Part shown: in pieces, positions 1 to 64,000 of the stretch | How the letters are laid out: each line of letters begins with the position of its first letter | Numbering within the stretch: position 1 is the first letter of the stretch | Assembly: GCF_964355755.1 (NCBI RefSeq) | Contig: NC_092671.1 | Location: 22,642,070-22,706,069, forward strand | Direction: 5' to 3' | Length of the DNA stretch: 64,000 bases | From: Antedon mediterranea | Lineage: Eukaryota > Animalia > Echinodermata | Made by a program: the position numbers and the translations under genes | The notes under the pieces: model-generated | Seen by the model: the letters and a program-made list of their open reading frames with translations, nothing else | What the model was told of the DNA's origin: nothing | Database searches by the model: none

Positions 1-1985
1 GTCGTCATATATCTCTTTTTGTGAGGAATTAACCATCCCTCGTAAGCAGGTGAAATTGTACCCAAATGACAAGCCCTGGTTAGATCATAATGTTAAGGTG
101 GCCTTAAAAGCCAAATCACTTGCATTTAAGAATAATGACCATGCTGGCCTTAAGTTAGCTAAATCAAACTTGAAATATTGTATAAAAAAAGCTAAACAGA
201 AATTCAAGCAAAAAATTGAGAAAAATTTCGCAGAGAATAAATCCAAGGAGACTTGGAATGATGTTAAATCACTAACTGGGTGTAAAAATAAAACTTCCTT
301 TAAAATGCTCACAGGTTTCAATGATGAAAAATTGGCACGATCGTTAAATGAATTTTATTGTAGATTTGACACTGATAATTTTGAGGAAGTGACCCTCACT
401 TTTTGTAATAATTTAGATACCGGAAGTAATTCTGTTAACATCTCAGTCGAAGATGTTACACAGCTCTTTCGTAAAATTAAAATTAGGAAAGCAGCTGGTC
501 CCGATGGACTAGCAGGTATTTTAATTAGAGAATGTGCAACTCAAATATCCCCCATTTTTCAACATATTTTTCAGCTAACACTAAAATCAGGTGTTATTCC
601 CTCCATTTGGAAACATTCATTAATTGTCCCCGTTCCTAAATCGTCTACTGTAAACAACTTGAATGATTACCGACCAATCGCCTTGACCTCTCTGATCATT
701 AAGTGTTTAGAGAGATTCATTGTAAATTTAATTAAGCCTGTTTTAGAACCAAAACTTGATTCCATGCAGTTCGCATACAGGGCGCATCGTGGTGTGGAGG
801 ATGCTACAGCAACCCTTGTCCACTATATCAAAAAGCATCTTGAAACCTGTAACTCCTATGCTCGTCTTCTTTTTATCGACTTTTCCTCTGCTTTCAACAC
901 CTTGCAAAGTCACGTGCTTCTTCCTAAACTTCTTAATTTTGGTATTAACCCATATCTTATTCTTTGGATCCGAAATTTTCTCCACCTTAGATCCCAACAG
1001 GTTATTGTAAATAAAACATCTTCTCCTATCATCTTTAATAGCACTGGTTCTCCACAGGGGTGTGTCCTTTTCCCCCTGCTGTACATTCTCTACACTGACG
1101 ATTGTCGTGCCCTGTATGATAACTGCATGGCAATCAAATACGCTGATGACACTGTTCTTGTTAGTCTTATAAATAATAACCAATCTGTTAATAATTACTA
1201 TAATGTTGTAAACCATTTCACTAATTGGTGTAAAGACCATTTACCTTAAAATTAATTTAAACAAAACATGTGGATAGACAAAAAATAGGTCAGTTCATGA
1301 GCCCCTTAATATAGGAAATGAGTTAATTAAAGTTGTCCCATAGTATAAATATCTAGGAACTATAATAGACGAAAAGCTGGACTGGTGTAATAACATTAAA
1401 AAACTCTATAAAAAAGGACAACAACGGCTATATCTGTTAAGACAACTTAGGAAATTTAATGTTAGTAAACAAATTCTTATACTGTTCTACCAGTCAACCA
1501 TACTTAGTGTTATCTTTTTGTAGAATTATCTGGGAGGGTTGTTTATATGAAAAAGATAAGGAACTATTAAATAAAATTACCAGAAGGGCTGGGCGGGTTA
1601 TTGGAGTTGATGTATCCGTTCTTAATTTCAACTACGATGCAGGTGTTCTCTCCTTGGTAAAACATATACTCTCCCAAACAGACCACCCGCTCCATAAGGA
1701 ATACATTTTTCTTCCATCAAATATTCGTATCCGTCTGCCTCGAAGCCGTACTAAATGCTACAATAAATCATTTGTCCCACAGTCTATTGTCACCTATAAC
1801 AAACTTGTCCAGCGCTAACTCATGGAGAGAACACCTGGATTGTAGACTTTTTGATATTTTATTGTGATTTTCTATATTGACTGTTTTCTGCATGTACGTA
1901 TATTGTTATTATCTCTGCAGTGTATATAAGAGGAATTTCTAATGTATTTTTATATTGGACCAAATAAAGAATAATAATAAATAAT
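1..1985 (+). mobile_element. Non-LTR retrotransposon (Rex1/Babar-like LINE), 3' portion with degraded RT; 5' end outside window
   Basis: ORF 50-1249 has KPW, GPDG, NDYRPIALTS, QFAYR, YARLLFIDFSSAFNT, GSPQGCVL and YADD motifs. Broken continuation (YKYLG, HPL, SFVPQSI) runs to 1818, followed by AATAAA and an (AAT)n tail at ~1962-1985. Confidence 0.9.
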
Positions 1986-3730
1986 AGGTAATTTAATACA
2001 AATTTGCAAAAATATACCTATTTTTAATCAGTTAAATTTAGCTCTTCAGGATGGAAGGTTACCACCATTTATCTTAATGTATTTTGGAAGCTAATGAGTT
2101 GTAGATATCAATTCATGTACAATTTGTATCTACAGGATGTTCTGACATCACCATATGCCACTCAAATTTAAAAAATAGATTTTTTTTTCTTTTTTGTACT
2201 AGTTAATCCCATTTAATAGAGCACATCGCGCTAATGCGGTCCCCATTTTCTCCTAGATTTTAATATGTTCTTGCTAAATCAATTCTATTTTATATGCGTT
2301 AAAAAAAGTAAAATTTCTATAATGTCATCATCTATATATAAATTATGGTAAATTCTGACATAGATGAGCCCAATGGAAAAACTTCGGTACTAATCTCCGC
2401 CTTGGATACCTACCTTTTCTATCTCAGATGTACCGCGAAACGTAGATTTTATAACATTAGTTTTCAGTACTAGGCTATTGTTCCATATTTCTATCTTAGG
2501 AAGATCTTATAAAGGGTTTTATAAGAAATTTTCTGATTTCAATTGGTAAATTTTAACTCTACGCGCGGTAGAAGTAATTTCCGGGTTCACGGTAAGGTGG
2601 TGTGTCAATCACCTTGCAACTTCCCTGCATGGTTGGTTTCAACCAGGGAGTTGTAAAACAACTCCCTCCCTGTTTCAACTAAGTCGGCCGTTGGTGCTTG
2701 GTGGCGATAGCCATTTTGTTTTTTTTTTTTTTTCGGACCGCGAGTGTGAAGGTATAGTAGTACATAAAGATCAAATTAAATATATTCATAAAAACATAGA
2801 AGTAAATTGTGGGAAATAATTATATAAAATTACATCGAGAGAATTGCGGATAAGAGCTTTTGTTTGAAATCGAATGAAACCTCAATAGCCGAGTTATTGA
2901 GTAAGCTGCCAGTACTCTTTAGGGCCTATGTATACTGTGCGCTGTGCCCCGTCAGGACCCTGGGATACTTCTGCCCATGTTGCAAGCCGTCTAAAACGTC
3001 TTACTTCTTAGGCCAAAACAGCTCACTGTGTCGCGGAGTAATGTATTAATTAGGATGGTATTTATTTGAATAAAAGCATCAATTACAATAATTATCGCCA
3101 CTCCCCCCCCCCCCCCCACCCCCCACCCTGATGTCATACTACTAGGCTTACTGTAGTTTGTGACTTTGTTTTACTCCTTTTTTAAAAAATTCACTTTCTT
3201 TTCCTTTCGTTTTTCTTTTTTCATTATTAAAACTTATTATGGAAGTTGTTGAATTGTAGATATGAATTCATAAACACATTTTGTCTATCTAGGTGTAATG
3301 TCATGACGTCAACATATAACCAGTTGAATTCAAAAAGTCAGATCTCTTTCGTAAAAGCTCATCACGTTTAAAAAAGAGCGCATCTCACTTTTATGTGCCC
3401 AAAATTCTTAAAATTTTCATTTATGTAATTATTTAGATGGCCTTACGTAAATTATATATAGATAATTGTCTTCTAAACTAGTTAACTTTGTATGTCAATT
3501 TGACGACGTCATTGGATTTAAAAGATAAGTCTCGTAATTTTATCTATGCTATGCTACTATATAACATTATATACAGTGTATTCCGTAAATACTGTAATAT
3601 GCTGGCTAAATAATTGTCGAGGTTCAAATAGTTTATTGTTTATTGCAGATAACCCAATAACTGGTCAAAGTGACAAGTTCAAATCTAGTGACTTACCGCT
3701 TAGTAGCGGATAGCTCCGTGTAACTGTCCT

Positions 3731-4384
3731 CCCATAACAAAAAGTCTTAGTAGATATAGCTCTATATCTATTAGCCGCCTTAATAGATATAGCTCTATTA
3801 CCTATTAAGGTACCAACTAATATTAATAAGTAGATTTTAGGCAGATTTAGATAGGTCCTAATAGGTTTTACCTCATTAGCATAATTCAAAATCCCCACTA
3901 ATAGTATTAGATAGATTTTTCACTTTTTTTAATCTGTGAGTAACACAGTATACATCTATCTATTGTCTACTTACAATAGCTATACCAAGGGCTACTAGCA
4001 ACCTATTAATAGACATAAGATAATAGCCAGTAACTGTTGGGTATTCTAACTGTTAATAAACCATCTATTTTATACAATAGATAGATATGGACTACCAGAT
4101 AGCTATTAGAAATCTATGCGTATCATATCTATCAACTGTCTACTAGCTATACTAGGGCTACCAATAACCAATCAATAGACTGTTAACAAATAATTAATAG
4201 CCAGTAACTATTAATCAACTATCTATTTTATATAGCTGGGAAGTAGTCATTCCATCGTTGACTCATTGAGTTGAAATCCTTAGTAGGCGAGATAAAAAGG
4301 TCTACTTAAAAACTATTAGGGCTACTAAAAATAGAGCTATTTCTACTTACGACTACTTAAATCTACAATTTTTTTTGCTATGGG
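3731..4384. mobile_element. Non-autonomous TIR element with CCC termini and 2-bp TSD (CMC/EnSpm-like)
   Basis: Ends CCCATAACAAAAA ... TTTTTGCTATGGG, with CT on both sides. Removing it restores GTAACTGTCCTGTTTCATC, which is seen intact (reverse complement) at ~58301-58319. Confidence 0.7.
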
Positions 4385-4400
4385 CTGTTTCATCTTTTTT

Positions 4401-5080
4401 AGTTATCCGCATTCAGCAGATAATTAGTTATCCGCATTCAGCAGATAATTAGTTATCCGCATTCAGCGGATAACATCTTGTAATTGCTTTAAATCATCTT
4501 TTTCTGTATTATTCTTTCTTTCTGTCAATTTTGTGTCCCACGTATCTTTAAAACGTGTAAACAAAACATTTCATGACCTTGTCAACATATGGGCACTCAT
4601 GTGAAGTTGTGCACCTCCTATTTTAAAATAACATCAGAGTTGCGCAACATGACTTACACGTGGTTTTATGAATTTCGCGGATTTAAAATAGATCGAAAAC
4701 CATATAACAATTTAAATTGAAACTTAGCAAAAGTGTAATTTAAATATTGCGCTAACTTTCTGTGGAAAAAAAATAGTATGTTTCACATTTTAAAATGCGA
4801 AAAAAAAACAATTTCTAATCAACTTTCTACGCGTTTCTTGTCATTTTGAGCCTGTAAAAATTTCCAACGCGTATGCAATTTTTTCCAGCCTTTTCTAGTA
4901 ATTATACCAACTTTAAAACAATTTTGACTTAAAATTACGTCATACGAGCATGTCGAATTGGATAATTTATGTGCGTTTTTTATGATAAAGTTCAAAAGTT
5001 CGTCAAAATTATGCCTTTTTTTAAACATTCGTAGTTTCTAAACTAAACGGTGAAAGTTATTTTTATCACATATTCGGCTC
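4401..5080 (+). mobile_element. Helentron/Helitron2-like family copy (5' part) with triplicated terminal hairpin
   Basis: AGTTATCCGCATTCAGC(A/G)GATAA occurs three times at 4401-4474, followed by sequence homologous to the family body at 36420-37100. Confidence 0.7.
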
Positions 5081-5292
5081 ATTTTTTGAGTGCAGCAGAT
5101 CTAAAAAAACAGCGGTAGCATGTTGTATGTTGTAACTTGACCAGCTGATGCACGTATATGTAGTTGTGCAACAAACTATGGTTTAATGAAAATATGGTCG
5201 CGTAGCGTAACTACGCGCAATTTTCTGAAATTCTTAGATTGACTATAAATTGAAAACCAATATATATTTTTATATACCACTTGACACACGTA

Positions 5293-5472
5293 TGTACTGT
5301 CGCACTTTGTAATAATCGTCGCACTTTGTAATACCTGTCGCACTTTGTAACAAAACTGTCACACTTTGTAACAATCGAGCTGTCGCACTTTGTAATAACT
5401 GCCAGTCGCACTTTGTAATAACAAAAGCTGTCACACTTTGTAATAACTGCTGTCTCACTTTGTAATAACTTG
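5293..5472. repeat. Minisatellite, ~8 copies of a 20-26-bp unit with core TGTCGCACTTTGTAA
   Basis: Repeated TGTC(G/A)CACTTTGTAA(T/C)AA seen directly; it generates the spurious ITKCD-repeat ORFs. Confidence 0.9.
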
Positions 5473-6600
5473 TTTAAATTGATTATTTCATAACCTTTAT
5501 AAATGAATAATCATCACCGCAATACTATTACGCGTTTCATCAATATTGTTGCGACTCGACTTAACGCTCCGAGATGCGCTATATGTGCACGTGCACACTA
5601 CGAGAGCTAAATATGCTCCACGAGGAGATCATTCGTTCTTCCGGTGTTTGCGCTAAGATAAGGTACATGTTCTTAAATAACCGTTGGTCCTAACACGCGT
5701 GCATAAATGTCAAGGTCATTTTAAGAAGTACTTGAAATAATACCATTTAAAACTCTTAACCTAATTTAACGTGTATATAATAATAATAATAAGGGTCCGC
5801 GTTGTGCGTGTTGCATGGTAGTATATTTTAACGCACGTGCGCGTAAGAATTACTTGAAGTTACCATTTTAAACTCTATAACTTAATTTAACGGATATGTA
5901 TAATAAGTGTCGGCATTGTACATGTTGCAAGATAGTCTGCTTTTACGCACGTGCGCGAAGGTCAAGGCAGTTTAAGAAGTCCCTGAAATTACCATTTTAA
6001 ACTAGGTAACTTCAAGTTACTGTGTATGTATATTAAGATTCATCATAAACGTTTTTTGTTACTATTTCAGTGTTCTCCCCAGGCCTTTGAAGCGTCACGG
6101 TACCGTGACGCTTGGGTTCTCTACCGTGACGCTTAAAACCTTATCCGTGACGCTTAAAAATATCAACCACAACAATCTAAAAATAGATTAACAGGCAGGT
6201 ACGGTACTTTTTCTAGAGCTGAGGCGCGGCATGCATAAAGAGCCTAATGCATACGAGACACGTGACATGACCACTAGACGAAAAACAAAAGACTGCGTAA
6301 CAAAGTGTTAAACAACTAAACTGAGACTCCCTTACGCCGGCCGCCGCCGAGAGATGTAAACACGTGTTTTGTTACTGCCATGTCTCTCTTTCGATCTCTA
6401 GTATTTGGCTGTTGTCTAAAGTGTAGTAACTTGTATATTGTAAATAAAGTAAATGATTGATTGTATTGTTTTTCTTGTAAAAATGTTATGTGTATTAAAA
6501 ATAAATATCGATGATATTATTATTTTCAATATCACACTGAATTAATCGACTCTATCGGTGGGATTTATCTTTCGTTGGTAACATACGCACGTCATCAAAT

Positions 6601-8483
6601 CAGGGGTGGCGCCAGGATCTTCCCGACGCGGGGGCTACATTCCCCGACGAGGGGGCTATGCGAGCGAAGCGAGCATCACAAGGCTGTGGGCCAGGGGGCC
6701 GCCAAGGGCCCCCGGTGGGGGTCCAGGGGGCGGAGCCCCCGGAAGCAACGCGTTCTAGCGTCATTTGAGGTCATTTTAATCAGATTTAGGGTAGCCATAT
6801 TTTTCCATTTTTTATAATGCATAAATAAAATACTGCGTGCAAAAAAACGGTGCGCGATGACTGTTTCAATCCATATTTTTCAATTTAAAAATTAAAAGTT
6901 CAACAAAAATTTAGAAAAATAGAGTTGGAGGTCCTGGAAATTGGACTTATTATACTTCAAAACATGAAACAAAATATATAAGTCCCTATCATGGTTGTGA
7001 CTGAGCTAATAAATGTTTGAAAAATAGAGATGATGTTAGGTCCCGGAAAATGCACTTCTTGTACTTCGAAATATGACCAGCTTTATTGTTGGGGCTGAGC
7101 TAAGAAAATGTTTAAAACTAAAGCTGCATTTTATACTTTGGAAACATCAGGCCCAGAGGCTTAAAAAACGCAAGCGTAGACCTTTTCAGAGGGGAAATAA
7201 GTTTATTCCTCCCAAGTGTATGCCTGCGTACGTACCATCTGGACTTCCGAGTGGTGAGAAATTCATGACATACAGGACATTGAAAATTTAATAACTTAGC
7301 TATAATAAGATGTTGGCTAAGCGAAAATGGCATGTTTTTTTGTTTAGTAATGGATGAAATATTTATTTTAGGTGCCCCACGGTACAGAAGGTTACTTGTA
7401 AATTAAAAAATTGGTGAACATACGAACAATTAACATAATTCGTTTTTGCTGTAGTGTAGCGTACGTCGACACAGTACACGACGTAACCGTCGCCTGGAAA
7501 ATAACTACAGTACACATTTTGGTCCCTGGATGGAACATGATATCACGACCCAACGTTGAACGATTCGTACAAAGGGATACCGCCAGACAAGTGCGTACCT
7601 ATAGCTATTGTTTAGTAGTAAGTTAGATCGCTGGCGATAATGAATGCATATAAAGTGCATAATATCACTCTGACGTACTCTCACGGTCAATGAAACGTCG
7701 AGGTTTTCTAGGCGCTGAAGCTACGAAGTGAACGCGAACGAATTATATTCCCCAACAAAAAGTACCCGAACCGTCGGTAAACTTCGCCTGGAAAATAACT
7801 ACATTACACATTTTGGTCCCTGGATGGAACTTGATATCACCCGTCTCGACCCAAAGTTGAACGATTCGTACAAAGGGATACCGCCAGACAAGTGCGTACC
7901 TAGCTAATGTTTAGTAGTAAGTTAGATCGCTGGCAATAATGAATGCATATAAATTGCATAATAGCACTCTGACGTACTCTCACGGTCAATGAGACGTCGC
8001 GGTTTTCTAGGCGCTGAAGCTACCAAGTGAACGCGAACGTTTTTACTGTATATTATATTCCCCGACAAAAAGTACCCGTGTTCCCTTCGGTAACCGTCGG
8101 TAAACTTCGCCTGGAAAATAACTACATTACACATTTTGGTCCCTGGATGGAACATGATATCACGCGTCTCGACCCAACGGTGAACGATTCGTACAAAGGG
8201 ATACCGCCAAACAAGTGCGTACTAGCTATTGTTTAGTAGTTAGATCTCTGGCAATAATGAATGCATAAAAGTGCATAATAGCCCTCTGACGTACTCTCAC
8301 GGTCAATGGAACGTCGTGGTTTTCTAGGCGCTGAAGCTATATGAAGTGAACGCGAATGTTTTTTACTGTATATTATATTCCCCGACAAAAAGTACCCGTG
8401 TTCCCCGACGGGGGGGCTAGGCTCCCCGACGAGGGGGCTAGAGCCCCCGTAGCCCCCCCCCCCCCCCGCTGGCGCCACCACTG
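6601..8483. mobile_element. Non-autonomous hAT element nested in the previous element, 8-bp TSD
   Basis: CAGGGGTGGCGCCAG ... CTGGCGCCACCACTG with CATCAAAT duplicated (6593-6600, 8484-8491); subterminal TTCCCCGACG..GGGGGCTA repeats. Confidence 0.88.
7486..8410. repeat. Tandem repeat, ~3 copies of a ~295-320-bp unit inside the hAT element
   Basis: CGCCTGGAAAATAACTACA recurs at ~7491, ~7786 and ~8108 with colinear downstream sequence. Confidence 0.9.
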
Positions 8484-8799
8484 CATCAAATGATTTCTAG
8501 GCGCAATTCAATGCTAGCTGCTTTGATCGTATAATACATTCAAGAAGGCTACGATCGTTTTCCTATTTGCTAGTGCGCTAAAGTCTTTATTTCACTTAAC
8601 TTAAGGTACATTTGTACATCGGTGCTAGAATGTTTTAGGCCCTACTTCGTGAGAAAGTCGAGTGACAAGGGATGTCACATGGTATTGTGATATCAGTACT
8701 GCGATACTGTATGTCACATGGTGCTTTCACCGGCCGCCGCCGAGAGATGTAAGCACATGTTTTGTTACTGCCATGTCTCTCTTTCGAATGTTTTCCTAT

Positions 8800-9680
8800 T
8801 TCCTAGTGCGCTATGAAGTCTTATTTCCGGGCAACTAGAGGTGTCTTACTAATGAGTAGGCCTAGTTTTATTTCATCGGGACTTGCCCCCGATGTTTGTA
8901 TTTGAACGCAAAAAATGTTTTTTTATCGCATATGTTTACCCGCCGGCGGAAAAAAAAAGTAGGCTACGATCGTTTTAATGTTTGCTAACGCGCTATGAGG
9001 TGTCGTTTCCGGCTAACTACAGTTGCCTACTGATGAGGCATATTTTTTTCTTCATATATCGCGTACAGTACTATGTTTACCTGCGGAAAAGTAGGCTCAA
9101 TCGGGCTGTTTGCTAGCGCGCTTTGAAGTGTCCTTTCCGGCCAACTTCAGAGTTGTCCTACTGATGAGTAGGCATTTTTTATTTCATCGGGGAATTCCCC
9201 TTGACATTCGTAATGAACGCAAAAAATGTTTCTTATCGCGTATGTTTACCGGCGGAAAAAGCAGGCTACGATCGTGCGGTTTGCTAGCGCGCTATGAAGT
9301 GTCTTTCCGACCAACTACAGAGTTGTTCTACTCATGAGTAGGCCTAGTTTTATTTCATCGGGGAATTCCCCTTGACGTTCGTATTGAACGCAAAAACATT
9401 TTTTTATCGCGTATGTTTACTGGCGGAAAAAGTATGCTACGATGGTTTTACTGTTTGCTAGTGCGCTATAAAGTTTCGTTTCCGGCCAACTAGAGTTGTC
9501 CTACTGATGAGTAGGCTAATAGATTAGGCCTATTTTTTTCATTGGGGCTTCCCCCTGACGTTTGTAATGAACGCAAAAAATGTTTCTTCGCGTATGTTTA
9601 CCGGCGGAAAAAGTTGGCTACGATCGTTTTGTTGTTTGCTAGCGCGCTATAAGTGTTATTTCCGGCCAAACCAGAGGTGT
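8800..9680. repeat. Tandem repeat, ~5 diverged copies of a ~130-185-bp unit
   Basis: Recurring ATGTTTAC..GCGGAAAAAG..GGCTACGAT..TTTGCTAG.GCGCTAT..TTTCCG..CCTACTGATGAGTAGGC blocks. Confidence 0.85.
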
Positions 9681-9895
9681 CATTCAACATAAATGTTATG
9701 TGCGAGAGTACCATTTCCGGCCATCTAGGGTGTAAATTACCAAAAATCGCTTCCCCACAGCCCCAACCATGGTGGGGCTGTGACTCAAGTACTTAGTGTC
9801 GGAATGCCCCTCCCCCCCCCCCTCGTGGGGGGGGGGGCCAAGCGTGACGCTTGATGTGAATCCTGGGGAGAACACTGCTATTTGTATTACTATTA

Positions 9896-11578
9896 CTAGA
9901 TGGTACGCTCGCTTCACTCGCGTGCCCATAGATGGTTCTCGAATACACAGTAATTTCAGCGTAAAAAAAAGTTTTTTTTAAAAGTACGTACTGCAGGACT
10001 ATAATAGTTATTGTGGTTTACAGAAACAAATAAATAGACACGATGATTTATGTATTAAACTAAAATTAGCACACTGGGAATTACTTCTGAAAGAGAAACT
10101 TGTCACAAAATGAGTCCAAATTTGTTATTTGGACTCATTTAAACAAACCCAATCTGTGTTTTGTGTGTAACATTAGGGTTGAGGGATGTGGAAGAGGATA
10201 TGGGTACAAAGAAGAACGATTTTTAAATATATTCTTTATCTACTCAGTAACGAAATATGTTTTTCATGTTTGATAGGCCTATATACCACTTGATACAGTA
10301 ACACATTTGCGATTTAATACTTTGTTAAAACTGTCACTGTCATAGTCGATTGAAATAGCATAGTACATGTAACGATACACGTACCACTACAACGTTTATA
10401 TTCTTTGTAATTATTAATTAATACAAACGTTGAGAAGCAACTGTCAGTAGTACAATTTATTTGTATATTGCTTCGCTCGCGTACCATCTAGGTCGCGCCC
10501 ACAGATGGTTCTCGAATACACAGTAATTTCAGTGTTAAAAAAATGGTTTTTTTTTTAATGTACGTACTGCAGGACTATAATAGTTATTGTCGTTTACAGA
10601 AAAGAATAAATAGACACGATGATTTATGTATTAAACTAAAATTAGTACACTGGGAATTACTTCCGAAAGAGAAACTTGTCACAAAATGAGTCCAAATTTG
10701 TTATTTTGACTCATTTAAACAAACCCAATTTGTGTTTTGTGTGTAACATTAGGGTTGAGGGATGGGGAAGAGGATATAGGTACAAAGAAGAACAATTTGT
10801 TTAAATATATTCTTTATCTACTCAGTAACGAAATATGTTTTTCATGTTTGATAGGCCTATAAATAATATACCACTTGATACAGTAACACATTTGCGATTT
10901 AATATACTTTGTTAAAACTGTCACTGTCATAGTCGATTGAAATAGCATAGTACATGTAACGATATACGTACCACTACAACGTTTATATTCTTTGTAATTA
11001 TTAATTAATACAAACGTTGAGAAGCAACTGTCAGTAGTACAGTTTATTTGTATATTGCTTCGCTCGCGTACCATCTAGGTCGCGCTCACAGATGGTTCTC
11101 GAATACACAGTAATTTCAGCGTAAAAAAATGGTTTTTTTTTTAATGTACGTACTGCAGGACTATAATAGTTATTGTCGTTTACAGAAAAGAATAAATAGA
11201 CACGATGATTTATGTATTAAACTAAAATTAGCACACTGGGAATTACTTCCGAAAGAGAAACTTGTCACAAAATGAGTCTAAATTTGTTATTTAGACTCAT
11301 TTAAACAAACCCAATTTGTGTTTTGTGTATAACATTGGGGTTGAGGGATGGGGAAGAGGATATGGGTACAAAGAAGAACAATTTTTAAATATATTCTTTA
11401 TCTACTCAGTAACAAAATATGTTTTTCATGTTTGATAGGCCTATAAATAATATACCACTTGATACAGTAACACATTTGCAATTTAATACTTTGTTAAAAC
11501 TGTCACTGTCACAGTCGATTGAAATAGCATAGTGCATGTAACGATACACGTACCACTACAACGTTTATATTCTTTGTA
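9896..11578. repeat. Tandem array, ~3 copies of a ~575-590-bp unit with Helitron-like CTAG ends
   Basis: AGATGGTTCTCGAATACACAG recurs at ~9930, ~10503 and ~11090. CTAGATGGTACGC (9896) is the inverse of GCGTACCATCTAG at 10479 and 11066. Confidence 0.85.
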
Positions 11579-12534
11579 CCGTATTTTCAGTATAGGTCGA
11601 CTACAAGTATAAGTCGACCCCTAACTTTGCTGTAGAATATCGTTGATTTTGGTATTACCTGAATATAAGTCGACCAGCAAAATCAGCTAATAACACAACT
11701 TACTTTGAAGTTCAAAGAGGGCTAGAAATGTATGAAATGTGGTTGTTTGTTTATATTATTAATATGTAGTCAATAATATTTATAAGACAATCTATTATTA
11801 TTATTATTATTATATTTAAATCACAAAGACTTAGCCACAGTCTTCGCCAGCCTATAATAAATGACAGCGATGTAGCGTTACAGTACTTGCCATCAGCAAT
11901 GTTTTTTTGCGTCACTCGAATATATTAAAACGAGTTTTCCGTTAGGAGGCTTATTAAATTGTACAGGCGAGTAGTTGTAAATCGCGTTATCTGTAAATGT
12001 ACACGCGCCCGACTAAGGAGAATTTATTTTATCAACTTCCTGAACAGTTTTTTCACATCCACGCGGTGGCTGCCGTCAACAAATCAACTTGTGATTGCAT
12101 GTTATGTACAGTACAATGCAAAAAATCTTTTATTTTGTACTTGAAAAATCATAAAACTAGTCATGTAATTATATAATTCATAATTATATGAAGTTTATAT
12201 ATGAATGAAGCAACACTAGCCTAGTATTTACTATTAGTGGATCCTTTATTAGTAGGCATCTAGGCTAGTTCGCCGTGGCGCAGCTATGAAATGATCCATC
12301 GCTGTTGATAAGTATAGAGTCGCCAAACCTCGCTCTGGGCATGCGCAATAGCTTGTCAGATTCCCTAACGCTTGGCAGTTGAGTTCCGGTGCCGGAATCC
12401 TAACCACGGAGTAAATTGAAAACTTCCATGAGTGATTGATGATAGGCTTAGGCCACTGACCTTGCTAGTCGACCCCCCGATTTTGCAATTAAAATTTTCC
12501 CACAAAGTCTCGACCTATACTCCGGAAAATACGG
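11579..12534. mobile_element. Tc1/mariner(pogo)-type MITE
   Basis: TA|CCGTATTTTC..AGTATAGGTCGA ... TCGACCTATACTCCGGAAAATACGG|TA, with repeated TATAAGTCGACC subterminal motifs. Confidence 0.8.
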
Positions 12535-13253
12535 TATATAATGTTTACCATACTGGTTTGTTCTTACTACTTGTAGAATTGCATTTTAATTCAAAATAAT
12601 TTAAAACGTAATTGTTACACGGACAATTATCTGATTAATTGATTTAATTTATGAAAATATCATATCACTGATGCCAACTTTACTGTTCTTTAAAATCTGA
12701 ACCTGAAAATACATTTGACATAGCAATTTCGCTGTCGTATCATAGGGTACGGGTATGTAGTTGTTGTCTGCTAATGTATGTATATGTTGTGTATTTTCAT
12801 TGGTTAAGGTTAAAATCACTGATGCATCACTGAATTAGCGTTATGAAATCTACCCTCTCCCGCTAGAGTTATTAACGCCACTGGCGCGGAGTAACAGCTT
12901 CCTAACGCTAATCCGCAGCATGGTTCAGACACAAAAATATGTACGCCGCTTACATAACTCCACCGTAACTCTGTGAGTCTGAACACACCCTAAGGGGCTT
13001 GTACATGTAATGAATGTCACATGTTCTGAAATAAAAGTTGTTGTTTGATTATTTGATAAGCTAAATTACCCTCAAATCATTCATGTATTTAATACCCTAT
13101 ACTTTATAAATAAATATAGAGCATTTCAGACTATATTTATGTTAAACTGCAATGTAATGCATTTCAACAAATTAATGTTAGATAATGGGCTATTTACATC
13201 ATTCACACTCTCATTTTCGTCTTCGTATTAACAAAAAAAGTTACATATCTTAC

Positions 13254-13347
13254 CCTGAAGCTAGAAGAAGTCCATTTGCAGAAAATGCAACAGAATTTAC
13301 ATTAGCTGTATGTCCTTTCAGCTTACATCTTAGTTTTGTACAGCATA
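13254..13347 (-). CDS. WDSUB1: Exon of WD40 gene (WDSUB1-like), third exon seen
   Basis: ttttag acceptor and gtaaga donor; 94 bp encoding (L)CCTKLRCKLKGHTANVNSVAFSANGLLLAS(G), a WD40 repeat; phase 1 matches the preceding exon. Confidence 0.8.
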
Positions 13348-14445
13348 CTAAAAAATTAATAGTAAAGGTAAAAAAGCATTAACAAATCATTTTGTACATA
13401 CATAAATAATTAAAAAGGGTGCTCGAGTATAAAATATATAATACCTATAGGGAATATAGCCATACATTATATCATAAATAACATAACAAGTGTTTTTTTA
13501 AGTTATACAGTTGGCAATCTTAGTTTTCAGAAATGTATCCTTAGTTTTGCAACGATAATTAGGATACCTTATTTATTATTGATGTCATTAAATGGCCAAA
13601 AAGAAAAAAAATATAATTAGGCCTATTTAGTATAATTGTACCAATTAAGAGAGCCAGTCACTAAAAATCAAACATTAGGTGGCAAGGGTCAAAATTTCGA
13701 ATTGGCTCATATTTTGCACATCGTTAGACCTTGATGTAAGTAAACCTAATGTGTAGTTTGTTTGGTAAAATATTGCTTAGTTTTCGAGAAAATCGAAAAA
13801 TAACGATTTTTGTCCAATTTTGTTAATTTTTGGTGTATAATTCACATTAAGTTTAACAGCCTCTGGAAGCTAAACGTAGCAACCTAGCGTTTTAATATTT
13901 TACACTTACATTAACTAGCATCTTGACATTTTAAGATTTTTATTAATTATTAATAATTATTTTATTAATTAATTACTAATTAGCAATTATAAAACTCTAA
14001 AAAAGTAGGGTAGTAGGGTTTTTTTTCATGTGCAACAAATTTTTTTTTAATAAAAAAATCATCAATCTAAAGTATAGATACCGGTACTAATATTTATGAA
14101 TCAAGTAAAAGAAAATTGGGGAAACTATTGTGCGCTCTGCGCCAGAGCCACAAAGTTGTAAGAAATTCAAAGATTTAATCTGTCAGCAAGATCAATTAAA
14201 TGTACCTATTATTATCTATTTAGCAATCTAAGTCACTTTGAGCCAAACTTTTATTACGAGAAACAAACTTGAAAGATAAACTGAAAGTTCCTGGAATAAT
14301 TTTGAATTAAGTTGCAATTTACATGCAAACTAAAATACGTCTCTGGTAAAATTTAAATTACTAACCAATACAAAATTAAGCAATTAACTAAAAATCACTC
14401 GCTTATGCTTTGTCAAACCATATAGGCTAGTCAATCTAGCTAAAA

Positions 14446-15108
14446 CAGTCGCGTGCTTAGTGTTTACCGACCGACCGACCAACTGACCGAAATTACTGAA
14501 CATGTTTAAAAATGTTGAAATGTTTAAAAACAGTTATATTTTTTTAATTTACACGTGCGTAGCCTGTCACTTTTGACGTGCTCGTATAACGTAATTTCGA
14601 GTTGAAAAGTAAGTCAAGAAAACAGAAATCGGGCAAAAAGAGTGCGCAATAACATTTAACGCGCAGTGCGCGCGCAAAAATCTGCGCACTCATGGCAATT
14701 TTGTAAACGCTTAAAATTGCCTGAAACGTACTCTTATTTCATCGAAAATAAATTTTGAAAATGTTAAGCGCGCGTACGCATGCGTTACATGCGCTACGCA
14801 CGTAATTGTATTGCCATATGATGATTTATGCCCTGAAATTTATGAGTACCAAATTTTATTTAATTGTGATTCATGGTTGTGAAGATATGATTACAAACGT
14901 GATTTCGTTAAATCGTGCGTAGACCGCGTAATTTTTTATTGCGCACCGTGAAAACATAACCACATCGATTCCTGGCCATAAGGAATATACTGTGAAAAAT
15001 TGACTTAGTTAGATTAAACTGATATCAAGATAAGGTCAGAAAGCGATAAAACGCATAGTGAGACCGACAGACCGACATAGTGAACTATAGAGTCGCTTCC
15101 ACGCGACT
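14446..15108 (-). mobile_element. DINE-1/HINE-like non-autonomous Helentron element (second family)
   Basis: AGTCGCGTG ... CACGCGACT subterminal inverted repeats, ACCG/ACAG microsatellite, terminal AGTCGCTTCCACGCGACT hairpin, A-run flanks; near-identical body at 32294-33686. Confidence 0.7.
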
Positions 15109-15336
15109 AAAAACAGCCTAAAGTGAAACAAATTGCAAACAGAGATTTTTCTTTTTTATATGGTCACATATGATGAGGAGATCAAAATTTGAGCATCACA
15201 CCTCTGTCACTCATCCCGATGATATGCAAATTAGCTTAAATATGCAAATTAGGGTGAAATTACAGGGTTATCATATCTCAAAAACTACTAGTCCGAGAGA
15301 GTTGATTTTTTCACTGATTTATTCAAAATGTATATA

Positions 15337-16163
15337 CCGTATATTTCGGTGCATAAGTCGCACTTTTGACACGCAAATTTGACCTCTAAATTAAGGGTGC
15401 GTCTTATACACCGAACATAAATGCCTCACCACACAGAGTGTACATATCGTCACCTCGTTGGCTAGGCTAGGCCTAGCTACAGTGTACTAACGTAATGGCA
15501 ACCTGCTTCTGCCTAGTTTTCAAGGCATTTTAGCGTGATGTTATACTAAATATGATGAAAAGATTTGTTTATTATGGAGCTGTTTTAGGCGCTCCGATAA
15601 AATTTCATTTGTAAACGTTTACAATTGGAATATTTATTTATAGTTATACGCACGATCGCCGACCGCCGTACCCCCAGCGCAAGCCCTTCTTGGCGGCCAC
15701 ATGTTGTACGGTATTCGACTAGTATATTCTCCAAGTGATTATAGCATGGACCTAGCGTACACACTTCTCGGATACATAGATACTAATCGAATACGATTGT
15801 CCGTGAAAACGTGCGCCCTCTCGAAATGATCGAGCGAGGCTAGCCCACACACGTGCGTGTTAAACACACGGTCATGCACTCGATGTTGCGGGTGCGAAAC
15901 TCATGAATAACAAGTTAGAAACAACTTGTTGAGGCTGGGCGCGGCCGAGCCTAGGTAAGAAAAAAACCTAAATAAAGGACGCCGTTGTAGATATAACAAA
16001 ATATATTATTACAATAAGATTGATTACAATTTAAAAAAAACATTGTTTTGATGAAATATAAGGTGCATCTTATACATCGACGATATAAAAAATACCGATA
16101 TTTTACTCTCAGTTAGGGGATGCGTCTTATACACAGGTGCGACTTATACACCGAAATATACGG
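15337..16163. mobile_element. Tc1/mariner(pogo)-type MITE, copy 1
   Basis: TA|CCGTATATTTCGGTGCATAAGTCGCAC ... GTGCGACTTATACACCGAAATATACGG|TA. The empty site AATGTACATATTTATAT is seen in neighbouring subrepeats. Confidence 0.9.
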
Positions 16164-19100
16164 TATTTATATTTTCTCTAATGAAACATTTTACAAAAAA
16201 AAGACCGGAAGTACAACATTTGACCCTCGACCCCATTTTCAATGTTTGCGTACACAATGTGACTGAAATGTCTGTAGAGACTTTATTTTGCCGTCAAATG
16301 ACCCCGATATAGGTTCCTAATAGCTAGCATAGGACCACTTTATAATTCCCAAAATCACACCTTTGTCACACACCTCGAAAGTATGCAAATTAGTAGTACA
16401 AGTTAAATAAAATATGCAAATAAGAGTGAAAATTTACAGTTGTCATATATGTCAAAAACTACTAATGCTAGAGAGTTGATTTTTTCACAGCTGTATTCAG
16501 AATGTACATATTTATATTTGCTCTGATGAAAAATTTTACATAAAAATGACCGGAAGTATGACATTTGACCCTTGACCCCATTTCTCAATATTGCATATTA
16601 TAATAAAACTAAAATGTCTGTAGAGATTTTGTTCTGCCCTCAAATGACTCGGATACAGATTTCTAATAGCCAACATAGGACTGTTTAGTAAATTTCAAAT
16701 CACACCTGTATCACTCACCTCCAAAGTATGCAAATTCTTAGTACAAGTCACATAAAATATGCAAATTAGGTGGTGAAATTACAGTTTCCTATATATCGAA
16801 AACCACTAAGGCTAGAGAGTTGATTTTTTTTTTAATTGTTCAGAATGTACATATTTATATTTGCTCTAATGAAACATTTTACGAAAAAATGACCGGAAAT
16901 ACAAAAATTGACCCTTGACCCCCATTTATCAATGTTTGCATACATAATGCGACTACCATGTCTGTAGAGACTTTATTTTAGACTCAAATGACTCGGATAC
17001 AGTTTTCTTATAGTCTGCATAGGACCGTTTTGTAATTTCCAAAATCACATCTTTGTTACACACCTCGAAAGTATGCAAATTAGTAGTACAAATTACATGA
17101 AATATGCAAATAAGGGGGTCAAATTATAGTCTTCCCATATCTCGAAAACCATTAATGCTAGAGAGTTGATTTTTTCAAGGCCTTATTCGGAATGCACATA
17201 TTTATATTCGCTCTAATGAAACATTTTACCCCAAAAATTTACAAAAGTATGACATTTGACCCTCGACCCTATTTCTCAATATTTGCATATAATGCAACTA
17301 AAATGTCTGTACAGACTTTGTTTTGGCCTCAAATGACTCAGATACAGGTTTTCTATAGCTAGCATAGAACTGTTTAGTAATTCTCAAAATCACACCTTTT
17401 TACTTCCCTTGAAAGTATGCAAATTAGTAGTACAACAGGTGAAAGTTGCCATATCTCTATCGGTCATTAGGGTTTTTTCGAGATATGGCAATTCACTGTA
17501 ATTTGCATATTTCATATAACTTTCTTTTACTACTAATTTGCATACTTTTGAGGTGCTTGACTTTTAGAATTACTAAACGGTCCTATACGGGCTATATAAA
17601 ACCTGTATACAAGTCATTTGAGGCCAAAACAAGGTCTGTACATACATTTTAGTTGCATTATAATTATATGCAAATATTAAGAAATAGGGCCGAGGGTCAA
17701 ATGTCATACTTCTGATAAAGAAATAATAAAATGTTTTATTAGAGCGAATATAAATATGTACATTCTGAATAAGGGCTTGAAAAAATCAACTCGCTAGCAT
17801 TATTGGTTTTCGAGATATGGGAAGACTGTAATTTCACTCCCTTATTTGCATATTTCATGTAATTTGTACTACTAGTTAGCATAATTTTGAGATGCGTGAC
17901 AGAGGCGTGATTTTGGGAATTACAAAGCGGTTCTATGCTGACGATAGAAAACCTGTATCCGAGTCATTTGAGTCCAAAACAAAGTCTCTACAGACATTTT
18001 AGTCGCATTATGTATGCAAACATTGATAAATGGGGTCAAGGGTCAATTTTTGTATTTATTTTTGTATTTATTTATAAAATCAACTCTCTCGGACTAGTAG
18101 TTTTTGAGATATGATAATCCTGTAATTTCACCCTAATTTGCATATTTAAGCTAATTTGCATATCATCGGGATGAGTGACAGAGGTGTGATGCTCAAATTT
18201 TGATCTCCTCATCACATGTGACCATTTAAAAACGAAAAATCTCTGTTTGCAATTTGTTTCACTCAAAATGCTAGATTGACTAGCCTAATATTATTATAAA
18301 TTATTCAGTTCTATCCTCTCATAGTTTATAGGAAAAAACTGAAAACACATTTGTTTAACTTGTTATCGTTTTCCTGTTTGTCGAACCTGGTTGAACTTAC
18401 TCAATGAGAATGTTTCACAACATTAACCACATCAAACAAAACACTTTACTGACAACGATATCTTCATTGACGTTGACAACGGAACTGATTTTTTATCCAT
18501 TTTAGTTTATGTCTTACAATGTAAAGACGTGTTGAAAATAATTCTTATATATAATTATTGTCTGATGGCTTTAAGTTCAAACAATATGGAGATTTCATGT
18601 TCTATTAAATCGGTTGTCGGCAGAGCTTGTGGATTCGATAGAAAAGACCGCAAACAGAGCACTGAAGTCCTACCTTTACAAGCATGCCAGAAGGAAATCG
18701 TTGCACACAGATACATGTTTAGGTTTACGGGCTGGGGCATCGATAGTGAGGTAGACCTAATTCTTAGTCGAGCAGCCATGTTTAGCTTGCCCGATGATAT
18801 ACATAGTTGGACTGTTTGTCCCTTGCATCGATCGGAACTGGGCTTAGGTTGGTCTTGAGGAAATAACAACAGATGTAGAGTGCCGCCTGATCTCTCTAAT
18901 CACATCCAAAGCAAGGGAAAGGGACCTAAGTGAGATAGGGGTATTAGCAAAGAAGATTCGCAACTAATATTAAAGAAAACAGGAACTTTCCTGCAAGTTG
19001 GTTCAGGTAAATACAATTTAATTTTTATATTTAATGTAATTTAAAATGTTAAAAAAGAACCTGTAAGTAAATGTTTTTACGCTTTTTATCAGGTATCTGT

Positions 19101-19662
19101 TCAACGCAAGATGCTGAAGTTATTGTTACCTGTAACCTCGAACACTGAAACAAATAGCCCTAGTCTCGTCGATCAGATGAGTGCACTAACAACTGTAAGT
19201 TAAAAAATACCGTACAGTATGACATTTATGAATACGCATTTATTGGCGGAAAGATTAAGTAAATAATGTGTTTCATGTTACTTTGTTCATTTTATTTCGT
19301 ATGTTGATGGTAGGAGGAATAATTTCTGCATTCCCTGCCATTGTCATCATCTTTCTATATATATCAATATTATATATTCAAGGGACGTCAGTCCAATTAA
19401 ATATCCTTTATCTGCACTGCTGGAGCAAGTTTCAGACCGTACTTAACGTTTCCACATGCGAAAGGCTCGTCAAGTTGTCTCTATGTGCCTGGAAGAAATC
19501 GCACCTAGTCAGTCGACTACTCTACTTGAAGTTACATCAAGTGATAAAACCACAGAAGCTGACGAAAGAACCGATTCTTCTCTATTAGATGCACTTTCAG
19601 AATGCTACCTTCATACTAACCACTGGAGTACAAGACGTCAGATTTTATCGATCATGGTTGAT

Positions 19663-22600
19663 GAAGCCGCTCGTATTGTCGGAGATACTGTGAGTAATAT
19701 ATCAGAGGCGTCCCCTGATTCCCCTAAATTCGTACTTGGAGATATAAACCACAGCGGTAAAGAAATAAAGAAAGCGTTGCCTACTTTCAAAAAGTACGTT
19801 GATAAACCTACTCGAGACGGGAATATCCTGGACAAGTGTTTCTGTAATTTAAACAAGGCCTATAGATGTATTATCAACGCTCCTATTGCAAGTTCTGATC
19901 ATAACGTCATTACCCTATTACCAACATATAGACAAAAAATTAGAGCGGAAAAGCCTACCAGGAAAATAATTAAAGTTCGAAATAGTGAGGCAATAGAAAA
20001 GCTACAAGAATGTTTCCAGTCTACTGATTGGTCAGCACTTATTGATACAGCAAATGACCTTAATTCAGCAGTAAAAGTTGTGAATGATTATATCTCATTT
20101 TGCGAGGAATTATGTGTTGAAACTAAACGTGTCACCTTTTATCCAAATCAGAAGCCTTGGTTTACACACCAAGTCAAAGCACTCATTCGCGAACGATCAA
20201 ATGCCTTTAAAAGTGGTGATACAGTTCGCATTAAATCTATAAAAGCAGAAATAAAGAATGAGATAAAAAGAGCAAAATATTTATTTAAAGGAAAGCTTGA
20301 AAATTCCATGGAATCTGGAGATGCCAAGGCGGCCTGGAATTGTATGAATATTATGTCTGGTGTTAAAGCAAAAAAGAAGATGGACCTTTCGCTATACAAT
20401 GACGGTGATAAATTTGTTAATGACCTAAACAAGCACTTTGCGCGATTTGAGAATGCCAGTCCTACCAATTGTACCAATCTGACTTCAAATATTATTACTA
20501 GCGAACATGTTAAGATTCAGCCTTGGAAAATTGAAAAGTTGTTAAAAAAAGTGAAACGAAATAAAGCAAGTGGTCCTGATAACATTAGCGGCTGTATTCT
20601 GAGGACATGTGCCCATGAACTGTCTATTCCCTTTACCAAACTGTTTCAACTGTCGTTAGATAATCATATTGTACCATCGGTCTGGAAAGATGCATCTATT
20701 ATTCCAGTACCCAAAATTCCAAACCCTAAGATTTTGAATGACTACCGCCCAATAGCCTTAACCTCGATAGTGATGAAATGTTTGGAAAATTTATGTGTAA
20801 CTTAATTATTACTCCCTTATCCCATTTAATTGATCCATATCAGTTTGCATACCAATCATGCAGATCTGTCGATGATGCGATACTAACTCTTACCCAACTG
20901 TTAAACCCGCATACAAATAACTTAAGTTGTTATGCGAGAGTTACCTTTGCTGACACAAATATAGGATCACCCCAAGGATGTGTGTTAAGCCCCCTCTTGT
21001 TTATTTTATATACCAATGACTGTAAGTCAACTTCTAGTAGCATACATTATTTAAAATATGCGGATGACACCGCCATTGTTGGCCTATTAAAAAACAGAGC
21101 TAGTGAAACTGAATATCATGATGAAATCGTTGCTTTTTCGAATTGGTGTAAGACAAATTGCCTCTTACTAAACGAAAAGAAAACCAAAGAAGTAATAATT
21201 GATTTTCGAAAAAAATATACTGCTTTGGCTCCCCTAAAAATTAATAATCAGGAAATTGAATCTGTTGAAAGCTACAAATACCTAGGTGTGACTGTTGATA
21301 ACAAATTTAGCTGGGAGAAACACTGTAAAAATACTATAAAAAAAGGAAATACACGACTGTTCTTTCTCAGAAAACTGAGAAATTATGGGGTAGATAGAAC
21401 TGTATTAAATTTATTTTACTCTTCGATTGTTGAGAGTGTGCTCACTTTCTGTTGTGTTGCCTGGTTCTGTGGATGTAGAACAGAAGAAAAAACCAGATTA
21501 CAACAAATATTAAATAAAGTAGGTAGGATCACAGGATCTAGACATAATTTGGATGACCTTTGCAACAAAATCATAAGAAATAAGGCTATGAAAATTTGCG
21601 ACGACTCAAACCACCCTTTAAATAAACATTATGTTAAAATGAGATCGAAAAGACTAAATGTGCTGAGATCGTGCAATAGTAGGGTTATAGTCAGGGTCCT
21701 CGTGTATTTCCGTAGGATTTTAATGTCCAAAGTGAGATTTTACTTGATTTCACTTTATTATGGTGCTAGGATACCAAAAATGTTAGGTAACAAATTTTCA
21801 CGATCCCGTAACCATGGTAACAGCCCCAAATTCAAAATGGCGACCAAATGGCCATATCTCCATAACCCTTTGGTCTATTGACAAGATATTGGCATCAAAA
21901 TACTCGGAATATATATATTTATATTCGTTGTAATAGAACATTTTAACTAAATGCAACCGGAAATGCTATTTTCTGTACTATTGACCCTTGACCTTGACTC
22001 GTACTGTATCTTAAAAACGGCTGGTCATAGAAATTTTTAAATGGTCTCAAATTGCTCAGACCTTATATATTTATATTTATTGTAATGCAATATTTTGTTA
22101 GAAAATGACCGGAAGTAAAGTTATTGACCTTTGATATAGAGAATAGCTTACAAGAATTTTTATTCAGTAGTCTATGGTCATATCTCCATAACCCTTTGGT
22201 CTATTGACAAGATATTGGTATCAAAATACTCGGAATAAATATATTTATATTCGTTGTAATAGAACATTTTTACTAAATGTAACCGGAAATGCTATTTTTC
22301 TGCACTATTGACCCTTGACATTGACTCGAACTGTATCTAAAAAACGGCTGATTATAGAAATTTTAAAATGGTCTCAAATTGCTCAGACCATACATATTTA
22401 TATTTATTTTAATGGAACATTTTGTTAGAAAATGACCGGAAGTAAAGTTATTGACCTTTGACCTAATAAACATGAACTTTATGTATATAAGCATTTATCT
22501 ATTTCAGCATGTATGGTCAATTGTTTGTGGTGGGGATTAAAAAAATGAGTTTATACATATTATCATCATTCGAATATTTAATTTATAATCACATATTTAG

Positions 22601-25101
22601 TTTTTATATATTTTATAAATAGTATATACTTTATAGTGTAAGCACATTTATCTATGTAAACAACTTTGGACAATAGTAAAAATTACAGCAGAAATTCATT
22701 CATTCATCTACTTCACTAAAATGACGTAGCCAAATTGATTCTTCCTGCACTTTTCCTGAAATGTTAATTGCTATACTTTTTTCATTTTGGAGCTCCAAGA
22801 AACTGGAGCTCCAAAATTGGATTAAAACATTTTTAATTACATCAGTACTATGCATTTATTGTGTCAGCATCCGTGTTGCCATTAAGACAGTCAAGGAGTG
22901 AGAGTGGTTGATTCTTCAACTTTTGTACCTTTAATGCTTGTTCTTGAAACATTTTCATATAATGGAGGTTTCTCATACATTGAACTGCTGCCCCGGCCAT
23001 ACATTATTACGTGGTTAGACGTTCCTTGGTTTTTCTTCTTAGATGTTTCGAGATATGAGAAGCAATCTTTCAATGCTAACATTGACTGCCATTTTGTGAG
23101 TCATATCGCCAAGCCAACGGACCAATTTAAGGAGTGAGATTGTTAGAAGTTTTTGATGTTTACAGCATCTTATGATTTTATCTCCTTCAAGCTACTAAAT
23201 GTTTTTAGTTTAATTTTCATTTCAGGTAGTCCACAACAACCAGACTTTGCTCACAAACTTCAAAAAGCTTCAACTCCTTTTTTTATTATCTCTGTTTAAG
23301 ATATATTTCTTTACTTCTTTTGAAATTATTACTAAGACAAAGTTTTAAAAAGTGTTGATTTTGTTATGAATGTATTTTGATGAAATCTTGAAGTATTTGT
23401 GTGTTTTGTGTTGAAGAGTGAGTTCGATGGGATATCTAGTTCGATTTCCTCCTCCTAAGTAATGCCAACAAGATCACCAATCCATTTTAACTGGTTTTCC
23501 TTCTGTTCTAGAGCCTGATCCGGGAAAAGAGCAAATAGTCTATTTCTTTACATTCAAATTAATTACATTCTTTTATTCACTGTTATTGGGTCATCTACAT
23601 CAAGCCAAGCTGGTCATTTGTGTGTTAGATGGCAATGTATCAGACGAGCATATAAATGAAAACCAGTCATGGGCAAAACAAATCTGCAAGATACCTTTCT
23701 AATATTATAGGTTATAATTACCATCAAATCTCACTCTGACATTTACTACTTTTTAGTTTTAGCTAAATCAGAAATCTTCAATTAATAAGTTTATAGAGAT
23801 TCAAAATGGCAATTGAAAACAATATTTGAAAATGTGAGTTTAGAAAAGAACTGAATGCATAACATAATTATCCTAGTGAACGCCAGGCTAGTGATCTGGA
23901 GGTTGTTGTCCCACATTACTTAAGTATTAATGATGTATTCTTAGTAAAAGTGAAAATTACGTCAGAGTAGGGCCAAAATATCTGACCAATATTTATCCAT
24001 CCTTGTAATGTAAATAGCTAATATTCTCTATGTCAATGGTGAATAACTTTACTTCCGGTCATTTTCTTACAAAATATTGCATTACAATATATGTATTGTC
24101 TGAGCAATTTGATACCATTTTTAAATTTCCATGACCAGCCGTTTTTTAGATTGAGTGCGAGTCAAGGTCAAGGGTCACTAGTAAAAAAAAAGGCATTTCC
24201 GGTTACATTTAGTCAAAAAGGTCTATTACAACGAATATAAATATATTTATTCCGAGTATTTTGATACCAATATCTTGTCAATAGACCAAAGGGTTATGAA
24301 GATATGACCAGAGACTACGGAATAAAAATCCTTGTAAGCTATTCTCTATGTCAAAGGTCAATAACTTTGCTTCCGGACATTTTTTAACAAAATATTGCAT
24401 TACAATAAATATAAATATATAAGGTCTGAGCAATTTGAGACCATTTTTAAATTTCTATGACCAGCCATTTTTAAGATACAGTACGAGTCAAGGTCAAGGG
24501 TAAATAGTACAGAAAAAAAGCATTTCCGGTTGCATTTAGTAAAAATGTTCTATTACAACGAATATAAATATATATATTCCGAGTATTTTGATACCAATAT
24601 CTTGTCAATAGACCAAAGGGTTATGGAGATATGGTCATTTGGTCGCCATTTTGAATTTGGAGCTGTTACCATGGTTACGGGATCGTGAAAATTTGTTATC
24701 TAGCATTTTTGGTATCCTAGCACCAAAGTAAAGTAAAATCAAGTGAAATCTCACTTTGGGCATTAAAATCCTACGGAACCCCTATTTTCATACATGAGGA
24801 ACCTGACTAGTTATGCGATATTTTAATTCTTTTGTTCCGTATTCCATTAGACTGTTAAATGATATTGCATAATTTTTGAAATTTTTGATGTATTGCTGCT
24901 TTTTTATTATTTATATAGTCAATAGTAGTTTTATGTTCATACTTGTACATTGTTAAATAATATATAGTGTTTTTAAATATTGTAATTAATTATTTTTATA
25001 TGAAACGTTTTATATATTTTTGTACTATATTGTGAAAAGCACTCAAAATATTTTCCTATGTGGAAAAAATAAAGTTATCAATCAATCTATCAATCAATCA
25101 A
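19663..25101 (+). mobile_element. 5'-truncated Rex1/Babar-like LINE inserted in the transposase
   Basis: APE C-terminus (LGDINH, TR..NILD, SDH) and RT (NDYRPIALTS, PQGCVLSP, YADD, YKYLG); frameshift ~20790 and internal deletion after ARVTFAD; AATAAA plus (ATCA)n tail at 25068-25101; TTGAT duplicated (19658-19662, 25102-25106). Confidence 0.9.
21688..24809 (-). mobile_element. Academ-like DNA transposon (deletion derivative) with ~780-bp TIRs and transposase remnant
   Basis: TAGTCAGG ... CCTGACTA termini with GTTA TSD; removal restores the LINE frame SRVMRYFNSFVPYSIRLLN. Minus-strand remnant FALFPDQALEQKENQLKWIGDLVGIT at ~23458-23535. Confidence 0.75.
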
Positions 25102-28100
25102 TTGATAAGGTTACCTTCAAGGAACTGCAGAAATGGATAACTAACTTGACAAGATACCGTTTTAACGTGGCCAAACACCATTTATTGTTACATGGTAGAG
25201 GTTCTGTAATTCAACCTCTAAAGAACACTAGAGCATGCATACAGCCAGGGAAAATCGACCACTTTGTATACCTTTATAACAAGTTCTCAAGTTATACAAG
25301 ACTTGCCATTTGGAGAAGAAACTCTAAAACTTTCTACAGACAGAGTTATAAAAATCCCAAATGTTGTGCGTAATCTTATCCCAGAACAATGTATTCTTCA
25401 ATACGAGAGTTACTGTCAAGAGAAGGATTTTCAACCTATGAGCCGCAGTACATTGCGTAGAGTTCTCAGCGTTTGTTCTGCTTCTGTACGCAAATCCTTA
25501 CAGGGCCTTGATTATATCTCTGCCAATGGTGGAAAAGCCTATGATGACCTGGAGAACATCGTTGATAAGTTGGGAGATTGCTATGAAATGGATTTGACTT
25601 GGGCCAAACAAAAAAACCAAAAACCAAGTCAACAGCTGTTAGTCGGCGAAACGTCAAGTTCTCTGGAAATGTAAGTACCGATATCATCTTACAAACTTGA
25701 CCTTATATTGGATCATATAGAAGTAACTTTTTATCACATTATATTATCAGATCTAAATGAACTTATTTAACAATCTTTGACTATAAGGTAATAACAATCT
25801 TGTTTAAATATCTTGATAACTGCTACAGTATAAATAGAAAAACAATATAATAAAAAAAACGCAAAGTAGCGCGTTGTATGTTGTTTAGTAAAGCATGTAA
25901 GAAACAATCAAGACTAATTACATTTTTTATACAATTTATTTTATATATTATTGCAGATTCACATTTCTAACCATTCTGAAGTTGCCGATCATTGTAGGGC
26001 GTATGCTCTTAGTTCTTACGAAAACAAAGGTTACCAGACTGTCTGTGATCATGACCACAATGCAAGATGTAACAGGTGTCGTATATTTCCAGAAGCTTTG
26101 TCTGAAATTCATGAAGCTTTAAACGAAGTGCGCTGCTCTTCTAAAGAAAAAGATGACATGAAGTACGTACTTACACGGTCAGTCCAAGACATCGAGACGT
26201 GGAAGGCGCATATCTTAAGATCCATTAACCAAGACGCTGCACGACATGATATTTTAGGAGATTTGAATCCTGGTTGTGCCCTAATTGTTTTAGACTGGGC
26301 GATGAAGTTTGTACCACATAAATACCGCGAAAGCCAAAGAGACTGGTTTGGAAAGCGTGGACTTCCGTGACGAAAAAGAATAAAGATAGAGAGGTACTGA
26401 TGCTAATTACGTTTGTGCATATTTTAAAATCTTGCAGTCAGGATATCGACTATGTGTTGAGGCAGCTGCCATCTATTGCACCCGATATACACTCTGTTTA
26501 TCTGCGTCAAGATAATGCCGGATGCTACCACTCTGCCCTAACATTACTCTCGTTACCAAAGATAGCGAAAGAAACTAAGATAAAAATCCGACGTATTAAT
26601 TTTTCGGACCCACAAGCGGGGAAGGGTGCATGTGACCGCAAGGCAGCCCATATAAAAAATCACATGAATAAATATCTTAATTCAGGAAAAGATATTGAAA
26701 ATCCAGAGCAGATGAAGGCACCAATTGAGTCCTTTGGGGGCATTCCTGGAGTGAAAGTCATAGTTTGTGCTTTACCTACTGGTACTATCTGTGCAACAGC
26801 AAAATGGAAAGGCGTGAGTCACATCAACAACATAGAGTATGGAAGCAGGTCCATGAAGGTATGGTTGGCGTATGGTATTGCTGCAAGACAAAATCTACTT
26901 TTGAGTAAATTCGGTGTGCCCTCGAAACTACCAAATTTAATTCATAATAAGGATACGTCTGATAAAAATCAAGCATCATTTATTACAGTAAAAGCAAGAA
27001 TACAAGTCAAGACATCTTATGAAGAACAAGCTGATATAAATGACGACGACTAAATAGAAAGTGAAGAAAGTTCTGGCACCCCCAGCAAACTGTTCTTTTG
27101 TCGCGAATAAGGTTGCATTAGGTCATATCAGAGGTACTCTTCCCTAGAGAAACACTTAGATTATGAAAATCACAAGAACGCACTAGAACATGAAACACTT
27201 CAAAATCTAGAACCAAAGATTTGCCACGGTTTGACATTGGCCCCGACCTGCAAATGGGCTGGGAGTTAAAGTCCTCTGCAAAAAAAAACCTGATTTTCTG
27301 TTCCACAGACATCCTACCTTACTGATGTTTTTGACGCTGGAGAGCAGACAGGACAGAAAGCTGATCCATGTGATGTCTCACGAGAGATGAGATCGGCCAG
27401 GCACAGCGATGGTTCACATCTATTTTCTCACGCTGGGCTAAAAAAAGGACAGATGCAGCCGTTCATGATGATGATGACGAAGATGATGATTACGATAGTA
27501 ATGAAGATGGTGACGAAATTGAAAAAAATGGAGACGATTAAAAAATGGATACGATTCAAAAATGGAGACGATTCAAAAACGGAAAAAGAAAGAGAAATTC
27601 AAATTTTGTCGCAAACTGTACTGGACACAATAGGCTTGCAGCATCCAATAATGTTTGAAAGGCATAATATTTTTGAACTGAAAGCTAAAGAAAAATTCTC
27701 CAGATTCTTGGTGCCAATGTTGCAAGAAATGTGTACTTCTCTTGAACTTGATACCACAGATATAACCATAAAGCGCAAGAAGCCATACATTGATTTGCTG
27801 GGAAAGCTGGTTTCCATGTGCAGTTGCTCGATTGATTAAGGTAGCAACGAAGGTAAAACTGTGTCTGTGAGAATTCTTTAAAATAACAATTTAATATGTG
27901 AGACGATTCTGTTCTCTAAATTGTTAGTATTTTAATTCGCGTTCTGTAAATTTTTAATAAAGCGGAGGGGTGAAAAAATAGTAAAACAATAGTTTATTGT
28001 TTGGACTACAAATTATTAGGAAATTTCGCACGACCACATAAACGTTAACGGATGTCACCATTATACTCATTTACCTAACAACAGAGTTCAGCGAACATTT

Positions 28101-28433
28101 TGCGTTAACGCCCTTGCTCGTTTTGATTTTGCGCTTCGACAGGAAGTGTTGAACGCAACGCATGTGTAGCGCAAGCAACATACGCCACACGTATTAAAAC
28201 AAATCATGGAATACCTTGGGTTTAGAGACTAGGCTTAGCCAAGCGTGTTTAATCATTTTACATTTTTCATTGAAGCTATTTTTCAGAAATAAGGTTCTCG
28301 ACACAAGTAACTAAAGTTTTCGTAATGCTTGCGCATGCAAAGATCAAGTTCTTTTGGAGCTTGAAAAATAGCGTTAAGGTTAACATGCTCGTGCGAGAAG
28401 ATGATATGAGAAGATAAGAACATTATGTTGTAA

Positions 28434-28602
28434 AGCCTGTTTTCCACTAGGCGAAATTATTCGAGCAAATTAAACATTTTCGCGTATACGCACGTTCAAT
28501 GGAAAACTTTGTTGATAAAAATAAACTGTGCATGCGCTCGTATAATGCAAAAAATGTTCAATTCGCGCAAATAAATTCACCTAGTGGAAAACATAACAGG
28601 CT
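28434..28602. mobile_element. PIF/Harbinger-type MITE
   Basis: AGCCTGTTTTCCACTAGGCGAA ... TTCACCTAGTGGAAAAC(ATAAC)AGGCT, flanked by TAA and TGA (imperfect 3-bp TSD). Confidence 0.6.
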
Positions 28603-30106
28603 TGAGGAAGCTAAGCGAGTTATAATGTTAAGCTCAGATAGAATTGCTTAATTTCATCATGGGTTAGTCGTTAAAATTTGACTAGAAATTTATGTTTAGT
28701 GTTTATATTAAAACGTAATTCCAAATTATTCAGGACCTTTCAGTTTACCTTTAAAGTTTGTTTCTCGAAGTAAAAGTTTACCTTAAATTCGTAAATAGAG
28801 AACAATAGGTACATCTGATTGATCTTGCCGACAGATAAAATCTTTGAATTTCTTACAACTTTGTAGCACTGACGCGGAGCGGAAAATAGTTTTCCCAAAT
28901 TTATTTTACTTGATTCATAAATATTAGTATCTAAACTTTAGATTGATGATTTTTTTATTTCAAAAAAATACTTTTTAAGCATTTTATTTATGCTTATTAG
29001 TAATTGGTTGGTAAAAATCTTATAATTTCATCAAATTTTTTTGAAACTTTACTACATTATTGTCAAGATACTAGTTAATGTAAGTGTAAAATATTAAAAT
29101 GTTAGGTTGCTACGTTTGGCTTCCAGAGGCTGTTAAACTTAATGTAAATTTTACACCAAAAATAACAAAATTGGCCGAAAATCGTTATTTTTGGATTTTC
29201 TCAAAAACTAAGCGATATTTTACCAAACAAACTACACATCACATTTACTTACATCAAGGTCTACCAATGTGCAAAATATGAGCCAATTCGAAATTTTGAC
29301 CCTTGCCACTAAATTATGAATATGTCTGATTTTTGGTGACAATCACTTAAAGAGTAAAGTAAGTAAAACTCGGGCAGCCGTCGAGAGCGAACATATTATT
29401 TTCTACTCTCTCCTCATCGGAGTGTATATACACAATACGATCCCTTATAATGCCTGGATATTGAAGTGTTGAAAAGAGGTGAGGTTTAGATACCATATTT
29501 ATGTTTACTGTGGTGTTTAATTATTATTTTAATGCAGATAATCAAGATATATTTGAGAGAAAATGTCTAAACAACACAAGAAATCTACAGAGAGCCATGA
29601 GCCGGTCACTAGTAAAATTTTGCATACAGCGGAAGACAATGGCGAGTCAAGCATACCACCTAGTCTACCGCCTGACTCGCAGGGTAATCAGTCTGAGTAT
29701 TCGGCGTGGCTATCAAATACAATGACGATATTAATGTCTTCAAAGTCTATAGCTGATATGAAGAGCTGCATATGCGATGTGCTCACTAAAATGGCAGTAA
29801 AGGATTCTATAAGGGTGCTTGCTTACTTCAATTTTAATAAAATTTATGTTATAGAACCATTGTGTATTTGTGAAAATAAGATACAAAGGATGTGGGAAAT
29901 TGTTTGAATGGTAATTTACTTTACTCATGAGCAGGTAGACTGTAATTTTTAAACAATAGGAGATGTAAATAATAGAAGTAAAGATGTATCTGAAATCATT
30001 CCTCATCTGTTAAGAAGAACATAAAGGAATTTTGAATTACTATTAATAGACATCACAAATTCTTACAACTAAAAAACTTAAAACCTATGGTATATAGTAG
30101 ACTTAC

Positions 30107-30205
30107 ATGGACTTGTTATTAAATCCCATAATTTCACCAAACTGTCTCCACATGTGGCCATTAAGAAGTGAATCGCTGTGGGATGTGTCGTCAATTCAAA
30201 TGAGT
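30107..30205 (-). CDS. WDSUB1: Exon of WD40 gene (WDSUB1-like), second exon seen
   Basis: ttcacag acceptor and gtaagt donor; 99 bp encoding (N)SFELTTHPTAIHFLMATCGDSLVKLWDLITSP; phase 1/1 joins both neighbouring exons in frame. Confidence 0.8.
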
Positions 30206-32541
30206 CTGTGAAAAAAATCAAATAGCTAGAGATACTATGTTTAATAGAATATGAACCTGGTCAGATGAATTTTGTGACCTTTGACTCTAGGCTTTCAACA
30301 GTCCCAACAACGTTACTAATTGGCAAGTTTAATTGAAATCAGCACAGGATAAAAATAATTATTTAGCATAGCACCCCCTATTCGTGCCGTTTGGCCCTAA
30401 GCTTTTAACACTCCATGTTGATGAACAAGTTTGAAATATTGAGCCAGAAATGGCCATAGAACATGTTCTATGCTGTTAAGTGTTAGTGACTTAAGTTGTT
30501 CATGACGATGTATACATGTATAAATGTCAGCCAATCACCCAATAGATGTCTTTTTAACCCATTGACCCAAAAGTTCATTTTGCTCCCCTGGAACCTAAAA
30601 AGCATATGTCACATAATTAACAGTAAAAAGAAAAATAATGCCAAGATGTGATAATGAATTATTGAGATATGATTGATATAAATGTGATTTCACAAAATGG
30701 CGTATAAATGACGTCACAGTGAGTGATCACGCTGAAAAGTTTATTAGGACTAAATTAAAGTATTTGAAAGACATTGCGAAAATTTTGTGATTGTTACTAA
30801 CTCACTCAAAATAACTGTGTACAGAAAGAATAAAAAAAAAAAGACATGAAACTCGTCACTTTGACGAGTTAGTTATCCGCACGTCATACGTTGGAATATT
30901 GCACACACAAAAAGATTAATAAAGTTTACTGTAAAGATTAAATTAATGACCCACGTAATTTAAATTTTTAGGCATGAAGACGTCATAAAAATTAAAATAT
31001 TTTTAACTCATGCGAAAGATAGTTGATTGATCTAGACAATATCAAAATCGGGGTGAAAATGGAAAACGGATAAGTGGAGATGCGCTCTATTAAATGTGAT
31101 GACTTATTACGAAAGACACAAAAATCCTAAATTTTATATTCGCGTGGCCATACGATGACGTCACAATGTCCGGTTAGCCATATTAATACATGATCCGATA
31201 TCTACAACTCATCAACTTCCAGAATATGTCATCCACAAAAAGTTGACCGTGTAGTTTAGAAATTACGACTGTTTAAAAAAAGGCATAATTTTGACAAATT
31301 TTGGAACTTTTTCATCAAAAACACGCGCAAATTGTACAATTCGACATGCTCATATGACGTAACTTTAAGTCGAAATTGTTTAAAAGTTGGTAAAATTACT
31401 AGAAAAGGCTGGAAAAACATAAATCACTCGAAAAAATTATGTTTTTAACTCTACGTGGCCACCGCCCGCGTAAAAATTTGCACGCGCGTGGGAATTTTTG
31501 ACATGCTTAAAATGACATGAAACGCGCAATTTTCGGAAGGAAATTATCTCAGCAACAACATATTAACGTGTAGAAGAAATTTTAATACGTGAAATATTAA
31601 TGCGCGCTCTTTTAAATGTAATGAACTATGACACAAAATATGAAAATACGACTTTTTTTATTTAACTGGCCATATGATGACATCACAACATCCGATTGGC
31701 AACATTTTCACATGATTTTGTATCTACAATCCAATAGCTTCCAGAAAACGTTTTAATCATGATTATCACATTTTATTCTTACGAGCTATAACAGATTAAA
31801 ATTTACTGTAAAGATGAAATTAATGCCACACGTAATTTAAATTTTTAGGCATGATGACGTCAAAAAAATTAAAATATTTTTAACTCATGCGAAAGATAGT
31901 TGATTGACCTAGACAATATCAAAATATCGGGGTGAAAATGGAAAAGGGATAAGTGGAGATGCGCTCTATTAAATGTTATGACCTATTACGAAAGACAAAA
32001 AAATCCTAAATTTTATATTCGCGTGGCCATACGATGACGTCACAATGTCCTGTTAGCCATATTTATACATTATTCGATATCTACAACTCATCAACTTCCA
32101 GAATATGTAATAAAAACAACTTTCACCGTTTAGTTTAGAAACTACGACTGTTTAAAACAAGGCCAACAGCCATTAAGTCGCGTGCTACAATGCATAGTGG
32201 TACCGGACCGACAGACAAACAGACCGACAGACAAACAGACCGACAGACAGACAGACCGACAGACAGACGGACCGACCGACATAGTGAACTATACTGACCG
32301 AAATTACTGAACATGTTTAAAAATGTTGAAATGTTTAAAAACATTTATATTTTTTTAATTTACATGTGCGTAGCCTGTCACTTTTGACGTGCTCGTATAA
32401 CGTAATTTCGAGTTGAAAAGTTAGTCAAGAAAACAGAAATCGGGCAAAAAGAGTGCGCAAAAACATTTAACGCGCAGTGCGCGCGCAAAAATCTGCGCAC
32501 TCATGGCAATTTTGTAAACGCTTAAAATTGCCTGAAACGTA

Positions 32542-33353
32542 CCGTATATTTTGGTGTATAAGTCGCACCTGTGTATAAGACGCACCCCCTAACTGAGAGT
32601 AAAATATCGGTATTTTTTATATCGTCGGTGTATAAGACGCACCTTATATTTCATCAAAACAATGTTTTTTTAAATTGTAATCAATATTATTGTAATAATA
32701 TATTTTGTTATATCTGCAACGGCGTCCTTTATTTAGGTTTTTTCTTACCTAGGCTCGGCCGCGCCCAGCCTCAACAGCCGCAACATCGAGTGCATGACCG
32801 TGTGTGTAACACGTACGTGTGGGCTAGCATCGCTCGATCATTTCGAGAGGGCGCACGTTTTCACGGACAATCGTATTCGATTAGTATCTATGTATCCGAG
32901 AAGTGTGTACGCTAGGTCCATGCTATAATCACCTGAAGAATATACTAGTCGAATACCGGACACCATGTGGCCGCCAAGAAGGGCTTGCGCTGGGAGTACG
33001 GCGATCGTGCGTATAACTACTGTATAAATAAATACTATTCCAATCGTACTTAAACATTTACAAATGAAATTTTATCGCTATAATGAACAAATCTTTTCAT
33101 CATATTTAGTATAGCATCATGCTAAAATGCCTTGAAAACTAGGCAGAAGCAGGTTGCCGTTACGTTAGTTAGTTACTGTAGCTAGGCCTAGCCTACTCAG
33201 GCCTAGCAAACGAGGTGACGATAGCCTAGGCCCACCCTAGGCCTATGTACAATCTGTGTGGTGAGGCATTTATGTTCGGTGTATAAGACGCACCCTTAAT
33301 TTAGAGGTCAAATTTGCGTGTCAAAAGTGCGTCTTATACACCGAAATATACGT
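32542..33353. mobile_element. Tc1/mariner(pogo)-type MITE, copy 2 (inverted relative to 15337-16163)
   Basis: Same TIRs and internal sequence in reverse; TA duplicated. The empty site CTGAAACGTACTCTTATTTC is present at ~14721. Confidence 0.9.
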
Positions 33354-33687
33354 TACTCTTATTTCATCGAAAATAAATTTTGAAAATTTTAAGCGCGCGT
33401 ACGCATGCGTTACATGCGCTACGCACGTAATTGTATTGCCATATGATGATTTATGCCCTGAAATTTATGAGTACCAAATTTTATTTAATTGTGATTCATG
33501 GTTGTTAAGATATAATTACAAACGTGATTTCGTTAAATCGTGCGTAGACCGCGTAATTTTTTATTGCGCACCGTGAAAACATAACCACATCGATTCCTGG
33601 CTATAAGAAATATTCTGTGAAAAATTGACTTAGCTAGATTAAACTGATATCAAGATAAGGTCATAAAGCGATAAAACGCATAGTGAT

Positions 33688-34053
<366 letters not shown>

Positions 34054-36114
34054 TAGTGACTAAAAAGGCATAATTTTGACGAATTTTTGAACTTTTTCAT
34101 TAAAAACACGCACAAATTGTACAATTCGACGTGCTAGTATGACGTAATTTTAAGTCTAAATTGTTTTAAAATTTGATAAAATTACTATAAAAGGCTGGAA
34201 AACCATAATTCACGCAAAAAAAGATGTTTTTAGTGCTACGTGCGGACCACGCGCGTAAAATTGTTCGCGCGCGTGGGAATTTGTGACATGCTCAAAATGT
34301 CATGGTCAGCGTAGAAAGTTGATTAGAAATTAATTTTGCGCATTTTAAATGCGCGTGCGCGCGTAACTTCGTGTAAAACATGCCATTTTTAGTGCACAAA
34401 AAGTTAGCGCGAGATATAAATTAAACTTTTTCTAAGTTTCAACTTAAATTGTTATATGGTTTCAATCTATGTTAAATACGGGGAATTCATAAAATCACGC
34501 GTAAGTCACGTTACGCATTTCTGACGTCATTCACAATAGTAGGTGCACAACTTCACGTGAATGCCCATATGTTGACAAAGTTATGAAATGTTATGTTTAC
34601 ACATTTTTGATATAAGCAAGACACAAAAATAGAGGCATTTTTAATCCACAAAAAGTTTGCCCTATGATCAATCATAAAAAATCATAAAATCACACGTAAG
34701 TCACGTTGCGCAACTCTGACGTCATTCAAAAATAGGAGGTGCACAACGTCACGTAAATGCCCATATGTTGACAAAGTTATGAAATGTTATGTTTACAAGT
34801 TTTTGAGATACGTGAGACACAAAAATGGAGGAGAAAGAAATAAGAAAAAACTAGAATTTAATTCGTCACTTTATAGGTGATCATTTTTATCATTTTAATA
34901 AAATTAACATTTTTTAAACATGCATGTACGTTAACATACGATCGTTAAAAGTTGATGTACGCCATCCTATGACATGATGCATATACACTTATAGTGCTGA
35001 GTTCTACCTATTATGTGTAATACAATATGTACAGTATTATACTGTATATCTATATACAGTGTAGCATAGGTGAAATTACGGGACTCATATCGTGTTCTAA
35101 TTTTTTGGTATGATGGAATTTTCAAAATAAACTTGAAGATGACAATTTCGAAAGATAATGAATTGAGCTAATAAATATAAGGATTGGAAGAAAATTTGAC
35201 ACGTAGAAGCGCAATGCGCGGTCTTTGAAATTTGTATAACTTTGACTAAAGAAATTTAAAAACTACTTTTTAACTTCAACTGGCCATATGATAACATCAC
35301 AACATCCGATAGGCTTAATTTTAATATGAATTCATATCTACATTTCATCAGCTTTCATAATAAGTTATAATCTTCAAGGTCACCTTTAATTCTGAAGAGC
35401 TATAAGATATTCAAATGTATGGTGTAGCTGAAATTACACGACCTAGGTTATTCAAGTTTTTACGCGTGATGACGTCATCAAAATAAAAATGACAACTCAT
35501 TAGAACTCAATTAATTGAGCAAGCACATACTAAAAGTTGTGCGAAAATCGGGCTCAAATAACGGAGATGCGCTCTGTTGAATGTGATAACCCACACAAAA
35601 AGATAAAAATTCCTAATTTTTAAATTCAAGTGGCCATTTGATGACGTCATACCATTTTGTACGTCTATTGTGTATATACATTTGTATCTACAACTTATTG
35701 GCTTCCATAATAAGTTAAAAAAATTGGGGGTCACCTGCCATTCTGAAGAGTTATATTCATTTTAAAAAGTCCTTATTTTTTAACATTTTTAGCACTATTG
35801 TACAATTAGTGTGCGCATTTTGTCATTTTTAACGTGCTCGTATAGCGTTATTTTAAGTCGGAATAGACTCAAAATTGCTGAATGTACTAAGGATTGTGAG
35901 TAGAATGTGATTTATACATCAAATTTTATTTTTTACGCATTTTAAGAATCGTGCGCACAAAAACGCATTTTTGCGCAGTAATTTTTGAAACGCGCAAATG
36001 ACCTAATTCATGCTCAAAATTGATCAAAACCAAATCAAAAACATTTACAATCCTCAAAATATCTCTCTTTCAAAATAAAAGAAAAATAATATTCATTTCC
36101 ATTTAAAAAAAAAT

Positions 36115-36343
36115 CCACTGGCGCCAAATTGGGTCCACTTGAGCGAAAAGATTGAAACTTGAGTGACTTTATTTCTATTTTATATCACTGCTCCCCTCGT
36201 ACCAAATTGTGTCCACTTGAGCGCAGTGTTTTATACGAAAAGATATTAAAATTTAGTGACTTGTGCTCCACTGGGCCCAAATTGGGTCCACTTGAGCACA
36301 GTGTATTAACATACGAAAAGATATTAAAATTAGTGACATATTT
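36115..36343. repeat. ~80-bp tandem repeat, 3 copies, continuing at 44537-44585
   Basis: CCAAATTG(G/T)GTCCACTTGAGC at ~36123, ~36202 and ~36276; TTCTATTTTATATCACTG..CTCCACTGG resumes after 44536. Confidence 0.8.
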
Positions 36344-36415
36344 GGTTATCCGCACTTGGCGGATAACCCCTTGTTATTGTCAGGATCTTTTTTTTTTGTT
36401 TTTTTTTTCTTTATT

Positions 36416-37970
36416 AGTTATCCGCTTAGTAGCGGATAACTCCTTGTAATCGTCCTGTTTCATCATATTTTTTTTTCTTTTCTGTATTATGCTTCTTTCC
36501 TTCTGTCATTTTTGTGCGTCGCGTTTCTCTAAAACGTGTAAACAGAATATATCGTAACTTTGTCAACATATCGACATTTACGTGAACTTGTGCACCTCCT
36601 ATTTTTGAATGACGTCAGAGTTGCGCAACGTGACTTATGCGCGATTTTATGAATTTCAATGATTGATCATAGACTAAAAACCAAACATAATTTTGTTTTG
36701 ACACTGTGTGAAAATTTAAGTCATATCAAGCGCAAACTTTCTATGGATTAAAAATAGCATGTTTCACAAAAAGTTACGCGCGTGCGCGTTTAAAATTTTA
36801 GAGAGCGAAAAATCAACTTCTAATCAACTTTCTATGCGTTTCATGTCATTTTGAGCATCTCAAAAATTCCCACGCGCGCGAAAATGTTTACGCACGCGGT
36901 GCACACATAGATAAAAAACATATTTTTTCCGCGTGATTTATGTTTTTTCAGCCTTTTCTAGTAATTTTACCAAATTTTAAACAATTTCGACTTAAAATTA
37001 CGTCATATGAGCACGTCGAATTAGATAATTTGCACGCGTTTTTGGTGAAAAAGTTCAAAAATTCGTCAAAATTATGCCTATTTTTAAACATTCATAGATT
37101 CTAAACTACATGGAGAACTGTTTTTTAATTACATATTCTGGAAGTTGATGAGTTGTAGATATTTGATCATACATTAATATGGCTAACCGGACATTGTGAC
37201 GTCATCGTATGGCCACGCGAATATAAAATATAGGATTTTTGTCTCTTTCGTCATAGCTCATCACATTTAATAGAGCGCATCTCCACTTATTCGTTGTCCA
37301 TTTTCACCCCGATTTTAATATATTCTAGGTCAATCAACTATCTTTTGCATGAATTAAAAATTTTTTAATTTTTTTAACGTCATCATGCCTAAAAATTTAA
37401 ATTACGTTGGTCATTAATTTCATCTTTACAGTAAATTTTAATCTGTTATACCTCGTAAGAATAAAATGTGATAATCACGATTAAAACGTTTTCAGGAAGC
37501 TATTGTATTGTAGATACAAAATCATGTGAAAATTGTGCCAATTGAATGTTGTGACGTCATCATATGGCCAGTTAAATAAAAAAGTCGTATTTTCATCTTT
37601 TGCGTTATATTTCATTACATTTAAAAGAGCGCGCATCAATATTTCACGTATTCAAATTTCTTCTACACGTTAATATGTTGTTGCTGAGATAATTTCATTC
37701 TGAAATTTCTACTTTTGCATTTCATTTTGAAACCCTCAACATGTTAAAAATTACAATAAATAGCGGGTCCCGTAATTTCACCTATTCTACACTGTATGTG
37801 ATATGTATACAGATTACACTGTGTATACTATGAATCAAAATAATAGAATTCAGCACTAACAACATATCATAGTCTTCAGTTCAGGTCATAATGCCATAAT
37901 CTTTTTCCGTGTGCAATATTCCAACGTATGGCGTGCACAAGGCGTTTGTCGTGCGGAGTTTCATGTCTAG
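36416..37970 (+). mobile_element. Helentron-like element (A-type ends) nested in the 5' T-rich tract of the G-type copy
   Basis: Begins AGTTATCCGCTTAGTAGCGGATAACT and ends TTTCATGTCTAG|T (hairpin partly deleted); highly similar, inverted, to 61383-62933. Confidence 0.75.
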
Positions 37971-38677
37971 TTCTTCTTTCTTTCCACGAATTTTGTTCGC
38001 AGCGTATCTCTAATTCTGGCCAACATATGATTGTATAACTTTGTCAAAAGATTGCCCTGCAGCTGTAGATGTGCAAGAAACTTTTTTTTATGAATTTTGA
38101 GTCGCGCAGCGTAAGTTACGTGCGATTTTATGAATTTCAATGATTGATCATAGATAAAAAACAAAAAGTCATTTTGTATTGAAACTTGGTGAAATTTTAA
38201 GTCATATGAAGCGCAAACTTTCTATGGATTAAAATGGCAGGTTGCCCAGAAAGTTACGCGCGCACGCGCGTTTAAAATTTCAAAATGCGAAAAATCAACT
38301 TCTAATCAATTTTCTACGCGTTTCATGTCATTTTGAGCATTTCAAAAATTCCCAGCCGTGCGCAATTTTTTTACGCGCGCGTGCGCACGTAGTGCAAAAA
38401 CATCTTTTTTTTGTTTGATTTTTGTTTTTCCAGCCTTTTCTAGTAAATTACACAAACCAGTAGTGGTGTTTAGTAGTCTATGAGTGCTAGCTTACCTGTA
38501 TAAACCGACAATAGCCCGTGCTCTCCAGAGGGAGGGCTTAGATACGAAAGTGAAAAGTTCCTGGAACACCCCTGTATTATAATGGACCCGTCCGCAACCA
38601 CGCCCTCATGTGGGAACGTACCAACGTACCACCGTCATCATTTTCCGCGTACTTGACTGCGGGGACGGCGGGAGGGA

Positions 38678-38776
38678 GTTTATACAGGTAAGCTAGCACT
38701 CATAGACTACTAACACCACTACTGGTTTGTGTAGTCTATATCGTGCCTAACTTACCTGTATAAACCGACAATAGCC
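38678..38776. repeat. DIRS internal complementary region (ICR)
   Basis: 38678-38732 is the reverse complement of the left end and 38733-38776 is the reverse complement of the right end, joined head to tail. Confidence 0.93.
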
Positions 38777-38851
38777 AGATTAGCACCGGACTAGAACTAG
38801 TCGGCGGTGGGAGTAAGTTAACAAAAAGCAGAGCAAGTGAAGTGTACATAC

Positions 38852-41708
38852 CTATAACCTAGGCTTTAGCACTGCTGCTGCTACTGGCGCCATGGTTGCA
38901 GAAATGTCCCTTAAATAATGCGCAGTAAATGTAGACTGTGTCCGCCACCATGCCGCTGTCATAATGTCTGATACAGCAACGCCAGCATACAACGCCCAGA
39001 ATGTAGCAACACCCCGCACCTCATGCATATGTGCCGGCGGCAAAGTGCTGGATGACTCTTAAGCGGCCCGAATCGCTGCCACGACCCAGTTAGCAATCGT
39101 GGATTTTGCGGCCGGCCGATACGGGGGCACCGATGTGACGAATAAGTGAGATATACCCTCTCGCAACGTCTCTGTACGGTGGATGTAGAATTTGAGTGCT
39201 CTTACCGGGCACCAGAATTTGTCTTCTACTACCCCCGAGAATGCGGACATTGATGGAACGAACACAGCCAGCGGCGAAAAATTTAACGTCTGGGACTTGG
39301 CCAGAAAGTCCTTCCTGAATATTAACCGAACTCCGCCACGCTCGAATCTTATGGCCTGGCTCTAGCATGAGCGCATGTAGCTCGCCTCGGCGTTTACATG
39401 AGGACAACGCCACCAGAAACGCTGTCTTAAGCGAAAGATTGTATAATGAAGCCTTGCTCATTGGCTCAAATGGCGGGCGAGTGAGTGCGGATAGAACGAC
39501 GTTAACGTCCCAACGTGGAACTAAGACCTTAGACGGAGGTCGCTCTCTGAACATACCGCGTAACAACTGCGTGATTACTGCGGAAGTTGAAGCCGTCGAG
39601 CCATCCTTGAATGGCGGCGTAATGGCCGCAATCGCGGACCGGTAGCCTGACACCGTGCGCACTTGCAAGCCTGACTCGTACAGGTAATGCAGAAACGCGC
39701 AGATCTGACCCAAGGATATCGCCTTAGGGTCTATGTTATCTTGTCTGCACCAGCGAAAGAAGTGTCGTAGACGGCTGTTGTAGACAGTGAGAGTCGACTC
39801 TCTTCTAGATTTGGCCGCCAGGGCGGCTGGGCTGTCCGGAATGCCCGAGTCTCTGAGCTGATCCCTGACAATGGCCAAACAGTCAGGTTCAGGGATTGTA
39901 GATTGATCGTCGAGAACCTCGCACGATTTTGCGTCTGTAGATCCGCGCAGACCGAAAGACGCAGCGGGTGATCGTAAAGAAGACTGGCAAGAAGCGGATA
40001 CCACGCTTGTCGAGGCATTAACGGTGCGATCAACAGAACTCGGCATCGGAAGCGCTGAATGTGAGTCAGAACTATTGGTATGATCGATATTGGCGGGAAC
40101 GCGTACGCCCATAAACCGTCCCATGACATGGACAGGGCATCCACCGCCCACGCACGTGCATCCCGGAATCAACTGCAGAACGTCGAGAGCTGCGTGTTCT
40201 CTGACGTCGCAAACAGATCTATGTGCGGCTGTCCGAAGTGGTCGAATATTTGGGTGGCTATGCTCGGCAACAGACGGCATTCGGTCGGGCGTAAAGCGAG
40301 TCGGGACAGCGTGTCCGCGACTACGTTGTGGCTGCCCGGAATATGCGATGCAGTCAGCGTTATTCTGTGCGCGATGCACCAGTGTATGAGCGTCCATGTG
40401 TGGTAGCAAAGAGTCGGAGACTTCGTGCCTCCTTGTCGGTTGACGTACGCGACCACGGTTGTGTTGTCCGAGCAGACATGGACGTGTGAATTTTCTATGT
40501 TTGGAAGTAGCGCTTTCAACGTTCGGTCTACTGCCCAAAGTTCTAAGAGATTGATGTGGGCTAACGCCTCCTCGGCACTCCAAACGCCGGAGACGTGACT
40601 TTGGTTGGAGCAACAGCCCCAACCCGCTTCGGACGCGTCCGTTTCTATTCGGGTGTCCGGAATTGATCTCTGAATTGATCTGCCCACTAACAATCGGCCG
40701 TCCGTTAGCCACCATTGGAGGTGCGTTACAATGAACGCCGACATCGGGACCACTTTGTCTAATGAGTCTGAACCTGGCCGGTAGAAGGCTAACAGATGAA
40801 GTTGCAGCGCCCGCATCCGTAGCCGACAAAACGGAACTAGATCTACAAAGCTGGCTAGGAAACCTAGCGTTCTCAGCCAGTCGTATGCTGTCGGAGCGGA
40901 AGCGGTAATCAGGCCTTGTATAGCAGCAAGGGCTTTGGTTACTCGTTTCTGTGAGGGGCACACTCTGCCCGACACGAGATCTATTTGCGCTCCGAGATAA
41001 ATGGGATGCCGAGTCGGCACCAGGCACGACTTCTCCCGGTTCACAATGAACCCTACGCGTTCCGTTACGAGAAGGACGAAATTGAGACTGCTCACCAGCC
41101 GGTCCTTGGACTGAGCCACGATTAACCAGTCGTCTAGATACATGGATATGCGAATGCCGTGCTTGTGAAAGAACGCACCGAGCGCCCGAACTATGCGCAT
41201 GAACACGCGCGGGGCCGTTGATAGACCGAACGGCATCGCGACGAACTGGTAAAGACAATTGTTGATTCGAAACCGCAACCAACGTTGGTCTTCTTTTGCG
41301 ATTGGTACGTGAAAGTACGCATCTTTTAAATCTATCGATGCGGCCCAGTCTCCTCGTCTTAGCCCTAACAGGATCGATGAGACTGTCTCCATCCGAAACA
41401 TGCGGGGCCGAATAAATCGTTTGTTCAGACGTTTTAGATTTAAAAATGGTCGCCAGTCCCCCGAGGACTTCTCGGTTAAGAATACGGTTGATTCGTGGCC
41501 CGAGCCCGCATGATGTTCTTCGACCCTTACTACGGCTCCTTTTTGGAGCAGCGCGGCAATCCCGTCCATAAGCGCTCGTTGCTTTATTGGATCTTTGGGG
41601 ATTGTGGTCGGACGAGGACCTCCACACACTGGCGGGCTCGTGAATTCTATGCGGTAGCCGTAGCTTAGTGTGGAGAGAATCCAGCTGTCTACCATCAGCT
41701 TCTCCCAC
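38852..41708 (-). pseudogene. DIRS ORF3, tyrosine recombinase (frameshift ~39349, in-frame stop 39059-39061)
   Basis: KTAFLVALSSCKRRGELHAL; after the shift FLAKSQ, CPVRAL, HEVR, AAWW..STF..HYL give the R-K-HxxR-W-Y catalytic set. Confidence 0.9.
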
Positions 41709-42049
41709 TCTCGGACGAACCGTAAGAGACGACCTCCCACTGGTCCGGCCCCCGACGGCACGGACCTCGCCTGCACGTCACCGGTACCTGCGGTCACCCC
41801 GTCGCGAACCGCGGTCCCGACGTGCTCCCCTACCCGGCTTACCGCCACGCGCGGGGCGGGAATTACGGGGTCGCGACGGCCCAGGAGTCTGCCCAACCTC
41901 AGACTGATTATGGACCGACGGCGGCGGTTGTGAGACAGTACGCGATGGCACCACCGGCAGTGGGGCTGGAGGCTTTGGACGCGAGTGCGAACGGCTCGCC
42001 TGGCGTTTCGGAAAACGCGATCTTGTCTCGCGACGTGCCTCTCGCTCAC
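39731..42049 (-). pseudogene. DIRS ORF2, reverse transcriptase + RNase H + methyltransferase-like domain (in-frame TGA at 40169-40171)
   Basis: DLKDAYFH, MPFGLSTAP, YLDD, ETDAS..GWG, HINLLEL, SDNTT, N.VAD.LSR, IDLFA, then FCS*FRDARAWAVDAL...YAFPP in the same frame. Confidence 0.92.
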
Positions 42050-43325
42050 GAGCCCACTTATCTTCCTTCTCGGCGAAATTACCGTAGAAGAGATCCACAG
42101 CAGCGAACGACTCGCTAGTTGTGAAGCGGCGGTAGTGCGCGGGCGCGATGTCCGTGGCCTGGAGGCAATTGACCCTCCGCGCGGCGGCCGAGGTCATTGC
42201 AATAGTCGCTTGTTGGTCCGCGACCAGGCCCGTAATCTGCTGAAGCAAGCAGATCACGTCCGCGTCAAGGTGCTATGGATGGTCCGGATCCGCGAGGAAT
42301 GACAAAAGGTAGCCCGACATCGAGACCGTTCGTAACGTCTCGCGTGCGCCACGGTCGACCGCGATTAGCGCCTCCTCAGTTTTAGCGGCTGAAGGAGACA
42401 GAAATCTGCCATTGGCGTCGAGACCTTGATCCTCGCGCGCACGTTCTTTCGCTGCATCCGGGATCGGTGGTGCCGATATATAGCGTAGAAACTGGTCCTG
42501 TGGAAGCGGGAAGGCTGCTGCTAGATCTTGAGGTGCAGCTCTACGGGTCTTAGGCTCCTTCGCTATAGCCTCAACCCTAGCGACCAGTTCGGGATCCAGC
42601 GGCGCAACTGGACAGGTTGTGACCCGCTTCAATGGAGCACGCACTCCAAAGGTAGAGTACTTCTTCGAAGCCGGCGCGGGCGTCGGCGCGTCAAAAGCGT
42701 ACTCCACTCCAATGTACGAAAGTACAGCAGGAACCACACGATTGACAAGAGCCTGCAAACCGTCTCCACCCTGTGCAACCTCGGAGCGCTCCTCACTAGG
42801 CAGCGAGGTCATGGTCCTGTCACTGTCGTACTTACCGGCATCCGGCGATGGGTGCGTCCCTTGACCTTGAAAGTACTGCAGAGGCAGTACCGGCACAGGG
42901 GGGTAATTAAGCGAGGATGCCGAAGGCACAGCCTCCCTCGGTAGAGCTCGCACCGCTGCTGCGATGGCCTCCAGTACAGCTGGGGACAAACCCTCGTCCT
43001 GCGTACCACTCTGCGGTGGAGGCGCAGCGGCCGTTGCAGGCGCGTCCGGCAAAACTTCCGGCACTTCGATCTCTTCTACTAGCGGGGCCGGGGGCTCCAC
43101 CTGAACCTCCGCGGGTGCGGGGTCTACCACCCGCGCACGCCCCGACGGACGAGGCAACGTCCGGAACCGCGAAGCCGTCCAATGTACACAAATGTCGCAC
43201 GGCGACTCCTGGCTACAGGTGCGGCAGTGAATGCACAGCAAGTGGCGGTCCCACTTGACCGTCGCACGCTGGCCCCTGCATTGCACACATTCAGACTTAG
43301 GCATATCGGCGGACACAGCACGCAA
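41778..43325 (-). pseudogene. DIRS ORF1, gag-like (in-frame TAG at 42273-42275)
   Basis: N-terminal CxxC..H..CxxC..C...CxxC cluster and Pro/Ala-rich region; ORF 41778-42257 continues in the same frame after the stop. Confidence 0.8.
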
Positions 43326-46300
43326 CCTAGCAAGATAAGGAACAATACAACCTTTGTTGTTGCCTCACGCAACAGTGCGTCCACGCCTCAGTCCAGGTGA
43401 CAAAGCAAAATTCCTTTCCTTTGTGTTTAGTAGCGTGGCCGTTGAACGGCCTAAAATCCAATGAAAACTGGTATTTTCCTTGTTTTAATCTTTCTTATTT
43501 CTACCCGAAATAAGGAAGACCCCGATTTGAAACGGATCCAAAGCAAAAAACGATATACAGTATCAAACTATCAAAAGCTGTACCGCAACCGGCGTCTTTA
43601 TAAGGTGTTCGTAAGTAGGCTAGTATAGCATGTACAACGTACACAAGGCTAACACTCAGCGTATCTTTTCTCACACGTCGTAACGTTCTCACGTTACGAA
43701 AGAAAATGATGATGGTGGTACGTTGGTACGTTCCCCACATGAGGGCGTGGTTGCGGACGGGTCCATTATAATACAGGGGTGTTCCAGGAACTTTTCACTT
43801 TCGTATCTAAGCCCTCCCTCTGGAGAGCACGGGCTATTGTCGGTTTATACAGGTAAGCTAGGCACGATATAGACTTACCAACTTTCAAACAATTTGGACT
43901 TAAAATCACGTCATACGAGCACGTTGAATTGAAAAATTTGCGCTCGTTTTTTATGAAAAAGTTCAAAAATTCGTGAAAATTATGCCTTTCTTTAAAAAGT
44001 CATAGATTCTAAACTCTGTGGTGAACATTTTTAAAATTTCAGATTCTGGAAGTAGATGAGTTGTAGATATTAAATCATGCATCGATATGGCTAACTGGCC
44101 ATTGTGACGTCATCGTATGACCACTCGAATATAAAATATAGGATTTTTGTCTCTTTCGCATAGCTCATCACATTTAATAGAGCGCATCTCCACTTATCCG
44201 TATTCCATTTCCCCCCCCCCATTTTGTTATATTGTCTAGGCCAATCAATTATCTTTCGAATGATTCACCATTTTAAAAATTGTGATGACGTCATCATGTC
44301 CAAAAGCGTCAATAACTTGGGTCCCTTATTTTCACCTATTCTGCACTGTATGTAGTACGTATACAGAATATAGTGTATACCGTATATACTTTGACGTGAC
44401 GCAAAATAGAGAGCGCACTAACATTTTTTCAATGGCATAATCGTTTTTCTGCGCGCAATATTCTAACGTATGACGTGCAGGTGGCGTTTGCGCTGCGGAT
44501 AACCTAACTCGTCCGTAGTGACGAGTTCAAATCTAGTTCTATTTTATATCACTGTGCTCCACTGGTGCTAAATTTGGTCCACTGAACCAGTTACCATAGT
44601 ACTATTTCTATTTCGGATGTAAATAAAGGCATAAATGGCGCTCCATAGAATTAGAGAATGCTCAATCGTCGAAATGACGCTCTGAATATACCTCCTTATA
44701 CACCGAAATATACGGTATTTGCATTAGCAATATCCTATCATATACTATAAATAATTAAAGACTCTGAAAAAATCAATCAGTCAATATATCTTTTAAAAAT
44801 CAATTATCTTTATTTAAATCAATGCATATACCTATAATTCGTCATAGTGACGAATTAAATTTAGTTCATTTTTCTTTTTATGTACTAATGTAATTTGTAA
44901 CTAGCAATTTGGCCTCTGGCCGGGAGATGTTATATTTAGATATGTGATGTGATGTGATGAGATGTTTTTAATTAAATTGAATTGAATAAAATAGATATGT
45001 CTTTATTATTATTATATAACAATGGTGACTTATGACATTATACGCAGCTCGACGTGCAGTGATACCGGTTATTGTATTTGCTATTTACCGGGAGTCGTCA
45101 TCGCAATATAGCTCATCATCGCATGCTTTGTTTACAACCCTTTGGAAAAAACGACGAACACGTTAGTACATGTTTAGAGTACTAACAATCATAAACTATC
45201 GTATTCGAGTCTGTTTTGATCGTTTATCCTGATTAAAAAACGATCACAGACTTTACACCCTCTAACCACCGCGGTAATTGGTTTAACGAACGAACGAGTG
45301 GCATTAATCCAATTAATTTCCACGCGATATACATAAACAATAGAGTATCAGAAAAAAGGAGGAGCTAAACTGAAAGGCGATCTCTGGTGGTGGTGCTTGT
45401 GGTGTGTGTGCGCGTTACGTTTTGTGTGATCGTGTTCGAAATTAAACTGCAGTTTTTTCTTAAAATCGTTGGGGAAAATTTTGGCCTCGCAGGCCGGCTA
45501 TCCCTGCTAAGGAACAGAGGATACAGTGATGCTGTCGGTGAGATGCGAGTGTAGATGTTCTTCTGGAGAAGTGGCTGTGAGGTGTGTGTTCTGTGAAATG
45601 GCTGTGAGGTGTGTTCTTCTGAACCTTGGGGGTATATTGGCTTCGGTTCATTAGCAAATGTCATTACGTTGTCTCAGAGGTTACTGATTGGTCCTAAGTT
45701 GATCCAGGGGTGTTTAAGTGGGAGTGATTGATCTTATCTGGGGAGGTTACAATGATGAATTGGCCCTGTCGAATCTATGCTTAAAACTGTCAATATCTAA
45801 TTGTTTTACGATGGGAACGGTTAGAGAGGTCAAATAGACTGTTTACTTTTATGATTTAATTATGAACTAAATGGTTAATTTCTCCACTGGTCTTTCTGGG
45901 CCAAGTTCGTAAACTTAGTTGAATTCTAATACAAAGGTTGATTTCTTAATTATAAATGTATATCATTACATTACATTTTATAATAATTTATGAATAAAGG
46001 ATGAATAAATGAGGAAATAATTTATGTAGGAAATGTTCTCACTCCTCCAAATCAATCATTATGGTATTAATGTCAAGTTCTCCTTTATGCTCTAATTATT
46101 TCAAAAAGAATATCCATCGGTGCGAGAAATCTGTTTGTGGAAATAATATTCCATTCTTCTATGAATTTTTTAGGCTGTCAATTTACAGTTTTCTTGACAG
46201 AATAACAAAAAGAAAATTGTTACTTTTTACTAGAAATTCTGTAGTTTAAAAAGAAATCTTAAATCTTGAAGAAAAAAATTATCTTTGAAATAATTCTGTC

Positions 46301-46361
46301 TACAGAGATTTTTTTTCTTAGAAGAAATTGCTGTTAATACTTATATGATCATATTACTTAC

Positions 46362-46561
46362 TTGTTGAAGCAAATGTGGGTGAAATAGCAATACATCCTA
46401 AGGTAAAGTCATGACAATTTGGATCATAGAACAGACATGTTGAATTCTTACTACATGTATTCCAAATACGTAGATCTCCATTAGCTGAGCCTGACACAAC
46501 AAAGTCAGAGTCTGGTGTAAAAGAACAAGCAGTAACAACATTTACATGGCCATCCAATGAT
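46362..46561 (-). CDS. WDSUB1: Exon of WD40 gene (WDSUB1-like), first exon seen
   Basis: gttttag acceptor and gtaagt donor; 200 bp encoding SLDGHVNVVTACSFTPDSDFVVSGSANGDLRIWN...CHDFTLGCIAISPTFAST, which resembles the ACAFSP..FVTGSS.GDL.VW..HDLG segment I recall from WDSUB1. Confidence 0.82.
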
Positions 46562-46970
46562 CTAAAACATAAATGTAGAAAGACAAATTAATAACATTTG
46601 CCGGTCTCCTCTTCTGACAGCATTATCGTTGATATCGTGAATAATAAAGGAATTAATAAAATAATCAAAAAGATGAACTACAACTCATAAGCCACTACAA
46701 CTCATAAGCCAGTGTTATTTTTTCAATCATGAGGCATCAACACAAAAAGTAGACCCTAGTCGAAATTAGATGATGCGCTCGGACACAAACATTTTAGTTG
46801 TATTTTTTGCTGATATTTAGTGGAAATTTGTGTGTGTGTGTTTTTGTTAATTTACATTTTTTTGTATTTCATGGTTTTTTATATTTTGCAATTGTTTGTG
46901 TGTGAGGTTTCGTATCTTTTTTGATAGTTTTGTAATTACGTTGTGGTCTAGTCTAAAAATATACAATATA

Positions 46971-47260
46971 TTAACAAAAATGGGCGAGTCCCTGAGAGGT
47001 CCGCCCGATCGGCCATCTCACTTCTAACAAATCATTGCATATGTGTGGTAGCCACTTTCCTCCTTGATCTCTGTTCATGTTATTTTCAGTTTTTCTAATT
47101 ATAATTGCTTTTTGCCATCCTCTTTTGTTGATGTTTCCCTCTTTCTTTAACACTTTTGCCTTCTAATTAGGTGTATGGTTTTCCTTTGTAGCATGGTCTT
47201 GCAGATTTATGTGTGATGTTTGATTGTAACATTCTGCTTGACCTTGATTATCCCTTTCAT
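46971..47260 (-). mobile_element. Penelope-like element fragment (C-terminus of GIY-YIG endonuclease)
   Basis: HATKENH...KVLKKE..KRGWQKAIIIRK...MNRDQGG.WLPHI..DLL matches the Penelope EN C-terminal pattern. Confidence 0.7.
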
Positions 47261-48377
47261 GTGATGTTAACTACCAGTTTCTCCTATGTATATTAGATTA
47301 CAATTCATACAGGGTACACCATATACTAACTCCACTACAGTACTGGTCAGAGGACTTTCTACATTCCCGCTCGTGTTTTTCTGCTGTTTTTCTAGAGTGT
47401 TTGTGGAGCGTTTCTGGAGTGTTTATCGAGGGATCGAGCGATCGAGCGCTGACCTCGACCAGCGAACCATGAACGTTTTACCACAACAATAGAAATCAAT
47501 CATACGTACATAATATATGAGCCCTTTTTATCTTTAGATTACCGACTTTGTTTATCTTCAACAAATAATACAAAGTATACAGTAAAATATACGTTTAAAA
47601 TTCACATGAACAGCTTTAAAATCATGGTAAAATTCATATCTTCAAATTCCGAGTCAACAACACCGAGATGATAGCTAGACTATCGCTCGCTCACTTCTCT
47701 CGCATAGACGCGCATCTACGATCTTTGTTATGTTGGTGGTCATCAACCCTAGATTTACGAAACTTTGGGCGATGTGACGTCACGCAGCAAGCACATGGTT
47801 TTCTCATCAGCTCTCGCACTGCGAATATGACAAAATTGTTTCTGTTGATACAAAAACGATCGTTTTGATGCAGTTTATTTATTTTGTTTATTTATACTGT
47901 TCATTAGATATACATAATAATTATATCGGTGACGATTACATACAGTACATAGGCTATGCTACGGTAATTAATTGAAAATAAATGTAATTTCTTAACGTAT
48001 GATTTTATTTTTCTTTCTGCACAACGTTGTTGCGGCACCACGGCTGCAGACCATGTGTTTACTGACTGAACTATGAGATCAATCACATGGTTCAATTAAC
48101 AGTGGAAGAGTACAGTGTAGTAAATGGGGTAATGTTTGAATATGCGAAAAATCAATTTCTAATCAACTTTCTACGCGTTTCATGTCATTTTGAGCATATC
48201 AAAAATTCGCACACACGCATATTTTTTTACGCTCACATGCGCACGTAGCGTTAAAAACATACTTTTTCGCATGATTTATGTTTTTCAAGCCTTCTAGTAT
48301 TTAACCAACTTTTAAACAATTTCGACTTAAAATTACGTCATACAAGCACGTGGAATTAGATAATTTGCTCGCATTTT

Positions 48378-49540
48378 TCAATTCAATTCAATTTCTTTAT
48401 TGCTGCAAATGCCATCAAGGGCTAATATCCGCTTAAACATACTACATCCTACAAACAAATACATATTTACATTAAAAATTTAAACACAAACAAATTATAG
48501 TCATTACTACTGTAGTAGTTATTATTTTTTTAATTATTGTAATTATTGTTATTATGATTATTGTTATTGTTATTATAATAATTAAAATAAGTGAAATAAA
48601 TTATAGGTTACATCTTAAGGGCAGTTTTAATGTCAAGCACAGAAGAGGAAGACACGTTAAGATGACAAGATTGAGCGAGTGAGAGTGAGTGAGGTAGAGT
48701 AGAGTGAAGAAAATGAGTAGTTTGTCCTTTAAAGGGAGGATGAGAAGAGTGTCGATTATGGCGAAGGACCATAGACATAGTACAAACAGGGGGGAAGTGA
48801 AGATGTAAAGTGGGGGAACAAAGTAGGTATATTCTACGGAAGTCAAAATTTAAAATTTTACATTTATTAGGAGCGAAGGTTAAACCATTGTTGAGGGACC
48901 AGGATTGTAAATAAGATGCTAAAATGGGCAATTGATCAAAAGAAGGGTCTTTAAAAGAACTTAATATAATGAGATCATCAGCATACAGAGAGAAATGACA
49001 AGAAAAGCTGCTAACAATGTCATTAATAAAACATAAAAATAGGGTAGGGCCAAGCTTACTACCTTAAATAACACCACTATTGATCGGCAATTTACTTGTT
49101 TGTTTTATTTGTTTGTTTGTTTTATCTTTATACTGGGGTTAATTCGAAAATAATGACCTAACTTAAATAAAAGCAAATCATGTGGAACAGAGTCAAAGGC
49201 ACAGCGAAGGTCAAGGGAAAAAAAGCGAGAACATAGCTTTTCGTCACTAAATTTAAACAAAAGATGAAGAATGACGTTAAGAGAATCAGATGTAGAGCGT
49301 TTAGAACGAAAACCAAACTGAAAGTTTAAGGTTTAAGTGATCACATAAGATACTTTCAAGGAGCTTACAAAAAAGAAGTAACAGACACAGACCGATAATT
49401 AAAAAAATTTGATTTATCAAGGGATTTGTGAACAGGGTGAACTATAGCCTCTTTCCACTCAGGGAGTAAACAGGAAGATTTAAGAAAATAGTAAAGAATT
49501 TTGCAAGAAAAGTGACTTACTTACTTAAAGAATCTGGGCC
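48378..49540 (-). mobile_element. Degraded LINE (CR1/L2/Jockey-like) RT fragment with (TTGAA)n tail
   Basis: Minus-strand remnants QFGFR, LDL..AFDSVPH, GSKLGP.LF..FIND, YADDL, W...NGL.F...KC; AATAAA plus GAATT repeats at 48378-48403. Confidence 0.8.
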
Positions 49541-49966
49541 AAGTTCAAAAATTTTTGAAAATTATGCCTTTTTTGAACATTCATAGATTCTAAACTACAT
49601 GGCGAACTTTTTTTAAATTGCGTATTCTGGAAGTTGATGAGTTGTAGATATCGAATCATGCATCAATATGACTAACCGTACATTGTGACGTCATCGTATG
49701 GCTACTCGAATATAAAATAGAGGATTTTTGTCTCTTTCGTCATAGCTCATCACTTTTAATAGAGCGCATCTCCACTTATCCGTATTCCATTTTCCTACAT
49801 TTTTTTATATTGTCTAGGTCAATCAATTATCTTTCGCATGAATTTCTAAAATTGTGATGATGATGATGTCTTTGGGTATTTATTTTTACCTATTCTGTAT
49901 GTAGTACGTATACAGTATATAGTGTATAACTGTATATACTTAGACGTGACACAAAATAGAGAGCAC

Positions 49967-50885
49967 AATAAAATGGATACACCATACAGCGAAAGGACAG
50001 AAATAGACATGGTGGAGGAGTATGCTTACCGTATTGCTCCTAATAAACGCCCCCGGGGCGTTGCATTTTTTAAAAAGGGGGGCGTTTGTTATGGGTGAAA
50101 TGTAAAAATCATAATAGGCCTAGAAGGGCCTAGGCCTAGAGCCTATATAAGTGGCCTAGGCCTACACTTTTGTTTTCCTTTAGGTACCCTTTCGAGTTTT
50201 TCTTTATTTTGAGTCCACTCTCTAACCCATTTTCGATCAACATTGGCCGCATGTTTTCCTCTCTTCCGCTAACTTCACTACCTTCAGTTTAAACCGACTG
50301 AATAAGATTGTCTTCGTTTAGCTTGTTGTAGCTCCATTTTAAATGTAATTCATTGACATCCGCCCTCAACTTGATGAAAAGTTGAAAACAACTTGAGAGG
50401 TCTTCATGAACCAGACGCCTTGTATCAATTTTGTGTTGTGTGAATAAAAATGCGATTGTCTGATCCCCGTTGTTTTCCTGGGTTTTAAAGAATAGCAATG
50501 TATGTTGTCACGAATTTAAAAAAACAGTGTCCTACACGCGTGAATTAGGTGTAGGCCTACATGTTTGTAGCGTACATCGTTATAACAGTCGCTGAAAAAT
50601 GTGGGCTGAAAACCAATTCTAAATGTGAGAATCCTCTGTTTATATAGATTGGGCACTAAGGTGTGTTAATTAGAAAATGAACAAAAAATGAAGGGGGGGG
50701 GGGCGTTTATTATTAGGAACAATAAGGTATAATGTGAAAGAGGACTTTGCATTTAATTGTAGAAACGATGTATCTGATGATACCGAAGCTGTGCTGGTTG
50801 ATATTCTCCTTCCAAAAACTAAACCTATCACTATCGGAAGTATTTACAGACCTCCTAAGGATGGTAAATTCTTGGAAAAATTTAA
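49967..50885 (+). mobile_element. CR1/L2-like LINE endonuclease fragment split by a MITE
   Basis: NGYTIQRKDRNRHGGGVCL | ...EAVLVDILLPKTKPITIGSIYRPP; RxDR..GGGV and YRPP are APE motifs. Confidence 0.8.
50029..50727. mobile_element. Tc1/mariner-type MITE
   Basis: TA|CCGTATTGCTCCTAATAAACGCCCC ... GGGGCGTTTATT(ATT)AGGAACAATAAGG|TA. Confidence 0.8.
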
Positions 50886-51362
50886 TTAATTAATTTTTTG
50901 AAACACGCAAATGGCCTAATTCATGCTCTAAATTGATCAAAACTTAATTTTGAGCTTTTTAAATTTTTAACGCGCGATTTCACGCGCATGACCCTACGTG
51001 TGCGCGCGTTTTTATTTGTTAATATTTTTACCCTTGACCTAAAGTTTACGTGTAGTGAATTTCATTAATATGTGATAATGAATTATGGAGATATGATTGA
51101 TAATGTGATTTTACAAAATGGCATATAAATGACGTCACGGATGAGTGATCACGCTGAAAAGCTTATTAGGATTAAGTTATATTATTTGAAAGATATTATG
51201 AAATTTTGGTAATCATTGACATTAAACTTTTTGAGATAATTGTTACACAAAATAGTGTACAGAAACAATAACATTAAAGATTTGATACAATAACAATAGG
51301 TGATCATTTAAATTTTTATTGCAATTTTTAACATGTCGACGATTTTAAAATGAAACGTGAAG

Positions 51363-53103
51363 CTACGCTCGCGCTAACCGCTCGCCAATTCGCCAATGGC
51401 GACTGGAGTCTCCATTTGGCGAAAATAATTATTGCCTCGTTCGCCAAATTGGCGAAAATACATTTCCAAGCCTAGGCCTAGCCTGGTCGGCGTGACTTCT
51501 TATGGGAGCGAGAATTCGCCACACTTCGGTACTTTCTGACTCGGGTAAACTTTTTACCACAACAGCATTTTATGTGACGACGTCACGATCGCCGTGTTAA
51601 TTGTTTTAGTTCTGTTTAAACATGCGCAGAGCGTGCCTCGATGACGTTTTAATGACACACAGTTAATGTGATTGGTTCGTGGCCGGCCGTCGTCGACGTG
51701 ATGATGAGCGAATAAAAGGGGAAGTCCCTATTCTTCGACGTAGAAAATGAACTTCGAGAAGAAAATGTAAACAGAAACATGTGGACGAATACTTCCGTAA
51801 ACGAGGCTGTTCTGTTATTTAAAAAGGGGAATTTTAAATTTAACAAAGTAATTACCTCAATAGTATAATGTTAACATGTTTAATTTTATTTCCCTTTCGA
51901 TTATTCTAACCGAAAGTTGCGCTTTAAATTGAATAGCTAAGAAACAGCGTATACTGCAACGGCAACCATGGCCAAAGCGCGTTTCGGCCGCCTACATAGA
52001 ATGGGTTACGGCCGCTGCATAGCAAATTCAAAGCTTCTTAAATTTCTGCGGTACATTTCTTGTTTTATATAATAGATTGATAAATATTCCAATTATTAAA
52101 TAATTTAATAAATCGGTAAAATTGACGTTTCGAAATATTCCATGATGAGAGGTGACATTTTTCGACATGCCTCGTGTGCGGCGAAGACTAGTTCAGAAAA
52201 TGGAACAGTCCACTGCGGGGGTTATCCAATCATTAATTAACGCGCTAATACATGCATACCATGCACATTGCCTGGGCGACGGTAATTTAGTAATAAGCGA
52301 AGAACTGAATGGAAAATGGTAAACACTGATATTTATGGTAGGGATTATTTTTTTCAGGGGTTGGTCTTGTTGGCCTCTTCGCACGAGGTCCACGCAAAGT
52401 CAAATAAAACGATGTGTTTTATCAAACAGAAATATAAATTAGCTTCAATTAGCCAGATTTTGATAATTAGAAAGACTCAAAAATTCAATTTTTATCGTTA
52501 AAATTGACATTTGAGGCGGATGTATATAATAATAATAACCGATTTACATATCAAAATAAAGAGTATTTAAAGCCTGATAACATGCAACAAAAATTACTCC
52601 ACCACCTATTATGAACCTCGTGCGATCGGGTGCGAAAATGGGTAGGTGTTTTCCAAAGTTATTTTTAGCGCGCGGATTTCGGCTCGCCGGCTTTTGTACC
52701 TCATTTTTAACTCGCGTTTTCTATTAAAATATTTAATAAACATAGATTATAAATATATAAAAATAATCCATTAAACAAGATCTTTCCAGGCATATAATTT
52801 TTATTCGCATGGGTACATAAGAAATAGTATATTTTTAACTTCAAAGACACGTCACTTTTTGAAATTTCACGAACGTGTTAAAATCCCGGTAACAAAAATC
52901 AGGTTCATTGGGTAACCTAATAATAATATAAATGTAAAAGAAATAAAATATAAAAAAAATACATGCATTATTTATTTAATAAACATTTTTTTCAAATTTT
53001 TATGGTTTTTTAAATTTGGCTAAAGGATTTTCAATTTGGCTAATGTATTTCAAAACCTTTCGCCATTTTGGCGAACGAAAATTTGACCTTAGCGCGAGCG
53101 TAG
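51363..53103. mobile_element. Non-autonomous TIR element (hAT-like)
   Basis: CTACGCTCGCGCTAA ... TTAGCGCGAGCGTAG with TGAAG duplicated; subterminal TCGCCA/TGGCGA repeats at both ends. Confidence 0.8.
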
Positions 53104-56100
53104 TGAAGGTAGCAATTTCGGAAGGAAATTATTTCAGCAACAACATATTAACGTGTAGAAGAAATTTGAATACGTGAAATATTGATGCGCGCTCTTTTAA
53201 ATGTAATGGATTATGACGCAAACGATGAAAATACGACTTTTTTTATTTAACTGGCCATATGATGACGTCAAAACATCCGATTGGCAAAATGTTCACATGA
53301 TTTCCTATCTACAATCCATTAGCTTCCAGAAAACGTTTTAATCGTGATTATCACATTTCATTCTTACGAGCTATATCAGATTAAAATTTACTGTAAAGAT
53401 GAAATTAAAGACCCACGTAATTTAAATTTTTAGGCATGATAATGACATAACAATTAAAATACAGTAGTTTTAACTCGTGTAAAAGATAGTTGATTAACCT
53501 AGAAAATATCAAAATCGGGGTGAAAATGGAAAACGAATAAGTCGAGATGCGCTCTATTAAATGTGATGAGCTATGACGAAAGATACAAAAATCCTAAATT
53601 TTATATTCGCGTGGCCATACGATGATTTCACAATATACGGTTAGCCAAATGTATACATGATTCGATATCTACAACTTATCAACTTCCAGAATATGTCATT
53701 CACAAAAAGTTGATCGTGTAGTTTAGAAATTACAACTGTTTAAAAAAAGGCATAATTTTGACGAATTTGTGAACTTTTTCATCAAAAACGCGCACAAATT
53801 GTCCAATTCGACGTGCTCGTATGATGTAACTTTAAGTCGAAATTGTTTTAAAAGTTTGTAAAATTACTAGAAAAGGCTGGAAAAACATAAATCACGCGAC
53901 AAAAATATGTTTTTAATGCTACGTGCGCACCGCACACGTAAAAAGTTGCGCGCACGTGGGAATTTTTGACATGCTTAAAATGACATGAAACGCGTAGAAA
54001 GTTGATTAGAAATTGATTTTTCGCATCCTTAAATTTTAAACGCGCATGCGCGCGTAACTTCGTGTAAAGCATGCAATTTTTTTTGCACAAAAACATAGCG
54101 CATTAAGATATAAATTAAACTTTTGATAAGTTTCAAATTAAAATGTTATATGGTTTTCGATCTATATCAAATACGCGAAATTCATAAAATCGCGCGTAAG
54201 TCACGTTGCGTAATTCTGACTTCATTCAAAAATAGGAGGTGCACAAGTTCACGTAAATGCCCACATGTTGACAAAGTTATAAAATGTTATGTTTACACGT
54301 TTTTGAGATACGCGACCCACAAAAATGACAGAAAGAAAGAAGAACTAGACATGAAACTCGTCACTTTGACGAGTTAGCTATCCGCTCGACAAACGCCACA
54401 TGCACGTCATACGTTGGTGGAATGTTGCACACAGAAAAAGATTATGGCATTATGACCTGAACTGAAGAATATGATATGTTGTTAGTGCTAAATTCTGTCT
54501 ATTTTGTGTCATGTAGTATATACATTTTAAAGTACACAGTATAATCTGTATACACGTAATTTAAATGTTTAGGCATGATGATGTCATAAAAAATAAATAT
54601 TTTTAACTCATGCATAAGATAGTTGATTGACCTAGACAATATTAAAATCTCGGAGAAAAAGGAATACAGATAACCGTGATGCGCTCCATTTAATGTGATG
54701 AGCAATAACGAAAGAGACAAAAATCCTATATTTTACATTCGTGTGGCCATACGATGACGTCGCAATGTCCGGTTAACCATATTGATTAATGATCCGATAT
54801 CTACAACTCATCACCTTCCAGAATATGTAAGTAAAAAAAAAGTTTACCTCGTAGTTTAGAATCTATGATTGTTTAAAAAAAGGCATAATTTTGACAAATT
54901 TTTGAATTGTTTCATTAAAAACACGAACAAATTGTACAATTCGACGTGCTCGTATGACGTAATTTTAAGTCTAAATTGTTTTAAAATTTGATAAAATTAC
55001 TATAAAAGGCTGAAAAAACATAATTCACGCAAAAAATATGTTTTTAGCGCTACGTGCGGACCACGTCAATGTCATGATCAGCGTAGAAAGTTGATTAGAA
55101 ATTAATTTTACGCATTTTAAATTTTAAATGCGCGTGCACGCGTAACTTCGTGTAAAACATGCCATTTTTAGTGCACAAAAAGTTAGCGCAAGATATAAAT
55201 TAAACTTTTGCTAAGTTTCAATTTAAATTGTTATATGGTTTTCAATCTATGTTAAATACGCGAAATTCATAAAATTGCGCGTAAGTCACGTTGCGCATTT
55301 CTGAGGTCATTCACAATAGGAGGTGCACAACTTCACGTGAATGCCCATATGTTGACAAAGTTATGAAATGTTATGTTTACACGTTTTTGAGATACGCGAG
55401 ACACAAAAATAGAAAAATGCGCGTGCAACGTCTTGTAAAACATGCCATTTTTAATCCACAAAAAGTTTGCCCTAGATATGACTTAAATTTTTACAAAGTG
55501 TCAAAAAACAATTATGCTTGGTTTTTAATCTATGATCAATCATTAAAAATCATAAAATTGCGCGTAAGTCACGTTGCGCAACTCTGACGTCATTCAAAAA
55601 TAGGAGGTGCACAACTTCACGTAAATGTCCATATGATGACAAAGTTATGAAATGTTATGTGTACAAGTTTTTGAGATACGCGAGACACAAAAATGGAGGA
55701 GAAAGAAAGAAGAATAATACTAGACATGAAACTCGTCACTTTGACGAGTTAGTTATCCGCTCGACAAACGCCACGTGCACGTCATACGTTGGAATGTTGC
55801 ACACGGAAAAAGATTATGGCATTATGACCTGAACTGAAGAATATCATATGCTGTTAGTGCTGAATTCTGTCAATTTTGTGTCATATAGTATATACAGTGC
55901 AAACGGTATAATCTGTATACATGTTACATACAGTGTAGAATAGGTGACATTAGGCGACGGTATCAAAATGAAACACTAAGATAGCAATTTCGGAAGGACA
56001 TTATCTCAGCAACCATATATTAACGTGTAGAAGAAATTTGAATACGTAAAATATAGATGCGCGCCCTTTTAAATGTGATGAACTATTACGCAAAATATGA

Positions 56101-59100
56101 AAATACGCCTTTTTTTTATTCAACTGGCCATATGATGACGTCACAACATCCGATTGGCAAAATGTTTACATGAATTCGTATCTACAATCCCATAGCTTCC
56201 AGAAAACGTTTTAATCATGATTATCACTTTTTATTCTGATGAGCTATAACAGATTGAAATTTAAATTGAAAATTGTTTTCAACGCTACGTTCGCACCATG
56301 CGCGTAAAAAAATGCGCGCGCGTGGGAATTTTTTACATGCTTAAAATTACATGAAACGCGTAGAAAGTTGATTAGAAATTGATTTTTCGCATTTTGAAAT
56401 TTTAAACGCGCGTGCGCGCGTAACTTCGTGTAAAACATGCCATTTTTTCCCTATAGTCAGTTAGCGCAAGATATAACTTAAACTTTTTGTCAAGTTTCAT
56501 ATTAAATTGTTATATGGTTTTCGATCTATGTTAAATACGCGAAATTCGTAAAAACGCGCGTAAGTCATGTTGCGCAACTCTGACGTCATTCAAAATAGGA
56601 GGTGCACAATTTCACATAAATGCCCACATGTTGACAAAGTTATGAAATGTTATGTTTACACGTTTTTGAGTTACGCGTGACACAAAAATGACAGAAAGAA
56701 AGAAGAATACAGAAAAACTAGATTTGAACTCGTCACTTTGACGAGTTCGGGTTATCCGCGCAAAGGCAACATGCACATACTTTAAACTATATGAACTTCG
56801 ACAAATATTATGCCATCCTATGACATGAATTAAACATGTTTACAGTGCTGAATTGTACCTATTATGTAGCATACAGCATGTTATAGAATACACTGTTATA
56901 TGTTATATACAGTGTAGTATAGACGAAATTACGAGACCATCTTTTCAATCCAATTAATAACACGATGATGTCATCAAATTGACATATAAAGAAAACTATT
57001 TTAGAAGATAATTATCCAAATAATTACATTAATACAAATTTGAAGAATTTTGGGCACGTAAAAGTGACATGCGCTCTCGTTTAAACGCAATGAACTTTTA
57101 CGCAAAGGATGAAAATACGACTTTTTTTATTCAACTGGCCATATGATGACGTCACAACATCTGGTTGGCAAAATATTTACATGAATTCGTATCTACAATT
57201 CAATGACTTCCAGAAAACGTTTAAATCATGATTATCACTTTTTATTCTGACGAGATATAACAGATTAAAATTTACTGTAAAGATGAAAATAAGTGACCCA
57301 CGTTGTTTACATTTTTAGACATGATGACGTCATAAAAATTAAAATATTTTAACTCCTGCGAAAGATAGTTGATTGACGTAGACAATATTGAAATCTCGGA
57401 GGAAATGGAATACGTATAAGCGAGATGCGCTCTGTTGAATGTGATGAGCAATAACGAAAGAGACAAAAATCTTATATTTTATATTCGAGTGGCCATCCGA
57501 TGACGTCACAATGTCCGGTTAGCCATATCGATGCATGATTTGATATCTACAACTCATCTACTTCCAGAATCTGAAATTTTCAAAATTTTTACCACGGAGT
57601 TTAGAATCTATGACTTTTTAAAAAAAGGCATAATTTTCACGAATTTTTGAACTTTTTCATCAAAAACGCGCGCAAATTGTTCAATTCTACGTGCTCGTAT
57701 GACGTGATTTTAAGTCGAAATTGATTGAAAATTGGTAAATTTACTATAAAAGGCTGAAAAAACAAAAATCAAGCAAAAATAGATGTTTTTTGCGCTACGT
57801 GCGCACGCACGCGTAAAAAAAAAGCGCACCCGTGGGAATTTTTGAAATGCTCAAAATGACATGAAACGCGTAGAAAGTTGATTAGAAGTTGATTTTTCGG
57901 TTATTGAAATTTTAAACGCGCGTGCGCGCGTAACTTTCTGTGAAACATGCCATTTTTAATCCATAGAAAGTTTGCCCTTGATCTAACTTAAATTTTCACC
58001 AAGTGTTATTACAAAGTGACTTTTATTTTTTATCCTATGATCAAACATTGAAATTCATAAAATCGCGCGTAAGTCACGTTGCGCAACTCTGACGTCATTC
58101 AAAATATGGAGGTGCACAACTTCAGGTAAATGTCTATATGATGACCAAGTTATACAATCTTATGTTGACAAGGATGAGAGATATGCATGCAACAAAATTC
58201 CGGGAAAGAAAGAAGAATAAAGAAGATGAAAAAAAAAAAAAGATATTTACAATAACAAGGGTTATCCGCAACTTCAAAAGTTGCGGATAACCAAAAAGAT
58301 GATGAAACAGGACAGTTACAAGGAGTTATCCGCTGAATGCGGATAACTAAAAAACTAGATTTGAACTCGTCACTTTGACGAGTTCGGGTTATCCGCGCAA
58401 ACGCAACATGCACATACTTTAAACTATATGAACCTCGACAATTATTATGCCATCCTATGACATGAAATAAATGTGTCTACATTGCTGAATTGTACCTATT
58501 TTGTAGCATACATCATATTACAGTATTTACAGAATACACTGTATAATTATGTTATATACAGTGTAGCATAGATGAAATTACGAGACCCATCTTTTAAATC
58601 GAATTATTAACACGATGACGTTATCAAATTGACATATAAAAATAACAATTTTAGAAGATAATTATCTAATTAATTACATTAATACAAATTTGAAAAATTT
58701 TGGGCACGTAAAAGTGAGATGCGCTCTCGTTTAAACGCAATGAACTTTTACGCAAGAGATGAAAATACGACTTTTTTTATTCAACTGGCTATATGATGAC
58801 GTCACAACATCTGATTTGAAAAATGTTCAAATGAATTCGTATCTACAATCCAATAGCTTCCAGAAAACGTTTTAATTATGATTATCACTTTTTATTCTGA
58901 CAAGCTATAACAGATTGAAATTTACTGTAAAGATGAAAATAGGTGACCCACGCTATTTACATTTTTTGACACGATGACGTCATAAAAATTAAAATATTTT
59001 TAACTCATGCGAAAGATAGTTGATTGACCTAGACAGTATTAAAATATCGGAGGAAATGGAATACGTATAAGCGAGATGCGCTCTATTTAATGTGATGAGC

Positions 59101-62100
59101 AATTACGAAAGAGTAAAAAATCCTATATTTTACATTCGTGTGGCCATACGATGACGTCATAACATCTGAGAAGTAAAAATTCTGCATAAGTTCATATCTA
59201 CAATTTATCTTCTTGCATAATAAGTTAAAAAAATTGGGGGTCACCTTCGATCATGAAGAGCTATAATAGATTCAAAATAGGCATTATTTTGACAAATTTT
59301 CTAAATTTTTCAACAGAAACGCGCGCAAATGGTCTAAATCAACGTGCTCGTATGACGTAATTTTAAGTCGAAATTGTTTAAAAGTTGGTAAAATTACTAG
59401 AAAAAGGCTGAAAAAACATAAACCACGCCAAAAAATCTGTTTTTTAACGCTACGTGCGCACCGCGCGCGTAAAATATTTTGCGCGAGCGGTAATTTTTGA
59501 CATGCTCGAAATGTCATGATCACCGTAGAAAGTTGATTAGAAATTATTTTTGCGCATTTTGAAATTTTAAATGCGCGTACGCGCGTAACTTCTTGTAAAA
59601 CATGCCATTTTTAATCCATAGAAAGTTTGCCTTTGATATGACTTAAATATTCACCAAATGTCAATACAAAATGACTTTTGGTTTATAATCTATGATCAAT
59701 CATTGAAATTCATAAAATCGCGCGTCACTTACGCTGCGCGACTCTAACGTCATTAAAAATATGGAGGTGCACAACTTCACGTAAATGTCCATATGTTGAC
59801 TAAGTTATGAAATGTTATGTTTACAAGAATGACAGATATGCGTGACACAAAATTCTGGGAAAGAAAGAAGAACTAGACATGTAACTCGTCACTTTGACGA
59901 GTTAGTTATCCGCTCGACAAACGCCACGTGCACGTCATACGTTAGAATATTGCACACAGAGAAATATTAAGGCATTATGACCTGAACTGAAGAATATGAT
60001 ATGTTGTTATTTCTGAATTCTGTTATTTTGTGTCATATAGTATACACAGTACAATCTGTATACATATCACAAACAGTGTAAAATAGGTGAAATTACGGGA
60101 CCCGTATTTTATTGTAATTTTTACTATCTTGACGGTTTCAAAATGAAATGCAAAAGTAGAAATTTCAGAATGAAATTATCTCAGCAACAACATATTAACG
60201 TGTAGAAGAAATTTGAATACGTGAAATATTGATGCGCGCTCTTTTAAATGTAATGAAATATAACGCAAAAGATGAAAATACGACTTTTTGTATTTAACTG
60301 GCCATATGATGACGTCACAACATTCGATTGGCACAATTTTCACATGATTTTGTATCTACAATACAATAGCTTCCTGAAAACGTTTTAATCCTGATTATCA
60401 CATTTTATTCTTACGAGCTATAACAGATTAAAATTTACTGTAAAGATGAAATTAATGACCAACGTAATTTAAATTTTTAGGCATGATGACGATAAAAAAA
60501 TTAAAAAATGTTTAATTCATGCAAAAGATAGTTGATTGACCTAGAATATATTAAAATCGGGGTGAAAATCGACTACGAATAAGTGGAGATGCGCTCTATT
60601 AAATGTGATGAGCTATGACGAAAGAGACAAAAATCCTATATTTTATATTCGCGTGGCCATACGATGACGTCACAATGTCCGGTTAGCCATATTAATGCAT
60701 GATTCGATATCTACATCTCATCAACTTCCAGAATATGTAATTAAAAAAAAGTTCTCCATGTAGTTTAGAATCTATGACTGTTTAAAAATAGGCATAATTT
60801 TGACGAATTTTTGAACTTTTTCACCAGAAACGCGTGCAAATTATTTAATTCGACGTGCTCGTATGACGTAATTTTAAGTCGAAATTGTTTAAAGGTTGGT
60901 AACATTACTATAAAAGGCTGAAAAAACATGAATCACGCGAAAAAAATATGTTTTTAACTCTAAGTGTGCACCGCGTGCGTAAAAAGTTTCGCGCGCGTGG
61001 GAATTTTTGACATGCTCAAAATGACATGAAACGCACAGAAAGTTGATTAGAAGTTGATTTTTCGCACTCTAAAATTTTAAACGCGCGTGCGTGCGTAACT
61101 TTTTGTGAAACATGCTATTTTTAATCCATAGGAAGTTTGCGCTTGATGTGACTTAAATTTTCACAAAGTGTCAAAACAAAATTATGTTTCGTTTTTAGTC
61201 TATGATCAATCATTGAAATTCATAAAATCGCGCGTAAGTCACGTTGCGCAAGTCTGACGTCATTCAAAAATAGGAGGTGCACAAGTTCAAATAAATGTCG
61301 ATATGTTGACAAAGTTACGATATGTTCTGTTTACACGTTTTAGAGAAACGCGACGCACAAAAATGACAGAAGGAAAGAAGTACTAGACATGAAACTCGTC
61401 ACTTTGACGAGTTAGTTATCCGCTCGACAAACGCCACATGCACGTCATACGTTACAATATTGCGCACAGAAAAATATTAAGGCATTATGACCTGAACTGA
61501 AGAATATGATATGTTGTTATTTCTGAATTCTGTTATTTTGTGTCATATAGTATACACAGTACAATCTGTATACATATCACAAACAGTGTAAAATAGGTGA
61601 AATTACGGGACCCGTATTTTATTGTAATTTTTAACATCTTGACGGTTTCAAAATGAAATGCAAAAGTAGAAATTTCAGAATGAAATTATCTCAGCAACAA
61701 CATATTAACGTGTAGAAGAAATTTGAATACGTGAAATATTGATGCGCGCTCTTTTAAATGTAATGAAATATAATGCAAAAGATGAAAATACGACTTTTTT
61801 TATTTAACTGGCCATATGATGACGTCACAACATTCAATTGGCACAATTTACACATAATTTTGTATCTACAATACAATAGCTTCCTGAAAACGTTTTAATC
61901 GTGATTATCACATTTTATTCTTACGAGGTATAACAGATTAAAATTTACTGTAAAGATGAAATTAATGACCAACGTAATTTAAATTTTTAGGCATGATGAC
62001 GTTAAAAAAATTAAAAAAATTTTAATTCATGCAAAAGATAGTTGATTGACCTAGAATATATGAAAATCGGGGTGAAAATAGACAACGAATAAGTGGAGAT

Positions 62101-64000
62101 GCGCTCTATTAAATGTGATGAGCTATGACGAAAGAGACAAAAATCCTATATTTTATATTCGCGTGGCCATACGATGACGTCACAATGTCCGGTTACCCAT
62201 ATTAATGCATGATCCGATATCTAAAACTCATCAACTTCCAGAATATGTAATTAAAAAAAAGTTCTCCATGTAGTTTAGAATCTATGACTGTTTAAAAATA
62301 GGCATAATTTTGACAAATTTTTGAACTTTTTCACCAAAAACGCGTGCAAATTATGTAATTCGACGTGCTCGTATGACGTAATTTTAAGTCGAAATTGTTT
62401 AAAAGTTGGTAACATTACTAGAAAAGGCTGAAAAAACATAAATCACACGAAAAAAATATGTTTTTAACGCTACGTGGGAATTTTTGACATGCTCAAAATG
62501 ACATGAAACGCATAGAAAGTTGATTAGAAGTTGATTTTTCGCATCCTAAAATTTTAAACGCACGTACGCGCGTAACTTTTTGTGAAACATGCTATTTTTA
62601 ATCCATAGAAAGTTTGCGCTTGATATGACTTAAATTTTCACAAAGTGTCAAAACAAAATTATGTTTGGTTTTTAGTCTATGATCAATCATTGAAATTCAT
62701 AAAATCGCGCGTACGTCACGTTGCGCAACTCTGACGTCATTCAAAAATAGGAGGTGCACAAGTTCACGTAAATGTCGATGTGTTGACAAAGTTACGATAT
62801 GTTCTGTTTACACGTTTTAGAGAAACGCGACGCACAAAAATGACAGAAAGAAAGAAGTATAATACAGAAAAAAAAAAAAAATTTGATGAAACAGGACGAT
62901 TACAAGGAGTTATCCGCTACTAAGCGGATAACTAATAACAAAGAAGATAAAAAAAGAAACGTGACAATAACAAAGGTTATCCGCAACTTAAAAAGTTGCG
63001 GATAACCAAAAAAAAAAAAGATGATTTCATACAGTTACAAGGAGTTATCCGCTACTAAGCGGATAACTAATAACATAGAAAAAGAATCTGGACAATAACA
63101 AGGAGTTATCCGCTCAATGCGGATAACTATAAAGAAAAACTAGATTTGAACTCGTCACTTTGACGAGTTCGGGTTATCCGCGCAAACGCAACATGCACAT
63201 ACTTTAAACTATATGAACTTCGACAATTGTTATGCCATCCTATGACATGAATTAAGTATGTGTACAGTGTTAAATTGTACCTATTTTGTAGCATACAGCA
63301 TATTACAGTATTTACAGAATACATTGTATGTTATATACAGTGTAGCATAGACGAAATTACGAGACCCATCTTTTAAATCCAATTATTAACACGATGACGT
63401 CATCAAATTGACATATAAAGATATTTTATATTAAGATAATTATCTAAATAATTACATTAATACAAATTTGAGGAATTTTGGGCACGTAAAAGAGAGATGC
63501 GCTCTCGTTTAAACGCAAGGAACTTTTACGCAAGAGATGAAAATATGACCTTTTGAATTCAACTGCCCATATAATGACGTCACAACATATGATTGGCAAA
63601 ATATTCACATGAATTTGTATCTACAATCCAATAGCTTTCAGAAAACGTTTTAATCATGATTATCACTTTTTATTCTGACGAGCTATAACAGATTGAAACT
63701 TACTGTAAAGATGAAAAAAGGTGAACCGCGTTATTTACATTTTTAGACATGATGACGTCATAAAAATTAAGATATTTTTAACTCATGCGAAAGATAGTTG
63801 ATTGACCTAGACAGTATTAAAATATAATATGAGGAAATGGAATACGTATAAGCGATATGCACTCTATTTAATGTAATGAGCAATAGCGAAACAGTCAAAA
63901 ATCCAATATTTTACATTCGTGTGGCCATACGATGACGTCATAACATCCGAGGGGTAAAGATTCTGCATGAATTCATATCTACAACATATCTGCTTACATA
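53104..64000 (-). mobile_element. Nested/tandem array of ~1-1.6-kb non-autonomous Helentron/Helitron2-like elements
   Basis: CTAG + AACTCGTCA-CTT-TGACGAGTT hairpin + GTTATCCGC ends at 54345, 55720, 56718, 58355, 59873, 61383 and 63140. Opposite-end GTTATCCGC..GCGGATAAC hairpins at 58260, 58324, 62908, 62975, 63043 and 63104. No TSDs; A|A (T|T) junctions. Confidence 0.8.

What the first reader, a model, noticed from the sequence alone, without database searches (positions are those of the whole stretch)
51300..63140. Self-targeting Helentron-like family builds a last-in-first-out nested stack
Seen: each CTAG/hairpin end sits in the AGAAAGAAAGAAGA(A) tract of the preceding copy, tens of bp short of that copy's other terminus. 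The missing termini reappear stacked at 58260-58348 (2) and 62908-63128 (4). They parse like brackets: open [body before 54345], 54345, 55720, 56718; close 56718, 55720; open 58355, 59873/61383 (counted as one dimer); close 61383, 58355, 54345, outer. The spacer before each stacked hairpin continues the interrupted tail. For example CTGGGAAAGAAAGAAGA|...|ATAACAAAGAAGATAAAAAAAGA matches the intact tail at 58201-58260, and AATACAGAAAA|...|AAAAAGATGAT matches the intact copy at ~4490-4510. Established: Helentrons/Helitron2 have subTIRs, a 3' hairpin near CTRR-like ends and TT targets without TSD. Inference: the family preferentially targets one narrow window of itself, so the terminal array records insertion order and what looks like a satellite is a nest. 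I do not know whether this has been described.
Basis: partly seen in the sequence, partly recalled or inferred. Interest (0 to 1): 0.82.

Follow-up and report, generated by a model that had tools for sequence, protein, structure and literature searches.

The report
Rolling-circle transposons nested inside themselves
What looks like a 12-kb tandem repeat is a Russian-doll stack of a 1.55-kb gene-less jumping element, with the displaced front ends piled up in reverse order; it likely grew because each copy carries, just inside its front end, the T-rich landing site that new copies prefer, a habit already proposed for fungal relatives.

Summary
The nest is real. Seven 3' ends (CTAG plus hairpin) and six stacked 5' palindromes parse as brackets. 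Removing inner copies by coordinates gives continuous hosts, and the last-in-first-out pairing ranks 1 of 24 on a junction score (an ends-only test ranked it 4 of 24). One 5' end is missing (E/F pair), the outer copy lost its 3' end, and an eighth copy runs off the window. Termini fit non-autonomous Helitron2/Helentron (HINE). Insertions fall 56-75 bp inside the host's 5' end in the same orientation. A separate nest at 36.3-44.5 kb uses the same site, and public contigs show such junctions at other loci, but also many dispersed copies. TT availability does not explain the clustering. A longer T/pyrimidine motif, fitted after the fact, does, so a self-carried landing pad suffices and protein homing is unproven. 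Self-insertion giving up to five 5' termini is already reported for Fusarium FoHeli1 (PMC5148889, PMC13342296); I found no report of whole preserved nests. This scan noted the same thing on three other pieces of this genome. No genome was held and no transposase was found. New variant of a known kind; interest 0.42.

The parts
51294..54344 (-). Outer copy B0, body only; its CTAG/hairpin end is lost and it is split by a foreign element at 51363-53103. Strand here and below is the element's inferred 5'->3' strand by HINE convention.
   Evidence: profile positions 228-280 and 273-1505
51363..53103 (.). Foreign element with 15-bp inverted termini and a 5-bp TGAAG duplication, inserted in the body of B0
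54345..55719 (-). Copy A body (internal deletion and partial duplication), inserted 60 bp inside B0's 5' end
55720..56717 (-). Copy B body (about 500 bp internal deletion), inserted 67 bp inside A's 5' end
56718..58292 (-). Copy C, intact, 1575 bp, inserted 56 bp inside B's 5' end
58293..58348 (-). Displaced 5' end of B (TGAAT loop, as in B's nearest intact relative J)
58349..58354 (-). Six bases of A's A-run between B's end and D
58355..59872 (-). Copy D body, second insertion into A's tail, 61 bp inside A's 5' end
59873..61382 (-). Copy E, inserted 74 bp inside D's 5' end; it has no 5' end of its own
61383..62933 (-). Copy F, intact, 1551 bp; 12-bp asymmetric inverted repeat, 5' hairpin, TTTC tract, 3' hairpin, CTAG; 96.8% like E
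62934..63007 (-). Displaced 5' end of D (long-loop palindrome ending in C, as in intact copy C)
63008..63068 (-). Displaced 5' end of A (TACTAA loop, as in F and I)
63069..63128 (-). Displaced 5' end of B0 (TCAAT loop)
63140..64000 (-). Copy G, opened 11 bp after the last stacked end in an A/G-rich spacer (likely the tail of a further host); runs off the window
36344..44536 (+). Second nest, host H in three pieces (44536-43875, 38449-37971, 36415-36344), split by a 5.4-kb DIRS-like retroelement and by copy I; H itself sits in an unrelated repeat
36416..37970 (+). Copy I (1555 bp, 95-96% like E and F; 3' hairpin partly deleted), inserted 72 bp inside H's 5' end at the same site as A in B0 and E in D
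3221..5282 (+). Third, decayed nest: partial copy J with intact 5' end at 4451, then a second 5' end split by a small foreign element (about 3730-4384), then a new CTAG end at 3688, 2 bp after that end
34062..36026 (-). A-like copy K with a diverged copy L opened in its GA tract at 34851; no closing ends found

Best explanation
This is a nest of gene-less elements with Helitron2/Helentron (HINE) termini, likely built by successive rolling-circle insertions, each new copy landing 56-75 bp inside the 5' end of a resident copy, likely because the element carries its own preferred target there: a T-run followed by a long pyrimidine (TTTC) tract just behind the 5' hairpin. Shown: the anatomy, the continuous rejoined hosts, the clustering of sites, the single orientation and the reverse order of the stacked ends. 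Inferred: a RepHel enzyme encoded elsewhere moves the copies through a circular intermediate. The insert brings a T at each end, so the landing site is regenerated and a second one is imported, and the stack feeds itself. The tract is on one strand only, which fixes the orientation. Each insertion pushes the host's last 56-75 bp outward, so 5' ends pile up last-in-first-out. The missing end in the E/F pair is most simply F inserted in E, followed by collapse of two adjacent near-identical 75-bp ends (inferred, untested). My odds: about 0.9 for nesting by insertion and about 0.6 that sequence preference is the main cause of the hotspot.
For: Rejoined hosts are continuous and near full length. 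The bracket pairing ranks 1 of 24 in 8 of 8 scoring schemes. The last base of each 5' end matches the inverted-repeat variant in the head that the parse assigns to it in 6 of 6 testable copies (A, B, C, D, F, H; read). The same site is used in hosts B0, D and H, which are only 77% alike, while inserts E and I are 95% alike, so these are separate events and not one mobile composite. Heads: 11 of 13 lie in or within 11 bp of a family 5' region (one of them a likely related family), 0 in family bodies, 0 inverted; 3 of 4 foreign insertions into the family lie in bodies. The strict motif has 6 of 6, 12 of 12 and 7 of 7 sites in the tail window of F, C and I. One of the two non-family sites has 13 of 14 purines on the + strand (base rate 0.4%). 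Run X6 contigs show tail-to-head and stacked-end joints from other loci. Helitron2/HINE prefer T-rich targets (PMC4067079, PMC3627910, passages), and Helraiser's flank preference is strongest on the 3' side (PMC4778049, section 10).
Against: The motif was fitted to the same sites it explains, so one search shows that it suffices, not that it is the cause. The other non-family site (H) has only 10 of 14 purines, and the head at 3688 has 8 of 14 and abuts a 5' end, which the motif does not predict. The deepest joint shown in run X6 is a 5' end directly followed by a head (depth 2379), which fits concatemers or binding at the terminus. The ends-only pairing test ranked the parse 4 of 24. Branch lengths made the inner copy look younger in only 4 of 8 pairs. 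One closing end is missing. One opposite-strand joint appears in X6 (63068->63103) and was not resolved. No listed contig reproduced this stack's own junctions exactly. No transposase was found.
Confidence: 0.7

Rival explanations
1. Protein-tethered homing: the RepHel-circle complex binds the 5' inverted repeat or hairpin of a resident copy, or meets it while it is melted for initiation, and integrates at the nearest T-run. The nest is the same, but self-recognition, not the tract, sets the hotspot.
For: Narrow 56-75 bp distance. A head 2 bp from a 5' end at 3688 without a purine tract. End-to-head joints at depths 2379, 794 and 312 in X6. A FoHeli4 inserted 2 bp from another FoHeli4's 5' end (PMC5148889, passages and section 6). 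HUH nucleases cut only single-stranded DNA (PMC4778049, passage), and the 70 nt behind the 5' hairpin fold into no structure.
Against: A plain motif already accounts for the counts (P=0.20). Distance and tract position are confounded in every copy. Helraiser, a Helitron1, showed no clustering near donor sites in 701 events (PMC4778049, section 10). Many copies sit in unrelated DNA.
Confidence: 0.25
2. Tandem amplification (unequal crossing-over or rolling-circle concatemers) made a satellite-like array, and the stacked ends are separate small duplications.
For: E and F are adjacent, 96.8% alike and share one 5' end. Abutting end-to-head joints exist in the genome. A 25-bp end segment is triplicated at about 4400-4475. 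Tandem Helitron copies are known (PMC5148889, PMC7492417, passages).
Against: Neighbouring copies are 78-84% alike and belong to different subfamilies. Each stacked end is different and matches its own host. A concatemer would join whole ends, not internal tail sites. E is not a D/F recombinant: E-D identity tracks F-D in all 11 windows. This may explain the E/F pair only.
Confidence: 0.04
3. Assembly artefact: collapsed or mis-joined reads of a high-copy repeat.
For: The family is very abundant. The best run holds 64% of sampled words, and no listed contig spans the stack.
Against: Copies differ by 3-25%. Junctions are base-precise and balance over 12 kb with subfamily-matched ends. E and F differ at 45 columns spread along their length. 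Independent contigs show the same junction types at other loci.
Confidence: 0.01

Closest known systems
FoHeli1 (Fusarium oxysporum Helitron2) with multiple 5' termini (PMC5148889: abstract, passages, sections 6, 7, 10, 16; PMC13342296: passages)
   Same: Helitron2-type termini; the first 31-85 nt of the 5' end are repeated, up to five termini per copy; explained by self-insertion near the 5' end; target preceded by TNAT.
   Different: There the stacked ends are seen on mobilised composites and the nest is a proposed intermediate. Here the whole nest with all host bodies is preserved and parses last-in-first-out, in a non-autonomous family, apparently in an animal.
HINE / DINE-1 non-autonomous Helentrons (PMC4067079, PMC2374699, PMC7492417: passages) and Helitron2/HLE2 (PMC3627910: passages; PMC11417382: passages and section 18)
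   Same: Short asymmetric inverted repeats, 5' hairpin, microsatellite behind it, 3' hairpin, T-rich target, no coding region. Xenopus HelenXT233 has two tandem left termini.
   Different: The passages read report no hotspot for self-insertion and no deep nests. This family has no central tandem array, and its autonomous partner is unknown.
Nested maize Helitrons with multiple termini (PMC3288121: passages)
   Same: Helitrons insert near or inside other Helitrons; 28.7% of helAs have multiple termini, derived from nests.
   Different: Canonical Helitron1 termini; no narrow insertion window or ordered stack reported in the passages read.
Alu-into-Alu hotspot (PMC2836564: passages); same-site double insertion as a seed of satellites (10.1101/158386: passages); SaTar arrays (PMC5907723: abstract)
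   Same: An element's own A/T-rich tract, or a regenerated target, draws further copies in one orientation.
   Different: Alu is a retroelement with target duplications; double insertions give tandem dimers; SaTar arrays are explicitly non-nested.

Membership tests
Non-autonomous Helitron2/Helentron (HINE, HLE2) | Short asymmetric inverted repeats: one at the 5' end, one 20-60 bp from the 3' end | tested here: met
   12-bp perfect pair in F and 10-bp in C, the 3' copy ending about 31 bp from the terminus; the two variants co-vary between the ends
Non-autonomous Helitron2/Helentron (HINE, HLE2) | 5' hairpin formed by the 5' repeat | tested here: met
   z -6.9 (F) and -7.6 (C); 0 of 200 shuffles as stable
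Non-autonomous Helitron2/Helentron (HINE, HLE2) | 3' hairpin downstream of the 3' repeat | tested here: met
   9-bp stem, z -3.1 and -4.0; 1 and 0 of 200 shuffles as stable
Non-autonomous Helitron2/Helentron (HINE, HLE2) | T-rich (TT) target | tested here: met
   6 of 6 reconstructed sites have TWWT on the 5' side; 5 are T^T and 1 is T^A
Non-autonomous Helitron2/Helentron (HINE, HLE2) | No target-site duplication | tested here: inconclusive
   Rejoined tails of B0, D and H, and H's site against a paralogous repeat, carry two extra A/T; this fits terminal Ts of the element or a 2-bp duplication. The T^A site favours the former. No orthologous empty site was available.
Non-autonomous Helitron2/Helentron (HINE, HLE2) | No coding capacity | tested here: met
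   3 of 45 stop-to-stop frames of at least 100 aa fall in the stack (100-108 aa), none recurring between copies; these three were not scanned against Pfam
Non-autonomous Helitron2/Helentron (HINE, HLE2) | Autonomous RepHel partner with the same termini | not testable with these tools
   No genome held; no RepHel-sized frame recognised in the window (7 of 45 frames scanned); none among the 8 scan notes shown
Canonical Helitron (Helitron1/HLE1) | 5'-TC start, A^T target, no inverted repeats | tested here: not met
   Starts T-AG or T-GG with an inverted repeat; targets T^T or T^A
Canonical Helitron (Helitron1/HLE1) | 3' hairpin then CTRR | tested here: met
   Hairpin followed by CTAG-T
Satellite DNA / tandem array | Head-to-tail monomers joined end to end | tested here: not met
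   Junctions are internal to the tail and the missing ends are stacked downstream

The most novel reading that the evidence does not exclude
The transposase of this family homes on the 5' hairpin of resident copies, so the family actively builds ordered self-nests across the genome. The stacked 5' ends are then a readable tape of subfamily succession, and some apparent satellites in animal genomes are such nests.
Probability: 0.25. Interest if true: 0.65.

Novelty: new variant of a known kind. Interest (0 to 1): 0.42.

Why it matters
It shows directly the intermediate that was proposed to explain multiple 5' termini of Helitron2 elements. It points to a simple safe-haven strategy: an element that carries its own best target fills old copies rather than genes. 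Nests give the relative order of subfamilies without a clock, and the many natural insertions would let the target rule of Helitron2 enzymes be measured. Repeat annotators would likely mislabel such stacks as satellites or fragments.

Tried and rejected
No whole genome is held, so the genome-wide histogram and the search for an autonomous partner could not be run. The 20-nt hairpin motif found 2 metagenome loci, both chance matches with no other similarity to the element, and 0 viral loci. Laying contigs on F whole gave mostly internal deletions among the rows shown (15 of 103 joints, 24 of 1306 loose ends). One search showed 15 of 22 joints and 12 of 235 loose ends, so no fraction of nested against dispersed copies can be given. 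The ends-only Mantel test did not single out the bracket pairing (4 of 24; 7 of 120 with H). The junction-aware test was designed after that result; with H included it ranked 2 of 120. Terminal branch lengths as an age proxy agreed with nesting order in 4 of 8 pairs and depend on how many relatives the window holds. 28 of 41 rows of the permissive head search were dropped by eye as lacking the hairpin. Rejected: one mobile composite behind the repeated site (hosts 77% alike, inserts 95%); E as a D/F crossover product; TT or AA availability as a sufficient null. A look-up of earlier findings by sequence returned nothing. Paper searches listed no paper describing whole last-in-first-out Helitron2 nests. 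Most subscription journals and Repbase are not covered, and the Fusarium supplements (Table S6, Fig. S11) were not read and may show such nests.
Full report
What is there. The region 51.3-64 kb holds eight copies of one repeat, 75-97% alike. On the + strand each opens with CTAG, a 9-bp hairpin and GTTATCCGC (54345 A, 55720 B, 56718 C, 58355 D, 59873 E, 61383 F, 63140 G). A complete copy closes with a GA-rich tract, an A-run and a GTTATCCGC..GCGGATAAC palindrome. On the - strand this is the plan of a non-autonomous Helitron2/Helentron: a 5' inverted repeat folded into a hairpin, a TTTC tract, the body, the 3' inverted repeat, a hairpin and CTAG-T (plan as in PMC3627910 and PMC4067079, passages). 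Only C and F are uninterrupted. The outer copy B0 has lost its CTAG end and is split by a foreign element. Earlier scan notes call the organism a feather star; I did not test that.

The bracket parse. Palindromes end at 58292 and 58348, then at 62933, 63007, 63068 and 63128. Cutting out inner copies by coordinates gives B 1054, D 1592 and A 1442 bp with tails that align without a break to intact tails; A and B have internal deletions. I tested the order three ways. A correlation of body similarity with similarity of the last 50 bp ranked the last-in-first-out pairing only 4 of 24; it resolves D but not A, B and B0. A score of each rejoined tail against intact tails, designed after that result, ranked it 1 of 24 in 8 of 8 scoring schemes. 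Third, heads with GGTTATCCGC (C, D, H) pair with ends closing in C and heads with the A variant (A, B, F) pair with ends closing in T, 6 of 6 testable (read). The parse is one closing short: E has no end. E and F are 95-99% alike in every 150-column window, and E is no closer to D than F is, so E is not a crossover product of D. F inserted in E followed by collapse of two adjacent near-identical ends is my reading; an old duplication is not excluded. A joint of the same kind occurs in run X6 at depth 1220, about four times the depth of most single contigs listed.

The hotspot. Insertion points lie 60, 67, 56, 61, 74 and 72 bp from the host's 5' end, and 75 if F-in-E is counted. All are in the host's orientation. 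A second nest at 36.3-44.5 kb on the other strand has copy I inside host H at the same site used by A in B0 and E in D. H and D are 77% alike while I and E are 95% alike, so these are separate events. Of 13 heads in the window (13 kept of 41 permissive matches), 10 lie in or within 11 bp of a family 5' region, 1 in the tail of a likely related family (30842) and 2 in unrelated DNA (44536, 44864). None lies in a family body, whereas 3 of 4 foreign insertions into the family do. AA/TT availability cannot give this: 3-4% of such sites are in the window, and 0 of 200,000 simulations matched.

Why there. All six reconstructed sites have TWWT on the 5' side, and the five nested ones are followed by at least 12 of 14 pyrimidines. 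With that stricter motif, every site in intact F, C and I falls in the tail window (6 of 6, 12 of 12, 7 of 7), and finding 4 of 6 heads in or beside tails outside the main stack has P=0.20, against 1e-7 for plain sites. The motif was fitted to these same sites, so this shows that sequence preference is enough, not that it is the cause. Independent support is thin: one non-family site has 13 of 14 (base rate 0.4%), the other 10 of 14. Against a pure motif, the head at 3688 abuts a 5' end with 8 of 14, and the deepest joint shown in X6 is a 5' end directly followed by a head (depth 2379). I commit to the self-carried landing pad as the main cause (about 0.6) and keep enzyme tethering at the 5' hairpin as the rival (about 0.25). 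The circular intermediate and the enzyme acting in trans are inferred from Helraiser and FoHeli1 (PMC4778049 passages; PMC5148889 passages).

Elsewhere in the genome. No assembly was held. Nine public runs from four studies hold part of the stretch. In X6, summed depth over F is 0.5-3.9 million against about 230-340 for most single contigs listed, which suggests thousands of related copies; the tool warns that this is no copy number. Among the joints shown are tail-to-head (62818->63131, 62831->63138, 62857->63149; also 62840->61392), end-to-head (62933->63138, 62935->63149, 62936->63149, 63078->63138) and end-back-to-tail (62940->62888). One contig with 11 differences bridges the 63068/63069 junction, so stacked ends exist at another locus. 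But 23 contigs carry a head with unrelated flank (agreement 0.48), and one joint is on opposite strands. Only part of each table was shown, so no fraction can be given, and this stack's exact junctions were not seen in a listed contig.

Age. Terminal branch lengths made the inner copy look younger in 4 of 8 host-insert pairs. The young trio E, F and I is innermost in both clear nests, but the window samples subfamilies too thinly for a test. Inconclusive.

What is known. Stacked 5' termini by self-insertion are described for Fusarium FoHeli: the first 31-85 nt are repeated (PMC5148889 sections 10 and 16), with up to five termini in one copy (PMC13342296 passages). Xenopus HelenXT233 has two left termini (PMC11417382 section 18). 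Maize Helitrons nest and yield multiple termini (PMC3288121 passages). Alu has a sense-strand self-insertion hotspot at its A-rich linker (PMC2836564 passages). Same-site double insertion seeds satellites (10.1101/158386 passages), and SaTar elements form non-nested arrays (PMC5907723 abstract). Passages of PMC4067079, PMC2374699, PMC7492417 and PMC3630058 report no self-insertion hotspot. Seven searches listed no paper on whole ordered Helitron2 nests; subscription journals, Repbase and the Fusarium supplements were not seen. Three unreviewed notes of this scan report the same architecture on other pieces of this genome, one with sites 37-81 bp inside the front end; they are not independent support, and I could not confirm by sequence that it is the same family.

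Verdict. It works like, and on terminal structure is, a non-autonomous Helitron2/HINE; the autonomous partner is untested. The process is known in outline. The preserved multi-level nest with a measurable landing window is a new variant. Interest 0.42.

Noticed in passing
window 38451-43874: DIRS-like retroelement (RT frame 40169-42193, tyrosine-recombinase-type SAM domain in frame 39090-41777, inverted ends 38487-38645 / 43702-43861 at 98.8%) inserted in the body of copy H. The DIRS label is recalled from this layout.
   Followed up: partly
window 51363-53103: 1.74-kb element with 15-bp inverted termini and a 5-bp duplication, no frame of 100 aa or more; superfamily not identified.
   Followed up: partly
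window 32164-34061 (relatives at 13657-16165): A different repeat with a long GACA microsatellite, itself interrupted, inserted in a family body.
   Followed up: no
window 50860-51293 and 30643-30841: A likely related family with a similar GA/ACAATAACAA tail (86.7% over 150 bp); it precedes B0 and hosts a head at 30842, so the landing pad may be shared across families.
   Followed up: partly
window 4400-4475: The outer arm of a 5' palindrome is repeated three times in tandem (25-bp unit), a second route to stacked end motifs.
   Followed up: no
window 3730-4384: Small element with CCCATA(G/A)CAAAAA inverted termini inserted in a displaced 5' end.
   Followed up: no
window 19447-21881: Broken non-LTR retrotransposon reverse transcriptase frames (RVT_1 hit).
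   Followed up: partly
window 24990-27839: Run of overlapping frames of 127-243 aa on the + strand between repeated flanks (21688-22465 / 24029-24809 inverted), possibly a decayed transposon gene; 2 frames scanned, no Pfam hit.
   Followed up: partly
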